A stretch of DNA of 64,000 nucleotides from Candidatus Moraniibacteriota bacterium (lineage in GTDB: Bacteria > Patescibacteriota > Minisyncoccia > Moranbacterales > UBA2206). The notes beneath the pieces were generated by a model. The model was not told the DNA's origin, searched no databases, and saw only the letters and a program-made list of their open reading frames with translations. The stretch lies in the NCBI GenBank assembly GCA_030679995.1, contig JAUXSK010000018.1:121492-185491 (forward strand), read 5' to 3'. Shown here piece by piece: positions 1 through 64,000 of the stretch (its first letter is position 1; each line of letters begins with the position of its first letter). The position numbers and the translations under genes were made by a program.

Positions 1-683
1 TGTTGTGCAAGTCCGTCCATCCGGCTCCGAGCTTTGTCTTCCACTCCGCCTGATTTGAAAGCGATGATATTCGTTATTACATCGGAAACTTCCCCGGTCA
101 CCTCGCGATATATTTCATGGGAAAGGCGGCGGTATTTGTTCACCTTTGATGATGACCACGTCACATAAATAAATTGAATCAAAACAATCGTAGCCGCGAT
201 CAACCCGACTTGGGGAGATGCGAAAAAGAGCACTATCGGCGGCACAACAAGCGCGATAAAAGACCCCAGGGCCTCGCCTCGAAAGAAGCGAAGTAAAAGC
301 ATGGAGGCATCCAGGTGTTGTCTGAACATACTCGCCAAATAACCGGTTTGGTTATCGCGATAAAATGAGACATCTTTGCCTACTAATTTTTGATAAAAAG
401 CTACCGACAGCTTCGCATATTGCTTGCTTTCCGTATAATTGGACAATATTTCGCCAAGCGTACCGATTATAGCTGCAGCCAGATAGGCAAAGAAAAAATA
501 AAGCGTATATTTTTTTGCAGCATCAAAATTTCCTGAAGCGACATTGGCCGTAACTTGTGCTATGGCGATAGCCATATATACTCTCATAACGGCTATGCGG
601 AAAACCTCAGCGAAAAAACCGATCCATTGTTCAAGGTTATGGCCATAGGTTCGGAATATGAATTTGTAGACTTCTTTGTTCAT
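1..683 (-). CDS. ABC exporter, N-terminal transmembrane domain (MsbA/ABCB-type), 5' part only. The gene runs off the window start; ATG is at 683..681 on the minus strand.
   Basis: Own translation of the minus strand gives MNKEVYKFIFRTYGHNLEQW...FRIAVMRVYMAIAIAQVTANVASGNF...FYQKLVGKDVSFYRDNQTGYLASMF. This is a hydrophobic six-helix ABC exporter TMD pattern. No stop codon occurs before position 1. Confidence 0.55.
   Translation of the reverse strand, partial: MNKEVYKFIFRTYGHNLEQWIGFFAEVFRIAVMRVYMAIAIAQVTANVASGNFDAAKKYTLYFFFAYLAAAIIGTLGEILSNYTESKQYAKLSVAFYQKLVGKDVSFYRDNQTGYLASMFRQHLDASMLLLRFFRGEALGSFIALVVPPIVLFFASPQVGLIAATIVLIQFIYVTWSSSKVNKYRRLSHEIYREVTGEVSDVITNIIAFKSGGVEDKARSRMDGLAQ
343..402. 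repeat. Copy 1 (inside the ABC exporter CDS) of a 58-60 bp imperfect direct repeat; copy 2 is at 1763..1820.
   Basis: ggtttggttatcgcgataaaatgagacatctttgcctactaatttttgataaaaagct is about 90% identical to the 1763..1820 segment. On the minus strand both copies encode AFYQKLVGKDVSFYRDNQTG, so all differences are synonymous. Confidence 0.7.
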
Positions 684-1008
684 CTGGCGCAGCTTATTTG
701 TTTTTTAATAATAACACTTATGCCAAGTTAAGTTAATTCAACGATATGTGTAATACTGCGGCTGCTATGATTTTTTTAAAGCGGTTTTGGCTTCTTCAGG
801 GCTCGGAGTATCTGTATGAAATGGACTCAGCAATCCATTTTTTAATGTGTGGACTTGACTTCTTTTGATTTTATGCTAATTTCTATTGTCATTGTTATTT
901 TAAAAATAAGGCACGAGCTGGCAGTTGAATAATCAAAATTATTGATTGTTCGGCTGTCAGTTTGTGAATATGATTCCAAATAATGTCTACTTCAAGGGAG
1001 GTGTTGAA

Positions 1009-1587
1009 ATGGAATATGATCTAAGTAAGGTTCCGATCAGTGAGCTTGCCAGTGCTTTGTTGGCGCGAGTGGAGGAAATTTTTGGGAATGGAAATTGGTT
1101 AATTCCGGCAGCATTCGCATTATACAAAGCCATGGGCCCGGTGGCTTGCGTGGACGGCATACCATGGCAGCTTAACGAAAGGGGAGAGATGGAGTTGCTG
1201 GCTATGCGACGCCGCACGGGCCCTTATCCTGGGAAGCTTGTCGTGGTGGGAGGAAAGATCGCAATGAAAGAGAGTCTGCAAGACGCGCTTGGCAGGCACT
1301 TTCGGGATGATCTGGGTGTTGAAATTATAATGGCGGAAGAGTCTCTGTGCATGTCCCAATATCGGAAAGACAACCCGAACGATTTGTGGATGCAGGATCC
1401 TGGTAAAGACCATGCAGTCGCGCCCGTGTACCTCGTACAAATCAAGGGTGATGCTCCTTCCCAGAGTCTTCAGGCGGATCCCTTGATGTGGTTTTCTGAA
1501 GACTCCATACCTCCAGCTTTGGAATTTGGCTACGACAATGAACGACTGTACCGCAAGGCCTTTCGTTGCCTTAAAGGAAAGTCTTAA
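1009..1587 (+). CDS. Divergent Nudix-like hydrolase (192 aa from the SD-supported start; the ORF track opens at 946).
   Basis: AGGGAGGTG sits 6 nt before ATG 1009. GGKIAMKESLQDALGRHFRDDLGV fits a degenerate Nudix box G-x5-E-x7-R(E/H)-x-x-(E/D)(E/D)-x-G. A strong terminator follows. Confidence 0.4.
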   Translation: MEYDLSKVPISELASALLARVEEIFGNGNWLIPAAFALYKAMGPVACVDGIPWQLNERGEMELLAMRRRTGPYPGKLVVVGGKIAMKESLQDALGRHFRDDLGVEIIMAEESLCMSQYRKDNPNDLWMQDPGKDHAVAPVYLVQIKGDAPSQSLQADPLMWFSEDSIPPALEFGYDNERLYRKAFRCLKGKS

Positions 1588-1597
1588 GGAATTACAA

Positions 1598-1650
1598 CCC
1601 ACCAGCAGAAAGCAGAAATCCATCTGTGCTGCTAGGTGGGTTTTTTGTTT
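1598..1650 (+). terminator. Rho-independent terminator.
   Basis: cccaccagcag...ctgctaggtggg stem followed by tttttt(g)ttttt. Confidence 0.7.
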
Positions 1651-1762
1651 TTATAAAAATGCGGTTCTGAATTTTTCCATACTTCGGAGCATCACTGGAT
1701 AACTAGAACTAAGAGCTCTAGCTTTTCTTTATTTAAGGGCATTTCAGCTTTGCTAAATAGCC

Positions 1763-1820
1763 TGTTTGATTATCGCGATAAAATGAAACATCTTTGCCTA
1801 CCAGCTTTTGATAAAAAGCT
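1763..1820. repeat. Copy 2 of the ABC-CDS-derived repeat. It is intergenic: an orphan gene fragment.
   Basis: See copy 1. Sequence outside the 58 bp is unrelated. Confidence 0.7.
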
Positions 1821-1915
1821 GTTTATTTATTTGATTTTTACGTATTTTTAATATACAATTAAATCGTGTTAGTCTTTTAAAAGGCAATATTTTAAGCATA
1901 AAAACAGGGGAGAAA

Positions 1916-4900
1916 ATGAAAAAAAATCCAATTTTGTTTTTATTTATTGCAGGCCATATTGTTTTTGGCTTGTTTTTTTTTAAAATAGAGGTCAACAGGA
2001 CGCTAGCTAGTTCTGAATTTGAGGTTAGTGAAAAAACCAGTCCTGTTTTTTCAACGCTAATTCCTGATCAGGCTTTTGTAATTAAGGATGATACTAATTA
2101 CAAGGTCTATTATGCTGGAGATGATTTTATTTCGATTAATCTGGCTCAATCGCCGGATGGTATAAATTGGACACCGTATTCTGGCAATCCTATTGTCAAT
2201 GATGCTCAATATCACGCTAATGTAAAGTTTTTCAATTCCGGATTTTCAGGTGAAAATATTGGAGATAATCCAAGCTCCGACATGATGTATTATAGGATGT
2301 GGTATGCGGGCTTGAATCAAAATAGCATAGCCGGGTGGAGATATGCCGAATCACCGGATGGAATCAGCTGGTATAACCGTATCAATGTTTCACAGTTTGG
2401 ACCGGCGGTATATAGTGCGCAAACAGGAGTGACATATGGAATTGCGGATGTGGTTTATACTGCGGGAGCGTCAAATAGTGGAATGGATTGGACTTTTAGG
2501 ATTTATGCAAATGTACAGTGGGAGGCAGGTGATTTTGCCGGCAAAGAACTCGTTGTGATGGCTTTTTCAAGCGATGGCTATAATTGGACCGGATATGACC
2601 CCACCTCGGTTGGCTATGCAACTCCAGTATTTAAGGGGACTCTTATTAGCGGTGATTTCGACAGTGATCATATTGGCTGGTTTAAGGTTATTAAAAATAA
2701 TCCAACTTTTTGGGAGGCTTTTTATTCTGGTGGAGCCGACACAACCTATCAATCATTGAATGGAATAGGTTATGCCTCATCAACAGATGGAATCAATTGG
2801 ATACGCGGGCAGAAACTATTTTCTACGGAAGATTCAATGTTATGGAGAAAAAGAAGTGTTTGGATGCCTTCAGTGGTAAAAACAGCCTCCAATTATCAAG
2901 TTTGGTTTTTGGGATCGGATAACTCTGATATCGCAAGTTCTGATTGGATTCAGTGGAAATTGGGTTTGGCAAATTTAGTGATGATTGCTCCGATAATATC
3001 TGACACTTCACCGGCAGATGCTGCAATAAATATTTCGACAACCGGAAATATTACTGCCTCCTTTAATGGAATAATGGATTCTTCAACAATAAATTCATCA
3101 ACATTTACTCTGGCCAAAGGCGCGACACCGATTGCTGGATCTGTCAGTTATGCAGGAACAACAGCGACTTTTATGTCGGCAAATGATCTTTTGCCTTTCA
3201 CTGAATATACTGCCACGGTGACAACGGGCGTCAAAGATATTTCCGGAGTAGCATTAAGTTCTGATTATTCGTGGACTTTTACGACCGGCCGATCCTATAT
3301 GGATTGGAATGACCAAGGCGTTGTTTTTACTGCTCCTTCTTCGGGTGACGCATATTATCCCAGTGTTATTTATAATGCCGGCGGATTTGGTGGCATTCAA
3401 CCGGCATATTCTATGTGGTATTCAGACGGATCGGGTGCTGTGTATATAACTAGATCTTCGGATGGTGTAACTTGGGATAATCCGACAGCAACGGTTGGGC
3501 TGGTTGGTGCCCATCATGCGCAGATTTTGTATGATGAAGATTGTTTCGGAACAGTTCCCTGTACGGATGGTACGATAAAATATCGAATTTGGTTTTGGGA
3601 TATTTCAAAATTATATAGTATTTCCGCGATAGCTACGGCTGAATCCGTTGATGGAATGAATTGGACTAACCAGCAATCATTGACTCAAGATGCATCTTTG
3701 AAATTAATTCAGGATCCTGATTCGGGTATCGGTTGGAACAGAGGCAGCTATGGTCCGGTATCTTTATTTTATCAATCGGATGCATCTAATACCGGCAATG
3801 AACCATGGAATTATCGATACGTAATGTATTACAACGGCACAGACGGCAGTTCGGAAGGTACCGGACTTGCATATTCCTCGGATGGCGTGTATTGGTCGGC
3901 ATATTCATCCAATCCAATTTTAGCTGGTTCTTCTGTGGCAGGCTGGGATTGTTTGAGTTCTTCCTATGGAACCGTACTTAGGGATTCTGCGGGTTTCCAC
4001 TATTTTTTTAGCGGTCGCGGCATGGATGATGGTGCGGGGGGTTGCGCCTATCCTTCAAGTTTTGATGGCATTGGCTATGCGTATTCAGTCGATGGTAAAA
4101 CTTGGATCAAAAGTTTGGATAATCCGATATTTCATATAAGCGATGGAGTGGCATATCGTGATGAACGAATTTATACGCCATCTGTCATAAATGACGCTAC
4201 GGGAATTTTAAAAATGTATTTTTCCGCAAAACAAACAGACCAGCCAAAGAAAATCGCTTATGCTACCATAGCACCTTTGAGTGAATCAAAAGCCATTACA
4301 TCTTTTAGTTTTCCGGAGGGAACGGGTGTCATTAATGAAACCGCTTACACAATCGCAGTGGAAGTATCTTCCGGTTCGGATTTAAATGCTCTTGTGCCAA
4401 CGATTGTCATCAGTGGAATATCAATCAGTCCGCGTTCCGACATCGCCCAAGATTTTACTTCGCCGGTCATATATAAAGTCACTGCTGAGAATGGAACGAC
4501 TCAAGAATATCTGGTTACGGTTACGGAAAAAGCTGAAGACGAAGATGAAGACGAAGATGAAGACGAAGACGAAGACGAAGATGAAGACGAAACAAAATCA
4601 TCAGATCATAAAAATAATTCGGATAAGAAAACAAAAAAAAATCCAGCAGCAACAACTACAACAGCCGAGACAATGACAGGCATAGCAGCACTGGAGGCGT
4701 TGGGCATGGGTGAGGCGGCACCGGGAATAACAATTGATGGCATACCTGTGGCATCTAGTGAAAAAAATCCCCTTACGGACGAAAAGTATAAATTTAACTG
4801 GATTTGGGTGATCATAGGTATTGTGTTGTTCATATTGCTGTTGATAATTCTTTTTGCTAAAAAACAAAAGAATAAATTCAAATTTTATTTCGCATCTCCA

Positions 4901-5161
4901 GCAGTTACCGGAATTGTTGATGAAACAGCCAAGACTGTTAAGTTTACTGTGCCTTTCGGCACTAATGTGAGTGCTCTTGTTCCAACAATCAAACTTTCTG
5001 ACGGCGCGTCAATCCGTCCGCGTTCCGACATCGCCCAAAACTTTACTTTGCCGGTCGTATATAAACTCACTGCTAGGGACGGAGTGACTCAATCGTACAC
5101 AGTTACGGCAAAGGTTGCTTCTAGGTCGGAATTCAACGCCAAAACAAAGGGGACAGCCTAA
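1916..5161 (+). CDS. Very large secreted/membrane-anchored multidomain protein (1081 aa). Domains in order: N-terminal signal anchor; about 8 S-x-D-G-x-x-W propeller-blade motifs (GH43/GH130/BNR-like beta-propellers); an Ig-like domain; a duplicated ~75-aa C-terminal module; an (ED)n acidic tract; a late TM helix.
   Basis: GGGGAG SD. N-terminus MKKNPILFLFIAGHIVFGLFFF. Propeller motifs include SPDGINWT, SPDGISWY, SSDGYNWT, STDGINWI, SSDGVTWD, SVDGMNWT, SSDGVYWS and SVDGKTWI. EDEDEDEDEDEDEDEDE is followed by the TM helix WIWVIIGIVLFILLLIILF. The two related modules read ...LVPTIVISGISISPRSDIAQDFTSPVIYKVTAENGTTQEYLVTVT and ...LVPTIKLSDGASIRPRSDIAQNFTLPVVYKLTARDGVTQSYTVTA. Confidence 0.8.
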   Translation: MKKNPILFLFIAGHIVFGLFFFKIEVNRTLASSEFEVSEKTSPVFSTLIPDQAFVIKDDTNYKVYYAGDDFISINLAQSPDGINWTPYSGNPIVNDAQYHANVKFFNSGFSGENIGDNPSSDMMYYRMWYAGLNQNSIAGWRYAESPDGISWYNRINVSQFGPAVYSAQTGVTYGIADVVYTAGASNSGMDWTFRIYANVQWEAGDFAGKELVVMAFSSDGYNWTGYDPTSVGYATPVFKGTLISGDFDSDHIGWFKVIKNNPTFWEAFYSGGADTTYQSLNGIGYASSTDGINWIRGQKLFSTEDSMLWRKRSVWMPSVVKTASNYQVWFLGSDNSDIASSDWIQWKLGLANLVMIAPIISDTSPADAAINISTTGNITASFNGIMDSSTINSSTFTLAKGATPIAGSVSYAGTTATFMSANDLLPFTEYTATVTTGVKDISGVALSSDYSWTFTTGRSYMDWNDQGVVFTAPSSGDAYYPSVIYNAGGFGGIQPAYSMWYSDGSGAVYITRSSDGVTWDNPTATVGLVGAHHAQILYDEDCFGTVPCTDGTIKYRIWFWDISKLYSISAIATAESVDGMNWTNQQSLTQDASLKLIQDPDSGIGWNRGSYGPVSLFYQSDASNTGNEPWNYRYVMYYNGTDGSSEGTGLAYSSDGVYWSAYSSNPILAGSSVAGWDCLSSSYGTVLRDSAGFHYFFSGRGMDDGAGGCAYPSSFDGIGYAYSVDGKTWIKSLDNPIFHISDGVAYRDERIYTPSVINDATGILKMYFSAKQTDQPKKIAYATIAPLSESKAITSFSFPEGTGVINETAYTIAVEVSSGSDLNALVPTIVISGISISPRSDIAQDFTSPVIYKVTAENGTTQEYLVTVTEKAEDEDEDEDEDEDEDEDEDETKSSDHKNNSDKKTKKNPAATTTTAETMTGIAALEALGMGEAAPGITIDGIPVASSEKNPLTDEKYKFNWIWVIIGIVLFILLLIILFAKKQKNKFKFYFASPAVTGIVDETAKTVKFTVPFGTNVSALVPTIKLSDGASIRPRSDIAQNFTLPVVYKLTARDGVTQSYTVTAKVASRSEFNAKTKGTA
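4535..4590 (+). repeat. In-frame tandem hexanucleotide repeat (gaagac/gaagat), about 9 units, encoding the (ED)n tract.
   Basis: gaagacgaagatgaagacgaagatgaagacgaagacgaagacgaagatgaagacgaa. Confidence 0.85.
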
Positions 5162-5230
5162 TAAAAAAACACCTAACACCACCAATCGTTCGATGTAAAT
5201 AATATTTTTTAATTTTAAACAACCAATATT

Positions 5231-6391
5231 ATGAACCAAAAAAGCATTATCGTAATTCTAGGATTTATTATCGTCTTCCTGACAGGCATAGTCGTATATT
5301 TTACAATAATAAATAAAGCGAATCAGCCAATTGATTCATCAGCACAACGTCAATCCATATCTTCACTGGAAAAAAATGAGATCGCATCTACGCAGATATC
5401 CGCGCCTGCTATAAAATTCGAGGGGCGGTATATAGATGTGCATACGCATATCATGCCGTCGGGGATGTCTCTCGAAGAGATGCTTAAAAATATGGATATT
5501 GAAGGTATCGATACTATGATAATAATGGAGACTCCAACGTCGATTTATATGGGAAAATCTCAAGAGGAGTATGGGATTCCAAGCGCTTCAGAAAAATATC
5601 CAAATAGATTCATCTCATTGTACGGAGGAGAGGCGATGACTCTGCTTGATATCGTTATCAAGAAAGGAGGATATACCCAATCACAAGAAGAAAAATACAC
5701 CGCTCTTCTTGAAGACGCAATGAAATCGGGTAAATACAAGGGCTTTGGAGAGATTGCGTTGAGACATATATCGCTTGGAGGAGAAGGAGCTGATGTGACT
5801 ATTCCAGGAGATCATCCATGGATGTTTATTATGAGCGATATCGCAGCTAAGTATGATTTGCCAATTGATATACATATGGATGTTGCAACTGCGAACGAAG
5901 GAATAGCTGGTCTTGAAAAACTTCTTGATCATAATAAAAACACAAAAATTATTTGGTCCCATACAGCTTGGTCAAGGACTGATTATAAATCTGGATCCAT
6001 TGAATTGATGCGGCGGTTATTTGAGAAACATCCGAATTTATATTCAAGCGTCAAAATCCAGACCGAAACTGCATTTATGGATGGCGGGGTGGGGATGAAG
6101 CAGCAGCCGCAAAAGGGAGCGGGCAGGGGAGAAAAACAACTGAGCTCCGGAAATGGCGGGACAAAACCATCACCACAGCAAGGACTAACCAGCGGAATCA
6201 ATCTTGAATGGTTGGCTTTATTCAAAGAATATCCAGAACGCTTTATGATGGGAAGTGATATAAAGCCCGGGGAAAGGCCAAATGAGTTCGCATACATAAA
6301 AGCTCACAGAAAATTTTTGGAACAATTACCCGCTGAAATTCTTAAACAGATTGAAAGAAATAATGCCAAAGAAATTTTTAAAATTAATTGA
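5231..6391 (+). CDS. Membrane-anchored amidohydrolase-2 family (TIM-barrel metal-dependent hydrolase) with a Gly/Gln-rich low-complexity insertion.
   Basis: N-terminal TM helix. The motifs YIDVHTHIMP and DIHMD are metal-binding His/Asp motifs typical of PF04909. The insertion MDGGVGMKQQPQKGAGRGEKQLSSGNGGTKPSPQQG lies at about 6085..6200. Confidence 0.6.
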   Translation: MNQKSIIVILGFIIVFLTGIVVYFTIINKANQPIDSSAQRQSISSLEKNEIASTQISAPAIKFEGRYIDVHTHIMPSGMSLEEMLKNMDIEGIDTMIIMETPTSIYMGKSQEEYGIPSASEKYPNRFISLYGGEAMTLLDIVIKKGGYTQSQEEKYTALLEDAMKSGKYKGFGEIALRHISLGGEGADVTIPGDHPWMFIMSDIAAKYDLPIDIHMDVATANEGIAGLEKLLDHNKNTKIIWSHTAWSRTDYKSGSIELMRRLFEKHPNLYSSVKIQTETAFMDGGVGMKQQPQKGAGRGEKQLSSGNGGTKPSPQQGLTSGINLEWLALFKEYPERFMMGSDIKPGERPNEFAYIKAHRKFLEQLPAEILKQIERNNAKEIFKIN

Positions 6392-6677
6392 GCTTAATTT
6401 GTAAATTTAAAGGCACTGTCGTAATTAGACTGGATTATGGATATCCGACCCCTTTATTTCCGCGGATTTTATCTTCCGCCAGAGCCAAGGTCGCCGAAGC
6501 GATTGTGGAAGGGAAGGCATTAAAAATCGAAGAGTAATGGAAAGTATGCTATAATCTAGCCATACAAACAAGTTAAAAAAGTCACGCCGTTTATTTTTTC
6601 GGTTCCATCCTCTTTTGTTGTCCTATCCGATTGGCGATGTGAAGCAAATAAATTAATAATTATTAAAAAACGAAAAG

Positions 6678-7343
6678 ATGAAAAAAACACTACTGATTGC
6701 TTTTTTCCTGGTGTTTGGAATGGCCGTCCAAGCCCAAGCGTCAAGCGCGAACCCTAACCAAGGTTCGAAGCCGGAGCAGGCTAATCCCCAGGTAAGCCAA
6801 ACTGGGAACGCCGTCCAAGTCCAAGAAAAAAACGAGGTTAAAAACCAAGGGGAAGAAACTCAAATCCAAACCCAAGAACAGAACGAGGTTGTGGCTAAAG
6901 ACAAAAAAGAAAACAAACCCCAGGATGCTGCCGAATTGCACAGGAGTGCGGTGGCTAATTTTGTCCAAGGTTTATTAGCCATAGCTGACAGGGAAGGCGG
7001 AATCGGGCAGGAGGTGAGGGTGATCGCCCAACAGCAAAATGATGTGAAAGATCGGGCGGCCGACTTGATATATGCCGTTGAAAATAGGAGCGATGTGAAA
7101 ACATTCTTCATAGGCACGAGTTATAAAAATTTGGGAGAATTGCGGGGCCAGACGGTCCAAGCCAGGAATCAAATCGAGCAATTGAAGCGGTTGGCTGACA
7201 AGGCGGACAACGAGCAGAACAGGATCGAATTGCAAGCGCAAATCCGGACGCTGGAGCAAGAGCAGGTGAATATCGATAATTTTATCGCTCAAAATGAAAA
7301 CAAATTCAGCGTATTCGGTTGGGCAGTGAGGCTTTTCCGATAA
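6678..7343 (+). CDS. Secreted coiled-coil protein with an N-terminal Q/N/E-rich repetitive region.
   Basis: Signal peptide MKKTLLIAFFLVFGMAVQAQA. Imperfect repeats NAVQVQEKNEVKNQGEETQIQTQEQNEV. Heptad-like C-terminal half. Confidence 0.55.
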   Translation: MKKTLLIAFFLVFGMAVQAQASSANPNQGSKPEQANPQVSQTGNAVQVQEKNEVKNQGEETQIQTQEQNEVVAKDKKENKPQDAAELHRSAVANFVQGLLAIADREGGIGQEVRVIAQQQNDVKDRAADLIYAVENRSDVKTFFIGTSYKNLGELRGQTVQARNQIEQLKRLADKADNEQNRIELQAQIRTLEQEQVNIDNFIAQNENKFSVFGWAVRLFR

Positions 7344-7372
7344 TTCTATCTTTTTGGGATAACCATAAAAAA

Positions 7373-7394
7373 CCGCCGGCAAGGGCGGTTTTTT
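7373..7394 (+). terminator. Rho-independent terminator.
   Basis: ccgccggcaagggcgg followed by tttttt. Confidence 0.75.
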
Positions 7395-7513
7395 GCTGAT
7401 TGGAAGATGGATATGCCAATTTTTTCTCCCGTTGCGGGACATTGTCCGGATAGGGGGCATTCCTCCGTCCGGGCGGTATTTTTTATCCTGAAAAAGTACC
7501 GGTATCCGGACCA

Positions 7514-7542
7514 TTGACATATCCGCCAGGCGGGCGTATCAT
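7514..7542 (+). promoter_or_regulatory. Sigma70-like promoter for the arsR operon.
   Basis: TTGACA, 17 nt spacer, TATCAT. A perfect palindrome GGACAtTGTCC lies about 80 nt upstream and is a candidate operator. Confidence 0.5.
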
Positions 7543-7569
7543 TCTAATATAAATTAGGATGATATACAT

Positions 7570-7878
7570 ATGGAATTCAGATGTTGCGTGAAAAATTCAA
7601 CTGAGGCGGAAGATGTCGGCAAAGCATACGCTTTTTTGCGCGCCGTTTCGGATTCCAACAGACTGAAAATCCTTTGCGTCTTGCAAACCGGCTCAAAATG
7701 CGTTTGCGAAATCGTTCCGGCCGTCGGCATATCGGATAAACTGGCCTCGCATCACCTCAAACAATTGAAAGGCGCCGGACTCCTAGTTGAGAAGAGAGAG
7801 GGTAAATTCATCCGCTACGGTTTGGATAAAAAGGCGATCAATGCATATAAGAAAATTTTTAATCAAGTAATAAAATAA
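7570..7878 (+). CDS. arsR: ArsR/SmtB-family metalloregulator.
   Basis: Winged-HTH signature RLKILCVLQTGSKCVCEIVPAVGISDKLASHHLKQLKGAGLL with a Cys pair in the metal-site position. Confidence 0.8.
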   Translation: MEFRCCVKNSTEAEDVGKAYAFLRAVSDSNRLKILCVLQTGSKCVCEIVPAVGISDKLASHHLKQLKGAGLLVEKREGKFIRYGLDKKAINAYKKIFNQVIK

Positions 7879-7883
7879 ATCAA

Positions 7884-8126
7884 ATGGATATTAAAATTCT
7901 GGGCACCGGTTGTCCTAACTGCCAACGATTGGAACAAAACACGAAGCAAGCCCTGGAGGAGCTGAAGATAGAGGCGGTCGTTGAAAAAGTGACCGATATC
8001 CAAGACATTATCGGTTATGGGATTATGAGTACGCCGGCATTGGTGGTTGATGGGAATGTGCTTTTGGCCGGGATGGTGCCAAGCGTAAATGATATCAAGG
8101 AAAAAATTGAGAACTATATAAAATAA
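7884..8126 (+). CDS. Small thioredoxin-fold redox-active disulfide protein (TM0983-like 'redox-active disulfide protein 2').
   Basis: 80 aa with a CPNC active site (GTGCPNCQ), as commonly found inside ars-type operons. Confidence 0.7.
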   Translation: MDIKILGTGCPNCQRLEQNTKQALEELKIEAVVEKVTDIQDIIGYGIMSTPALVVDGNVLLAGMVPSVNDIKEKIENYIK

Positions 8127-8128
8127 TT

Positions 8129-9019
8129 ATGCATATGCACGATCATAGTGAAAAACGTATCGGCTGGGTCATTTTATTCAATGTGGCTATCGTAATCGCC
8201 GAGTATATCGGCGGCCTGCTTTCCGGGAGTTTGGCGTTGCTTTCTGACGCGGGACATAATTTTTCCGACGTGCTTTCGCTGATTATAAGCTATATTGGAG
8301 AGAGATTTTCCCATAGCGAATCGACGAAACGCCATTCATTCGGTTTCAAGCGCTTTGAAGTCGCCGCGGCCTTTATAAACGCGCTGTCCCTTTGCGTTAT
8401 CGCCATCATCATTATCATCGAGGCGATGGGCAGGCTGGGGTCGGGTCGGGAAATTTCCCTAGGTATTATGCTTCCGGTCGCGATCGCCGGACTTTTGGGT
8501 AATATTTTTTCCGTCGCGTTGCTTGTTAAGGAAAAAGGCAAAAACCTGAATATGAAATCGGCATATCTGCATTTGGCGTATGACGCGCTTTCTTCGGTTT
8601 TTGTAATCATCGCCGCTGTCGCGATCGCCTTGACGCACTTAGCCGTTATCGACGTGGCGATCAGCCTTGTTATCGCGCTGATGATGTTATGGAGCGGGCT
8701 TGGCGTGCTCAAACAAGCGTTGCATATTTTTATGCAGGGAGTGCCGGACGGCATTGATTTCCAAAGCGTCCATAACGACCTGGTTTCTTTGGACGGAGTC
8801 CGAAGCGTGCATGATTTGCATATTTGGTCCGTGAATTCGGAAGATGTTTTTCTTTCCTGCCACGCTTGTTTGGAAGAGAAGCAAGATAGCGATCAAATAA
8901 ACGGACTGATCATAAAAGCGAACGGGGTATTGAAAGAAAAATACGGTATCACGCATAGCGCCATCCAATTCGAATACGCCGGAATTTGCAAGGCTGGCGG
9001 GGTGTGTTGTGAGAAATAA
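8129..9019 (+). CDS. czcD: Cation diffusion facilitator (CDF) family metal efflux transporter.
   Basis: HxH N-terminus, LLSDAGHNFSDV and HLAYDALSS motifs, and the C-terminal HDLHIWS motif. Confidence 0.85.
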   Translation: MHMHDHSEKRIGWVILFNVAIVIAEYIGGLLSGSLALLSDAGHNFSDVLSLIISYIGERFSHSESTKRHSFGFKRFEVAAAFINALSLCVIAIIIIIEAMGRLGSGREISLGIMLPVAIAGLLGNIFSVALLVKEKGKNLNMKSAYLHLAYDALSSVFVIIAAVAIALTHLAVIDVAISLVIALMMLWSGLGVLKQALHIFMQGVPDGIDFQSVHNDLVSLDGVRSVHDLHIWSVNSEDVFLSCHACLEEKQDSDQINGLIIKANGVLKEKYGITHSAIQFEYAGICKAGGVCCEK

Positions 9020-9037
9020 CCATAATCGATAAAACAA

Positions 9038-10009
9038 ATGGACATATTTTATCCTATCCAAATTTTAGCTGACTGGCTGACCTATGTGGTTTTCGGAATC
9101 ATTCCGGGAACTTTGCTGGCGGGCGCAGTCAACTTTTTCATATTCGACACGATCAAGATTTTCCTTCTTTTGCTTGTGATTATTTTTTCAGTCTCGCTTA
9201 TCCGTTCATTCCTGCCTCCGGAAAAAATCAGAAACATCCTTTCTCACGAGAAAAAATATTTCGGCAATATCCTGGCATCGCTTCTCGGAATCATCACTCC
9301 CTTTTGTACCTGTTCGGCGATTCCCTTGTTTTTGGGTTTTTTGGAAGCCGGGGTGCCGCTCGGAACGACTTTTTCGTTCCTTGTCGCTTCGCCGATGATA
9401 AATGAGGTGGCGCTGGTTTTGCTTCTGGGATTGTTCGGTTGGAAAATCGCTTTGCTGTATATCGCCAGCGGGTTGGCCATAGCCATCATCTCGGGAATTA
9501 TTATCGGGCATTTGAAAGTGGAAAATTTAGTGGAGGAGTTCGCATATAAAAGCAAATCCAATGGGCGGTTGCAGCTGCCAGAAATGGATTGGAAACAAAG
9601 GACGGATTATGCCAAAAATTATACAGCGGACATTATTAAAAAAGTTTGGATATATGTAGTCGTCGGCATCGGCATCGGCGCTTGGATACACGGCTATGTG
9701 CCGGCTGATTTCCTGGCCCGATATGCCGGAAGCGGCAAATGGTACGCCGTGCCGCTGGCGGTTTTGGTCGGCATCCCGCTCTATTCAAACGCAGCCGGAG
9801 TCATTCCGTTGGTCGGCGTCCTGACTGAAAAAGGCGTAAGCATCGGCACGAGTCTGGCCTTTATGATGGCGGTCACCGGACTTTCATTGCCGGAATTCTT
9901 GATCCTTAAAAAGGTGATGAAAACGAAACTTATCCTTATTTTCGCAGGCATCGTCGGAATGGGAATCATATTTACGGGCTATCTTTTTAATTTCATATTG
10001 GGACATTAA
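9038..10009 (+). CDS. arsP: ArsP-like permease (DUF318/PF03773) with a TPFCTCS cysteine motif.
   Basis: Polytopic membrane protein. ITPFCTCSAIP matches the conserved TPFcSCS motif of organoarsenical efflux permeases. Confidence 0.6.
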   Translation: MDIFYPIQILADWLTYVVFGIIPGTLLAGAVNFFIFDTIKIFLLLLVIIFSVSLIRSFLPPEKIRNILSHEKKYFGNILASLLGIITPFCTCSAIPLFLGFLEAGVPLGTTFSFLVASPMINEVALVLLLGLFGWKIALLYIASGLAIAIISGIIIGHLKVENLVEEFAYKSKSNGRLQLPEMDWKQRTDYAKNYTADIIKKVWIYVVVGIGIGAWIHGYVPADFLARYAGSGKWYAVPLAVLVGIPLYSNAAGVIPLVGVLTEKGVSIGTSLAFMMAVTGLSLPEFLILKKVMKTKLILIFAGIVGMGIIFTGYLFNFILGH

Positions 10010-10218
10010 GGAGGAGCTTTCTTCGGTCATAGTCAGACCTTTCGGGGAGCGAAGAATATTCCGATAGTCCGTTAACGAACAGGTGGAAATCTCTTTTGGA
10101 ATTTAGGCGGTGTTAATGCGCCATATAGAAATAGGAACGTTCCAAAATTATCCAAAAATAATTCAAGCCATCAGTGTCACTGCACTGATGGCTTAAGGCA
10201 AGTTGATTCAGTCAGGTG

Positions 10219-10377
10219 TTAATATCGGGTATTATTATGCCGTTTCTCATCTGCCTTGATTTGTCGCCTGACAGCGATTTTTTTTGGGACAGGCTTGTCC
10301 CGGCCTTGCGTTTTCAGGCCGCTTCTTCGACTTTTTGATTTTTTACTTTCAATTTTGTTTGTTCCGTGACCAGGCAT
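10219..10377 (-). CDS. Unannotated 52-aa highly basic small protein. It falls below the ORF-track size cutoff.
   Basis: On the minus strand gcGAGGAGGAGGGtcatt precedes ATG 10377..10375. The ORF encodes MPGHGTNKIESKKSKSRRSGLKTQGRDKPVPKKIAVRRQIKADEKRHNNTRY. A hairpin gccatcagtg/cactgatggc plus a T-run follows on the minus strand at about 10160..10190. Confidence 0.35.
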   Translation of the reverse strand: MPGHGTNKIESKKSKSRRSGLKTQGRDKPVPKKIAVRRQIKADEKRHNNTRY

Positions 10378-10514
10378 AATGACCCTCCTCCTCGCATTTT
10401 TTAGTTATAGCCAGGGTTAACAACATTTATATTATAGGGACTATTTCCAATATTGCAAAATTGGCCAGTCGCGATTTTTGTAATCCAGAAAACGCTGGCT
10501 ATTGCATTTTTCCG

Positions 10515-10530
10515 AACTATGCTATAATCA
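10515..10530 (+). promoter_or_regulatory. Extended -10 promoter element (TGcTATAAT) for the metK leader.
   Basis: ctatgctataatc lies about 85 nt upstream of the riboswitch core. Confidence 0.45.
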
Positions 10531-10612
10531 AAAAACAATTGAATACATAGACTCGCCCATAAATAATCTTTTCGCTAAAAACTTCCACTTGAAAAATTAT
10601 TTAGGGACAAGC

Positions 10613-10775
10613 CTATATTTATCAAGAGCGATGGCAGAGCACTGGCTCAGCGACCCATCCGGCAACCATTTTGGAGTGACTTCCAGGAAAGGGTGCCCCT
10701 TCCAGCTCGATTTTTCGGCGCATCGCGCGCCGGCAATTTCCGAGAAGAGATAAATGGTCGATTTCAGATCTCTTT
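10613..10775 (+). promoter_or_regulatory. SAM-I family (possibly SAM-I/IV-type) riboswitch with a downstream hairpin, in the metK leader.
   Basis: UAUUUAUCAAGAGCGAUGGCAGAGCACUGGCUCAGCGACCCAUCCGGCAACC matches the SAM-I core (AUCAAGAG...GG.GAGGGACUGGCCC...CC.GGCAACC). GGGUGCCCC follows. A 12-bp hairpin CCGAGAAGAGAU/AUCUCUUUUCGG lies upstream of the U-run, and the adjacent gene is metK. Confidence 0.6.
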
Positions 10776-10816
10776 TCGGCAAAGGGATTTTTTAATTTTT
10801 AAAACCATATAAGACT

Positions 10817-11863
10817 ATGCTTTATAAACCAAAAACCTATACAGTAGAGAGCGTTACGGCCGGCCATCCCGACAAAGTTTGTGACCAGATTTCCGATGCC
10901 ATCTTGGACGCTTGTCTCAAAGCGGATCCGATGAGTCGCGTGGCGGTGGAAACTTTCGGCGGCCACGGTACGCTGGTCATCGGCGGGGAAGTGACGACCA
11001 AAGCGGATATTGATTTTGAGAAAATCGCGCGGGAAGTGTATAAAAAAATCGGCTACGACCAAGATTTGGATATTTCGGTGCGGATCGTCAAACAATCGCC
11101 GGACATCGCGCAGGGAGTAGATACGGGCGGCGCGGGAGACCAGGGGATAATGTATGGCTACGCGACGGATGAGACGGAGGAATTTATGCCTGAGTCAGTC
11201 GTGAAAGTACATAAGCTGGCGAAAAAAATGGAAGATTTGAGGAATAATGACGCGGATTTCGCTTGGATGCGGCCGGACGGGAAAACGCAGATCAGCGTCC
11301 ATGATGGAAAAATATCCTCCGTGCTGGTGAGTTGCCAGCATGACAAGTCTATCGACAGCGCCCAAATCCGCCAGCAAATCATCGAAGGCGTCATCATACC
11401 GGTAATCGGGGATATTTCTGGAATTGAAATTCTGGTCAATCCGACCGGCAATTTCGTCCAAGGCGGATTTGAAGCAGACACGGGACTGACCGGCCGGAAA
11501 ATCATGGTGGACACATATTGCGGATTGGTGCCGCACGGAGGAGGAGCTTTTTCGGGCAAGGATTCGACCAAGGTCGATCGCAGCGCCGCGTATATGGCCC
11601 GCTATGTGGCCAAACAGATGGTGGCCCAAGGTCTTGCCAAAGAATGCTTGGTGAGCGTGGCCTATGCTATCGGCAAAGCTGAGCCGTTGATGGTGGAAGC
11701 GCTTAATGAAAAAGGAGAAAGCTTAGCGGAAATCGTCAAAAAGAATTTCGATTTCCGTCCGCAAGCGATCATTGAAACTTTAGGCCTCCGGTTGCCGATC
11801 TTTCAAGAGACAGCTGCATATGGGCATTTCGGGAAAGAGGGTTTGCCGTGGGAGCGGATTTAG
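10817..11863 (+). CDS. metK: S-adenosylmethionine synthetase.
   Basis: GHPDKVCDQISDAILDA, GGGAFSGKDSTKVDRSAAY and a glycine-rich loop are canonical MetK signatures. Confidence 0.95.
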   Translation: MLYKPKTYTVESVTAGHPDKVCDQISDAILDACLKADPMSRVAVETFGGHGTLVIGGEVTTKADIDFEKIAREVYKKIGYDQDLDISVRIVKQSPDIAQGVDTGGAGDQGIMYGYATDETEEFMPESVVKVHKLAKKMEDLRNNDADFAWMRPDGKTQISVHDGKISSVLVSCQHDKSIDSAQIRQQIIEGVIIPVIGDISGIEILVNPTGNFVQGGFEADTGLTGRKIMVDTYCGLVPHGGGAFSGKDSTKVDRSAAYMARYVAKQMVAQGLAKECLVSVAYAIGKAEPLMVEALNEKGESLAEIVKKNFDFRPQAIIETLGLRLPIFQETAAYGHFGKEGLPWERI

Positions 11864-12035
11864 TTCCGCGGAATCGGCATATCAAAACAGGATCCATAGG
11901 GATCCTGTTTTTTTCGGGGATGTATTATAGGGCGCCGATGCGGTCGAGGTTCGGAAATGCCGTTCCGTGCTTGACTGGAGCGGTTTTTGATGGTAAGATA
12001 ATCGGATGCTTTTTAATGGATAAATCAATAAAAAT

Positions 12036-13124
12036 ATGATGCGGATAATTAGAGAAAATAGGCGTAAAGTCTTTATTTCCATTTTTTTACTGGGACTGGC
12101 GATTATTCTGGTCTCTTTCCGGGAAGGCGAAAAGAGCCTGGGTGGTTTCGTCGCGGAAAAACAGGCGGTTACGGTGGGTGTTGAAAAAATCGAAGATTTG
12201 AAAGAATCGCGCGATCGGATCAAATATCCGGCGGTTGTCGCCGGCGATCAGGAAATAAATATTATGGCAGGAGCAGGTGGGACGGCGGCCGCGGTGGATT
12301 TCCGCTTGGGTGATCAAGTGGCGCGCGGAAAAATCCTGGTCCGGATCGATGATCCGGCTGGGTTGGTCGGGATAGGCAAAGAAGGGTTTGCCAGCGGCCA
12401 GATCCAACAGTTGGAAAACGCGTTCAAACAAGCCGATGAGGCTTATGACCAGGCTAAACGGAATTATGATAAGGATGATACGAAAGATAATAAGACTGCC
12501 AAGGATATCGCCAAATTACAAAAACAAAACGCGCAGATCGCGCTTGATGCGGCGATGGACAGCCGCTTGGTCAAGGCGCCGATCGCCGGTTATGTGACTG
12601 CTAAAAATATCGCGGTCGGCGATTCGATTTCGGCCGGACAAATTTTGGCAACCGTTTCCAGACCTGAGAAGATTAAGATCAAATTTTATGTGAGCCAGGA
12701 AGAATTGGCGAATGTGAAGGCGGGGGATATGGTAACCGTCGATAACGGCGACAAGGAGGTCCGAGCTAAGATTGCCAATGTTTCCATCCAAGCTGACGCG
12801 GTGACAAAGAGATTTTTGGTAGAGGCGGTGCCGTCTGAGGTCGGCGCTTTGGCTATCGGGACGGTCGTTGATGTTTTTGTCGATGCCCGACGGGAAGTTT
12901 CGGATGATGATTCGATAATATTGCCGCTTTCCGCCGTGACAGTCGGACAGAATGAAACATATCTGTTCATCGCGGAAGACGGGCAAGCCAAGAAGAATCC
13001 TGCGGAAATCGTGAAAATTTTCGGGGAGAATGCCGAAGTGCGGACTGATCTTGCGGCCGGAAGCCTGGTCATTATCGATGGAAGCCGGCTGGTCCAAGAC
13101 GGGAATAAAATAACCATACAATAA
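12036..13124 (+). CDS. RND efflux periplasmic adaptor (HlyD/MFP family).
   Basis: N-terminal TM helix, biotinyl-lipoyl-like and beta-barrel regions, and an interrupted coiled coil. It is immediately followed by the RND pump gene 2 nt downstream. Confidence 0.75.
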   Translation: MMRIIRENRRKVFISIFLLGLAIILVSFREGEKSLGGFVAEKQAVTVGVEKIEDLKESRDRIKYPAVVAGDQEINIMAGAGGTAAAVDFRLGDQVARGKILVRIDDPAGLVGIGKEGFASGQIQQLENAFKQADEAYDQAKRNYDKDDTKDNKTAKDIAKLQKQNAQIALDAAMDSRLVKAPIAGYVTAKNIAVGDSISAGQILATVSRPEKIKIKFYVSQEELANVKAGDMVTVDNGDKEVRAKIANVSIQADAVTKRFLVEAVPSEVGALAIGTVVDVFVDARREVSDDDSIILPLSAVTVGQNETYLFIAEDGQAKKNPAEIVKIFGENAEVRTDLAAGSLVIIDGSRLVQDGNKITIQ

Positions 13125-13125
13125 T

Positions 13126-16100
13126 ATGTCCGAAGGCAACAAATCTTCCGATTATCAATATCTTGAAAAACTGGAATTCCGTCCGGAACTCCGGAAAGGT
13201 TTTTTGAATTTTTTTATCACCAATTTCCGGGTGGTAGTCCTTTTGATGTTGTTGTTGGCCGGCGTGGGAATCTATGCCTATATCGCCTTGCCGGTCGAAT
13301 CCGATCCGGAGGTGAAAATACCGATCGCGGTAGTAACGACGGTTTTCCCCGGGGCGTCGCCGGCTAACGTCGAAGATTTGGTGACAAAGAAATTGGAAAC
13401 GGAAATCGCAGGCCTCAAAGATATCAATAAGGTCACGTCCAATTCTTCCAATTCGATTTCTTCCATCACGGTGGAATTCGATGCTAATGCCGATTTGGAG
13501 GGCAGTATCCGAAAATTGCGGGATGCCGTCAATGATGCCAAAGAAAAAATGCCCGAAGATGCCAATGATCCGGCCGTCACCGAAATATCAGTTGATGATA
13601 CGCCGATTTTTTCCGTTTCGATCGCCGGACCTTATGATGGTTTCGTTTTGCGGGATTTTGCCGAAGACGTCCAAACTGAATTGGAAAAGATTTCCGGCGT
13701 GCGCGAGGTGATGGTTTCAGGCGGGGATGAACGCGAATTTGAAATCGCTTATGATCCGGAAAAGCTGGTTTTTTACGACCTGTCGCCATTGGAGGCTAAT
13801 CGGATCGTGGCGGAAGCTAATTCGCAGATTCCGGGCGGAAATTTCCAGGGAAGCGAATATAATTATGCCATCCGGATAGACGCGCGTTTTTTTGATGCGG
13901 AAGCTTTGGGGAATATCCCGGTTTTCCACACGGCTGACGGCGCGATAGTCTATCTTAAAGATATGGCGGAAGTGCGGGATCGGGCTATCAAAAAAACCGT
14001 TTTTTCCCGGTTTTCCCGCCAGGGGGAAAAGCCGTCCGATAGTGTGAATATCGATATTATCAAAAAGACCGGCGGCTCGATCATCAAGACGGCCGATGCG
14101 TCGAAAACGAAGCTGGATGAGATGATCAAAGACGCTCCGGCCGGCATAACCTATGACATCACTATCGATACGGCCAAGGAAATCAGGAAAAATTTCGACC
14201 AATTGGTGCATGATTTCACATTGACGATCATTTTGGTTTTCGCGATCCTATTTTTGGTCATCGGGCTCAAGGAAGCGCTGGTGGCGAGTTTGGCGATCCC
14301 GCTGGTTTTTTTCGCGACTTTCGGCGTGATGCTCGAGGTCGGAATCAGCTTGAACTTCCTTTCGATGATCTCGCTTATCTTGGCGCTCGGGCTTTTGGTG
14401 GATGACGCGATCGTCGTGGTGAGTGCTACCAAGCAATATCTCCGGACCGGAAAATTCACGCCGGAAGAGGCGGTTCTCCTGGTGTTGAACGATTTCAAAG
14501 TGGTCCTGTTCACTACGACCCTTACGACCGTTTGGGCTTTCTTGCCTTTGCTTTTCGCCAGCGGCATTATGGGACAATATATCCGTTCTATTCCGATTAC
14601 GGTTTCGGTGACGCTCTTGGCGTCCCTGGCTATCGCCCTGGTTATAAACCATCCGTTGGCGGCGGTGCTTGAGCGCGTGCGCCTGACCCGCAAGGCATTT
14701 TTCGCATATTTGGCCCTTGTGATATCCGCGGGAATTTCCAGCTGGTATGTTCCGGACTTGATTGCCAAGACCGGGCTTTTGTCTGTCAGTGCGATTGCGA
14801 CCTATTGGATGCTGGATTGGTATTTCCGGCAAGGGAAAGCCGTGCTGCAAGCCAATGCCGGATTGATGGAACGCGAATGGCGCGACGATGGATTGATCAA
14901 AGAAAAATTGCGGTCCCAAGGCGATCATAAAGACGGCGCGTTTTTGTCGCGGCTGATCCACGGCATCATCCGTTTCGACCGGCTGATTCCGGTTTATGAA
15001 AAATATCTGAGAAAGATTCTGGTTACGAAAAAAAGAAGGTTGATGACGATAATTTCGGTAATCATTTTGTTTTTGGCGGCGGTCGCTTTGCCGATCGTCG
15101 GGGTGGTCAAGAGTGAATTTTTTCCGGTTACGGACGCGGAGCTGATGTTCGTGAATATCGAGGCGCCGGTGGGATTGCGGTTGGAAGAAACCGGCAAAAT
15201 CGTGTCACAAGTGGAAGAGAGGTTGTCCGTTTATCCGGAAATCGTCAGTCTATCCACGGTCATCGGCAGCGGCGGATCCAGCGGTAATTTCGTAAACAGT
15301 TCGGCGAGTCCTTCGCATCGGGCTCAAATCACGATCAAACTCCAAGAAGAAGAGAATCGCAAACTCAAGTCCTATGAATTCGCTGAAGTTGTCCGGCGGG
15401 ATATCGCCGATATCCAAGGGGCGGCTATCACTGTCCAGACCCTAAGCAACGGTCCGCCGTCCGGATCGGCTTTTGAAGCGCAGATTATGGGCGAGGATTT
15501 GGATGTTTTGGACGGCATCGCCCAAGATTTGAAGCCCGTGCTGGCTTCCGTTCCGGGAGTCGTGGACGCGGAAATCTCATTGAAAAATTCCCCGGCTGAT
15601 TATGTTTTCTTGTTAGACCATAATCGGATGGAACTTCTCGGCGTCGATGCTTCGCAAATCGGATTGACGATGCGGATGGCGATTTCCGGCACGGAAGTGA
15701 CTGAGATAATCAAAGGGGGTGATGAGATAAAAGTCGTAGCCCGTTTTGGGGAAGAAAAAATCCCTGATTTGGAAACTTTGCAAAACTTGCAAATAAAAAA
15801 TAATGCCGGAAAATCGATTTTCTTACGGGATGTCGCGCAAATCAGATTGGAGCCGTCAGTCGATAAGATCACTCGCATCAACCAGCGGCGGGCAGTGTTG
15901 CTTTCAGCGGGCGTGAGCGGTGGGACTCCTGCTACTGCCGTTGTCGCGGAATTTCAAAATAAGGCAAAGGATTATGATTTGCCCCAAGGCTACGAGATAG
16001 TCTATGGCGGGGAGAACGAACAGAGTGCCGAATCGGTGCAATCGATTATCCGCGCGATGGTCATCGCATTGATCTTGATCATCGCGACCTTGGTCATCCA

Positions 16101-16524
16101 GTTCAACTCTTTCAAAAAAACTTTCATCGTGCTGGTGACCATCCCGCTGGCGCTTATCGGTGTTTTTTTCGGCCTGGCGCTGTTCGGGGTCAGCCTCAGT
16201 TTTCCGGGCCTCATCGGAATAGTGGCGCTGTTCGGAATCGTGGTCAAAAACGCGATTATCCTGGTGGACAAGATCAATCTTAATATCCGGACCGGCATCG
16301 TTTTTTTCGAAGCGGTCATCGACGCCGGGAAATCGCGTTTGGAAGCGATTTCCATCACTTCCATCTGCACTATCGCCGGCATCACGCCTGTCACGCTTTC
16401 CAATGAAACTTGGCTGGCGATGGGTTCGACCATAATCTTCGGGCTGTTGCTATCTTCCTTTCTGACGCTTTTCGTCATCCCGACCTTGTATGTGATGCTG
16501 GTCGATAATGATCCTGGGCGCTGA
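13126..16524 (+). CDS. RND superfamily efflux permease (AcrB/HAE1-like, 1132 aa).
   Basis: 12-TM topology with two large periplasmic loops. Typical AcrB N-terminus (FFITNFRVVVLLML) and conserved TM4/TM10 regions. No outer-membrane factor gene is nearby. Confidence 0.9.
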   Translation: MSEGNKSSDYQYLEKLEFRPELRKGFLNFFITNFRVVVLLMLLLAGVGIYAYIALPVESDPEVKIPIAVVTTVFPGASPANVEDLVTKKLETEIAGLKDINKVTSNSSNSISSITVEFDANADLEGSIRKLRDAVNDAKEKMPEDANDPAVTEISVDDTPIFSVSIAGPYDGFVLRDFAEDVQTELEKISGVREVMVSGGDEREFEIAYDPEKLVFYDLSPLEANRIVAEANSQIPGGNFQGSEYNYAIRIDARFFDAEALGNIPVFHTADGAIVYLKDMAEVRDRAIKKTVFSRFSRQGEKPSDSVNIDIIKKTGGSIIKTADASKTKLDEMIKDAPAGITYDITIDTAKEIRKNFDQLVHDFTLTIILVFAILFLVIGLKEALVASLAIPLVFFATFGVMLEVGISLNFLSMISLILALGLLVDDAIVVVSATKQYLRTGKFTPEEAVLLVLNDFKVVLFTTTLTTVWAFLPLLFASGIMGQYIRSIPITVSVTLLASLAIALVINHPLAAVLERVRLTRKAFFAYLALVISAGISSWYVPDLIAKTGLLSVSAIATYWMLDWYFRQGKAVLQANAGLMEREWRDDGLIKEKLRSQGDHKDGAFLSRLIHGIIRFDRLIPVYEKYLRKILVTKKRRLMTIISVIILFLAAVALPIVGVVKSEFFPVTDAELMFVNIEAPVGLRLEETGKIVSQVEERLSVYPEIVSLSTVIGSGGSSGNFVNSSASPSHRAQITIKLQEEENRKLKSYEFAEVVRRDIADIQGAAITVQTLSNGPPSGSAFEAQIMGEDLDVLDGIAQDLKPVLASVPGVVDAEISLKNSPADYVFLLDHNRMELLGVDASQIGLTMRMAISGTEVTEIIKGGDEIKVVARFGEEKIPDLETLQNLQIKNNAGKSIFLRDVAQIRLEPSVDKITRINQRRAVLLSAGVSGGTPATAVVAEFQNKAKDYDLPQGYEIVYGGENEQSAESVQSIIRAMVIALILIIATLVIQFNSFKKTFIVLVTIPLALIGVFFGLALFGVSLSFPGLIGIVALFGIVVKNAIILVDKINLNIRTGIVFFEAVIDAGKSRLEAISITSICTIAGITPVTLSNETWLAMGSTIIFGLLLSSFLTLFVIPTLYVMLVDNDPGR

Positions 16525-16554
16525 TTCGGACTGGAGCAATGATAAATTTTCAGA

Positions 16555-16591
16555 GCGGACGGGCGGACAAAAAGTCCGCCCGTTTTTTTTC
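16555..16591 (+). terminator. Rho-independent terminator of the RND operon.
   Basis: gggcggacaaaaagtccgccc followed by gttttttttt. Confidence 0.8.
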
Positions 16592-16633
16592 GCCGCTTCT
16601 GCTTTGACGCCAGGATCGCGGTATGGTATATTT

Positions 16634-16652
16634 ATTGCAACAATGTTGCAAT
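16634..16652 (+). promoter_or_regulatory. Candidate Zur/Fur-type operator: an 8-3-8 perfect inverted repeat.
   Basis: ATTGCAAC-aat-GTTGCAAT lies between a -10-like tatggtat and the start codon of the Fur-family gene. Confidence 0.45.
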
Positions 16653-16659
16653 AGACAAT

Positions 16660-17082
16660 ATGCTGGACATCGATAATATATTTGAAAAAATTAAACTGGA
16701 CGGCCATCGCCTCACCAAAATACGCAAGGCGATGATCGGGATTTTGTTCGCGGATAAATGTTTGCTCTCCGCTTCTGAGATCCGGACGCGCCTGTCAGTG
16801 TCGGGCCTGTCAGCCGACCGCACCACCGTCTATCGCGAGCTGGGTTTTTTGCTCGAAAAAAACATTATCAAGGAAATCAGGATCGCCGATCGTAAAACAT
16901 ATTATGAAATAGTATCGCCGGAACACCATCACCACCTGGTCTGCACCAAATGTAATAGCGTGCAGGAAATCGTTATGGGAAACCATTTGAAGCGGCAGGA
17001 AGACAGGATTTATAAGAAAGCGAGATTCAAGGTTTTGGCCCATTCTTTGGAGTTCTACGGTTTGTGCCGGAACTGCAGATAA
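16660..17082 (+). CDS. zur: Fur-family metalloregulator, probably Zur, given the adjacent znuACB.
   Basis: HTH region, HHHH cluster, CTKC...CRNC zinc-ribbon motifs. It overlaps znuA by 19 nt. Confidence 0.8.
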   Translation: MLDIDNIFEKIKLDGHRLTKIRKAMIGILFADKCLLSASEIRTRLSVSGLSADRTTVYRELGFLLEKNIIKEIRIADRKTYYEIVSPEHHHHLVCTKCNSVQEIVMGNHLKRQEDRIYKKARFKVLAHSLEFYGLCRNCR

Positions 17083-18020
17083 AAAATATGAAAAAAAATA
17101 TCACCATCATTCTTATTATCCTCTGGCTGGCCGTTGCCGGATCGTTTTTTTTGCCGATTAGGAATGACGGGCGGCCTTCCGAGGACGTCGCGGCAAAAAA
17201 ACTTGAGGTAGTCGCCAGTTTTTATCCGCTCTATTTCATAGCCAGCGAAATCGGAGGCGATCGGGCGGTTGTATCCGATATCGTGCCGGCCGGAGCGGAA
17301 CCGCACGAATATGAACCGACTGCCCGGGATATGGCGGAGATGGAGAATAGCCGGCTCATCATTATGAACGGCGCCGGCTTGGAAGCTTGGGGGGAAAATG
17401 TTGAAAAAAATATCGATGCCGGCAAAACGACGGTCATCCGGGCGGGAGAAAGTCTGGCTACGCGGCAGATGGAGCGGGATGGGCAGGTAGAAACGGATCC
17501 CCATATCTGGCTTGATCCGCTGCTGTTCCGGCAGATGGCCGATAAGGTCGCGCAAGGTTTCCAGCAGGCCGATCCGGAGAACGCGGATTATTATGCTTCT
17601 AACGCGGAGCTTCTCAAATCCCGATTGGACGGATTGGATCAGGAATACCGCCAGGGCTTGGGGGATTGCGCGGGAAAAAATATCATCACCGCCCATAACG
17701 CCTTCAGCTATCTGGCTGCGGCCTATGGTTTCAACCAAGTGGCGATCGCCGGCTTGTCTCCCGATGCCGAACCTTCCTTGCGTGACTTGGCTGGAATTTC
17801 CCGTTTCGCCCGGGACAATAGAGTAGAATATATATTTTTTGAAAGCCTGGCAAGTCCCAAACTTTCCGAGACGATCGCCAATGAAGTCGGCGCCAAGACG
17901 CTGGTGCTCAATCCGATCGAAGGGCTCAGTGATGAGGAATTGTCCCAAGGTAAAAATTACCTGACCGTTATGCGGGAAAATCTGGCCAATCTGCGGATCG
18001 CACTGGAGTGCGCAAGATAA
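17064..18020 (+). CDS. znuA: Zinc ABC transporter substrate-binding protein (ZnuA/TroA family).
   Basis: Signal anchor, EPHEYEPT and DPHIWLDP metal-site motifs. Confidence 0.85.
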   Translation: MPELQIKNMKKNITIILIILWLAVAGSFFLPIRNDGRPSEDVAAKKLEVVASFYPLYFIASEIGGDRAVVSDIVPAGAEPHEYEPTARDMAEMENSRLIIMNGAGLEAWGENVEKNIDAGKTTVIRAGESLATRQMERDGQVETDPHIWLDPLLFRQMADKVAQGFQQADPENADYYASNAELLKSRLDGLDQEYRQGLGDCAGKNIITAHNAFSYLAAAYGFNQVAIAGLSPDAEPSLRDLAGISRFARDNRVEYIFFESLASPKLSETIANEVGAKTLVLNPIEGLSDEELSQGKNYLTVMRENLANLRIALECAR

Positions 18021-18040
18021 ATTTTCTTAAAAGATAAAAA

Positions 18041-18832
18041 ATGAAAAAATCCAACAGGGTGGACCATAATAAAAACATCATCGAAGTGGCGGACGTTTAT
18101 TTTTCATATGACGGCCGGGAAGATGTTTTGCAAAACATCACCTTGGAGATCCATCAAGGCGATTATATCGGTTTGGTCGGTCCCAACGGCGCCGGAAAAA
18201 CGACCTTGCTCAAGCTGATGCTCAACTTGCTCGTCCCGCGCTGTGGATCAGTCAGACTGTTCGGCCAGGATATGCGGGATTTCAAAGATTGGCATAAGAT
18301 CGGCTATGTGCCGCAGAAGCTGGCCAACTTCGATGCTAATTTTCCTGCCAGTGTCTTTGAGGTCGTATTGATGGGGCGGTATGATAACAAGCGCCTGTTC
18401 CAGCGCACTACGGAAACGGATAAAAAAGCCGTTCTGGATGCATTGAACCAAGTCGATATGTGGGAATTCAAAGACCGGCTGATCGGCGATCTGTCCGGCG
18501 GACAACAACAGCGGGTGTTCATTGCCCGGGCGCTGGTCAACCGGCCTGAAGTCATTTTTTTGGATGAGCCGACGGCCGCCGTGGACAGGGAGGCTCAGGA
18601 CAGTTTTTTTGCGCTGTTGCAAAAACTCAACCAGGAAGCGGGACTGACTTTGGTGCTGGTGTCACACGACATCCGGCGTTTGACGCAGGAAGTTATGCAC
18701 ATCGCCTGCGTCGACAAGACGCTGACTTGCCACATTTCGCCGGAAGAATATCTGGCTGAAAGCGAGTCTTCGGATATCGGCGGCAAGAAAGTCAAAATCC
18801 TAACTCATCATCATCACAATCAAAATGTTTGA
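18041..18832 (+). CDS. znuC: Zinc ABC transporter ATPase with a C-terminal His-rich tail.
   Basis: Walker A GPNGAGKTT, signature LSGGQQQR, Walker B IFLDEPT, and tail ILTHHHHNQNV. Confidence 0.9.
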   Translation: MKKSNRVDHNKNIIEVADVYFSYDGREDVLQNITLEIHQGDYIGLVGPNGAGKTTLLKLMLNLLVPRCGSVRLFGQDMRDFKDWHKIGYVPQKLANFDANFPASVFEVVLMGRYDNKRLFQRTTETDKKAVLDALNQVDMWEFKDRLIGDLSGGQQQRVFIARALVNRPEVIFLDEPTAAVDREAQDSFFALLQKLNQEAGLTLVLVSHDIRRLTQEVMHIACVDKTLTCHISPEEYLAESESSDIGGKKVKILTHHHHNQNV

Positions 18833-19625
18833 AAATATTTTCCAATACGGTTTCATAATACGGGGACTCGAGGCCGGCATCATTGTCGCCATAATCGCGC
18901 CGCTCATCGGGATTTTTTTGGTGCTGAGGCGTTATTCGCTGATCGCGGATACGCTGGCCCATGTCTCATTGGCGGGCATCGCGATCGGTTTGCTGTTGGG
19001 AATAAACCCCGTATTGACGGCCATCGGCACCGCTGTCGCCGCTTCTTTAGGCATCGAAAAACTGCGGACTTCCAAACGGCTTTTCGGCGAGTCGGCGCTG
19101 GCGCTTTTCCTTTCCGGAAGTCTGGCTCTCGCGGTCGTCATCCTGGGTCTGGCCAACGGTTTCAATGCCAGCCTGCTTAATTATCTGTTCGGAAGCATCG
19201 TAACCGTATCGGCAGCCGACGTGCGTATGATTTTTATCTTGGCGTTCGTGGTGGTCCTGGTTTTGGGAATTTTTTATAAACAATTGATCTATGTCACTTT
19301 CGATGAGGAAGCGGCCAGGATCAGTGGTATTCCGACGCGCCTAGTGAATTCCGTCCTGATCGTCCTGGCCGCTTTGACCGTGGCGCTGGCCATCCCGATC
19401 GTCGGAGTGCTTCTTATCTCGGCTCTCATCGTCATTCCGGTGGTGACGGCGCTTCAGTTCAGGAAGAGTTTCACCCGGACGATCATCTATGCCGAAGCCG
19501 TTTCGCTTTTTTCCGTCATCGCGGGAATCCTGGTCTCTTTCTATTTCAATCTCGCGACCGGCGGATCCATCGTCCTGGTTATGCTGGCGATTTTCGCCGG
19601 CGCGCTCATTGTCCGGCGGCGCTGA
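18825..19625 (+). CDS. znuB: Zinc ABC transporter permease.
   Basis: ABC-3 family 8-TM permease. It overlaps znuC by 8 nt. Confidence 0.85.
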   Translation: MFENIFQYGFIIRGLEAGIIVAIIAPLIGIFLVLRRYSLIADTLAHVSLAGIAIGLLLGINPVLTAIGTAVAASLGIEKLRTSKRLFGESALALFLSGSLALAVVILGLANGFNASLLNYLFGSIVTVSAADVRMIFILAFVVVLVLGIFYKQLIYVTFDEEAARISGIPTRLVNSVLIVLAALTVALAIPIVGVLLISALIVIPVVTALQFRKSFTRTIIYAEAVSLFSVIAGILVSFYFNLATGGSIVLVMLAIFAGALIVRRR

Positions 19626-19800
19626 AAAAGCCCGTGGTTTTGCACAGTCTTGAATTTTTCCGAAATTAAGATATCGGCGATGGACTGAAGAGCGGGTTGC
19701 CAGAGCCAAACATAGAACCTATGTCTCGCGACATTTTTTCTTTAACAATTTTAAAAATTAATCAATTTCCATATGACTCAAAATAAGAGGAGCTGCGGCA

Positions 19801-20172
19801 ATGAAAAATGAAGATGATTATCTGATATTGGATGAGCAGTTTGAACGATTGATGGGAAGCGAGCTATTCGTGCATTATGTGGGTATGTTTTCCCCGCCAA
19901 GGCCGGATATCACCAGATGTATCCTATTGTCCCAGAAGAAGTGCGTTTGTGACGCCCAGTCGCAGAAAGAACTTTTTATGGTGAGGATCGCTGAGTGGAA
20001 CGGGGTGATGTGGTCCATAGTCAGCGTGCGTGCCGAGTATACGGATGTTATAGAAGAGGTCGCGGATAATTGCGATGTCAAAATCATCAAGGGGATTCCG
20101 GTTATGATTGACGATGGCGATATCAGATGGATGTTCCCAGTCGGCAATGGTCGGATTTTCACATTCGTTTGA
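19801..20172 (+). CDS. Hypothetical 123-aa protein.
   Basis: Good SD (aagaggag) and a terminator hairpin tccgccgg...ccggcgga followed by ttttttt at about 20232..20270. No recognisable motif. Confidence 0.4.
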   Translation: MKNEDDYLILDEQFERLMGSELFVHYVGMFSPPRPDITRCILLSQKKCVCDAQSQKELFMVRIAEWNGVMWSIVSVRAEYTDVIEEVADNCDVKIIKGIPVMIDDGDIRWMFPVGNGRIFTFV

Positions 20173-20292
20173 TAGTCCATCGATTGTCATCTGGTACGGA
20201 TGCCGGCGTAAGATCGCCGGCCAGAGCCGATTTGTTCCGATCCGCCGGGCAGTAAACCTGTTCCGGCGGATTTTTTTGATGGTTTGCTAGCC

Positions 20293-20321
20293 TTGATTTT
20301 TTCGGGGCTGGCTGATATGCT
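20293..20321 (+). promoter_or_regulatory. Sigma70-like promoter driving leader RNA copy A.
   Basis: TTGATT, 17 nt spacer, TATGCT. The same hexamers recur before copy B. Confidence 0.5.
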
Positions 20322-20358
20322 GGACATAGTCTGAAGTTTGAAAAAATGTTTAAGAGGA

Positions 20359-20490
20359 CTATGATCCGCGCATTGAGATGAAATTTAGAAAGAATTGATT
20401 GGTCGCTTGCGTTTGCGCGGGGAGTCGAATGGCGAAACCGGTTTAGACCGAAAAGTTGCAAGACTTTTCAGCTTGGCCGGTTTTTTATTT
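20359..20490 (+). ncRNA. Conserved structured leader RNA, copy A, with an intrinsic terminator (candidate riboswitch/attenuator).
   Basis: About 85% identical to copies B and C. It has a long-range helix CCGCGCA/UGCGCGG, a conserved GGGGAGUCGAAUGGCGAAACCGG, and a long terminator hairpin followed by UUUUUU 34 nt before the GT2 start. Confidence 0.6.
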
Positions 20491-20523
20491 GCGGCAATTG
20501 GATTTTTCAATAAATGAAACCTG

Positions 20524-22101
20524 ATGTATATAAGATATCGAAAGGCGCAAACGGCCGGGAATGGTCCGCAAAACAGGACCGGTTTTGAGGAGGATAAAAA
20601 GAGGAAAAAACTGTTGAAAAAACCGATAAACTTCCGCGACTGCGCCTATTCCGGCGCCATCGGAAACGGCATCCGGTATGAAGGAAATTATTTCGTGACG
20701 CACAGCGATTTGCCCCATCGGCATAGTGCCATCCAGACTTGCCAGCCTTGCCAAAAAATATTCCTATTGCTGATAGCCGGCCTGGTTTTGGCGGGAGCCA
20801 TAATTGATATCAAAAGCGCATTGGTTGTTACGGTCGCCATCCTATCCGCTTTTTATTTTTTGGATCTGCTTTTTAATTTTTTCTTGATTATCAAAAGTTT
20901 TCAAAAATCGCGTGAGATAAAAATAACCGCTAGCGAGATAGGGGAGTTGGCTGGCGAAAAGCTTCCGGTATATACGATTTTCTGTCCGCTCTACAAGGAA
21001 TGGCAAGTCATTCCCCAGTTTACGCGGGCCATTTCCAAAATCGATTGGCCGAAAGACAAGCTGGATGTGCAACTTCTCTTGGAAGAGGATGATCCTCAGA
21101 CGATTGCGGAAGCGGAAAAGATGGGGTTGCCCGGTTATTTCCGGATTATCGTCGTGCCACACGGCCATCCGAAGACCAAACCTAAAGCTTGCAATTACGG
21201 ACTGCACCATGCCAAGGGGGAATATGCCGTCATTTTTGACGCGGAAGATATTCCTGATCCGGACCAGCTGAAAAAGGCTTATCTGTCCTTCCGGAAACTT
21301 AGGGGTGAAAAGGTTCTCTGTGTCCAAGCTAAGCTTAATTTCTACAATGCCCGCCAAAATATCCTGACGCGTTTTTTTTCTGCGGAATATGCCTTATGGT
21401 TCAATCTGGTGCTGGTCGGACTCCAATCGATCAAATCGCCGATCCCGCTGGGCGGGACTTCCAACCATTTCCGCACGCGCGATTTGCAATTGCTGAGCGG
21501 CTGGGATCCGTTCAATGTGACGGAGGATTGCGATTTGGGAATCCGGATCGCCAAATTGGGCTATCGCACCGAGATTTTCAATTCCAATACGATGGAAGAG
21601 GCGACCAGCAAAGTCGGTAACTGGATGCGCCAGCGTTCGCGCTGGATCAAAGGCTATATGCAGACCTATCTCGTGCATATGCGCCGGCCGAAGGAATTCG
21701 CGTCGGACCTTAGAAATCCGCAGGTCCTTACATTTCAGTTGGTAGTGGGCGGAAAAGTGCTTTCGATTTTCATCAATCCGTTGATGTGGCTGTTGGTCAT
21801 TTCCTATTTCTCTTTCCGCGCGACGATGGGTCCGATCATTGAGCCTTTGTATCCGAAGCCGGTTTTCTATATCTCTATCTTTTCTTTGATATTCGGGAAT
21901 TTCCTCTACGTCTATTATTATATGATCGGTTGCGCGAAACGGGAGCAGTGGGATTTGGTAAAATATGTCTTTCTGGTGCCGGTGTATTGGCTGATGATGA
22001 GCGTCGCTTCCTGGAAAGCGCTGTGGCAATTGATTTTCAAACCTCATTATTGGGAAAAGACGGTGCATGGTTTCCATTTGGCAATCAAAAAAAATGCTTA
22101 G
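20524..22101 (+). CDS. Processive family-2 glycosyltransferase (cellulose/curdlan-synthase-like) with N- and C-terminal TM segments.
   Basis: DAED (D,D,D class) and QRSRWIKG (QxxRW) motifs. Confidence 0.75.
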   Translation: MYIRYRKAQTAGNGPQNRTGFEEDKKRKKLLKKPINFRDCAYSGAIGNGIRYEGNYFVTHSDLPHRHSAIQTCQPCQKIFLLLIAGLVLAGAIIDIKSALVVTVAILSAFYFLDLLFNFFLIIKSFQKSREIKITASEIGELAGEKLPVYTIFCPLYKEWQVIPQFTRAISKIDWPKDKLDVQLLLEEDDPQTIAEAEKMGLPGYFRIIVVPHGHPKTKPKACNYGLHHAKGEYAVIFDAEDIPDPDQLKKAYLSFRKLRGEKVLCVQAKLNFYNARQNILTRFFSAEYALWFNLVLVGLQSIKSPIPLGGTSNHFRTRDLQLLSGWDPFNVTEDCDLGIRIAKLGYRTEIFNSNTMEEATSKVGNWMRQRSRWIKGYMQTYLVHMRRPKEFASDLRNPQVLTFQLVVGGKVLSIFINPLMWLLVISYFSFRATMGPIIEPLYPKPVFYISIFSLIFGNFLYVYYYMIGCAKREQWDLVKYVFLVPVYWLMMSVASWKALWQLIFKPHYWEKTVHGFHLAIKKNA

Positions 22102-23380
22102 AAAAACAAGTACAATCAAATCATTATTCACGGATGAATTCGCCAGAAGCAGTTCAATCTTCTTTTTCAGTTCCGTTGCTGCCGCTTTTTTGAATTATCT
22201 GTACCATCCTATTTTGGGACGGTTGATGGATGTGGCGGATTTCGGCGAAGCGCAGGCGGCTATCTCGCTGTTTTTGCAATTCGGCGTTTTGGCGTCCGTC
22301 TTTTCTTTTTTCACTATCAGTCTGACTTCCAATGCTGAGGCTGGGAAATCCAGGGAAGCGTCTTTCGTTATCGCTGAGTTCCGGAAATTTGCCGTGCTGG
22401 CAATTCTGGCATTGGCTGTCGGCCTGGTTTTATTTCATCAATCAGTCAAAGAGTTTTTGAATTTTTCTTCTATCTATCCGTTACTGATCCTGATGCTGCT
22501 GCTATTGGCCAATGTGTTGTTTTCTTTCCGCCGGGCCTATCTGCAGGGAGTGCGGAAAATCAAAAGCGTGTCCGCGGCGGATTTGATTTTTTCCGCGTCC
22601 CGCTTGTTTTTCGCGGTCGCTTTCGTGTATGCCGGCTGGCGTTCGTCCGGAGCGGTCGCCGGTCTTCTAGTCGGACAACTTATCGCCTTGGCGTATGTTT
22701 TTTCCAAAACCAAAGATGTCCTGGCTTCGGAAAACTGGAGCCTGCTGCCTCGCTGGCGGAATCCTGCGTTCAGGAGGGAATTCAAATTCGGCTTGTTGGT
22801 ATTGGTATCGGTTTTTTGCGTGACATTTTTTTATGCGAGCGATATCATTTTTGTGCGGCACTACTTTCCGGCGGAGGAAGCTGGTTTATACGGCGGCATA
22901 GCGACGGTGGCCAGGATAATTTTTTTCGCTACCAGCCCGATAGTTATGGTGATGCTACCGATGGTCAAGTTGAAAAATATCCCGGAAAAAAACGAGGCGC
23001 TTTTCCGGAAAGCGTTCATAACGGTGGCCGTGCTCGGACTGGCCATAACGCTGGTCTTGCAAATTTTTCCAGCGCTCGTCATCAAGATTTTGATCGGCGG
23101 ACGTTATGCCGTTTTCGCGCCGATCTTGCCGCGGTTGGGCTGGATGCTTTTTGCCGCTTCGTTGGCCAATCTGCTTTCCGCCTATTTCATCGCACTTAGG
23201 AAATATGCGCTGATCCCGATATCCCTCGCGTCCGTTTTTCTCACCGCAGTCCTGGCATTTTTTTTCCATAGCGATCCGCTTCAGATAATAAACGGTTTCA
23301 TCTGCGGACTGGTTCTCATAATTTTTTTATCATCCATAATATATGCGCAAAAAGATTTCTATCGTAATACCGGTCTATAA
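22067..23380 (+). CDS. Polysaccharide flippase/transporter (Wzx/MOP superfamily).
   Basis: About 12 TM helices. It overlaps the upstream GT2 by 35 nt. Confidence 0.6.
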   Translation: MVSIWQSKKMLRKTSTIKSLFTDEFARSSSIFFFSSVAAAFLNYLYHPILGRLMDVADFGEAQAAISLFLQFGVLASVFSFFTISLTSNAEAGKSREASFVIAEFRKFAVLAILALAVGLVLFHQSVKEFLNFSSIYPLLILMLLLLANVLFSFRRAYLQGVRKIKSVSAADLIFSASRLFFAVAFVYAGWRSSGAVAGLLVGQLIALAYVFSKTKDVLASENWSLLPRWRNPAFRREFKFGLLVLVSVFCVTFFYASDIIFVRHYFPAEEAGLYGGIATVARIIFFATSPIVMVMLPMVKLKNIPEKNEALFRKAFITVAVLGLAITLVLQIFPALVIKILIGGRYAVFAPILPRLGWMLFAASLANLLSAYFIALRKYALIPISLASVFLTAVLAFFFHSDPLQIINGFICGLVLIIFLSSIIYAQKDFYRNTGL

Positions 23381-24281
23381 TGAAGAAGAAAATATCCGGC
23401 CGGTCTATGCCAGGATGAAAGAAACCATCCGGGCCATCCCTGACTACGAGTTCGAAGTCATTTTTGTCAATGACGGCAGTTCGGACGGGACTTGGGCGGA
23501 AATATCCGGGCTGGCTGAAAGTGAAAATGGGATCAAGGCTTTGAATTTCAGCCGCAACTTCGGACACCAGGCCGCGATCGAAGCCGGACTGGCCAATGCC
23601 GGAGGGGAGGCGGCGATAACTATGGACGGGGATATGCAACATCCGCCGGAAATTATTCCTGAATTGATCAGCAAATGGGAACAAGGTTTTGAAATCGTGA
23701 ACACCAAGCGGGAAGAAACCGAAGGCATCTCTTTTTTCAAAAAGATCGCTTCCGGCATTTTCTATCGTTTGATAAACAGCATTTCCGAAGTGCATATCGA
23801 AAGCGGCTCGGCCGATTTCAGATTGGTCGGCCGGCGGGCGATGGATGAATTGAACAGATTGACGGAAAAAAACAAATTCTACCGGGGATTGATCAGTTGG
23901 ATCGGATTTGAAAGCGCTACCGTGAAATACAAGGCGGAAAAAAGACTGGGCGGAAAATCCTCTTATACTTTCAACAAGATGCTGTCGTTGGCCAGGGTCG
24001 GCATAACTTCTTTCAGTATGTTGCCGATGAAAGTGATTCTCCTGTTCGGCGCGCTGCTTTTTTTCGGCGGATTTTTGCTGACGGCCGGGATGGTCTTTTG
24101 GCGGTATTGCATCGGGTCGGCGCTGTTCAGCGGGACGGGGATATTAGCGGCTTTCATCATAATGAATAATGGGTTGTTTATGGTGATGCTTGGAATCGTT
24201 TCGATGTATCAGATCAATATGTGCAAAGAATTGCAGAATCGGCCGAATTATATCATTACTGAAAAAATAAATCTCAGCTGA
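23343..24281 (+). CDS. GT2 polyprenyl-phosphate sugar synthase (DPM1/GtrB/ArnC-like) with two C-terminal TM helices.
   Basis: ISIVIPVYNEEENI...VNDGSSDGT...DGDMQHPPE and a C-terminal membrane hairpin. Confidence 0.75.
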   Translation: MRKKISIVIPVYNEEENIRPVYARMKETIRAIPDYEFEVIFVNDGSSDGTWAEISGLAESENGIKALNFSRNFGHQAAIEAGLANAGGEAAITMDGDMQHPPEIIPELISKWEQGFEIVNTKREETEGISFFKKIASGIFYRLINSISEVHIESGSADFRLVGRRAMDELNRLTEKNKFYRGLISWIGFESATVKYKAEKRLGGKSSYTFNKMLSLARVGITSFSMLPMKVILLFGALLFFGGFLLTAGMVFWRYCIGSALFSGTGILAAFIIMNNGLFMVMLGIVSMYQINMCKELQNRPNYIITEKINLS

Positions 24282-24305
24282 CTATTAATCATTAAGATCA
24301 GTATT

Positions 24306-25124
24306 ATGGATGAAAAAAATCCGAAAGTTTCCGTCCTGATGTCCGCCTATAATGAAGAGCGGTATGTCGGCGCCGCCATCGAAAGCATCCTGGACCAAAC
24401 CTACCATGATTTTGAATTGATCATCATCGATGACCGCAGTCAGGACGCGACCTGGGAATTGATCTCCGGGTATGCCGGACGCGATCCGCGGGTGAGGGCG
24501 TCCAGGAATGAAAAGAATCTGGGAATTTCCGGCGCGCTCAACAGAGGGCTCGTGCTGGCCCGCGGGGAATATGTCGTCAAGATGGACGCGGACGACTGGT
24601 CCTATCCGGACCGGCTGGAAAAGCAAGTCGGGTTTATGGAAAAAAATCCCCAAGTCGCCATCAGCGGCGGCACGATGGAAGTTTGCGATGAGAATCTGGC
24701 GGTCCTGAACAAACGGGCCTATAATCTGACCGACCGGGAGATACGCCGGAAAATTTTCCGGTACAATCCGTTCTGCCATCCGGCCGTGATCTACCGGACG
24801 GACATCGCCAAGGATGTCGGCGGCTATTGCCTGATCGATTCGGCCGGCGATTATGAATTATATTTCAAACTCGGATTGCACGGGGAGTTCGCCAACTTGC
24901 CGGACACCCTTTTGAAATACCGGGTCAATCGCGGCTCCATTTCCGTTTATAAGGCGAGAAGCCAGGAATGCGACACATTATATGTGCGGCTCAAGGCGGT
25001 TTTTGAATACGGCTACAAGATGCGCCCGGTCGATAAATTATATTTCGCCTGCCAGTTTTTGAGTATGTATCTCATCCCACAACGGATCAAAGCCTGGATA
25101 TTTAACCGATTAAGAAGCAGTTAA
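24306..25124 (+). CDS. Family-2 glycosyltransferase.
   Basis: VSVLMSAYNEERYV...IIIDDRSQDAT...VVKMDADD. Confidence 0.75.
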   Translation: MDEKNPKVSVLMSAYNEERYVGAAIESILDQTYHDFELIIIDDRSQDATWELISGYAGRDPRVRASRNEKNLGISGALNRGLVLARGEYVVKMDADDWSYPDRLEKQVGFMEKNPQVAISGGTMEVCDENLAVLNKRAYNLTDREIRRKIFRYNPFCHPAVIYRTDIAKDVGGYCLIDSAGDYELYFKLGLHGEFANLPDTLLKYRVNRGSISVYKARSQECDTLYVRLKAVFEYGYKMRPVDKLYFACQFLSMYLIPQRIKAWIFNRLRSS

Positions 25125-25129
25125 CCATT

Positions 25130-26806
25130 ATGGCCCGATTTTTTAAAAAAATCAGCGCGTCATTCCGCGAAAACATACTGCCGGTCACTTTGATCCTGGC
25201 GGCTTCTTTCAGTCTGGCGAGTTTCCTTTTTTTCTATTTGGACGGACAACAAAATACCACCTATTTCGACGCGCAATCCCATCTGAATATGTCCCGTAAA
25301 ATCGTGGACAATCTGAATCCCGGTCTGGGCCAACTCGGCGGTTTGTGGCTGCCGCTTTTGCACTTGCTGATGGTGCCGTTCATCTGGAGCGATTTTATGT
25401 GGCGTTCCGGCTGGGCAGGGGCTTGCGTTTCAATGCCGGCTTTCGTCCTGTCGGTCTATTTCGTTTTCAAGACCGTCGAGTTTCTTTTCCGCGATCGGAC
25501 GGCGGCTTTTCTCGGAGCTTTGGTATATATGGCCAGTATGAATATGCTTTTGCTCCAGAGTATGGCGATGATGGAGCCGCTATTTAATCTGACGATCATC
25601 GGCAGTATCTACTATCTTTCCCGTTGGGCCCGGACGGATAATTTAGCGGATCTGTCCATCGGGGCTTTCTTCGTTTTTTTGAGCACACTGACCCGCTATG
25701 AAGGCTATGCGGTTCTGGCGGCATCCGCCGCCGCCGTGCTCATCGTCACTTTCATAAAAAATTTCAACGCACGCCACTGGTATCGGATCGTGGAAGGCAA
25801 ATTCCTGATCTTTATGACACTGGCGTCTTTTGGCGTCTTACTGTGGCTGGCCTACTCGTTGGTGATTTTCGGCGATCCGTTGCATTGGACTCATCCTAAT
25901 ACTCGGGATGTGTCGGCGGTTATTGAAACCGTTCAAGATGGAAATCCGGCCGGACTTTTGCGCGGGGATCCCACGGACTATTACCGCCACGATTTATCCA
26001 GGGCGCTTCTGACATTCTGGTGGACCGCGGCCATCGGTAATGGTCTGATAGTTTTTTTAGCGGGCATAATAGGCTTCCTATCACTCCTGTGGTTTTGCGT
26101 GAAAAATAGCCGCTATGCCTATCTGTTCATTCCGGCCGTGCTGATTTCTGTCGCATTCCCGCTGTTCATCATAGCGCTGATGTATTTTGGACAGGTTTCG
26201 CTCTTGCCACCATTCCTCGGTTTCACCGGTATCTTCGACAAGGGGAATAATCTGGCCGACGAAGCCGGCATCCGTTACACTCTCGCGATGCTGCCTTTCG
26301 TCGCGATTTTTATGGGCTGGCTGGCCGCGGGCGGAGCCTATCGGAAAATCACCATCCTCCTGCTCATCGTTTTCCAAACAGGCTCCTTTTTTTTCGGTCC
26401 GCTGTTTCTGACCTATGATCTTTCCTTGAAATGGAAAGGCGTGTATGGACAGGAAAACCGTTCGGTGGAATGGTTCAAGAAAAATTATTCCGGCGGCCTC
26501 ATCCTGGAGAGCGCGTTGTCCCACGAGGCGGAGATGTTCCAGAACGGATTGGCATACAAGAACTATATCCACGAAGGGACGGGCCACTATTGGGAGGAAT
26601 CTTTGAAAAACCCGGTGCGCTACGCGACTTGGATAATTATGAACAAGAGCGCCAAGACCGACACGTCCGGCATTTGGGGGCAAGATATCTTGACCGACAA
26701 ATTCCGCGACTCGAAGATCTTGCGGAACAATTTCAATCTGGTTTATGACGACGGCAAAATCCTGATTTACAAAATAAAGTCCGGCAAGGATTTGCTCCGT
26801 TCTTGA
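25130..26806 (+). CDS. GT-C fold membrane glycosyltransferase (ArnT/PMT-like, about 12 TM).
   Basis: Polytopic N-terminal domain with a first extracytoplasmic loop carrying DAQSHL, plus a soluble C-terminal domain. It lies next to the DPM1-like GT2 that would make a lipid-linked donor for it (inference). Confidence 0.5.
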   Translation: MARFFKKISASFRENILPVTLILAASFSLASFLFFYLDGQQNTTYFDAQSHLNMSRKIVDNLNPGLGQLGGLWLPLLHLLMVPFIWSDFMWRSGWAGACVSMPAFVLSVYFVFKTVEFLFRDRTAAFLGALVYMASMNMLLLQSMAMMEPLFNLTIIGSIYYLSRWARTDNLADLSIGAFFVFLSTLTRYEGYAVLAASAAAVLIVTFIKNFNARHWYRIVEGKFLIFMTLASFGVLLWLAYSLVIFGDPLHWTHPNTRDVSAVIETVQDGNPAGLLRGDPTDYYRHDLSRALLTFWWTAAIGNGLIVFLAGIIGFLSLLWFCVKNSRYAYLFIPAVLISVAFPLFIIALMYFGQVSLLPPFLGFTGIFDKGNNLADEAGIRYTLAMLPFVAIFMGWLAAGGAYRKITILLLIVFQTGSFFFGPLFLTYDLSLKWKGVYGQENRSVEWFKKNYSGGLILESALSHEAEMFQNGLAYKNYIHEGTGHYWEESLKNPVRYATWIIMNKSAKTDTSGIWGQDILTDKFRDSKILRNNFNLVYDDGKILIYKIKSGKDLLRS

Positions 26807-26830
26807 TTATCCTAAGGATATCTGTTATGC
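26803..26830 (+). promoter_or_regulatory. Sigma70-like promoter driving leader RNA copy B.
   Basis: TTGATT, 16 nt spacer, TATGCT. Confidence 0.5.
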
Positions 26831-26871
26831 TGTGGATAGTTGAATATTGATAGAACGCCATACTTTGAAAG

Positions 26872-27009
26872 GCTATGATCCGTGCATTGAGATGAAATTT
26901 TGAGAGAGTTGATTGGTTGCTTACGTTTGCACGAGGAGTCGAATGGCAAAACCGGTTTGAACCAAAAAGTTGTGAGACTTTTTGGTTTAAGTCGGTTTTT
27001 ATTTTTTTT
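26872..27009 (+). ncRNA. Conserved structured leader RNA, copy B.
   Basis: Same motif as copy A. P1 carries a compensatory change (CCGUGCA/UGCACG versus CCGCGCA/UGCGCGG). The terminator stem ACCAAAAAGU/ACUUUUUGGU also covaries. U-run. Confidence 0.6.
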
Positions 27010-27057
27010 CTTTTTTTAGTCAGCTTCACCTAACTTTTTAATGGAATATTTTTTTCC

Positions 27058-29145
27058 ATGGTTTTTAATTATAAAATATTTATTATAGCTTTTGTTTTGA
27101 TCCTCTTTTTTATAGGGGGATTCAATATTTATTTTTCAAGAAAAAATATTGTAAAAAACAATCAAGTATCTGTCGAGCAATCAGATATATATCAAAAAAT
27201 AATAAATGAAGATATAAATAAATTAGAGCAAAAAACTGCCTTGACGGGCAAGATATATGTCGATGATCCTAATATCCCAGCGCCCACCAACCAGTGGTTC
27301 AGCTCAGTGATATTTGAAAAGACATCGCAACCTATATTCGCTTATCCGATGGCTGTGAAAATGAATAATGATGGGTTTGGGTTTTCCTATCCATCGGTTG
27401 TTTCAACGCAAGATACTGTTTTCGCTTCGTATAAATCTGATTTGAAAGTAGTTTTTCAAAAAAATGAGCTTGTTTCTAGTGTTTCATCTTTTGATGATAT
27501 GTCAGTCGGTGTTTTGCAAAAAAACGGAGAAAATACCATTTCAAAACTTAAAATTACGCACGGATCTCCTTTCGTATATATTTCGGTGTTGCCAGGCGAG
27601 TCTTTTAATATCCAATCAGAAGAGTTGATTTTAATGGATAAAAGTGCGGATTATTTTGTGTTTGCGTCTGGTGGAAAATTTTTCGCATTTTTCCCATCTT
27701 TAAATGAAATGTCTGTGAAAAAAAATGATGATCACTCGATTACCGTTTCCAATGTCCGCAAAGAAGCTCTTATTTCAATCGCTGTTTTGCCAAATCTTGA
27801 ATGTCTGGATATTTTCAGCCAGTATGCATTGGATCCGATAATTGGCACAAACGTTGATTTTAATGTGACGGATAATCGGATCAGCACTAAATACGAAATT
27901 GTTACGAAGAGCGGAGGAAAAACACTTTTTGCTTTGTTGCCAAACAGTTACGATTCTTTTGAACAACAGTTGAAAAATCAGAATCCAATTGGGGAGTATG
28001 ACACACTCAGGGGTAAACAGTTATTGTACCAGGGAAGGATCTTTGATTTTTCAGAGGAAGCTGGGCCTATTCCACGACAACTGGAAGTGTCATTTTTATC
28101 GCATTCTGACAAGGAAAATTTACGTAATTTTATTAAGACAGATGCAGATAGGTTAACAGTCACTGAGAATGATACCTATTTTGTTGGAAAAAAACTTTTT
28201 GCTATGGCGAATGTCTTGGATATAGCGGAGCAGCTTGGTATGGAAAGAGAATCGGATATTTTGAAAATAAAATTAAAAACTGAGTTAGAAACATGGAAAA
28301 ATAATACGCTGGCTGGCGGACAGCAGAAAAAATATTTTTACTATGATCCGATAATCAAAGGAATCGTGGGGGAGACGGCTAGTTTCGGCAGTGAGTTATT
28401 TAATGATCATAATTTTCATTACGGATATTTTATCTATGCGGCAAGCATACTCTCGCGCTATGACAATAAATATCTGTCGGATAACCAAACTTTTATCAAT
28501 CTGCTGGTGAAGGATATCGCCAATAATGACCGCGATGACAAAACATTTCCGTATCTGAGGGGTTTTGATGCTTATGAGGGACATAGTTGGGCTTCAGGCT
28601 TTGGGATGTTTGCTGACGGCAATAATCAGGAATCAAGTTCCGAGGCAGTCAACGCATGGTACGCATTGTATTTGTGGAGCGATATTATCGGAAATAAAAA
28701 TCTCAAGGAGACGGCGGAATATTTATATTTTAAGGAATCATCAAGCGCATTGGATTATTGGCTCAATATTGATAAGGGGGATTTGCGTTTTGAAAATTTC
28801 CAACATTCCATGGTAGCGCTTGTTTGGGGTGGAAAATTGGATTTTGCGACTTGGTTCAGTCCGCATCCAGAGGCTATGCTGGGAATCCAATTGATTCCGT
28901 TCAGTCCCGCTAGCGGTTATTTGGGGCGTGATGCGGGGCGTGTCCAGGAAAATTTGTCGTCAGAAAACGCTTTTCAGAGTCCCGCACTATTCAAGGATTA
29001 TCTGGCGATGTACCGGGCGTTTTATGATGTTACCGGAGCAAGGCAAATGATAGATAAATTGAAGCCAACAGACATCGATAGCGCGAATTCAAGGAGTTTT
29101 ATGGAGGCTTGGTTGCTTGTTCTCGAAAATAAGGAAAATCATTAA
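27058..29145 (+). CDS. Membrane-anchored GH81-like endo-beta-1,3-glucanase.
   Basis: N-terminal TM helix. NDHNFHYGYFIYAAS and NNQESSSEAVNAWYALYLW resemble the GH81 catalytic-region motifs (DHHFHYGY; E-x-S-S-E pair) as I recall them. Confidence 0.55.
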   Translation: MVFNYKIFIIAFVLILFFIGGFNIYFSRKNIVKNNQVSVEQSDIYQKIINEDINKLEQKTALTGKIYVDDPNIPAPTNQWFSSVIFEKTSQPIFAYPMAVKMNNDGFGFSYPSVVSTQDTVFASYKSDLKVVFQKNELVSSVSSFDDMSVGVLQKNGENTISKLKITHGSPFVYISVLPGESFNIQSEELILMDKSADYFVFASGGKFFAFFPSLNEMSVKKNDDHSITVSNVRKEALISIAVLPNLECLDIFSQYALDPIIGTNVDFNVTDNRISTKYEIVTKSGGKTLFALLPNSYDSFEQQLKNQNPIGEYDTLRGKQLLYQGRIFDFSEEAGPIPRQLEVSFLSHSDKENLRNFIKTDADRLTVTENDTYFVGKKLFAMANVLDIAEQLGMERESDILKIKLKTELETWKNNTLAGGQQKKYFYYDPIIKGIVGETASFGSELFNDHNFHYGYFIYAASILSRYDNKYLSDNQTFINLLVKDIANNDRDDKTFPYLRGFDAYEGHSWASGFGMFADGNNQESSSEAVNAWYALYLWSDIIGNKNLKETAEYLYFKESSSALDYWLNIDKGDLRFENFQHSMVALVWGGKLDFATWFSPHPEAMLGIQLIPFSPASGYLGRDAGRVQENLSSENAFQSPALFKDYLAMYRAFYDVTGARQMIDKLKPTDIDSANSRSFMEAWLLVLENKENH

Positions 29146-29154
29146 TAACATAAT

Positions 29155-31215
29155 TTGAAAACATTTATGCAACAACTAATTAAAAATAAAAACATATCCA
29201 GGATAGCGGCATACCTGTGGTTGGTTTTGGGTGAGATGTCTACGCTTGCGGCGATTATCGCTGTCGGATGGTTTTTGATTGGTTATTATGCGCATTTCGA
29301 ATTTTTGCAAACTGGCTATCAGGATTGGATTTATCATGCCTTTCGAGTTCAGGATATTTCTCAGTTCGGTATCGCTTCCTGGGATCATATTTGGAGCGGC
29401 GGTATAAATCATTGGCGAGCGTTTCAATATATTGAGCATATGCTTACTTATGGCGTGGTAAACCTAACTGGAATGTCTATTACGCATGCCATGCTTTGGA
29501 TATCGATAGTTGTTTTTATCGCATTACGTGTTTTTATGTATGGGGTACTCAGGTATTTGAAAATAAGCCGCTTGTTTAGCGCTGTCGCTGTTATTGTTTC
29601 ATTTGCATTTTCTCAACAGTGGACGGCCCTAAAGGAGTTTTCTATTTTTGTGGGTTTTATCGTGGTTCCGTTATATGTGTTGCTTTGGATTGCGACTTTA
29701 AAATCAATGCGCTATGTTTTTTTGCTTGCCGCTATCACCGGAGCGTCTTGGTCGATACACCCTGTCGTAGGTTATAGTATGTCCGGTATGCTCCTATTTC
29801 TCGTGCTTGCTAATAATCTCAAAAAGGACATAAGAAAATTGATGCTGGTTGTATTAGTATATTTCGTCAGTTCAATGCCATTCACAATACCGTATTTTTT
29901 TTCGGGATACAGCGTCAGTAATTTATTTTATGTTACGCCGCAGTTTTTGCGAATGTTGCTTGTTCCTGAATATTTTGGATTGAGCCTGCTCTATTTTATT
30001 TTGCTTGCTGTGAGTTGGGTAATTATGGTTGTAAAATCAAGCGAATCACCTCGCTGGGCAAAAATACTACTCTTGTATTGCACGGTTTATTTGTGCTTTA
30101 TTTATTTTGGTTTATTGGGATATTTTCCAGTTTTTATCAATAAATTTCAATTCTCGCGTGCCATTCCATTTATTGCTTTGGTATTACCTTTTTGTTTTGC
30201 TGCTTTTTTTCAGACCGCTCTTCCAAATATTCGATCGCGTATGGCGTACGCGATATTTATTGTATTGATAGCTATTGGCATTTCACAATCGATTGAAATT
30301 GCGACACGATATTCCGGTCAGCCGATAGACTCGATTCAAGACCCGGTGGCAATATATTTTGCAAACAAAGAAGTGCCATATGGAAGCATATATTTCAAAG
30401 ATGTTACTGAGGCAAGTTATTTAGGGAAAACCGGGTTGCGTTTTATAACATCGTACAATCAGCATTTATTACCCAATCCGTACTCTATGCGCTTCGACGG
30501 ACTTATGAAAACTGACATTTCTTATACTGGCGTAACGGAACGTCAGATAAAAATGATCAATGATTATAGTCTTGTTTTGGGAGTCGAATATGTCTTCATT
30601 CCTAAACTCTCTCCGCTTGTGAATGGTTTGACTGTCAGTCAAGGGGATTTTGACGCTCTATTTGAAAATTTGGGAGAAGTCAATGTGCCTTCGGATGTTT
30701 TTGCAGTTTTGCGTAATCGCCAGCCGATTGCAAATGCGTATGCTTTCGATAAAAATAATATGGATAATTTTCTTCGTTTTTCGGAGATACCCAAACCGAC
30801 ATTGCAAATTGATTCATATAAGCTGTGGGATGACGAAATCAGTCGTATGGCGCAATTGATACGGTCAGGACAAATGAAATCATTGCCGATGAGCTTTGTT
30901 TGGCCAAATAAACTTGTGGTGGATGCGAAAGAAATTCAAGATATGAATCAGCCAAGTTTGTTGTTAACTCAGAGTTATGATCAGAATTGGACTATAGAAA
31001 ATGAAAAGTCAGCGATTAAACCGACAAATTTGCGATTTATGTCAGTCAATCTTCCCAAGGAAAAAATTTCTGATAAGGTGGTCTTATCGAACAACTGGCC
31101 GCGTTGGCACTGGCCTATCCAATCACTCGGCCTGGTTATGATTGTTGTCACCGGAATTATTGCGATATTTCGAAGGCATAAAATAATAAATTCTACTAAT
31201 AGGACTAATTTATGA
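29155..31215 (+). CDS. Large polytopic membrane protein with a C-terminal extracytoplasmic domain and a final TM helix, function unknown (synthase accessory subunit?).
   Basis: About 10 TM helices in the first 380 aa, then a ~280-aa soluble domain, then the TM helix LGLVMIVVTGIIAIF. A 4-nt overlap (ATGA) with the downstream GT2 synthase implies translational coupling. Confidence 0.6.
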   Translation: MKTFMQQLIKNKNISRIAAYLWLVLGEMSTLAAIIAVGWFLIGYYAHFEFLQTGYQDWIYHAFRVQDISQFGIASWDHIWSGGINHWRAFQYIEHMLTYGVVNLTGMSITHAMLWISIVVFIALRVFMYGVLRYLKISRLFSAVAVIVSFAFSQQWTALKEFSIFVGFIVVPLYVLLWIATLKSMRYVFLLAAITGASWSIHPVVGYSMSGMLLFLVLANNLKKDIRKLMLVVLVYFVSSMPFTIPYFFSGYSVSNLFYVTPQFLRMLLVPEYFGLSLLYFILLAVSWVIMVVKSSESPRWAKILLLYCTVYLCFIYFGLLGYFPVFINKFQFSRAIPFIALVLPFCFAAFFQTALPNIRSRMAYAIFIVLIAIGISQSIEIATRYSGQPIDSIQDPVAIYFANKEVPYGSIYFKDVTEASYLGKTGLRFITSYNQHLLPNPYSMRFDGLMKTDISYTGVTERQIKMINDYSLVLGVEYVFIPKLSPLVNGLTVSQGDFDALFENLGEVNVPSDVFAVLRNRQPIANAYAFDKNNMDNFLRFSEIPKPTLQIDSYKLWDDEISRMAQLIRSGQMKSLPMSFVWPNKLVVDAKEIQDMNQPSLLLTQSYDQNWTIENEKSAIKPTNLRFMSVNLPKEKISDKVVLSNNWPRWHWPIQSLGLVMIVVTGIIAIFRRHKIINSTNRTNL

Positions 31216-32744
31216 GCATAAAACTATTGAAACAATACGTGCCGCACGCACGCATCACGTCCGCTAAAATTCTCAGTATGACCACAGTCTTTCTTTTGGG
31301 CGCCCCGATGGTCGTGATTTATTATGGAGCTTTTGTTTTTAATCCTGCCAATGCGGATAATGTCTTTATGTATATAATCCAGGTGGTTGCGGATATTATC
31401 GCGATTATAGCGTTGCTTGGACTTTGGGTGACGGTTCTTATGGATGTGATAACCCAGCAACATCATCGCTCGCATCATTTTGATCCAGGTGATTTTCTTG
31501 TTGAAAAAAAACCGACTATAGATATATTCGTGACTGCTATGGGTGAATCTTTAGAGACTCTTGAAGAAACTCTTACAGCAGCGATAAATATGGATTATCC
31601 GCATAACACTTTTATTTTGGATGATGGTAAATCCGATGCTTTAAAGAAGTTTGCACAATCATTGGGCGTGATATATGTTGTTCGTCCAGACAGGAGGCAT
31701 GCTAAGGCAGGGAATGTCAATAATGGACTAAGATTCAGCAAAAGTGAATTTTTCGCAATTTTTGATGCGGATCAAGTGCCTAAAAAAGATTTTATTACCA
31801 GGTTGTTGCCATACATGAAAGATTCGAAAATGGCAATGGTCCAATCTCCCCAATATTTCGCCAATACGCATTCTTTCATTGCGGCTGGAACATCACAGGC
31901 CCAAGAAGTTTTTTATAAATATGTTTGTCCGGCAAAAAATATCTCTAACTCAGCTTTTTGTGTCGGGACGAATGTTGTTTTCAGGCGTAGCGCCATCGAA
32001 GATATCGGCGGGATAGCCCGCAACAATTCGGAGGATATCTGGACATCATACCAGCTTCATGAAAATGGCTGGCACACGATTTTTGTGAATGAGGTATTGG
32101 CAATCGGCGAGGCTCCGGCGACGGTAGTTTCATATTTCAAACAGCAAAGGCGCTGGGCTAAGGGAGGGCTTTCGATGCTTTTTACGAAAAATCCGCTTCG
32201 ATCAAAAAAATTAAATCTTGATCAAAAAATGCAATATTTTATTTCCAATTCATTTTTTCTAGTCGGTGTGTCCATCTTTGTTTATGTGCTTTTTCCGATC
32301 CTGTATCTTCTCTTCGGCATCAAGCCTCTTGATACCGAAAATGGCATCGTTTGGGTACTTCATTACGTTCCTTATTTTGCTTTGTATTATTCTTTGACGT
32401 ATTTATTTTTAGGCAGTATTCGGTTGGAAACTCTTTCGACAGCATTGGCAAGTTTTTACCCATATCTGCTTGGACTTTTTTCAGCTCTTTTCGATACGGA
32501 GCAAGTATGGGTGGCAACGACTTCAAGAAAAAATACGGAAGACGCTTTTATGAAATGGGCGTGGCCGCATGTGTTTATAATTTTTCTTTCTCTGTTTAGC
32601 CTGGTTGTCGGATGGTATAATCCATATAATTTTTGGACGACAGTATTCAATACGGCATGGGTTGTTTTGAATGCCTATTTGCTCTTTTTGTTTATAACTG
32701 GAGAAAAAAGAATTGTTAAAAATAGAAATAATATAATTCAATAA
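31212..32744 (+). CDS. Processive GT2 beta-glycan synthase (cellulose/curdlan/chitin-synthase-like).
   Basis: ILDDGKSD, FDADQVP and QQRRWAKGG (QxxRW) motifs; N- and C-terminal TM bundles. Confidence 0.75.
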   Translation: MSIKLLKQYVPHARITSAKILSMTTVFLLGAPMVVIYYGAFVFNPANADNVFMYIIQVVADIIAIIALLGLWVTVLMDVITQQHHRSHHFDPGDFLVEKKPTIDIFVTAMGESLETLEETLTAAINMDYPHNTFILDDGKSDALKKFAQSLGVIYVVRPDRRHAKAGNVNNGLRFSKSEFFAIFDADQVPKKDFITRLLPYMKDSKMAMVQSPQYFANTHSFIAAGTSQAQEVFYKYVCPAKNISNSAFCVGTNVVFRRSAIEDIGGIARNNSEDIWTSYQLHENGWHTIFVNEVLAIGEAPATVVSYFKQQRRWAKGGLSMLFTKNPLRSKKLNLDQKMQYFISNSFFLVGVSIFVYVLFPILYLLFGIKPLDTENGIVWVLHYVPYFALYYSLTYLFLGSIRLETLSTALASFYPYLLGLFSALFDTEQVWVATTSRKNTEDAFMKWAWPHVFIIFLSLFSLVVGWYNPYNFWTTVFNTAWVVLNAYLLFLFITGEKRIVKNRNNIIQ

Positions 32745-32755
32745 GATAAAATAAT

Positions 32756-33544
32756 ATGCCAAGGACAATATTCGCAGAAATCAAACAATGGTTAATAAAT
32801 AGCGCGTATTTCGTCGCAGTCTTTGTATTGGCCTTTGGAATCGCGACACAAGCATTGGTACGGCGAGTGAATGGTTATGAGGCGACCAAGAAGCCCCTAT
32901 TTTTTTCTATAAACAAGGAAAATATTATATTGTCAAATTCTGTTGCTGGAAGAATCGAAAATGTCGCAGTTTCAACGGGTGAACATGTGCACAAAGGGGA
33001 TCTGCTTGTTAGCATAGTGGATGATTCTATGACGCAGCGCATCATTGCTTTGAAGGGATTGGCTAATAATAATATTTCCGCTGAAACGGAATTGGAAACG
33101 CTCAAATCGCGCGTGGGGGAATATGAAATTCGTGCGCCTCGAGACGGGGTGATTTATTACATTTCGGCGGCTGAAGGAAGTTATTTAAATGCCAGTTCTC
33201 CGATTTTGACTATGTTTGCGGATAGCAATGTAAAAATTATGGGTATGGTAAATCAGGAACAATATACAAAAATACAACAAAACAAAGAAATCGATGTCTA
33301 TAGCCCTCGATTTGAGCAGGTGTATAAAATAATTTTTACAGGTGTCGGGCGCGTACAAGCAGCAACAAATTATGAAGAGAGTAAGTTCGAAATCCAATTC
33401 CGTTTTGCAGATGAAGAGAATGGCGCAGCTTTCATCGAGGGTGAGCAACTTGAAATGATAGCCAGAAATGATACCGATGATGCTGCTTTAAAGCCGTCTT
33501 TTCGCATCGCTAAATTGTGGAATAATATGATTTTAGGGGATTAA
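32756..33544 (+). CDS. HlyD/biotin-lipoyl-like membrane-fusion-type protein with a single N-terminal TM.
   Basis: TM anchor then GRIENVAVSTGEHVHKGDLLVSI, a lipoyl-like hairpin typical of MFPs. Confidence 0.5.
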   Translation: MPRTIFAEIKQWLINSAYFVAVFVLAFGIATQALVRRVNGYEATKKPLFFSINKENIILSNSVAGRIENVAVSTGEHVHKGDLLVSIVDDSMTQRIIALKGLANNNISAETELETLKSRVGEYEIRAPRDGVIYYISAAEGSYLNASSPILTMFADSNVKIMGMVNQEQYTKIQQNKEIDVYSPRFEQVYKIIFTGVGRVQAATNYEESKFEIQFRFADEENGAAFIEGEQLEMIARNDTDDAALKPSFRIAKLWNNMILGD

Positions 33545-33588
33545 ATCGCTTTATTTTCAGCCATTTGCCAGATTTCCGATTGTCTGAT

Positions 33589-33597
33589 ATTATCTGG
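33589..33597 (+). promoter_or_regulatory. Extended -10 (TGaTATTAT) about 39 nt upstream of leader RNA copy C.
   Basis: Same -10-to-element spacing as in copies A and B (38-42 nt). Confidence 0.4.
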
Positions 33598-33635
33598 GCA
33601 ACAGCAGAATCTTAAAAATAGCATACTTAAAAAGA

Positions 33636-33770
33636 TTATGATCCGCGCATTGTGATGAAATTTCGAGAGAGTTTCTTGGTCACTTATGTTTGTGCGGGGA
33701 GTCTAATAGTGAAACCGGTTTGGGCCGAAAAGTTGTGAGACTTTTCAGTTTGGACCGGTTTTTTATTTTT
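33636..33770 (+). ncRNA. Conserved structured leader RNA, copy C.
   Basis: Same motif. P1 has a G-U variant (UGUGCGG). The terminator is followed by UUUUUUAUUUUU. It lies 134 nt before the first TasA-like gene. Confidence 0.6.
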
Positions 33771-33903
33771 GGAAAAACAACCCAATTTTAATATATATAA
33801 AGGTCGAGGCGGAAACTGCCTAAAGTTTCAAAATTTTTATTCCGATTCATAAAATAGGAATAAAAAATAATTTTAATCAGCGTTTAATAAATAATAAAAA
33901 ACT

Positions 33904-35088
33904 ATGAAAAAAATGATCAAAAGCGGACTCATCGTGCTCGCGGTCGCTGCAATTGCCGGGTATGGAACATACTCTTTCTTTAGCGACACAGAAACGTCTT
34001 CGGGAAACAATTTTACCGCAGGAGAAATCGACCTGACCGTGACCAATACTGGCAGCGCTACGGACGGCGCTTGTACGTTTGATAATACGCCAGGCGGACC
34101 GATTTTTAATTGTACTGATGTGAAGCCTGGAGACAATGGTGAAAGCACATTGAACTTCAACCTTACAAGCAATCCTGCTTGGGCTTGTATGTATGTGGAC
34201 AATGTTGTTGATAGTGATAATGGGTGCAACGATCCGGAATTGGCTGCTGAATCAGTTTGTACGGAAGATGGAAATGGTGAATTAGACAACGCTCTAATGC
34301 TGACTGTTTGGGTTGATGACGGCGCTGGAGATGGCGGAACAGCATGTAATAATATCCGAGACGGATCAGAAGAGGTAATTATAGGCAATCAGGCGTTAAG
34401 CTCTTTTGTGTTGCCAACGGGAGGCTATGTCCTTCCTATTTCAGACGCAAGTGCTGATTCTATGATGACCGCTCCAGTCCAACCGGGTGACCATTGTGTC
34501 GGTGTCGCGTGGAGTGTCGATCCAACAACAGGAAACGAAGTGCAGACAGATAAATTAGGTGGTGATCTGACCTTCTATGTTGAACAGGCAAGAAACAATG
34601 ATGGATTCACATGCGCGGCACATTTCACGCCTGCGGAAGGAGTGCAAACATTGACTCTTGAAAATGAGATACAGAATCCGACAGGACCTTGGACACCGAT
34701 TACCGGTGACGGGATACAAGGAACATTAGTTTGGCAAGGAGATGGAGATACATTTGATTACACTCTAACTGCGCAAGGATTACCTGCTAATTCATCATAC
34801 AGTTTGATTTATTATGCTGATCCTTACCCAGGTAATAATCCAGGTAAATTAATCGGAACACACATGACCGATGGAGATGGCGAAATCGATGCTGCTGGAA
34901 ATCCAGATTTAGGAATGGATTTGCCAGATCCTGCAGATGCTAACTTCGGGACTGGTGCTAAGATTTGGTTGATTCCAAGCAGTGCATATGATGCTGCGAG
35001 CAGTAGTATCATTTCTTGGACACCAGATACTACTACCTGGTTGTTCGAAGGTAATGTTTACATCCATTACAACGATACGAATAACTAA
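33904..35088 (+). CDS. TasA/camelysin-like secreted protein with a SipW-cognate signal peptide (paralog 1).
   Basis: MKKMIKSGLIVLAVAAIAGYGTYSFFSDTETSSGNNFTAGEIDL matches the SipW-cognate class motif. A paralog-conserved DVKPGDNGE...AWACMYVD block follows. Confidence 0.75.
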   Translation: MKKMIKSGLIVLAVAAIAGYGTYSFFSDTETSSGNNFTAGEIDLTVTNTGSATDGACTFDNTPGGPIFNCTDVKPGDNGESTLNFNLTSNPAWACMYVDNVVDSDNGCNDPELAAESVCTEDGNGELDNALMLTVWVDDGAGDGGTACNNIRDGSEEVIIGNQALSSFVLPTGGYVLPISDASADSMMTAPVQPGDHCVGVAWSVDPTTGNEVQTDKLGGDLTFYVEQARNNDGFTCAAHFTPAEGVQTLTLENEIQNPTGPWTPITGDGIQGTLVWQGDGDTFDYTLTAQGLPANSSYSLIYYADPYPGNNPGKLIGTHMTDGDGEIDAAGNPDLGMDLPDPADANFGTGAKIWLIPSSAYDAASSSIISWTPDTTTWLFEGNVYIHYNDTNN

Positions 35089-35199
35089 ACAAGATGTAGT
35101 CTTTTACTTCCGCTCATTTTCAAAATGGGCGGGAGAATAAAGATCTAAGGATAATTAATTACTTGCATAAGTAAGTACCTAAGTAAGTATTAAAACAAT

Positions 35200-36543
35200 A
35201 TGATGAAAATATTGAAAAGCCTTGCAATCGTCATTGCCATCGCGGCTATCGCGGGGGGAGCATCCTATTCGTTTTTCTCTGACACGGAAATGTCAGCTGG
35301 CAATATGTTCACGGCGGGAGTTATTAATTTAAAAATTGATAATTCAAGTTATGCCATAGATTCTGTTATTCCTGGGTTTGATGATCCGGTGGGAGATTTG
35401 GTTGCGAGTCCGCACAATACCTGGTCCTATGACAACCTCACCGATCAACTATTTTTCAATTTTGAAGATTTGAAACCGGGGGATATAGGGGAAGACACGA
35501 TCGGTTTGCAGGTTTCCAGTAATGACGCTTGGGCGTGTATGAAGGTGGACATAACGGACACTCCTGAAAATGATTTGATAGATCCGGAAGCAGAAGCAGG
35601 GGACAAGACAGAAAAGAACGGGGAACTTCAAGATGAGCTAAGTTTCGCTTTTTGGGCGGATGACGGGGACAATGTATATGAAGATGAGGAAGTCACGCTT
35701 GATGATGGCAATCCGGGCATATTTTTAGAGGGAAAAGCCGCAGATATTTTCAAAAATAAATTTATTACGCTGGCTGATTCAATGGCTGATGTGTGGCCTG
35801 GCGGCAATGGCCGTCCGATAATCGCGGGTGAAAATTATTATATTGCTAAGGTTTGGTGCTTTGGAAAATTGACTCCGGCACCTGTCTCATCCGGAGACGG
35901 AGATCCTCTCCATCGCGGAACTGGATTTTTATGTGATGGAGATTCAGTTTCTAGCGCGTCTCAAACGGATGGGATAAAAGCGGACGTGACATTCTACTCT
36001 GAGCAAGCTAGAAATAATCCGCACTTCGTCTGTAATCAGCAGGAGTGCTTGGCTGATACTGTCTATACTTCAGAAGTCGAAAGCAATGTCCAAGGTACGC
36101 TCAATGATGGCACTCCTGTGATTGATCCGGATCGGACTGACCCAAGTGAGGCTAATGGTCCGCCAGATTGGGTTAGTGGAACTGGCACGAACTTCTATAG
36201 TCTGGGTAAAGGTGGGACAGTGACTCTGAAATTTGCCGATGTCGTCGGTAATGGGAATGGAAATGACCTCGCTGTCTATGAAGCGACCAACGGGCGCGAT
36301 TCATATCCGCTGGAAAGTGCGGATGTGGAAGTGAGCCTCAATGGAAAGGCTTGGTATCCTGTTGGCATAGCCACAAGCGAACCTGGTGGGGATGGCGTTT
36401 CATATTTTGATATATCTTCCACTCCTCTTTCAATGTTCAAATATGTAAGACTGACTGATTCGACTGATTTCTCTTTGCACAACAGTATCTCCGACGGATT
36501 TGATTTGGACGCGGTTGGTGGTGTCTACGGAGAGTGCGAATAA
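35200..36543 (+). CDS. TasA/camelysin-like secreted protein (paralog 2).
   Basis: MMKILKSLAIVIAIAAIAGGASYSFFSDTEMSAGNMFTAGVINL, then DLKPGDIGEDTIGLQVSSNDAWACMKVD. Confidence 0.75.
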   Translation: MMKILKSLAIVIAIAAIAGGASYSFFSDTEMSAGNMFTAGVINLKIDNSSYAIDSVIPGFDDPVGDLVASPHNTWSYDNLTDQLFFNFEDLKPGDIGEDTIGLQVSSNDAWACMKVDITDTPENDLIDPEAEAGDKTEKNGELQDELSFAFWADDGDNVYEDEEVTLDDGNPGIFLEGKAADIFKNKFITLADSMADVWPGGNGRPIIAGENYYIAKVWCFGKLTPAPVSSGDGDPLHRGTGFLCDGDSVSSASQTDGIKADVTFYSEQARNNPHFVCNQQECLADTVYTSEVESNVQGTLNDGTPVIDPDRTDPSEANGPPDWVSGTGTNFYSLGKGGTVTLKFADVVGNGNGNDLAVYEATNGRDSYPLESADVEVSLNGKAWYPVGIATSEPGGDGVSYFDISSTPLSMFKYVRLTDSTDFSLHNSISDGFDLDAVGGVYGECE

Positions 36544-36592
36544 TTATTGTTAAATATGTGATGTCCATCGCGTGCTATAAGAATACATTCTA

Positions 36593-37675
36593 ATGAATAA
36601 GATTATAACAAAATTTTCTAGAAACCTGATCATAGCCGTTTTTATTTTAGCTATGGGGGGATATGAGACGTATGCTTGTGTCGTGCAAGGCAAGGAGCTT
36701 TTTTGGCATAACTTTCCCGATAAGAAATTGGATTTGGAGATAAGCTATGCCGGATATTATAATAAGGATGCCGACAATCATCCCAATGCGGGAAGCTGGC
36801 GGCAACAGGACCTGACTACGCAGAAATTTTTTGATTTCTATGATATCAAACCGGGCGATTTCGGTGAGGGCACAATCGGCTTGCGCCTCAAGCACCAAGA
36901 TGCTTGGGGTTGTGCCACCATCCGTCCGACCGAAAATGATGATAATGGCTCCACTGAACCGGAATTGTTCGAGGATGCGCAAAATGTGGCAGCTGATAAA
37001 TGGGATGGCGAGTTGGCGAAAAAAATTAATTTTAAGATCTGGGCCGATGTTTGTTCGAAAAGATATGTGAAAGCGGGCGATAATGTTTTTCAGCCTGATT
37101 GCGATCGGCTTATAACCAGCGGTACCGGTCCGTTGCAGGAGCTTGACTTAGTTTTGGCTGACACTGAAAATCCGAATGTTTTCAACGGGAATATGGGACC
37201 GCTCAAAAAAAACAAAAACTATTATATAGGCGTAGATTGGAATATCGATTCGGATGTCGGCAATATCATCCAAACTGATTCATATAAGGCAGACATAACT
37301 TTTTTTGTCCAGCAGTCGGTTGGCAACCAGGACTTCCGTTGCGCTGATATCCGTAATGATGATCCGGATAAATGCTCGGATGGCGCCATACGCAATTGTT
37401 ATTCAGGTGATTTCGATAAAATCGATATCGGCATCTGTCGAAGCGGGACTGAAGCTTGCGTTCAAGGAAACTGGGGAAATTGTTCCGGAGAGATTTTTCC
37501 TGACAAGGAAATCTGCAAAGACAATCTGGATAACGACTGTGACGGGCAAATCGATGAAGGATGCCCGCCAATATGCCAGCGCGTGAGTGATTGCGACGAC
37601 CACAATTCAAAAACCGATGACAACTGCGTGAATAAAGAATGCGTGCATACGGAGAAAAAGAATTTAAAACGGTAA
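36593..37675 (+). CDS. Divergent TasA-like paralog 3 with a C-terminal cysteine-rich MopE-like/EGF-like metal-binding domain.
   Basis: DIKPGDFGEGTIGLRLKHQDAWGCATI is conserved with paralogs 1 and 2. C-terminus: CSDGAIRNCYSGDFDKIDIGICRSGTEACVQGNWGNCSGEIFPDKEICKDNLDNDCDGQIDEGCPPICQRVSDCDDHNSKTDDNCVNKEC. Confidence 0.65.
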   Translation: MNKIITKFSRNLIIAVFILAMGGYETYACVVQGKELFWHNFPDKKLDLEISYAGYYNKDADNHPNAGSWRQQDLTTQKFFDFYDIKPGDFGEGTIGLRLKHQDAWGCATIRPTENDDNGSTEPELFEDAQNVAADKWDGELAKKINFKIWADVCSKRYVKAGDNVFQPDCDRLITSGTGPLQELDLVLADTENPNVFNGNMGPLKKNKNYYIGVDWNIDSDVGNIIQTDSYKADITFFVQQSVGNQDFRCADIRNDDPDKCSDGAIRNCYSGDFDKIDIGICRSGTEACVQGNWGNCSGEIFPDKEICKDNLDNDCDGQIDEGCPPICQRVSDCDDHNSKTDDNCVNKECVHTEKKNLKR

Positions 37676-37698
37676 TACATAAAATAATATGAAAAGAT

Positions 37699-38355
37699 AT
37701 GACGGATAAAATTTTAAAAATTTTAAAAAATCTCATTTGGACGGCAATCGTCGTATTCCTGATTTTGATCGGTATAACATTCATTCCGATCAAAGGAAAT
37801 TACAAGGTTTATACGGTACAATCAGGTTCGATGGAGCCAGCTATCCATACCGGCAGTTTAATTTTTGTTAAAAGTCAGGAAAGTTACAGTGTAGATGATA
37901 TTGTAACGCGGGCGACCAAAGGCTCAAGAGCGACTGTCACGCATCGTATCATTTCTAAAAAAACGGAAGGTAGCAAGGTAATATTTGAAACCAAGGGAGA
38001 TGCTAATGAGGATCCAGATAGGGAAAGCGTGAGTCAAGATACGATTATTGGTAAGAAATTTTTTCAAATACCATATATCGGCTATCCAGTCGGATACGCT
38101 CGGACGATGCCGGGATTCATCCTTCTTATAATTATCCCAGCCGTAATTATCGTTTATGAAGAGATTAGGAAAATCAAAGAAGAAATCGTGAATATCTGGA
38201 AAAAGAAAAATGGGAAAGAAAATTTGCTTGTGGAAGATAATTTATCGGAAAAAAAATATACCCGAGTGTTAGCAGAGAATAATATCACGAATATAGGTCT
38301 TGAAACCAAAGAAGGCCTTATTAAGAAAGAAAAAATCAGTCGGAAAAAAGGATAA
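37699..38355 (+). CDS. sipW: Signal peptidase I, SipW type (S26B, archaeal/eukaryal-like).
   Basis: VQSGSMEPAIHTGSLIFVK carries the catalytic Ser. There is a C-terminal TM helix and a K/E-rich tail. Confidence 0.8.
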   Translation: MTDKILKILKNLIWTAIVVFLILIGITFIPIKGNYKVYTVQSGSMEPAIHTGSLIFVKSQESYSVDDIVTRATKGSRATVTHRIISKKTEGSKVIFETKGDANEDPDRESVSQDTIIGKKFFQIPYIGYPVGYARTMPGFILLIIIPAVIIVYEEIRKIKEEIVNIWKKKNGKENLLVEDNLSEKKYTRVLAENNITNIGLETKEGLIKKEKISRKKG

Positions 38356-38360
38356 TTTTT

Positions 38361-38828
38361 TTGAAGAGGTTGCATAGTCTGTATAAAAAACATTCAAATA
38401 TGAAAGCGATTTTAAAATCATTGACACGGATTTTCATCGTAACCTTTCTGGTTGTTTTTGTCTTTGATATGAATCGTATTATCGGCACTGATTCTTCTTT
38501 TAGTGATATGGAATTGTCTTCAGATAATTCGTTTGTTGCTGGAAAGTGGGAGGAAAAAACAGATGTAATACTCAAAATAAAAGAGCTTAGATTGCCTGAA
38601 GAAAAACAGGACACGGTAATTTCTCCTACGATAAGCGAGCAAGTTGATAGTCCGCCATCTGAGCCATCTTTGCCTGTGGATGATGATATTCAGGACCAAG
38701 AAGAGGTTCCTGATGAAGAGGTTCGGAACGTTCTTGGTATTGAAGATCCGGTAGGGCAGGAGCAACCTTTGTCATCGGATGAGTCGGACTCTCCGACTGT
38801 GGATGGAGAGGGACAGGAATCATTGTGA
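38361..38828 (+). CDS. Small secreted acidic protein with a SipW-cognate-like motif (TapA-like accessory?).
   Basis: TM/signal region then GTDSSFSDMELSSDNSFVAGKWEE, followed by a D/E/P/S-rich tail. The start may be the TTG at 38361 or the ATG at 38400. Confidence 0.5.
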   Translation: MKRLHSLYKKHSNMKAILKSLTRIFIVTFLVVFVFDMNRIIGTDSSFSDMELSSDNSFVAGKWEEKTDVILKIKELRLPEEKQDTVISPTISEQVDSPPSEPSLPVDDDIQDQEEVPDEEVRNVLGIEDPVGQEQPLSSDESDSPTVDGEGQESL

Positions 38829-39015
38829 TAAACACTCGCAATATAATCCAGGATATCTATTCGCTGGGAAATGGATCGGATAGGGCTGCTGTAACAATCG
38901 GCAATCAATGTCGGTTTTTTTGTCTTTTCCGCTTTTGTTGACAAACCAAGCCGGTTGGGATAGCTTGTAAACAACTAAAAAAATCAAAATACAACTGAAA
39001 TAGAGGAGGTGCAGA

Positions 39016-40209
39016 ATGAAGGGAATTGAAAGGGTTTATTGTGATTTCGCGATCCGGACCGTTTTGGGTGCCGCATTGGATTTGATGCAAACCCCCGTGG
39101 CGGAGGTCCTGAAAAAGCAAAAAATCGGCAAAAGAGACACATTGGGAATGGATGCCGTGCCTGAAAACAGCATCCGTGAAGCGGTCGACGGTTTTTTTAT
39201 CAATCCGGTGTTGGTGACGGAGGAAACGGACCACATCACCAGGAAACACTGGCCTGAGGATTCCGATCCCGACAAACAGCCGTTGATGTTCTTTTCCGAT
39301 CCATTGGATCGGTCGGCCAAATTCGGGCGGTTCCTGAGGACTTTCCCGGACATTTGCGGGAAAAGTGAAATCGATTTGGTCGGTGATGTCATCGCTTGCC
39401 CGGAGGCGAACAGCTATTGGGAGAAGGAGATCGACAACATTTCGCCGATTATGATTTCCGGCGCGACCATCTCACTCACTTGCGTAAACCGGGGTAACAT
39501 AGTCGTTTCCGTGGTGATGAATATTATGACCCGGACGATTTTTGTCGCCTGTCTCAGTGGCACCTATGCGTTCTGTGTCCGTGGAGATGTGGATCAGATA
39601 GGCAAGATCCACTCCACGATCAATTTGAAAGCGGTTGAACGGAAGGGGAAAAAAATCAGCTTTTGTTCCAGCAAAAATAGATGCGAGAACCGGGAGGATT
39701 TTCTCAGATTCGTTTCTTTCGTCGGTAAAACCGGCTATGAGGAAAACCTGACCAATAGCGGTATCTTGCCGGACTATCGATCGCATTTATATCATGATTG
39801 TCCCGGTGGTCCTTCCAGAATCCTGTTTCTTTCCGATTTCCAGTCTGCCAAATCGCCGATCGGGTTTATTATGGCTAATGGGGAAAAAATCGGTGAATGG
39901 ATCCATTGGTTGGCGTATGTCAAATTCGCCAAAGATATCCAAGGCAAAAACAGCTTCAATATCTATGAGGTAAGTTTGGCGCAAACATTGGCTAAAGAGA
40001 GTATTCTGATGTCCCCGTTACCGCCGTATTCGATTTTCCGGCACAAGAGCAACAGCGCCAGAAGTTCGTTTTTGAATATCAGCCGTCTGCGCGATTTGGA
40101 CCGGCCGAGCAATTTCCGATCGACGGTCATCGTGACCAAGGCGGACAATATGCGGGTCAAAAACATTATGTACGGCAAAGGCTTCCATGATGTCAGCGCG
40201 TCGCTTTGA
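39016..40209 (+). CDS. Hypothetical 397-aa protein with possible IMPase/FBPase-superfamily metal-site motifs.
   Basis: VLVTEETDH followed 25 residues later by FFSDPLDRSAKF, compared with the IMPase pattern EE...DP(I/L)DG(T/S).F. No C-terminal WDxAAG-type motif is seen. The SD is GAGGAGGTG. Confidence 0.4.
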   Translation: MKGIERVYCDFAIRTVLGAALDLMQTPVAEVLKKQKIGKRDTLGMDAVPENSIREAVDGFFINPVLVTEETDHITRKHWPEDSDPDKQPLMFFSDPLDRSAKFGRFLRTFPDICGKSEIDLVGDVIACPEANSYWEKEIDNISPIMISGATISLTCVNRGNIVVSVVMNIMTRTIFVACLSGTYAFCVRGDVDQIGKIHSTINLKAVERKGKKISFCSSKNRCENREDFLRFVSFVGKTGYEENLTNSGILPDYRSHLYHDCPGGPSRILFLSDFQSAKSPIGFIMANGEKIGEWIHWLAYVKFAKDIQGKNSFNIYEVSLAQTLAKESILMSPLPPYSIFRHKSNSARSSFLNISRLRDLDRPSNFRSTVIVTKADNMRVKNIMYGKGFHDVSASL

Positions 40210-40213
40210 TCAA

Positions 40214-40322
40214 ACGGATCCGCCCGCCCGCAACCCGCCCTGTTTTTTTTCACAGGGCGGGTTATTTTATTCCAAAACAAAAAGGGATGACCGAAAGGTA
40301 TCCCTTTTATTTTTTTGTCGAA
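40214..40322. terminator. Convergent terminator pair.
   Basis: cccgccctg-ttttttttt-cagggcggg, then aagggat...atccctttt followed by attttttt, between the converging genes 39016(+) and 40333(-). Confidence 0.7.
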
Positions 40323-40332
40323 ACCTGTTTTG

Positions 40333-41505
40333 CTAATCCGCGGAGTCGATCAATTCCAGATTGCGCGTGTGCCAATTCAGGACGGCTGTTTTTTTGATCA
40401 TCAACTTGAACATATCAGGATGTTCCTTTTCGATGACTTCCGAAGCGTATTGGCTCAAAAATTGCGATTTCAATTCAGCTCTGGCTTTGTCCACGCCGAT
40501 TTCCGAATAGGGGGCCGAGGTCAGGAGCAAAAAACCGTCTTTGGGAATCATCCCGCGTTCCATATTCGATTTTATGATGCTAGCCGCGGTTTTGATCGGT
40601 CCGCTGATGTCGGGGCTGTAGGGGCCGATGATGAGCGCGATATTGGGCACGTGCAGAAAATCGAAACCGCGTCCGATGCAGATGATCCATTCGCGATGCA
40701 CCGAATCCAGTTCCAGATTGCGGTGGGCGTTGCGGATATCGGAGATATGTTCGATGTTGCCGGTGACCAATGGCAATAAATCGCGCAACACTTGGTCGGG
40801 CATATCCGGATACATCGCGCGCAATTTGTTGGTCAGAAATTCTTTGGAAGAATCCGTGCTTTCGGCCAGATTGAAAATTTCCTTGTTTTCCCCGTCGTGG
40901 AGGATCATCGCGTCTTCGTCCGTTTCGATCCCGCAAATCAGCGGATAGACGGCCTGGTGGTTTTGGCCGAAAATATATTCCGCTTGTTTTTTGACTTCAA
41001 AGACATGTTTGATGGCGGCATCGCAATCATATTTGAAACCGGCGCAGCCGCGGTGTCCATCGCCTTTGGAATAGTGATAGGTGATGATCATCAACACCCG
41101 GCGGGAATCTTCGATGGCGGCGTTGACCGTGTTATACAGCACTTCACCTAGATACGGCCAGCCAAGATTGAACATCCCGCCGATATTGCGGAAAGGTTTG
41201 ATGATGCCCAATGGGGTCTTGGTCGCGTAGGGCAGATGGATCCGGCCATCCATACATTTCAAGGCGATTATCATCGTCGGATGTTTAGCGGAATATCTTT
41301 TGCGAGAAAGATAGGCTTCGGAAGAGCAATAGGCGTTGGAATGTTTCTTGCTTAAGTCCAAGAGCCAGTCGATCCGTTCCTGGATCGGCATATGGTAGAT
41401 GTCCGCCTCGCGGGCGTCGATATATTTGTTGATTTCTTTCATATACGTGGATTGAATAATATTATTGCCTGCTTTAAAGTATAGTTCCTGGTCCAGCAAA
41501 GTCAA
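40333..41505 (-). CDS. Hypothetical 390-aa protein with a beta-carbonic-anhydrase-like Cys/His pattern.
   Basis: MIIALKCMDGRIH (C84-x-D86-x-R88) and ITYHYSKGDGHRGCAGF (H151-x-x-C154), compared with the beta-CA pattern CxDxR...HxxCG. The rest of the protein is unrecognised. Confidence 0.4.
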   Translation of the reverse strand: MTLLDQELYFKAGNNIIQSTYMKEINKYIDAREADIYHMPIQERIDWLLDLSKKHSNAYCSSEAYLSRKRYSAKHPTMIIALKCMDGRIHLPYATKTPLGIIKPFRNIGGMFNLGWPYLGEVLYNTVNAAIEDSRRVLMIITYHYSKGDGHRGCAGFKYDCDAAIKHVFEVKKQAEYIFGQNHQAVYPLICGIETDEDAMILHDGENKEIFNLAESTDSSKEFLTNKLRAMYPDMPDQVLRDLLPLVTGNIEHISDIRNAHRNLELDSVHREWIICIGRGFDFLHVPNIALIIGPYSPDISGPIKTAASIIKSNMERGMIPKDGFLLLTSAPYSEIGVDKARAELKSQFLSQYASEVIEKEHPDMFKLMIKKTAVLNWHTRNLELIDSAD

Positions 41506-41589
41506 TATTGGACAAGCTGTTCCGGATTATGATAAAATTGCCACTTAACGGGGGTAGCTTAACAATAAAATCAGACCGGTGAGGTTCGT

Positions 41590-42045
41590 ATGTTGAAATC
41601 GAAACTTGTTAAATTAGGAGCGGATGAAAAAAGCTTTGCGATTGTCAGTCGCGATTTGACGGAACTGCCAGATGGCATACTTAAAGCGGAGGGTCTATTA
41701 TGGAATCTTTGGGATATCGGAGTAAAATTCGGCCAAGAATATCCTAACGGCATCCGGCTCAATGCCGAACCTTTGATCCTGGATCTGTATGACTTTCGCG
41801 GTGCCAGGAATAGCAATTTCGGATTTTCAGTCGGGCGGACGGACAAGATCGGAACCGTAGCCCGGATATTAGTATTTGATTTGATGAACGGTATGCAAAT
41901 TTTTTGGGATTCAGGGCTGGGCGTTCCGGAAGTCCGGCAAGTCATCGAGGAGATCGACGCATATGCGGACTCCCAAAGTCTTGTTAAAGATGGTATCCGG
42001 CTGATGGACTACAATGGTTCTTTCGGTGTGAGGGATACGGAATGA
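41590..42045 (+). CDS. Hypothetical 151-aa protein.
   Basis: ORF only; no motif recognised. Confidence 0.4.
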   Translation: MLKSKLVKLGADEKSFAIVSRDLTELPDGILKAEGLLWNLWDIGVKFGQEYPNGIRLNAEPLILDLYDFRGARNSNFGFSVGRTDKIGTVARILVFDLMNGMQIFWDSGLGVPEVRQVIEEIDAYADSQSLVKDGIRLMDYNGSFGVRDTE

Positions 42046-42257
42046 ATTTTTCCGGAAAAATCGTCTATGCTTCAAGGGAGCATAGGCGCAAAAGAGGGGT
42101 GGCCGGTCATTGACCGATCACCCTGATTTTTTGTTTTGGGATGGCGATAGATATTTGACATTAGCCTTAAAACAAGCCATCATAAGCAATAATATAAACC
42201 CGGTTCTTTCAAAACGACAGGCTTCAAAAAATCGGAAGCCTGTTTTTACACATCCAA

Positions 42258-43172
42258 TTGGAAAAGGAGAAAAATATGATTGGAAAACCAGTTGTTCAGA
42301 CGAATTTTGGTGATCTGCGTTTGCTTCATCGCGGCAAGGTCCGCGATATCTATGAAGTGGAGGATAAGTTGCTGATAGTGGCGACCGATCGCGTTTCCGC
42401 CTTTGATGTGGTGATGGATGAACCCATTCCCAATAAAGGAGCGGTGCTGACCGGTCTTTCCATTTTTTGGTTCGATTATCTGCGGGATATCGTGCCGAAC
42501 CATCTCATTTCCGTTAACCCTGAGTATTATCCGGAAGTCTGCGCCCCGTACCGGGAGCAGCTGCGTGGTCGCAGTATGCTGGTGAAAAAAGCTAATCCCT
42601 TGCCGGTGGAATGCATCGTGCGCGGCTATCTGTCCGGCTCGTTTTGGAAAGCCTACCAAAAAAATACTACGGTGTGCGGATTTGCGCTGCCCTCCGGCAT
42701 GCGGGAGTCGGAAAGGCTGCCGGAAGTTATCTTTACCCCGTCCACCAAGGCGGAGCTGGGGACTCATGATGAGAATATTTCGCTGGCCAAGATGGCGGAA
42801 CTGGTCGGGCAGCCGGAGACGGAAAAAATCGCCGCTATCTGCAAGGCGCTCTACTGCAAAGCGGCTGATTATGCTCGTAAGCGCGGCATTATCATCGCCG
42901 ATACGAAATTCGAGCTGGGCTGGTATGAGGGCGAGCTGATACTTATCGACGAAGTACTTACGCCGGACTCGTCGCGTTTCTGGCCGGCATATGAATATGA
43001 GGTCGGTAAGGGCCAACCTAGTTTCGATAAGCAGTTCTTGCGGGACTATCTTTCTTCCTTGGACTGGAATCAGGCTCCGCCGGCTCCTGTTTTGCCGCCG
43101 GAAATCATCGACAAGACCAAGACCCGCTATCAGGAGGCTTTCCTGTATCTGACGGGTCATAACATCACGTAA
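42258..43172 (+). CDS. purC: Phosphoribosylaminoimidazole-succinocarboxamide (SAICAR) synthase.
   Basis: [25 protein letters not shown] and GSFWKAYQ are canonical PurC motifs. The start may be the internal MIGKP at 42276. Confidence 0.9.
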
Positions 43173-43184
43173 TGGAGGTTGCTA

Positions 43185-43463
43185 ATGTTTAGCCTTAATG
43201 TCGAGGTGCATGGATACGGATATTCAAAAAATATCGGAATCCAGATCAAGGATGAGATTTTCGCTCTTTTTGCAGATTGGGAAATTGATGAGTTGGCGGT
43301 CACCTTGTATGATGATAAGAGTGACCGCCCAAAATTCATCAGTACCCCGTTCTTACGGGTGTATCATAACGGCGGGGATAAATTACAGGAGGTCATTGAC
43401 AAGCTCGGGAAGTTGAAATATAGGATAGAACTTGTCAAAGTCGAATTCATCATTCCTGTCTGA
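43185..43463 (+). CDS. Hypothetical small protein (92 aa from the SD-supported ATG).
   Basis: GGAGG sits 7 nt upstream of ATG 43185. The terminator hairpin ggagtat...atactcc is followed by ttttatttttttt at about 43478..43525. Confidence 0.45.
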   Translation: MFSLNVEVHGYGYSKNIGIQIKDEIFALFADWEIDELAVTLYDDKSDRPKFISTPFLRVYHNGGDKLQEVIDKLGKLKYRIELVKVEFIIPV

Positions 43464-43696
43464 ATGGCGAAGGCCGGGAGTATTTGCTGCACGCTTGTGG
43501 CAGATACTCCTTTTATTTTTTTTGACTTTTTCGCGCTATGGAGTATCATCAAGTTATGGATAAGATGATTTTTTCGGAAACAAACATTTGCTGTCGCAGA
43601 CCTTGATTTCCAAGAGGGTGTTTTATCTACTGCAAAAATTCCAGCCTATGAAATACTCTCACCCGAGGGTTTTTTAATTCCAATGAAAGTTAAAAT

Positions 43697-44587
43697 ATGT
43701 TGCATCAAAATATCCTAAGCCTGATCGGTGATACGCCGGTCATCAAAGTCAGTAAAATCAATCCGAACCCAAAGGTTAATTTATACATAAAACTGGAAGG
43801 CCAAAATCCCAGCGGATCTATCAAAGACAGGATCGCCTTGGCGATGATCAAATCGGGGGAAAAAAGCGGCGAGCTGACCAGGGACAAAATTATTCTCGAG
43901 CCGACCTCCGGCAATACTGGGATCGGTTTGGCGATGGTCGCGGCGCTCAAAGGCTATCGAGTGGTCTTAACAATGTCGGCGGGTATGAGCGAAGAGCGGA
44001 GAAGGATCTTGAAAGCCTACGGGGCGGAAATAGTCCTGACACTCGAAGAGCAGGGGACTGACGGGGCGATAATGGAGGCCCACCGGATGGTGGCCGGAAG
44101 CCCGGGCAAATATTGGATGCCGAACCAATTCGCCAATCCGGAAAATCCAGAAATCCACTATCGGGTGACGGCCGAAGAAATCCTGGCCGACGTACCGGAT
44201 ATCACCCACTTTGTGGCCGGACTGGGGACATCCGGCACCTTGATGGGCATCAGCCGTAAATTGAAAGAAAAAAACAAAGCCATCAGGGTCATCGCCGTCG
44301 AACCCGCGCTCGGGCACAAGTTGCAAGGTTTGAAAAATATGCAAGAAGCGATTATGCCGGAAATCTATGATCCGGAAATGTTCGACGAAAAAATCAATGT
44401 CAGTGATGAAGACGCCTGCAGCGCGATCCGGAAAATAGCCAGGGAAGAAGGGATATTTTTGGGTATGAGTTCCGGCGCCGCTTTGCACGCGGCTTTGGAA
44501 TTAGCTAAGACATTGGAAGCCGGCGATATCGTCATCATATCTCCCGATCGGGGAGAGAAATACGCAAGTACGAATTTATTCAACTAA
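43697..44587 (+). CDS. cysK: Cysteine synthase (O-acetylserine sulfhydrylase), PLP-dependent.
   Basis: IGDTPVIKV, EGQNPSGSIKDR (PLP lysine), TSGNTGIGLA, GTSGT. Confidence 0.9.
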   Translation: MLHQNILSLIGDTPVIKVSKINPNPKVNLYIKLEGQNPSGSIKDRIALAMIKSGEKSGELTRDKIILEPTSGNTGIGLAMVAALKGYRVVLTMSAGMSEERRRILKAYGAEIVLTLEEQGTDGAIMEAHRMVAGSPGKYWMPNQFANPENPEIHYRVTAEEILADVPDITHFVAGLGTSGTLMGISRKLKEKNKAIRVIAVEPALGHKLQGLKNMQEAIMPEIYDPEMFDEKINVSDEDACSAIRKIAREEGIFLGMSSGAALHAALELAKTLEAGDIVIISPDRGEKYASTNLFN

Positions 44588-44596
44588 CGCTTATAT

Positions 44597-45394
44597 ATGA
44601 AAAAAAGATATTTATTGGTAATCATATTTGTTTTTACGGTTCTTGGTGGAGGCTGTATTTTAGTTGTGTTGAAGACTGGTTTCACGATGCGGACAGGCGC
44701 GCCGGTTAATTTTCAAAATGCCGATATTCCGGAAACTACGAGTGATCCGCAACCGATCGAAACGGCGCCAAGCGGACAGGCGCTTCCGGAAAATTCCGCG
44801 GATAAGCTGATACGATACCGCGTGCCTTTCGTGGTCCAGGCTCCGACTGCGAATTGGGATGATCTTGTTTTTCAGAACGCCTGCGAAGAAGCGTCGGTTA
44901 TTATGGCGATGGGCTGGGTCAATGGAACAGAATCAATATCGTCATCCGATGCGCAAAAGCAAATATCGGATATCGATGATTTTGAAATGGAAACTTTCGG
45001 TTACAGTTATGATACGGATGTCTTTGATGTGAAGCGCATTTTTGAGCAATATTTTAAGTATAATAATGTTTCAATCCAAGAAAATATTAGTATTGACGAT
45101 ATAAAAAGAGAATTGCAAGCTGGTAATCTCGTGTTGGTTCCGGCTTTCGGCCAGGCATTGGGAAATCCCAATTATACCTATCCCGGCCCGGTCGTGCATA
45201 TGCTGGTCATTACTGGTTATGATCCGGCCGCCCGGGAATTCATCACTAACGATCCGGGAACCAGACGGGGAGGCGGATATCGCTATGATGGGAATGTCCT
45301 GATGGATGCCGTTTGGCAATATCCGAGCGGTCAGGATGTCCCGTCTGTCCCTCTGGGAAGTCTCAAAAAGGCGATGATAATCGTCGGGAAATAA
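44597..45394 (+). CDS. Membrane-anchored papain-like (peptidase C39-like) domain protein.
   Basis: N-terminal TM. Cys in NACEEASVIMAMG and His in HMLVITGYD...NDPG sit in C39_2-like positions. Confidence 0.45.
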   Translation: MKKRYLLVIIFVFTVLGGGCILVVLKTGFTMRTGAPVNFQNADIPETTSDPQPIETAPSGQALPENSADKLIRYRVPFVVQAPTANWDDLVFQNACEEASVIMAMGWVNGTESISSSDAQKQISDIDDFEMETFGYSYDTDVFDVKRIFEQYFKYNNVSIQENISIDDIKRELQAGNLVLVPAFGQALGNPNYTYPGPVVHMLVITGYDPAAREFITNDPGTRRGGGYRYDGNVLMDAVWQYPSGQDVPSVPLGSLKKAMIIVGK

Positions 45395-45416
45395 ATCGTG
45401 GATTTGAAAAAACATA

Positions 45417-45447
45417 GAAAAAACGCATCCGCTGGATGCGTTTTTTA
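45417..45447. terminator. Bidirectional terminator.
   Basis: aaaaaacgcatccgctggatgcgtttttt between convergent genes. Confidence 0.8.
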
Positions 45448-45469
45448 ACATCGCTATTTTTGTGATCGG

Positions 45470-45922
45470 TCAGATATCGCATTTTTCCATTTCCTTGGTG
45501 AGCATCTCAATGTGTTGTTCGGTTTCAGCGTTCATTTGCTGGAATAATTCTTTGATGGTCGTGTTCGCCGGCATAAGCATATCGAAACATTTTTTTTCCA
45601 AGATGGATCGTTCCACGCGCAAGGCGGTTTGCAGAGCATCGAAGTGCGTGATATCGTCTTTTTCCGCGCGCCGGATTTCCTCCAATACGAAATCCATCAC
45701 ATATCTGACGACGCCTCGGGAAAATTTATTTTCGATGATGGAATGCGCCGGATCGATCAGCGCGCTGCCGTTTCCCAGGGATGAGGCGTGGGAAATTTCC
45801 TCGTTGGAAAGTTGTTCCCAAAAGGCGCCCTTGTGCGGAATCTTCCGCGCGTATAGCGAATAGAGCGATGAAATATTCAGCTCATTTTCTTCCAGCAGCA
45901 GGAGGATGGGTTTGTCATTCAT
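45470..45922 (-). CDS. Hypothetical all-helical 150-aa protein (possibly ferritin-like).
   Basis: Helical repeats carrying EEISHA and ETEQHIE. The fold assignment is weak. Confidence 0.4.
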   Translation of the reverse strand: MNDKPILLLLEENELNISSLYSLYARKIPHKGAFWEQLSNEEISHASSLGNGSALIDPAHSIIENKFSRGVVRYVMDFVLEEIRRAEKDDITHFDALQTALRVERSILEKKCFDMLMPANTTIKELFQQMNAETEQHIEMLTKEMEKCDI

Positions 45923-45958
45923 ATTTTATTTTTTATATATTTATCGTCCTAACGGCCC

Positions 45959-46726
45959 CTAAACTTCAATTTTGGAAAAGAGATAACTGCCGATAGCCAA
46001 AGTCGCTATTACGAAAATAAGGAGGACGGAAAAGTCGGTATGGAAGTTGAAATGCATCTGGCCGGAAAGCATACCTCTGATTCCATCCACTCCGTAGGAT
46101 AACGGATTGGCATAGGTGATTAATTGGATGGTTTTTGGCAGGCCGCTTAGCGGGAAAAGAGCGCCTGAAAGGAAGAAGAGGGGCATTATTAGAAAATTTA
46201 TGATAATCGGGAAAGCTTGCATATCCTCCATTTTTGAAGCGATGGCTGTTCCGAAAGCGGTGAAGAAAAAAGCTATCAAAACCATATAGATGATCGCTAA
46301 CGGAGCCAGGAAGATATTTTCCGGTCTGAAACCGACAAGTAACGCGATGAAAAAAACCACTATGCCTTGGATGGTCGCCACTGTCGCTCCTCCGAAAGTC
46401 CGGCCCAGCATAATCGTCCAGCGGGGGACTGGAGCGACCAGTGTTTCCTTAAGGAAGCCGAACTGGCGGTCATAGATGACTTCTATGCCGGTAAACATAG
46501 CAGTAAAGATGATGCTCATAGCGATGATTCCAGGCGCGATGAATTGGATATAATTTCCACCTCCCGCTTTTTGGTAGATCGGTCCGAATCCGAAGCCGAG
46601 CGCCACCAAAAAAAGCACCGGCTGGGCTAGGGCGCCTATCATCCTGGCGCGCGAACGGTAATATCTTTTGAGCTGTCTCAGCCAAAGGATATAGATTATT
46701 TTGGAATATCGGTTTATCTTTTCCAT
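45959..46726 (-). CDS. ABC-2 type exporter permease.
   Basis: 6-TM ABC-2 pattern. It overlaps the upstream ATPase gene by 13 nt. Confidence 0.75.
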   Translation of the reverse strand: MEKINRYSKIIYILWLRQLKRYYRSRARMIGALAQPVLFLVALGFGFGPIYQKAGGGNYIQFIAPGIIAMSIIFTAMFTGIEVIYDRQFGFLKETLVAPVPRWTIMLGRTFGGATVATIQGIVVFFIALLVGFRPENIFLAPLAIIYMVLIAFFFTAFGTAIASKMEDMQAFPIIINFLIMPLFFLSGALFPLSGLPKTIQLITYANPLSYGVDGIRGMLSGQMHFNFHTDFSVLLIFVIATLAIGSYLFSKIEV

Positions 46727-47541
46727 ACGCGTCGCATAGTTCTTAATTTATCGATGCCTTTGGCGCCCTCCTCGCGGATTTCCTTACCGGTGAGTTTGAG
46801 GAAAGCGTCTTCCAGCGTTTGGGAATCCGTTTCCTCCTTGAGTTTTTGGGCAGTGCCTTCAGCGACTATTTTTCCATTGTCGATTATGGCGATCCGGTCC
46901 GCCATCCTGTCAGCTTCTTCCATATAATGGGTGCTGAAAAAGACCGTTATGTTTTCTTTCTGGTTCATATCTTTGATGTAGCTCCAAAGATGGTTGCGGG
47001 TTTGCGGATCAAGCCCGAGAGTCGGTTCATCCAGGAAGATTATTTCCGGATGGTGCAGAAGTCCGCGGGCGATTTCCAGGCGTCTTTTCATTCCGCCGGA
47101 AAATTCTTTCACTAAATCATCCTTGCGTTTTTCCAGTTCCACTAACCGAAGCAATTCGGTTATCCTTTCGCGGCGGACCTCTTTCGGGATATCATATAAT
47201 ACCCCATGGAATTCCAAATTTTCAAAAGCGGTAAGATCATCATCCAAGCTGGGATCTTGGAAAATTATACCGAATGAACGACGGACGTCATTAGGGTCGG
47301 TAACTGGATCAAATCCATTAATCAGGATTTTCCCGCTGGTCGGTTGGAGGAGGGTGGTGAACATTTTGATCGTCGTGGTTTTGCCGGCGCCGTTCGGGCC
47401 GAGGAATGCGAATATCTCACCTTTTTCCACTTCGAAGGAAACATCGTCAACAGCCGTGATGTCGTCGAATTTTTTTACCAGATTTTTAACTTTGATGATG
47501 TCCATAATCCTAATTAAAACATACATCCGGACATCCATCAA
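46714..47541 (-). CDS. ABC transporter ATP-binding protein (DrrA/NatA-like).
   Basis: Walker A GPNGAGKTT, signature FSGGMKRR, Walker B IFLDEPT. Confidence 0.9.
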   Translation of the reverse strand: MMDVRMYVLIRIMDIIKVKNLVKKFDDITAVDDVSFEVEKGEIFAFLGPNGAGKTTTIKMFTTLLQPTSGKILINGFDPVTDPNDVRRSFGIIFQDPSLDDDLTAFENLEFHGVLYDIPKEVRRERITELLRLVELEKRKDDLVKEFSGGMKRRLEIARGLLHHPEIIFLDEPTLGLDPQTRNHLWSYIKDMNQKENITVFFSTHYMEEADRMADRIAIIDNGKIVAEGTAQKLKEETDSQTLEDAFLKLTGKEIREEGAKGIDKLRTMRRVWKR

Positions 47542-47672
47542 ACTTTCAGGCTAGTTGCCTGAGGTCAATCTGGCGGGAATGAATTGCCATATATCCGGAT
47601 TTGGTACTATAATCGGGTAGTGGCTGATTGGATAGCCACTTATCCGTTTAATCATTTATTTGTAATAAAATT

Positions 47673-48134
47673 ATGCTTGACGTAAAACCCTATCGGCAAA
47701 AACCCGGATTTTGCGGGCCGGCTTCCCTGAAGATGGTGTTGGATTTTTATGGCGTGGAAAAAAGCGAGGAGGAGCTGGGGAAAATCACCAAGTGCGATCC
47801 GGATAAAGGCATCACCGGCTTGGCTATCGTCAAAGCGGCTGAAAAACTTGGTTTTGCCGGGTTTCTGAAGGATTATGCCAAATTGGAAGATATTAAAAAA
47901 TTTTTAACTAAAAAAATCCCCGTTATCGTAGAGTGGTTTTCAGTGGATGACGGACATTTTTCCGTGGTAGTGGAAATGGATAAAAAATATATTTATCTGC
48001 AGGATCCGGAATTAGCCGGCGTGCGCAAGATCGATTTGGAAACTTTCGAGCGTATCTGGTTCAGTTTCGATACCAAAACCATACGCAAAGAAAGGGATTT
48101 GGTTTTGCGCCGGATGGTCGTGATTGAAAAGTAA
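47673..48134 (+). CDS. Peptidase C39-like domain protein (standalone).
   Basis: YRQKPGFCGPASLKMVL carries the catalytic Cys context; the His is in DGHFSVVVE. An extended -10 tactataat is present upstream. Confidence 0.6.
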   Translation: MLDVKPYRQKPGFCGPASLKMVLDFYGVEKSEEELGKITKCDPDKGITGLAIVKAAEKLGFAGFLKDYAKLEDIKKFLTKKIPVIVEWFSVDDGHFSVVVEMDKKYIYLQDPELAGVRKIDLETFERIWFSFDTKTIRKERDLVLRRMVVIEK

Positions 48135-48162
48135 AATTAAAAACTGCTGTCCTCGGGATAGC
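48096..48162. repeat. Copy 1 of a 67-bp direct repeat: the 3' end of the C39-like gene plus, on the minus strand, a remnant C-terminus (...YPEDSSF*) of a homolog of gene 55516..56109.
   Basis: gatttggttttgcgccggatggtcgtgattgaaaagtaaaattaaaaactgctgtcctcgggatag is about 88% identical to 55472..55540. Confidence 0.75.
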
Positions 48163-48311
48163 GACGATTTTTAAATTGGGAGCTTTGAATTACGGTTATA
48201 ATGCCGATGTTTCCGATATGCAGCACGTCTTTGAATGATATCTCCGAATAATATCCAAAGTGTTTTTTGGCGGCATTTATGCTATTATGGAGCTATAAAC
48301 ATTTGGAAAAT

Positions 48312-50600
48312 ATGCCTAAAAACAAAAAAAAACGGCAACAAGGCGGAATTGATCGGCAAGTGGCAAATGCGCCTCATTTTTTTAACTTTTTTTCCAAGAC
48401 GCGGATTGAAAAAGCCATCAAATTGCTGCTATTTATTTTTCCTTTCGTTCCCTTGGCTAGTTATAGCGGTTTTTTCTTTCCATATATTTCAATCAAGCTT
48501 TTCATAATCTATATCTTGTGCGAAGCGGTTTTTGGCTTATATCTGATCCTGTGTTTTTTAGACAGGAGCTACTGGCCGAATCTCTATCGCAAAAACGGAC
48601 AGGGCGGGAAAAGCGTAAATTGGATCTGGATCAGCTTGGCGGCGTATATGGCGGTTTTGATCTTGACCACTTTTTTTTCCGTGGACATCGCCAAAAGTTT
48701 TTTCGGCAGTATCGGGTTTATGAACGGACTGCTGACATTGCTGCATTTTTTCTTGCTGTTTATGGTGTTTTCGCAGGCGTTTCTCGACCGGAAATTCTGG
48801 ATTCTTTTTTTCCGTCTCAATATGTCAGTCGGAATTTTCATTTCCGCCTATGCGTTGGTCCAAAAGATAGGCGGCGCCGCGGCGCCGATGGCGACTTTCG
48901 GAAATCAGGCCTATCTTTCCGGCTACTTGGTTTTTATCATCTTCCAGGCTTTGACTTTGTTTTGGTGGGATAATAAAAACAATTGGAAGATTTTACATTC
49001 GGTGGCTGGAGCCGCCAGTCTGCTGGCGATCTTCCTGGCGACCGATATCCGCGGTTCCAAATTAGGTGTCGCGGCCGGATTGCTTGCGATAATCCTGCTG
49101 TACGGTTTGGCAAATGAAAAGGAAAAGATTAGAAAATCTTTCCGTTGGTTAATCGTATTGGGGTTGGCAGTCGGGGTGTCGGTTTGTGTCTACGCTATCA
49201 AATCAGGCAAAATTTATTCCGCTTTTGAACGGTCTTATACTGTCAAAACCCGTTTGGTGGCTTGGGAGGCAGGACTGCGCGGTTTCGGCGATAAATTCTT
49301 GACCGGCTATGGCTTGGAAAATTATACGGTGCCGTTTGAAAAATATTTCCAGCCGACTTATTACAACCAGGGCCGGGGCAGTTCCACTGAATTTGGCGCG
49401 GATTCCCCGCATAATAAAATCATTGAGGTGGCGGTTTCGAATGGGGTTTTCGGGCTGTTTGCTTATCTGGGAATATTCGTAGCTGTTTACCAGCTGATTT
49501 ATGCGCGGTATCGAGCTTCGCATCAGAAAATTTTTCTGGGATTGGCCGGACTTTTCGGCGCCTACCTGGCGCATCTGCTTTTCATATTTGATACGGTAGT
49601 CACTTTACTGCTGTTTTTCCCGTCCGTGGCCTTTTTGATTTTCATATCGTATGCGGATGGGACCGGGCCGGCGGAAAAAGAAGAGAAGGTTGGGATTGCT
49701 TTCGGCAAAATGGTTTCTATCGCGGGAGTTGTCGCGATTATTTTCTGTACCTCGGTTTTCTATTTCGTCTGGAAGCCGGCCAAGGCGGTTTGGTATGCCA
49801 ATCAGGCTATAAATTCAGCTAAAGCTGGAAAGTATGCTGAAACATCGGATAATTTGGACAGTTTGCACCGGGAAAATGTCTATTCGGTGGAGGAAAGCGC
49901 GATTTTGGAAATCGGTAAGATTACCCAGATAAATTTCTTTGATAAAATCGATTTCACGCAGGATGATAAAAAATATTTTGAAAAAATAATCGGCTTGGCG
50001 GAGTATAATTTACAACGCAATCCTGACAACCTGCATTATTTCATCGAGCTGGCCTCGCTGTATGACCGGGCCGGCCGGTATGATCAAAATTATTATGCGA
50101 AAAATATCGAGCTTCTAGAAAGGGATCTGCAACGCGGCACTAAACGGATGGAAGCTTATATGATGCTGGCTGACGCTTATGGCGCAACTGGCAACCGGAC
50201 TAGGGCGGAAGAATTGGGCCTGGCCGGCGTGGCGCTGGATCCGACCTATGGCTACGGCTATTTTTTGCTGGGCAATATTTATTTCTACAAACTGGGGGAT
50301 GCAGCCAGGGCCAACGAAAATTTCGAAAAAGCTTTCGAATACGGATATAAAAACGTGAATTCGTTGAAATCCTACGCGGACGTGAATGTGAAAACCGATA
50401 ATTTGCCCAAAGCCATTGCCGCTTTCGAAGACTTGATCAAGCTCAATCCGAAGGACCCGCAGCAATATGCCAATCTCGTTATGTTATATTACAATAATAA
50501 GGACTACCAAAAAGCACGGGATATGGCGGAAAAAACCAAAAAGAAATTTCCCGGCACCCAGGCCCGGATCGACGCTTTCCTAAAAATAATTCCAAAATAA
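48312..50600 (+). CDS. O-antigen ligase/polymerase-family membrane protein (Wzy_C-like) fused to C-terminal TPR repeats. The ORF track opens at 48267.
   Basis: About 11 TM helices with a large loop, then multiple TPR-like helical repeats (LGNIYFYKLGDAARANENFEKAFEYGYKN...). Confidence 0.65.
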   Translation: MPKNKKKRQQGGIDRQVANAPHFFNFFSKTRIEKAIKLLLFIFPFVPLASYSGFFFPYISIKLFIIYILCEAVFGLYLILCFLDRSYWPNLYRKNGQGGKSVNWIWISLAAYMAVLILTTFFSVDIAKSFFGSIGFMNGLLTLLHFFLLFMVFSQAFLDRKFWILFFRLNMSVGIFISAYALVQKIGGAAAPMATFGNQAYLSGYLVFIIFQALTLFWWDNKNNWKILHSVAGAASLLAIFLATDIRGSKLGVAAGLLAIILLYGLANEKEKIRKSFRWLIVLGLAVGVSVCVYAIKSGKIYSAFERSYTVKTRLVAWEAGLRGFGDKFLTGYGLENYTVPFEKYFQPTYYNQGRGSSTEFGADSPHNKIIEVAVSNGVFGLFAYLGIFVAVYQLIYARYRASHQKIFLGLAGLFGAYLAHLLFIFDTVVTLLLFFPSVAFLIFISYADGTGPAEKEEKVGIAFGKMVSIAGVVAIIFCTSVFYFVWKPAKAVWYANQAINSAKAGKYAETSDNLDSLHRENVYSVEESAILEIGKITQINFFDKIDFTQDDKKYFEKIIGLAEYNLQRNPDNLHYFIELASLYDRAGRYDQNYYAKNIELLERDLQRGTKRMEAYMMLADAYGATGNRTRAEELGLAGVALDPTYGYGYFLLGNIYFYKLGDAARANENFEKAFEYGYKNVNSLKSYADVNVKTDNLPKAIAAFEDLIKLNPKDPQQYANLVMLYYNNKDYQKARDMAEKTKKKFPGTQARIDAFLKIIPK

Positions 50601-51988
50601 TGTTTTATAGCGATCGATTATTGATGCGAAAAATAATCCTGTTGGCAGGTGACGTTGCGCTGTTTTTCTTTGCGCTTTTTTTGGCGCTTTCCATCCGGCA
50701 GGTGCGGGTGGTTTCTGCGGACTATTATCAGATAAATCTGCAGGTTTTTTGGCCGATTTTCGCGATGTCCGTTGTAATATATTTCCTATTTGACTTGTAT
50801 AACATCAAAATGCTGCAAAAAATATACCGTTCGGTCTACTTTCTTTTTTTGGCGGTGGCAACCAACATCCTGCTGGCCGTTTCGTTCTGGTATGTTTTTT
50901 ATTCGGAAACCGAGGTGACGCCAAAGACCGGATTGCTCCTCTATGGAGCGCTGGTGTTCTTATTGACGGTCGTCTGGCGCTTCCTCTATCATGACCTATT
51001 TTTCAATAACAGCAGATATCAAAAAAGAATCGTGATAGTCGGCGGGGAAGAGCAAAATGAAGAATTGCTGAAAATTGCCAATCCGCCGCAAGGAGCGGAC
51101 TATAAAATCGTCGGCTATATTTCCCAAACGGCTGGCCAGGATTCGATGGTTTTCCAAAGCATACCATATTTGGGAAATTTCCATGATATCCAGAAAATCA
51201 TCCGCGAACAGAAAGTCGAGGAATTGATCGTAGCTTTCGATTACCGCCGTAACCGTGAATGCGTGAAAGAGTTGTCCGACTCTTTGAATTTCGGGATCAA
51301 AATTTTCGAATGGCCGGTTTTCTTCGAACAGGTCTTCCAGAAAGTCCCTACTAATCAGATAGATCATTTTTGGTTCATCTATGGCTTGGGTGATGCGGAT
51401 AGAAAGCTGTACGAAAGGATAAAAAGACTGCTGGATATGCTGGTCGCGGTGGTCGGCCTGATTTTTTCAGCGTGCGTCTTGCCTTTGGTCGCGATCGCGG
51501 TAAAATCAACATCACGTGGTCCGATTTTCTATCGGCAAAAAAGGATGGGATTCAATGGCAAGTTGTTCACTTTGATAAAATTCCGCACGATGGAGAATCA
51601 AGCTGAAAAAAATGGAGTCCAATGGGCCTCCAAGAATGATGCCAGGGTGACAATGGTCGGCCGATTTTTACGCCGGACGCGTCTGGATGAAATTCCGCAA
51701 TTCATAAATATCTTGAAAGGTGAAATGAGTCTGGTCGGACCGCGGCCTGAGCGGCCGGAATTTTTGGAAACCCTCTCTGAAAAAATCCCGTTCTATTACA
51801 AAAGGAATATGGTTCTGCCGGGGCTGACCGGTTTCGCCCAAATAATGTATCCCTATGCGGCGACCGTCGAAGATTCACTGGAAAAAGTCGGCTATGACCT
51901 CTATTACATCAAAAACCGATCACTCTTCCTTTATTTGAAAATAGTCTTATTGACAGTGAGGACGGCACTGTCCTTTAGCGGCCGGTAA
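50600..51988 (+). CDS. Polyprenyl-phosphate sugar phosphotransferase (WbaP/CpsE 'bacterial sugar transferase' family): an initiating glycosyltransferase.
   Basis: C-terminal PF02397 signature [25 protein letters not shown]...[22 protein letters not shown]-terminal TM bundle. A 1-nt overlap with the upstream gene. Confidence 0.85.
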
Positions 51989-51990
51989 TC

Positions 51991-53256
51991 CTATCTGAAA
52001 AATAACTCATTTAAGGAAATATTTTGTTTTTGGTTCAATATCACGGAATATCTTAAATTAAAAAAGACAAAAAGCGATAAGGACAGAACAATTATGGTAA
52101 AAATAAATTTCCTCAAGACAGGGGATTTTATTTTTTCCTGGATGAACTTCACGCCATAAAAAGTGAAAAAAGCGGCGATGAGATATGTCAGCGGCCAGAG
52201 CAGGATAAGCGAACGAAAAGCATAATAATTGACTGAAGAAAAAATTGTAAAAATGAAAGAGGCTGAGAAAATGGCGAGTATTTTGTATTGCTTGTAGTAT
52301 GCCAGTATGAGCAGAAGCATTGAAAAAATGGCGGCTGCTGACCAATGGGGAAACATAAATTTGAAATAATCCCTTTCAAGAAAAATCATTCCCGGGAAAA
52401 TGCCTGGGCTGGCTACGTTTTCCATTTTGTCTTGGGAGATATGGCTTCCATTTTTGATTATCTGGGCAGTCGATTCCTTGGAAAGACCAGACGGTCCATA
52501 TGGATTATTTTTATAAAACATCGATGGGGCGATGTAGGACAAAAATAACAAAAACAAGACGAACGCGGTTTTTTTGATGATCGTCCATTCTATCCTTTTG
52601 GATAATATGCTGTAGAAAAAACAAAAAGCAATTAAAATAAAAGAGAAATATACCCCGATGGTATGCGAATAAACCATCGCAGGTATGACCAGCAGTGAAA
52701 AAATTTTCCAATGCTTGTTATCGTCAAGTATCAATGCGAATAGGAGCAAGAAAAGCAGCAGCGCGAAAAAGCTCGGAACGACCCAAAAAAAACCATGATA
52801 AGTGCCGGCGCCGTTGAATAGCGCTAGAAAAAATATTGCTAGCGCCGTTAGATTTTTGTTGTCGCTGAATTGCTTTACGAAATAAACCAAGACTGGCAGC
52901 AGCAGGATCGTTCCGATGTAAAAATTCAGCTTGAATGCTTGATAAGATGTTATATCGAGAATTTTTGCCAGCGAACCCAGCGGCAGCCTGTATGTTAGAT
53001 GTTCCCAGAAAACATACCTATTCGGCGTAAAGTTGTCTGTGCTGCAAAAAATGAAGCTAGGGCAATTTTTTACGGATTCAATGTGCCGTACGTATGATGC
53101 GATGTCATCTGCCGATCCGGGGGCATTCAAGCCGTTGCTTAAAAAAATACCTATTAAAAAAAATTTCCAGGCGATGAAAAAAAATATCGCAGCGATGAGC
53201 CATTTGTTTTCATTGATAAATAATCGCAGTTGTCCATTTTTGAAATAATTATTCAT
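51991..53256 (-). CDS. Polytopic membrane protein (candidate Wzy-type polymerase/EpsG-like).
   Basis: About 11 TM helices with no soluble domain. It is embedded in the glycan cassette. Confidence 0.5.
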   Translation of the reverse strand: MNNYFKNGQLRLFINENKWLIAAIFFFIAWKFFLIGIFLSNGLNAPGSADDIASYVRHIESVKNCPSFIFCSTDNFTPNRYVFWEHLTYRLPLGSLAKILDITSYQAFKLNFYIGTILLLPVLVYFVKQFSDNKNLTALAIFFLALFNGAGTYHGFFWVVPSFFALLLFLLLFALILDDNKHWKIFSLLVIPAMVYSHTIGVYFSFILIAFCFFYSILSKRIEWTIIKKTAFVLFLLFLSYIAPSMFYKNNPYGPSGLSKESTAQIIKNGSHISQDKMENVASPGIFPGMIFLERDYFKFMFPHWSAAAIFSMLLLILAYYKQYKILAIFSASFIFTIFSSVNYYAFRSLILLWPLTYLIAAFFTFYGVKFIQEKIKSPVLRKFIFTIIVLSLSLFVFFNLRYSVILNQKQNISLNELFFR

Positions 53257-53260
53257 AGTT

Positions 53261-54214
53261 TTATTTATTATAAAGCTTGATGTATTTGCCGGTTATTTTA
53301 GTCCAAGAAAAATTTTTAGCAATCCGGATGGCTTCCGCCCCGCCCCGTTTCCTTTCTTCCTTCGAGGTGATGAATTTTTTCAGGATTGCCTGATAATCCT
53401 CATCAGTGCGGGCGATATGTCCCTCCATCTGTCCAGTTAGGATTTCTTCAATCGATCCGACGACGTTGCTTATTACCGGCAAGCCGAAAGCCATCGCCTC
53501 AAGCACGGCCAGTGGTTGGTTATCAAGCATCGAATAATAAGCGAATATGTCGATCCGGTTAAAGAGATCTTCTTTTTCGCAATAGCCTAAAAACTCAGTG
53601 TTGGCATGGATTTCCAGGATAGTTTTTTTGTATGCTTCGAAAAAAACCCCGCCGCCTCCGATAACGAGCGTCGCTTCGGGAGAAACGGCCTCGATTATTC
53701 TGGCGAGCTTTACGGTTCCGTCAGCTTTTTTCCGGAAATTGAAATTGGTCAGAATCCCTAATTTAGGATTTTTTGAATCGAGGTCATAGGTCGTTTTGGT
53801 CGTTTCGGGGATATTTACGCCGTTGGGAATGACGAGAATTTTTTTAATTCCCAAGGTTTTTTTGAGGAAATTTGAAGGTGTGGTGGTGAAATCGGCTTGT
53901 TGGATGATTAATGGATAAAAAAATCGGCCCAAGTGCTTTTCGGCTTTGAAATTGCCATGGATAGTCAAAATATATTTTTTGCAAAATAAATTCGGTACCG
54001 GTACGCAGGAATGGACGATGTCGTAGCGTTGGAACATTTGTTTGAGGTAGGCTTTTCTGCCCCAAATCACCGTGACAGCATAACCACGCTTTTCCAAATG
54101 TTTGGCTAAATTTTGCGCCCAGACATACGGCCCGCCTTGGGAAAAAGTGATAATGAGTACGGTTTTTTTCTTTGATGACATAAAAAGCTCGGTTACTTCA
54201 TAAGTATTTACCAT
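53261..54214 (-). CDS. GT4 (GT1-fold) glycosyltransferase.
   Basis: EAMAFGLPVISNVVGSIEEIL is the C-terminal GT4 EX7E-region motif. Confidence 0.8.
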   Translation of the reverse strand: MVNTYEVTELFMSSKKKTVLIITFSQGGPYVWAQNLAKHLEKRGYAVTVIWGRKAYLKQMFQRYDIVHSCVPVPNLFCKKYILTIHGNFKAEKHLGRFFYPLIIQQADFTTTPSNFLKKTLGIKKILVIPNGVNIPETTKTTYDLDSKNPKLGILTNFNFRKKADGTVKLARIIEAVSPEATLVIGGGGVFFEAYKKTILEIHANTEFLGYCEKEDLFNRIDIFAYYSMLDNQPLAVLEAMAFGLPVISNVVGSIEEILTGQMEGHIARTDEDYQAILKKFITSKEERKRGGAEAIRIAKNFSWTKITGKYIKLYNK

Positions 54215-54291
54215 TATACACTTTTTCGCTTTTTTCCGCCTCTGTTTCGTGATATATTTAGGATAGCTTATGGAAAATCGGCTTAAATTCT

Positions 54292-55398
54292 ATGAAAAAG
54301 GCAAAAATCCTCTATATTATCACCCAATCCGACTGGGGAGGGGCCCAGAAGTACGTTTTTGACTTAGCGAACGGTCTCAAGGGCGAATTTGAGGTCTCAG
54401 TGGCTTTTGGCGGCAAGGGCAGGCTGAGTGATCGATTGCAGGCGATAGGCATCAGAACCCATCGGTTGGAGAATTTGGTGCGGGAAATCCATCCTTGGAA
54501 AGACTTTTTGGTTTTTTGGGAAATCTACCGTCTGATTAAAAAAGAAAAACCGGATATCGTGCACACCAATTCCTCCAAGGCGGAAATTCTGGGTAATATC
54601 GCGGCAAGGCTCGCCGGAGTCGAAAGAGTCGTTTTTACGGCACACGGTTTCGTTTTTAATGAGAATCTTGGTTTTTGGAAAAAAACCTTTTTTATTTTTT
54701 GGGAAAGATTGGCTGGACTTTTCGCTACACGGATAATTTGCGTGTCGGATTTTGATCGTAAGTCAGCGCTGAAAAATAAAATATCTCCAGCTAGAAAATT
54801 GTGCGTCATCCACAATGGTATTGAAATCCCGGCAGGAAATTTAGCGCGTGTTGAAAGGGCGGGTAGAAAAATCATCATCGGCACGATTGCCAACTTCTAT
54901 CGCAACAAAGGACTGGAGTTTCTGGTCCAAGCGGCGGCGGAATTGAATAAAAAATTTCCCAATTTGGAATTCCGGGTGGCCGGCGATGGAGGAGAAAGGC
55001 GCAATATCGAAGATGCCATAAAGAAACAGCGGTTGCAAAATTTCAAACTGCTGGGTTTTCAAGAAGAACAATATGATTTTTTGCGGCAGCTGGATATTTT
55101 TGTTTTGCCGTCACTCAAAGAAGGTTTGCCGTACGCGCTTCTAGAGGCGTTGTCGCTGGGTGTGCCGGCGGTAGCTAGCAAGGTTGGCGGTATTCCGGAG
55201 ATAATTTCCGATGGGGAAAATGGTTTTTTGGTGGAACCGAAAAATTCCAAGATGCTGGCGGAAAAAATCAACCTTCTGCTTGGGAATGAAAGGCTGAAGG
55301 CGGAATTTTCCCGGTCAGGACGGGAAATAATCCAGGCGGAATTTTCCCTGGGATGGATGCTGGCGCGGACACAGGAAGCGTATATCGGGATAGTCTGA
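54292..55398 (+). CDS. GT4 (GT1-fold) glycosyltransferase.
   Basis: EALSLGVPAVASKVGGIPEII...GFLVEP. Confidence 0.8.
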   Translation: MKKAKILYIITQSDWGGAQKYVFDLANGLKGEFEVSVAFGGKGRLSDRLQAIGIRTHRLENLVREIHPWKDFLVFWEIYRLIKKEKPDIVHTNSSKAEILGNIAARLAGVERVVFTAHGFVFNENLGFWKKTFFIFWERLAGLFATRIICVSDFDRKSALKNKISPARKLCVIHNGIEIPAGNLARVERAGRKIIIGTIANFYRNKGLEFLVQAAAELNKKFPNLEFRVAGDGGERRNIEDAIKKQRLQNFKLLGFQEEQYDFLRQLDIFVLPSLKEGLPYALLEALSLGVPAVASKVGGIPEIISDGENGFLVEPKNSKMLAEKINLLLGNERLKAEFSRSGREIIQAEFSLGWMLARTQEAYIGIV

Positions 55399-55471
55399 AG
55401 GAGCCTTTTTATTTTTTACAAAAATACGTTAGACGTGAAACCTTTTTGACAGTGAATTTATGCGGATCAAG

Positions 55472-55540
55472 GATGATTTGGTTTCGCGCCGGATGGTCGT
55501 GATCGAAAAGGAAAATTAAAAACCGCTGTCCTTGGGATAG
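55472..55540. repeat. Copy 2 of the 67-bp direct repeat. It holds an orphan 19-codon remnant (MRIKDDLVSRRMVVIEKEN*) of a C39-like gene 3' end on the plus strand, and the true 3' end of gene 55516..56109 on the minus strand.
   Basis: ggatgatttggtttcgcgccggatggtcgtgatcgaaaaggaaaattaaaaaccgctgtccttgggatag. Confidence 0.75.
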
Positions 55541-56109
55541 TGTCCGAAGCCGTCGTTCCTGCGGGCGGCTTTTTCGGTCGCGAGCGAGAAGTCGTGGGCA
55601 TTGTCATAGCTCGTGCCTTTTTCCATCAGTTTGGCTTCGTGCAGTTCGTGGAGCAATGTGTATTTGATTTCCCTGCCGTCCTGGGCGTCATCGATCCAAA
55701 TTTCGTTTTTTGGGACATAATCATATATCAGATTATGTCCGCCCAGGAAAAAATCCGGATCCAGCTTTGCGCGCACTTCCCGGCCGGATACCAAGAATAT
55801 TTTGAAGCCCGAAGATTTTCCAAGCGGTTTTATTTTGAACGGTTCTGTTTTTATGCCGGCCGTCTTCTTAGCTGCGTCGGTGATTCTTCGGCGGACAAAA
55901 GCGCCATATTTTTCGGCGCCAAGTTCGGTTTTCAATTTCCGGTCGGCCAGGAAGCTTTGCACGATCCGGTCTTTTTCGGCCAAATAACTTTTTTCCAGCC
56001 AGAGTTCGCCCTTGGGAACGTAGGTCTGGCTCTGGCTGTCTTCGATAGCGCAGAAATTTGGGTCAAGGGTGTTTCTGATTTCGAAGCCGTCGACGATTTT
56101 GATTTTCAT
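55516..56109 (-). CDS. Hypothetical protein with an internal tandem duplication and an HExxH motif (possible small zincin-like metalloprotein).
   Basis: Repeat 1 GFEIRNTLDPNFCAIEDSQSQTYVPKGELWLEK is paralleled by repeat 2 GREVRAKLDPDFFLGGHNLIYDYVPKNEIWIDD. HELHE lies at residues 154-158. Confidence 0.5.
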   Translation of the reverse strand: MKIKIVDGFEIRNTLDPNFCAIEDSQSQTYVPKGELWLEKSYLAEKDRIVQSFLADRKLKTELGAEKYGAFVRRRITDAAKKTAGIKTEPFKIKPLGKSSGFKIFLVSGREVRAKLDPDFFLGGHNLIYDYVPKNEIWIDDAQDGREIKYTLLHELHEAKLMEKGTSYDNAHDFSLATEKAARRNDGFGHYPKDSGF

Positions 56110-56309
56110 AAGTTTCGCGTTAATGTGATAAGTCTGGGGTTATTCTAACACGGCAGGCGGAAAACCGGCAAAGTTCCGCGGAGAATGCGGGTCTGGCAAT
56201 TTTTGGAAATTATGGGATAATTGTTTGTACTATATGCGATCAGCAGATCGGAATATTTGTCTGATTGAAATCGGTGATGATGTTTTTTTAAAATCAATGA
56301 GGAGGAAGT

Positions 56310-56681
56310 ATGATGTCTACGAGAATCGTTTACTGGAAGCCTGCGGCGAAAAAAAGAGCCACCTGCCGCATAAATCCAATCGCGAAATGGGGTGAGGCAT
56401 ATTGTTCTTTATGTCAGACGAAGTTGACGCAAGAAGAGGAGCGTGCAGGAATAGAATTTCATTTCAATTGCGTCCTGCTGAGATGTAAAACGCTTTTGAA
56501 GAGGCATGATATTTCCGTCCCATCGCAAGGAACGGAGAAATTTCTTAAGCACCTGTTTTTTTCTAATGAAATTACGGAAGGAAAAGCGGTGATAGCGGAG
56601 GGGACTTTTTTCTTTCTGAGCGCGACAGATCCGTTTTTTTCATTCAACCGGCTTCGTCGTGAAGCGGAGGCGTTCGGATAG
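56310..56681 (+). CDS. Hypothetical 123-aa protein.
   Basis: Strong SD (GAGGAGGAAG) before the ATG. Cys pairs CRINP...CSLCQ. No homology recognised. Confidence 0.4.
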   Translation: MMSTRIVYWKPAAKKRATCRINPIAKWGEAYCSLCQTKLTQEEERAGIEFHFNCVLLRCKTLLKRHDISVPSQGTEKFLKHLFFSNEITEGKAVIAEGTFFFLSATDPFFSFNRLRREAEAFG

Positions 56682-56843
56682 TATTGCTATCCGTATTGAG
56701 TTTGTCCATTCAACTGTAATGGACAAGCTCTTTTTTATGATTTTGAAGCTGGCAGGAAAGCCATTATTGCCAGAAACGCTTCCCAAAAACAAAAATATGT
56801 TGTACCATAGAAACTCGATATTATTTTTTTATCCTATCCGGCT

Positions 56844-58295
56844 ATGGCGAATGATAACGTGGCGGTCAGATTCAATAAGGTGTCCTTCGAATACGGACGC
56901 GACAAGCCTATTTTAGACGAGGCGTCTTTCGCGTTGCGCCGCGGTTCGAAAATCACCCTGATGGGCCAGAACGGAGCCGGCAAGAGCACGATCCTTAATA
57001 TGATCACTGGGGAATTGAAAGTGCACGACGGTTCTATCTATGTCGATCCGGGTTTGAGGATCGCCTATGCCAAACAAGTCATTCCGCGCGAACAAATGCC
57101 GCTGACTATGCGGGAATTTTTCGCGGCTTGTTTTTCTGGAAAAGATTATGAGCTTGACCGGCAAATTGAAGATGTTTTGGAAGTGGTCAACTTGAAGGCG
57201 CCGTCCGACCGGCTGATCAAAGACTTTTCCGGCGGGCAACAGGCACGTTTGCTCTTGGCTTCCGCTTTGATCCAGAATCCGGACATTTTGATTTTGGACG
57301 AGCCGACCAATAACCTGGACCGGGCCGGCATCGAACATTTGACCCAATTTTTGATAATGTATGATAAGACTTGCATCGTCATTTCGCACGATGCGGACTT
57401 TTTGAATATGTTCACCGACGGCGTGCTGTATCTGGATGTTTTCACGAAAAAAATCGACCAATATATCGGCGACTACTATGTGGTGGTGGCGGAAATCGCG
57501 GCTCGCATTGAAAAGGAAGAGCGCAAGAACGCGCAATATGAAAAAGAAATCATCGCTAACAAAGAAAAAGCTAATTTTTTCGCCAACAAGGGAGGCGGTA
57601 TGCGTTTGGTAGCTAAGAAGATGCGCGAAAAAGCGGCGGCTATGGAGGAGGCCAAAGTGGACGTGCGGCGGGAGGACAAGGCGATCCGGGAATTTGAGAT
57701 TCCGGTCCAAGAGGGATTGGGCGGGGAAATATTGAACATCTCGTCTTTTACGATTATGCAGGATCATAAACTGGTTGAAAAAAAAGCTAACATTTCCTTG
57801 AAGAAAAGGAGCCATCTTTTGATTTCAGGACCAAACGGTATCGGCAAAAGTACTTTGATCGAGGCGATGGCGTTAGACAAAGCAGCGGGCGCCAAAATCA
57901 CTGAGGATATGCGCGTGGGTTATTATCGCCAAGATTTCTCGACTTTGAATTTCGACCACACCGTGCGTGAATCGTTGTTTTCCGTGATGCGTTCTGAGGA
58001 TGAGGAGCGGATGCGCAGCGTGGCTTCCGGTTTTTTGTTGACCAAGGAGGTCATCAATGCCAGGATCGGAACCTTGTCCGAAGGCCAGAAAGGCCTAGTA
58101 GCTTTCGCGCAACTGGTGCTTCTGGAGCCGGGGCTTTTGATTTTGGACGAGCCGACCAATCATATCAACTTCCGCCATTTGCCGGTCATCGCCAATGCTT
58201 TGGATAGATTCGAAGGCGCGATGATTTTGGTTTCCCATGTGCCGGAATTCGTGGAACAGATCCGGATCGACGAAGTGCTGGATTTGGAAAAATAG
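56844..58295 (+). CDS. ABC-F family ATPase (two tandem ABC domains, no TMD).
   Basis: Two Walker A sites (GQNGAGKST, GPNGIGKST), two signatures (FSGGQQARL, LSEGQKGLV), a linker with a K/E-rich helix. At 483 aa it is short for the family. Confidence 0.8.
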   Translation: MANDNVAVRFNKVSFEYGRDKPILDEASFALRRGSKITLMGQNGAGKSTILNMITGELKVHDGSIYVDPGLRIAYAKQVIPREQMPLTMREFFAACFSGKDYELDRQIEDVLEVVNLKAPSDRLIKDFSGGQQARLLLASALIQNPDILILDEPTNNLDRAGIEHLTQFLIMYDKTCIVISHDADFLNMFTDGVLYLDVFTKKIDQYIGDYYVVVAEIAARIEKEERKNAQYEKEIIANKEKANFFANKGGGMRLVAKKMREKAAAMEEAKVDVRREDKAIREFEIPVQEGLGGEILNISSFTIMQDHKLVEKKANISLKKRSHLLISGPNGIGKSTLIEAMALDKAAGAKITEDMRVGYYRQDFSTLNFDHTVRESLFSVMRSEDEERMRSVASGFLLTKEVINARIGTLSEGQKGLVAFAQLVLLEPGLLILDEPTNHINFRHLPVIANALDRFEGAMILVSHVPEFVEQIRIDEVLDLEK

Positions 58296-58365
58296 TTTTT
58301 GATTTTTTTAGGTTATGGCGCAGGGCGCAAGCCAGGTACTTTTTATCTTAATAACGGGGGGCGGG

Positions 58366-58644
58366 ATGAGAAAAACCAGATTGTTTTTTTGGGTGGTAAT
58401 ATTGATTTTTTTCGGGGCTATGTTGGAAGAAAGAAGGGTTGGCTTGAGGATTATCCCATTCCAATTCGCTTCGGATGCGGTATGCCTGATTCCGGCGGAG
58501 GCGGAATTGGTGGAAGCGGATTACGCTCTGGCGGGTTGCTACTATTATATCGGCGGAAAAAAGCATTTTTCTGCCGGATATGTCGTTGGCGATGCGGAAC
58601 CGCAGCGTAAAAACGCCTTTAAAATCGCGTTCAGCCAGCCGTAG
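58366..58644 (+). CDS. Possible small membrane protein (low confidence).
   Basis: ORF with a hydrophobic N-terminus (RLFFWVVILIFFGAML). A strong terminator lies immediately downstream. Confidence 0.25.
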   Translation: MRKTRLFFWVVILIFFGAMLEERRVGLRIIPFQFASDAVCLIPAEAELVEADYALAGCYYYIGGKKHFSAGYVVGDAEPQRKNAFKIAFSQP

Positions 58645-58653
58645 CGGGTTTAT

Positions 58654-58696
58654 AGCCTATGGTTCCCTTTTGTGGAACCATAGGCTGATTTTTTTG
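58654..58696 (+). terminator. Rho-independent terminator.
   Basis: agcctatggttcc-cttttgt-ggaaccataggct followed by gattttttt. Confidence 0.85.
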
Positions 58697-58830
58697 TCCC
58701 GCAGGCACCCCTTTACAAAGCGCGCAGGGTATGCTATAGTGGTTTTAATCACAGTAGCGTGCAGCAGTAGCGTAGTCGAACTTTCTTTGCATTGCGGTAT
58801 GTGTATTTAATTAATTTGTACTATATCAAA

Positions 58831-59031
58831 ATGGCACAAGGAACAATCAAACGATTGACTGATCGTGGATTCGGATTCATCACACAAGATGGTGAAGACA
58901 AGGATCTATTCTTTCATGCAAAAGAACTACAAGGTGTAGAATTCAATGACCTGAAGGAAGGCGACCGTGTTCAATTCGAAGTTAGCGAAAGCCCGAAAGG
59001 ACCAAACGCTACCAACGTATCAAGAGTCTAG
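58831..59031 (+). CDS. cspA: Cold-shock protein (CspA family).
   Basis: MAQGTIKRLTDRGFGFITQDGEDKDLFFHAKEL contains the RNP1/RNP2 motifs. An extended -10 tgctatagt sits upstream with a long 5' UTR. Confidence 0.9.
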   Translation: MAQGTIKRLTDRGFGFITQDGEDKDLFFHAKELQGVEFNDLKEGDRVQFEVSESPKGPNATNVSRV

Positions 59032-59043
59032 TTCGATTCGCGA

Positions 59044-59079
59044 ACAAAAAAAAGCTCCGCTTCACGCGGAGCTTTTTTT
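59044..59079. terminator. Bidirectional rho-independent terminator.
   Basis: aaaaaaaa-gctccgc-ttcac-gcggagc-ttttttt. Confidence 0.85.
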
Positions 59080-59224
59080 GTTTGCCAAGAGGTATTGATT
59101 AATTGGATAAAACGGAGTAAGATGCTAGGATTGCAATATTAGGAAAATCTGTATGGTTGTCATCCGAACTGAGCAATGCGGATTCCGGATCAAGTCCGGA
59201 ATGACAATTTTAGATAATATTATT

Positions 59225-60553
59225 ATGAAAAGCAAAATTGAAAAATTCGATATCATGGTGATCGGCGGCGGGCCGGCCGGTATGATGGCGGCCGGACGGG
59301 CGGCTGAACTCGGCGCACACGTGGCCTTGCTTGAAAAAAACGGCAGTCTGGGCAGGAAACTGTTGATTACCGGCAAAGGGCGCTGTAATCTGACGCAGGC
59401 GGAATTCGATGATAAGGAAATCATCAAGAAATTCGGCAGGAATGGAAAATTTTTATTTTCTGCTTTGGCCGCTTTCGGCCCGGAAGAAGTAATCAGATTT
59501 TTCGAAGACCGGACAGTGCCGGTCAAAATCGAAAGGGGCGGGCGGGTTTTCCCGAAATCGGATCGGGCGCAGGATGTGTTGCGGGCGTTGGAAAGATATC
59601 TGGAAACCAGGCCTGTCGGAAATCCGGAAAACAAAGTGGAAATAATTTATGACGCCGATGTGGCTGGCTTTGATGTGGCGCCAGCGGCCAGCGGGGGAAA
59701 AATTGCCAGCGTGAAATTGGCTGAGAAGGGATATATGTCGGCGGAAAAACAAGCTATGATGCCGGCAAGAAGGATTTACGCGGATAAATTCATTATCTGC
59801 ACCGGCGGAAAATCTTATCCGGCGACCGGTTCGACAGGGGATGGTTATCAGTGGGCTAAAAATTTGGGTCACAAAATAATCCCGCCTGCGCCGGCGCTGG
59901 TGCCGGTCAAAACCAAGGAGGCTTGGGTCAAGGATGTGCAGGGATTAAGCTTGAAAAACGTAACCATCGATTTATGGCAGGATAATAAAAAACAAGATTC
60001 GCGTTTCGGCGAAATGATGTTCGCGCATTTCGGTCTGACCGGCCCGATCGTGCTGGATCTCAGCAAGAAGATCGGCGAGCTGATGGAAAAGGGCGAGGTT
60101 GCCATCGCTATCGATTTGAAGCCGGCGCTGGACCACGACCAATTGGACGCGCGTTTGCAAAGGGATTTTAAGGAAAACAGCAATAAGGATTTCATCAATT
60201 ATCTGCCGGAATTGTTGCCGCAAAAAATTATCGCCATCATCATAAATTTGTCCGGCATCGATCCGCGCAAAAAAATAAATTCAGTCACCAAAGAAGAGCG
60301 GAAAAAATTGGTCGGATTGCTCAAGGACCTGCGTCTGACGGCCGATGGCACGACCGGTTACAACCAGGCCATCGTTACTAGCGGCGGCGTGGATACTAAG
60401 GAAGTGGATCCTAAGACGATGCGTTCGCGGATTGTCGACAATCTTTTCTTGGCCGGCGAGATTCTGGATTTGGACGGGCCGACCGGCGGATATAATTTGC
60501 AGATGTGCTGGAGCACGGGTTACGCGGCCGGGACATACGCGGCAAGGCCTTGA
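59225..60553 (+). CDS. HI0933-like FAD-dependent flavoprotein (aminoacetone-oxidase-family dehydrogenase).
   Basis: MKSKIEKFDIMVIGGGPAGMMAAGRAAELG is a Rossmann GxGxxG motif. The C-terminal GEILDLDGPTGGYNLQ is typical of the family. Confidence 0.8.
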   Translation: MKSKIEKFDIMVIGGGPAGMMAAGRAAELGAHVALLEKNGSLGRKLLITGKGRCNLTQAEFDDKEIIKKFGRNGKFLFSALAAFGPEEVIRFFEDRTVPVKIERGGRVFPKSDRAQDVLRALERYLETRPVGNPENKVEIIYDADVAGFDVAPAASGGKIASVKLAEKGYMSAEKQAMMPARRIYADKFIICTGGKSYPATGSTGDGYQWAKNLGHKIIPPAPALVPVKTKEAWVKDVQGLSLKNVTIDLWQDNKKQDSRFGEMMFAHFGLTGPIVLDLSKKIGELMEKGEVAIAIDLKPALDHDQLDARLQRDFKENSNKDFINYLPELLPQKIIAIIINLSGIDPRKKINSVTKEERKKLVGLLKDLRLTADGTTGYNQAIVTSGGVDTKEVDPKTMRSRIVDNLFLAGEILDLDGPTGGYNLQMCWSTGYAAGTYAARP

Positions 60554-60687
60554 GGCGATTTTGCGCCGCAGGCCAGCCGATGTCCGGACGCGGATATGCG
60601 ATATGTCCGGCATTGTATTTTTTTTGCGGAAATGGTAGATTGAATAGGTTATTTTTCTTTTGATATTACGAGCGGCATAGATGGGAT

Positions 60688-62484
60688 ATGCGTCTCCGCT
60701 TGCAGGTATCGCTAAAACAAATGGATAAAAATATTAGAAACTATTTAGTGGCCGCTTTGGGAATTTCAGCGGTCTGGTCTGTCTCCAATTTCGGAGGAAG
60801 GATTTATCAGGCCTTGGAACACAATCACGAACATGGGATGTTAGTCGCCTTTTTCGTTTTAGCGGCTTTGTTTATGTTGAGCTTCATAGTTTTCTATCTG
60901 TCACATCTGGTCAAATTGCCGTCTTTCATTTTGGCGATTTTCTTGGGCTTGGCAGCTAAACCATTATTGACGCCCATACTCGATAATGATGAGCTTTTGG
61001 GTGTGATCGTGAGTTTCGGCGCCACTCTGATATTGTTCGCGGGAGGATTGGAAACGCCTTTCGCCAACTTCAAAAAATTGATTTGGAAAATATTTTCCGT
61101 TTCATTCGTCGGCCTGCTTGTCACGGCTTTCCTGTTTTCCTGGACCATCTGGTTCTTAGGGGGGATTTTCGGATTGGAAATATCCGTCCTGGCTTCCGTC
61201 CTGCTTGGAGCTTTGTTGGCTTCGACTGATCCAGCGGCGATTATTCCGGTTTTGAAAAGGCTGCGTTTCCATAACCGCTCTATCAAAGATATCATCGTTT
61301 CGGAAAGCGCCGTTACGGATGTGGTGGGCACTTTACTGACGGTGGTTTTTTTGTCGTTGGCGGTAGGCGGAGGCCTTTCCGGCGGGATCAATCAATGGTA
61401 TCAGGCTATTTTCAACTATGGAAGCATGGTAGTATTGGCAGCCCAACTTTTTTTCGGGGCGTTGCTGGGTTTGGCGGGTTATTTTTTTCTGGAACTTCTT
61501 TTGCGCGCCAAGCACCTGTATGGGGAAGAATTTGAAGCGGATGCCGCTTTTTTCATCTCGGTGCCGGTCATCATTTTTACCGGCGCTATCTTTTTCGGCG
61601 GCAGCGGATATTTGGCTGCTTTCATAGCGGGATTGATTTTCCATATCACCGAACATTTGAGCGAGACTGAGAGATTTTTTAATAACCTAGTGGATGGTTT
61701 CCTGAAGCCGATCATATTCATCCTATTGGGAGCTTTGGTCGATCCGGTGCAGCTGCTGACATATGCGCCGATCGGCATCGTGGCCGCCTTGATATTCATG
61801 TTCATCATCCGTCCCGTAGCGGTATTCGTTTCCTTGGGCGGCTTCCATTTTTTCGGACGGGAAAAATTGAGTTGGCGTGACCTGCTGTTCATTTCTTTCG
61901 TGCGTGAGACTGGCGCCATCCCGGCCGTGTTGATGGTGACCATCATCAGCTTGGGATTGGCAGGTATGCGGGGCTTAGTCGAGATAGGTATGTGGACGAT
62001 CCTCCTGACTTTGATCATCGAGCCGTTGCTGACGCCGTTCGTCGCTAAATATCTCCAGGTGGCCGAAGAAATGAAGGACCGGACCAAGGCGCCTTTGAAT
62101 AAAAAATCCACAGTCGTTTTGGTTACGCGAGGCGAATCTTTCCTGGACAGGATGCCGTATGTGGCCAAATGGGCCTCGAAACATTCGATCAGTGATGTCG
62201 CGGTTATGCTATGTTTGGAAAATAAATATTCGGCCGCGCTGGAGAAAGATATCAAAGCGAAAGCGCAAGTGGCTTTCGCGCGGGAAACCGGAGAACTTAA
62301 GAAAAAATCCTTGGATCATATCGATTTCACTTTCATAAGCCGCAAGGGGTCGCTGCATGAAAACATCGACAATCTGGCGAAGACCGATAATAAGGTCGTG
62401 GCTATATTTGTAGGTAAGAAGATGCTTGATTACCGCTTGTCCGAGATAAAACAATTGGCCGTCCCGTTCTACTTTATGGATTAA
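60688..62484 (+). CDS. Monovalent cation:proton antiporter (CPA1/NhaP-like) with a C-terminal cytoplasmic domain.
   Basis: About 12 TM helices with a LASTDPAAIIPVL-type motif, then a ~150-aa soluble tail. The start is possibly MDKNIRNYL at 60721. Confidence 0.7.
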   Translation: MRLRLQVSLKQMDKNIRNYLVAALGISAVWSVSNFGGRIYQALEHNHEHGMLVAFFVLAALFMLSFIVFYLSHLVKLPSFILAIFLGLAAKPLLTPILDNDELLGVIVSFGATLILFAGGLETPFANFKKLIWKIFSVSFVGLLVTAFLFSWTIWFLGGIFGLEISVLASVLLGALLASTDPAAIIPVLKRLRFHNRSIKDIIVSESAVTDVVGTLLTVVFLSLAVGGGLSGGINQWYQAIFNYGSMVVLAAQLFFGALLGLAGYFFLELLLRAKHLYGEEFEADAAFFISVPVIIFTGAIFFGGSGYLAAFIAGLIFHITEHLSETERFFNNLVDGFLKPIIFILLGALVDPVQLLTYAPIGIVAALIFMFIIRPVAVFVSLGGFHFFGREKLSWRDLLFISFVRETGAIPAVLMVTIISLGLAGMRGLVEIGMWTILLTLIIEPLLTPFVAKYLQVAEEMKDRTKAPLNKKSTVVLVTRGESFLDRMPYVAKWASKHSISDVAVMLCLENKYSAALEKDIKAKAQVAFARETGELKKKSLDHIDFTFISRKGSLHENIDNLAKTDNKVVAIFVGKKMLDYRLSEIKQLAVPFYFMD

Positions 62485-62501
62485 CATATTTGGGTTCTTG
62501 A

Positions 62502-62530
62502 TTGACAACTGTTGGCGCGATAGCTATACT
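62502..62530 (+). promoter_or_regulatory. Sigma70-like promoter for the ECF sigma gene.
   Basis: TTGACA, 17 nt spacer, TATACT. Confidence 0.55.
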
Positions 62531-62570
62531 CGACCGTTGTAACCATTAAGCTGGCGCAGGCGAAGCCAAT

Positions 62571-63158
62571 TTGGCAAGTTTCCGCCATAAACCGGCAAAA
62601 ACAATGGAGAAAGAAGATCGACAATTGATTGCGGATTTTCTGGGCGGGGAAGACGCGGCTTTCGAACGGCTGGTCGGCCGTTATTTGAAACCGGTTTACA
62701 ATTTTTTATATCAATTCACCCAGGACAGGGACTCGCTGGACGATTTGGCGCAGGAAACTTTCATCAAGGCTTGGAAGAATATCAAAAAATTCGATCCGGA
62801 AAAAGGTTTCAAAACCTGGATTTTCATTATCGCCAAAAACACGGCCTATGATTTTTTTAAAAAGAAAAAAACCTTGCCATTTTCCAATTTTATTGATGGG
62901 GAAGGAAATAATAAATTGGAAAATATAGTCGAGGACGGTCCTCGACTGGAAGAAGTCTTGGCTGGCAATGATTCGGCGCGAGAGCTGGAAAAGAAGTTGC
63001 AAGAAATTCCGGATAATTACCGTGTCCTTCTGATGATGCGGTACAAGGATGATTTTTCCTTGCAAGAAATCGCCCAAATTCTTGACCTGCCTTACAATAC
63101 CGTCAAAAGCCAGCACGCCAGGGCCTTGGCGAGCCTCAAGAAGATCTGGCCGGCCTGA
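62571..63158 (+). CDS. ECF-type sigma-70 family RNA polymerase sigma factor.
   Basis: Region 2 (YNFLYQFTQDRDSLDDLAQETFIKAW) and region 4 (FSLQEIAQILDLPYNTVKSQHARALASLKK). Confidence 0.85.
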   Translation: MASFRHKPAKTMEKEDRQLIADFLGGEDAAFERLVGRYLKPVYNFLYQFTQDRDSLDDLAQETFIKAWKNIKKFDPEKGFKTWIFIIAKNTAYDFFKKKKTLPFSNFIDGEGNNKLENIVEDGPRLEEVLAGNDSARELEKKLQEIPDNYRVLLMMRYKDDFSLQEIAQILDLPYNTVKSQHARALASLKKIWPA

Positions 63159-63201
63159 TCTATCGATCCGTAAAATTCGACCGATCCGAAATTTTCCCAA
63201 C

Positions 63202-63235
63202 GTGTCATCTTCACACGGCCGTGCGAAGATGACAC
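63202..63235. repeat. 34-bp near-perfect palindrome.
   Basis: GTGTCATCTTCaCACGGCCGTGcGAAGATGACAC has two symmetric mismatches. It generates the mirror-image ORF pair in the track (SSHGRAKMTH / SSHGRVKMTR). Confidence 0.8.
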
Positions 63236-63482
63236 ATCGATTAAAAAGGCTGAAAGCCGGATTGCCAAACGGGCGAAAAGAAGATGTGTGTCCTTTGCGG
63301 GCGCATTTTTTCTTTTTATTCTGGATGGGATTGGAACTTTTCGCATGTTGCATAAATACAAACATCTGCTATGATAGAGGACTGCTTTTGGGCAGGATGT
63401 ATTTTTAAAAATTGAGGCTTAAAACAACTGCTTTTCAGATATGAAATAAATCATCGATCAAGAACATCAAGAGGAGGGCAAA

Positions 63483-63920
63483 ATGATTGCGGAAAAATTG
63501 CTTGAAAGGGTTATCGCGGAAGGCAAAGTTTTTAAAGTTGGAAATAGTTTCTTTTTTGCCGCGCAAATACCGGACGATTCGGTGGGATGTAGCGGTTCTC
63601 GTTGTTCATGTTGCAATGGCAAAGTAGCTTATTGCAATCATGTGTGCAAACATTGCGGATTGCCTTTTGTCGGTCCGTGTGGTTTTCCGCAATTGCCGCA
63701 TTGGGAGGCTATGTCTATCGATATGAGGATAGATATGGTCGAGATGGTTTTTAATCAAAAAGATAGAAGAGGACGTCTTGAATATGCAGGGGTCAAATTT
63801 TTTCCACTAACCCCCAGCGAATTGCTTGAGGTTGAGGATCCGGATAAGCAAGCCGCCTGGTCATTTCATGATATCCATGGCGTGTATCCGTATGAGATCA
63901 GGGCAAAACTTATGGGTTGA
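63483..63920 (+). CDS. Cysteine-rich hypothetical protein (9 Cys in 40 residues). Possible zinc-binding partner of the ECF sigma.
   Basis: Strong SD (AAGAGGAGGG). CSGSRCSCCNGKVAYCNHVCKHCGLPFVGPCGF. Own extended -10 tgctatgat. Confidence 0.5.
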   Translation: MIAEKLLERVIAEGKVFKVGNSFFFAAQIPDDSVGCSGSRCSCCNGKVAYCNHVCKHCGLPFVGPCGFPQLPHWEAMSIDMRIDMVEMVFNQKDRRGRLEYAGVKFFPLTPSELLEVEDPDKQAAWSFHDIHGVYPYEIRAKLMG

Positions 63921-63977
63921 ATCAGCCGAACTGACCGTTCAACACAAGATTAAAACAATAATATTGAGGAGGTTAAG

Positions 63978-64000
63978 ATGTATAGTCTGGAAAACATAAG
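63978..64000 (+). CDS. Start of an unknown gene (window edge).
   Basis: GAGGAGG SD then ATG at 63978; only 7 codons are visible. Confidence 0.25.

Follow-up and report, generated by a model that had tools for sequence, protein, structure and literature searches.

A five-gene glycan cassette of 7.3 kb in this 64,000-nucleotide stretch of Candidatus Moranbacteria DNA (hereafter the window) is probably enclosed in a recombination scar, formed when a single-crossover or unequal-exchange insertion entered a convergent pair of genes, C39 -> <- HExxH, and the spare C39 gene then decayed. The features that bear on this reading are listed below (asterisks are stops).

47655..48163, plus: duplication unit 1, in which ~18 nt of leader on the 5' side precede the intact gene C39(1) (47673-48134) and 29 nt of orphaned HExxH 3' sequence follow it
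48096..48163, plus: repeat copy 1 (core), the last 12 sense codons and stop of C39(1), then the orphan HExxH 3' end
48137..48163, minus: orphan HExxH C-terminus remnant, (R)YPEDSSF*, from translation
48145..48173, plus: terminator-like element of C39(1) from a terminator scan, with an 8-bp hairpin at 48145-48163 and then ACGATTTTTA
48153..48161, plus: left copy of an exact 9-nt direct repeat, TCGGGATAG
48164..48250, plus: spacer of 87 nt with a perfect TATAAT at 48196-48201
48251..55403, plus: glycan cassette proper, orthologous to positions 1717-8831 of the relative L003 and weakly on to the GT4 stop
48312..50600, plus: Wzy_C (O-antigen-ligase family) membrane protein with C-terminal TPR repeats, 762 aa
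50600..51988, plus: initiating polyprenyl glycosylphosphotransferase, 462 aa (Pfam Bac_transf, E = 4e-64)
51991..53256, minus: polytopic membrane protein of GT-C glycosyltransferase fold, 421 aa
53261..54214, minus: GT4 glycosyltransferase, 317 aa (Pfam Glycos_transf_1, E = 1e-18)
54292..55398, plus: GT4 glycosyltransferase, 368 aa (Pfam Glycos_transf_1, E = 5e-40)
55385..55393, plus: right copy of TCGGGATAG, within the last GT4 codons
55408..55444, plus: 5' remnant of a second C39 gene, C39(2), with leader, start mutated to ACG and codons 2-7, reading TLDVKPF* on translation
55444..55519, plus: 3' remnant of C39(2), ...MRIKDDLVSRRMVVIEKEN*, aligning to the relative L002 from 10393 and to L003 from 10401
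55475..55542, plus: repeat copy 2 (core); its plus strand has an orphaned C39 3' end, its minus strand the genuine 3' end of HExxH
55516..56109, minus: intact HExxH/HExxE-motif protein, 197 aa, the partner of C39

Direct repeats flanking the cassette

The repeats at 48096-48161 and 55475-55540, the only such pair in the region, emerged from a repeat finder and again when the window was compared with itself by BLAST. The copies share 61/66 bases (92%, E ~3e-20), start 7379 nt apart and go on matching to 48163/55542 (62/68). When the copy-1 sequence was searched with up to 3 mismatches, copy 1 alone was recovered, and none of 100 shuffles gave any match. The pair of 67-bp direct repeats described in an earlier, sequence-only reading as bounding the cassette is therefore confirmed, but it is not a bare repeat. 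The 66 nt are the best-conserved core of a larger, whole-gene duplication, which spans at least 509 nt because 55408-55444 preserves the 5' remnant of another C39 gene. Measured by homology to the single junction of the closest relative, L002, the duplicated stretch is 99 nt long, L002 10393-10491 aligning to the window twice.

The same reading had taken copy 1 as the genuine 3' end of the C39 gene and copy 2 as that of the HExxH gene at 55516-56109. Both assignments were upheld, and the plus strand of copy 2 does read MRIKDDLVSRRMVVIEKEN* at 55460-55519. The minus strand of copy 1 translates to ...KNRRYPEDSSF* as stated, but its homology to the HExxH protein is limited to R-YPEDSSF* against ...GHYPKDSGF*.

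The intact C39 copy and the left join

Unit 1 aligns as one block to L002 9979-10491 (86%). The protein encoded by C39(1) matches Pfam Peptidase_C39 with 63 bits (cutoff 22), keeps the catalytic-type Cys14 and His95, and shows a dN/dS of 0.09 against L002. A private G-to-T change in copy 1 ends it two codons early (EK* not EKEN*). Homology to L002, L003 and copy 2 stops exactly at 48163, the 3' foot of the hairpin (folding energy -11 kcal/mol with a modest z of -1.8), and the left join at 48163/48164 is non-homologous. The 87-nt spacer that follows may carry the cassette promoter; searches of the window and of 92 loci found nothing significant for it, so that the join is not traceable to a source. 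The two copies of TCGGGATAG bracket spacer and cassette, and this 9-nt repeat is a candidate microhomology.

The second C39 copy and its mosaic surroundings

Right of the cassette, the 5' remnant of C39(2) matches 47655-47689 at 27/35 bases, a score reached by none of 1000 dinucleotide shuffles, and its best matches in both L002 and L003 are likewise at the start of the gene. Collinearity and reading frame are kept in the 3' remnant, and ~370 nt (equivalent to 47692-48064) are deleted between the two. Copy 2 is a second C39 gene decayed to a pseudogene, its start changed from ATG to ACG and those internal bases lost; it also has an L-to-S change in the conserved LRRM motif.

Judged from the alignments, this pseudogene and the intact C39(1) represent separate alleles. 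Over the 31 nt that adjoin the core on its left, the copies are alike at 14/31, copy 1 agreeing with L002 at 24/31 and copy 2 with L003 at 23/31. At the 17 sites that differ between the copies, copy 2 follows L003 at 12 (P = 0.002 versus random decay). At the protein level, a derived motif, TK(T/I)IRKE(R/K)D, is common to C39(1) and L002, and the remnant keeps the family-consensus EFMR.KDD.

Seven consecutive L003-type sites (55452-55472) turn L002-type between 55472 and 55477, and the right join is an in-register homologous crossover located where the core begins on its left. The allele is the same in both cores, which together with this switch fits a heteroduplex or gene-conversion tract at the crossover. 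Further right, the flank alternates between L003-like and L002-like in ~1-kb patches; the region reads as a recombination patchwork on that scale, pointing to pervasive recombination. Since it is mosaic, the L002-like and L003-like labels cannot pinpoint a single event. Also weighing against the reading given at the outset, the L003-like patch in the C39(2) remnant is short and consists mostly of shared ancestral states, and the 5' remnant is closer to L002 (13/13 at L002 codons 3-7).

The junction and the cassette in related genomes

In L002, C39 (10001-10468, plus) and HExxH (10465-11058, minus) are convergent and overlap by 4 nt; the flanks are syntenic, the cassette is absent and C39 is 89% identical. 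This is the empty site whose discovery the sequence-only reading had suggested as a check. L003 also keeps a single C39/HExxH junction, and L005-L007 and L075 carry the same convergent pair; these findings support the ancestral order C39 -> <- HExxH proposed before. The pairing is ancient and widespread. That L002, L003 and relatives further off have one junction each indicates that the filled site is derived. The genes flanking the cassette are direct neighbours in related genomes, and a duplicated junction around unrelated content was found in no relative examined. Only two close relatives are present in the collections searched, and polarity and donor identity thus rest on three genomes.

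In L003, the same five genes form a cassette with unchanged orientation and no flanking repeats, ~1.1 kb upstream of C39. The two cassettes align over 7119 nt at 84% identity. Their dS of 0.46-0.82, compared with 1.24-1.41 for five left-flank genes, puts the synonymous divergence of the cassette from L003 at about half that of the left flank. A close copy of the cassette is not on record for L002. The cassette had been called strain-variable; its position and presence do differ in L003 and L002, but the relatives compared are species-level (about 78-88% DNA identity), and the variation is between such relatives, not strains.

The HExxH protein shares 90% amino-acid identity with its L002 orthologue (dN/dS 0.13). 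It has no Pfam or NCBIfam match, and its AF2 model (pLDDT 94) has no PDB fold match.

Gene content of the cassette

The first cassette gene matches Pfam Wzy_C with 54 bits (cutoff 31.7) as well as several TPR families. Its start is likely the ATG at 48312, and the L003 orthologue is also 762 aa long. The product of 50600..51988 scores 382 bits against NCBIfam TIGR03025 (cutoff 296). The 421-aa membrane protein, which had been described as Wzy-like, has no Pfam or NCBIfam match. With its AF2 model (pLDDT 83.5), Foldseek returned STT3, PglB, AglB, ALG9, DPY19 and ArnT (probability 1.0, TM-scores up to 0.60); the Wzy identity was rejected in favor of a GT-C-fold glycosyltransferase. A close orthologue of it is on record solely for the genome of L003. 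The 368-aa GT4 ends in IGIV*, versus RECREEGQS* in L003, a difference caused by a 1-nt indel.

Based on these protein families, the cassette most likely builds a lipid-linked oligosaccharide, through the phosphoglycosyl transferase and the two GT4 enzymes, which the GT-C and Wzy_C/TPR ligase-type enzymes would most likely modify or transfer to a cell-surface acceptor. The composition of the cassette is native-like, and the comparison of GC and codon usage with the flanks, another check suggested earlier, gave no foreign signature.

Models for the origin of the scar

In the model that we favor, the starting point would be the convergent, overlapping pair C39 -> <- HExxH, and the incoming DNA would consist of the spacer, the five-gene cassette and a C39 gene of its own, joined in the lineage of the window. 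On the right side, a homologous in-register crossover would have taken place at the C39 3' end, where the 66-nt core begins on its left. The other join, 29 nt past the C39 stop at the hairpin foot, would have been non-homologous. In formal terms, this would be a Campbell-type single crossover of a circularised fragment, which equals an unequal exchange or template switch. The cassette would end up with a copy of the unit, C39 together with the beginning of the HExxH 3' end, to either side of it, so that both resident genes kept their 3' ends. The C39 on the right, being redundant, would then have decayed through the start, deletion and LRRM changes given above, the core staying as a visible direct repeat. 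What the sequences show are the anatomy, the single junction of the relatives, the pseudogene, the difference in allele, the mosaic ancestry and the lack of mobility genes; in what order things happened, through which intermediate (circular or unequal) and with which partner as donor or recipient is what we infer here.

Insertion by homologous recombination at the junction, as first proposed, holds for the right boundary, but the non-homologous left join means that homologous recombination alone does not account for the structure. A plain Campbell integration also predicts one donor-type core, yet both cores carry the same allele, so that conversion, or a donor identical in the core, is needed. 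The donor order that the model predicts, with GT4 directly upstream of C39, was seen in no relative; L003 has two genes between them.

We consider it unlikely that the duplication came first, with a tandem C39 unit (leader, gene and ~35-40 nt downstream) whose neutral orphan tail, between two C39 copies, was later entered by the spacer and cassette, duplicating or using TCGGGATAG. The shared core allele is what an in-genome duplication should give, the exact 9-nt repeat (48153-48161 / 55385-55393) brackets spacer and cassette (5/2000 shuffles reach its score in local context), and 55387-55402 might represent a third remnant of a junction tail (GGGATA--GTCTGAAG vs GGGATAGCGTCCGAAG, 44/2000 shuffles). 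However, 55376-55403 aligns equally well to the native GT4 3' end of L003 with a 1-nt indel, the 14/31 identity left of the core is non-random and not predicted by a recent tandem duplication, and a tandem C39 pair is present in no relative examined. This explanation would fall if the native GT4 3' end TCGGGATAGTCTGAAGGAGCC were found adjoining the C39 leader in a donor-type relative. It is also improbable that the cassette stayed in place and the left side moved, an L002-like fragment running from the left flank through C39 to 29 nt past its stop having replaced the region upstream in an original, L003-like order of cassette - C39 -> <- HExxH, followed by decay of the native C39. The whole left flank and C39(1) are indeed L002-like (dS 0.5-0.8 to L002 vs ~1.4 to L003), similarity to L003 is seen in the cassette, in ABC-F, in CSD and in part of the C39(2) remnant, and in L003 the cassette already lies upstream of C39 in this orientation. 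But HExxH and both cores are L002-like, and an extra deletion would be needed to remove the genes that part cassette from C39 in L003. The joins and the kind of event would be the same as in the favored model, the difference being only in which partner is called the donor.

The filled site is very unlikely to be ancestral, a case in which L002 and L003 would have dropped or relocated the cassette. The overlapping junction would be rebuilt precisely if the direct repeats recombined, so that the empty site of L002 cannot alone give polarity. Yet the single junctions in L002, L003, L005-L007 and L075 would require several independent precise losses, L003 still has the cassette at another place, and the C39/HExxH pairing is old. 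A mobile element, either an integrase-borne island with attL/attR or a transposon with target-site duplication, would explain a discrete gene block between direct repeats with an exact 9-nt repeat at its inner edges, but is highly improbable. The five cassette genes all encode glycan enzymes, with no integrase, transposase or recombinase among them (Pfam, NCBIfam); no tRNA or Rfam element was found, and the boundaries are without terminal inverted repeats. The repeats themselves are what remains of a whole gene, with 92% identity and exact matches that run to 18 bases at most, the composition is native-like and the L003 cassette has no such repeats. Hardly credible is a chimeric contig joined through the repeat. 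The data do come from a metagenome assembly with co-occurring related populations, but the 18 nt of the longest exact run common to both copies are too short for a k-mer misassembly. Moreover, a Logan contig (L089), 100% identical to window 47697-55588, spans both copies, both joins and the whole cassette, and a contig of another MAG assembly (L001), 99.9% identical to 55168-56677, takes in the right join. With the structure reproduced in two other assemblies, it is not an artefact.

Comparison with known systems

The scar would be a clear but ordinary case of recombination reshuffling surface-glycan genes, an event of a known type. Surface-polysaccharide loci are exchanged by homologous recombination in conserved flanks, as in the O-antigen galF-gnd and pneumococcal cps dexB-aliA regions. 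As in those loci, a glycan block varies here in presence or position among relatives within a recombination-rich neighborhood. However, that exchange is cassette for cassette at a fixed site, with homology on both sides and no duplication, whereas here the site differs between relatives and one join is non-homologous.

A precedent comes from E. coli experiments, in which, beside homology-facilitated illegitimate recombination, donors with one-end homology were mostly circularised and integrated through one crossover, so that 109-950 bp of the homologous locus became duplicated (PMC3240628). There as here, a direct duplication (at least 509 nt in our case) flanks the insert, one join is homologous and the other novel and non-homologous, and no dedicated recombinase is involved (PMC3240628). 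In contrast to those experiments, ours is a natural event in an uncultured CPR bacterium, read from sequence, with a putative circular intermediate; the unit covers the overlapping ends of two convergent genes, and decay has since overtaken one of its copies. Homology-facilitated illegitimate recombination in Acinetobacter, S. pneumoniae and P. stutzeri likewise combines a one-sided homologous anchor with an illegitimate join and brings in DNA without a recipient homologue, TCGGGATAG being a possible microhomology at the join (PMC3240628, PMC5361080). The canonical process, however, deletes recipient DNA, which is here duplicated (PMC3240628, PMC5361080), and TCGGGATAG is not placed as a simple illegitimate join predicts. 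The orphan 3'-end and immunity-gene arrays of T6SS, Rhs and CDI loci are similar in that successive incoming modules leave truncated 3' remnants of the gene they displace beside the new insert, as a fossil record (PMC5361080). There, toxin and immunity modules are exchanged at a 5' region that stays constant (PMC5361080), whereas here the insert is a glycan cassette that separates a convergent pair and leaves the two resident genes intact.

The flanking repeats and their authenticity

The five-gene glycan cassette of 7.3 kb is bounded by two direct repeats, which the sequence-only reading had described as 67 bp long and made of two convergent gene 3′ ends. This description was confirmed for both strands: the cores of the two copies are identical at 61 of 66 bases, lie 7379 nt apart and form the only such repeat pair in the region. 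The features of the locus are:

47673-48134, plus strand, intact C39 gene left of the cassette, C39(1)
48096-48161, core of repeat copy 1
48164-48250, 87-nt spacer before the cassette proper
54292-55398, GT4 gene at the right edge of the cassette
55475-55540, core of repeat copy 2
55516-56109, minus strand, HExxH gene (197 aa, HExxH/HExxE motif), convergent partner of C39

Copy 1 is the end of C39(1), and its minus strand reads ...KNRRYPEDSSF followed by a stop; copy 2 is the end of the HExxH gene, with MRIKDDLVSRRMVVIEKEN and a stop on the plus strand. A search with the copy-1 sequence, allowing up to three mismatches, matched copy 1 alone, and none of 100 shuffles gave a match. Of the five core differences, four lie in whichever half of a copy is no longer part of a live gene, a bias that is not significant with five sites. 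The C39(1) product is predicted to be a Peptidase C39 family member from its profile match (PF03412, 63.4 bits against a cutoff of 22) and from Cys14 and His95, nearly invariant among 12 homologues.

The sequence-only reading had named an assembly artefact as the observation that would refute it. This is not what was found. Over 47697-55588, a Logan contig (run SRR13727519) agrees with the window at 100% identity, and over 55168-56677 a contig of another MAG assembly does so at 99.9%. With these matches, and with 18 nt as the longest exact run common to both copies, the repeats are not an assembly artefact. The 66-nt core was also considered as a structured RNA or terminator, a candidate that was rejected because its 8-bp hairpin is only modest (z = -0.7 to -1.9) and an Rfam search of the core gave no match.

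A single junction in related genomes

From the source names of the exact or closest proteins, the window belongs to Candidatus Moranbacteria (CPR/Patescibacteria). Two close relatives were recovered, with C39 proteins 89% (L002/L008) and 78% (L003/L004) identical, and further scans of genome and metagenome collections gave no others. The genome-collection scan with the HExxH alignment returned 80 loci, of which only the L002 contig was close; the metagenome scan with C39 gave one distant match, and an exact-protein look-up for C39 gave none.

L002 is syntenic with the window both to the left of the junction (cysteine synthase, 265-aa C39_2 protein, 150-aa gene) and to its right (120-aa ORF, ABC-F, cold-shock protein, HI0933-like protein). 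In L002, C39 (10001-10468, plus strand) and HExxH (10465-11058, minus strand) overlap by 4 nt with nothing in between, which is the empty ancestral arrangement of convergent genes that had been proposed. In the DNA alignment, window 47649-48163 corresponds to L002 9979-10491 and window 55444-56724 to L002 10393-11654. Thus 99 nt of the lone L002 junction (10393-10491) occur twice in the window, at 48065-48163 and at 55444-55542.

The junction is single in L003 too, where 57 nt of a mostly deleted HExxH gene follow C39, and the more distant loci L005-L007 and L075 carry a convergent C39/HExxH pair a few bases apart. The flanking repeats therefore map to one single-copy target in genomes without the insert at this site (L002, L003, L005-L007). 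C39 is the immediate neighbor in around 40 of 83 HExxH-family loci, mostly in the same direction, and convergent in the Moranbacteria-like group. Since relatives have single junctions and C39 adjoins HExxH in about 40 of these 83 loci, the gene pair is probably old and the filled site of the window, with the cassette between C39 and HExxH, a derived state. The loss of HExxH in L003 (10469-10832, with the 57 nt of its 3′ end left after C39) makes this partner gene dispensable in that lineage.

A decayed second C39 gene

The repeat itself exists as first described, but it is the core of a longer duplicated unit that held a second C39 gene, not a bare 67-bp repeat. The stretch 55408-55442 matches the C39 leader, start codon and first codons (47655-47689) at 27 of 35 bases, with none of 1000 dinucleotide shuffles as good, and its best matches in L002 (13/13) and L003 fall at the same gene-start position. 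The start codon of this second copy, C39(2), is now ACG, and the frame reads TLDVKPF before a stop. As the 5′ remnant directly adjoins the 3′ remnant, and the two cover both gene ends, copy 2 is a second C39 gene from which ~370 internal bases have been lost. The duplicated unit originally spanned at least 509 nt, beginning ~18 nt before the C39 start and reaching 29 nt beyond the stop, and the 66-nt repeat is its best-conserved core. Between L002 and L003, too, conservation is highest in this core (53/66, against 18/31 directly to its left).

Mosaic ancestry of the locus

The two repeat copies represent different alleles. Only 14 of the 31 nt that precede the core are identical between them, while copy 1 matches L002 at 24/31 and copy 2 matches L003 at 23/31. 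At the 17 sites that differ between the copies, copy 2 agrees with L003 at 12 (P = 0.002 against random decay). At the protein level, C39(1) and L002 have in common the derived motif TK(T/I)IRKE(R/K)D; the C39(2) remnant keeps the family-consensus EFMR.KDD, as do L003 and other homologues. In the remnant, seven L003-type sites stand in a row (55452-55472), and the sequence is L002-type from a point between 55472 and 55477, the left edge of the core. Both cores have an identical allele pattern and are closer to each other (61/66) than to L002 (57 and 59) or L003 (52 and 52).

Synonymous divergence varies along the locus. Against L003, dS was 0.46-0.82 for the five cassette genes and 1.24-1.41 for five left-flank genes including C39(1); on the right it was 0.44 for ABC-F and 0.08 for the cold-shock gene. 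Against L002, the left flank, C39(1) and HExxH gave 0.35-0.80 (the fast-evolving C39_2 gene and a 91-aa ORF excepted), and ABC-F 0.78. A change of ancestry thus coincides with each repeat copy. Because the right flank itself alternates in ~1-kb patches of informative sites (0 L002-type and 32 L003-type at 57400-57599; 47 and 9 at 58600-58799), the locus lies where lineages frequently exchange short tracts by recombination.

The fine mosaic was observed across 56800-59400, in ABC-F and its neighbors, which is L003-like at 57000-58000 and L002-like at 58200-58800. Its pattern indicates frequent short-tract homologous exchange among Moranbacteria lineages. A second rearrangement hot spot lies beside the first, the interval between the 150-aa gene and C39 differing in all three close genomes:

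window 45923-47672, ABC-2 permease and ATPase pair
L002 7738-10000, 174-aa gene, superoxide dismutase, cupredoxin and 74-aa gene
L003 9836-10000, nothing

The cassette and its relatives

The same five genes, in like order and orientation, are present as a cassette in L003 (window 48251-55363 against L003 1717-8831, 84% over 7119 nt), where its neighbors are the C39_2 gene on one side and, on the other, two small genes preceding C39. Flanking repeats were looked for around the L003 cassette and were not found. The genes are:

Wzy_C (O-antigen-ligase family) protein with TPR repeats
polyprenyl glycosylphosphotransferase (TIGR03025, 382 bits against an NCBIfam cutoff of 296)
two GT4 enzymes
421-aa protein with a modelled GT-C fold

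The 421-aa protein had been taken for a Wzy-like membrane protein, which was not borne out: it has no Pfam match, and its model (pLDDT 83.5) matches the GT-C membrane domains of STT3, PglB, AglB, ALG9, DPY19 and ArnT, so that it is predicted to carry a GT-C glycosyltransferase fold. Its one close relative on record is the L003 copy (85%) and the next match is at 43%; hence no close copy is on record for the L002 genome. Like a Wzx/Wzy-dependent cluster, the cassette has an initiating phosphoglycosyl transferase and two GT4 genes; unlike one, it holds neither a Wzy polymerase nor a Wzx flippase. No Polysacc_synt/Wzx family match was found in it with Pfam or NCBIfam, and its sole Wzy_C-family protein is the TPR fusion. 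Distant homologues of the GT-C protein always lie in larger glycan clusters and were never found beside C39, and a functional linkage between cassette and C39 was rejected on this ground.

The five cassette genes and both flanking genes are maintained by selection, given a dN/dS of 0.05-0.18. The comparison of GC and codon usage with the flanks, proposed as a check, did not set the cassette apart: in GC, GC3 (P = 0.24) and codon usage it is not an outlier, other parts of the window deviate far more, and a foreign origin by composition was rejected. Such native-like composition is expected of exchange among close relatives. The gene blocks 1916-6391 and 27058-38355 have a GC3 of 0.34-0.47, against ~0.55-0.65 in the rest of the window, a far stronger deviation than that of the cassette.

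The two joins and a model for the insertion

On the left, homology to every relative ends at 48163, the 3′ foot of the 8-bp hairpin, and ATTTTT follows. The 87-nt spacer beyond it gave nothing significant against HExxH genes, C39_2 3′ ends, L003 intergenic regions, the window or all 92 loci. On the right, the cassette extends to the GT4 stop and the C39(2) leader starts ~10 nt later. The locus therefore has one novel non-homologous join (48163) and one in-register homologous switch (55472-55477). An exact 9-mer, TCGGGATAG, brackets spacer and cassette (48153-48161 and 55385-55393; 5/2000 local shuffles), sitting 2 nt left of the left join and again at the GT4 end. Canonical homology-facilitated illegitimate recombination would place a microhomology of 3-10 bp exactly at the illegitimate join. 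The event may have used the 9-mer as a microhomology, the 9-mer may belong to a third junction remnant, or it may be coincidental; a third remnant at the GT4 end is not separable from native GT4 sequence. The GT4 gene ends in IGIV and a stop, and its L003 orthologue continues with RECREEGQS, the cause being a 1-nt indel at the edge of the cassette (55376-55398).

Mobility genes, tRNAs, Rfam families and inverted terminal repeats were looked for and none was found. Pfam and NCBIfam scans of the five cassette genes and their neighbors gave only glycan enzymes, C39, ABC transporters and HExxH, with no integrase, transposase or recombinase. An integrase-mediated island, in which the attL/attR cores are identical and often at a tRNA or tmRNA 3′ end, was rejected: there is no integrase, the repeats are not identical (61/66, exact run of at most 18 nt), and the window holds no tRNA or tmRNA. 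A transposon or IS element was rejected as well, in the absence of a transposase and of any inverted repeat with arms at the cassette boundaries.

The sequence-only interpretation of a cassette insertion is supported overall, with amendments. The anatomy requires one in-register homologous exchange at the C39 3′ end, one non-homologous join, and a product in which a C39 unit flanks the insert on either side. This product would arise if a circularised fragment with the cassette and a C39 copy entered the chromosome by a single crossover; an unequal exchange would yield it too, as would a template switch exiting at the hairpin and returning by homology. The identical allele in both cores could come from heteroduplex repair where the crossover took place, or from gene conversion at a later time. 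Plain insertion where the gene ends overlap could not have kept C39 and HExxH intact; the duplication would have left both intact. The spare C39 would then have decayed, shortening and weakening the repeats and so stabilising the insert.

Campbell-type insertion-duplication is similar in three respects: the repeats correspond to one single-copy target in insert-free genomes, the insert brings its own C39 copy of an allele distinct from C39(1), and one non-homologous join accompanies one in-register switch. Escherichia coli donors with homology at one end mostly give single-crossover integration, duplicating 109-950 bp of the homologous locus (PMC3240628). Canonical homology-facilitated illegitimate recombination deletes recipient DNA (PMC3240628; see also PMC5361080), whereas here recipient sequence is duplicated. 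The locus looks like a recombination scar, of a type already known, in a lineage that has been little studied. Two readings of the donor are compatible with it, one in which the cassette entered an L002-like junction and one in which an L002-like left flank arrived beside a resident cassette; a small tandem duplication may or may not have preceded the insertion.

We give very little credence to a more elaborate reading, in which the cassette is a recombinase-free mobile glycan module. It would circularise and recombine into C39-family peptidase genes at their 3′ ends, moving inside one Moranbacteria genome or from one to another; it would carry a gene copy that heals its target and could be lost by recombination between the flanking repeats. 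Its sites would lie downstream of the 265-aa C39_2 gene in L003 and of the 153-aa C39 gene in the window. If true, it would give CPR bacteria a gain-and-loss switch for a surface glycan.

The locus reveals neither a new mechanism nor a new system, and its value is as a worked case and a marker. It is an unusually legible natural case of a gene block placed between overlapping convergent genes with neither damaged, and it suggests how both survive, the junction being duplicated and the spare gene copy then decaying. Together with the ~1-kb mosaic of the flanks, the scar is direct sequence evidence that uncultured Moranbacteria (CPR) often exchange DNA, by both homologous and illegitimate recombination, and that surface-glycan genes take part. 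The two states of the junction, filled and empty, could be followed in metagenomes of the sampled sites.

Other observations in the window

An intergenic element of ~150 nt is present in three copies that are 78-85% identical:

20345-20500, upstream of the gene starting at 20524
26855-27012, upstream of the gene starting at 27058
33622-33780, upstream of the gene starting at 33904

Each matches the c-di-GMP-II-GAG riboswitch aptamer (RF03169) over its full length but scores below the threshold (31 bits, gathering score 40, E = 2e-4); a long terminator stem and then a U-run come after the match. Three compensatory pairs occur across the three copies. The elements are candidates for variant c-di-GMP-II-clan riboswitches in a CPR genome. 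Self-BLAST also revealed further internal direct repeats, at 4421-4504 and 5009-5092 (86% over 84 nt) and at 334-402 and 1752-1820 (88% over 69 nt).
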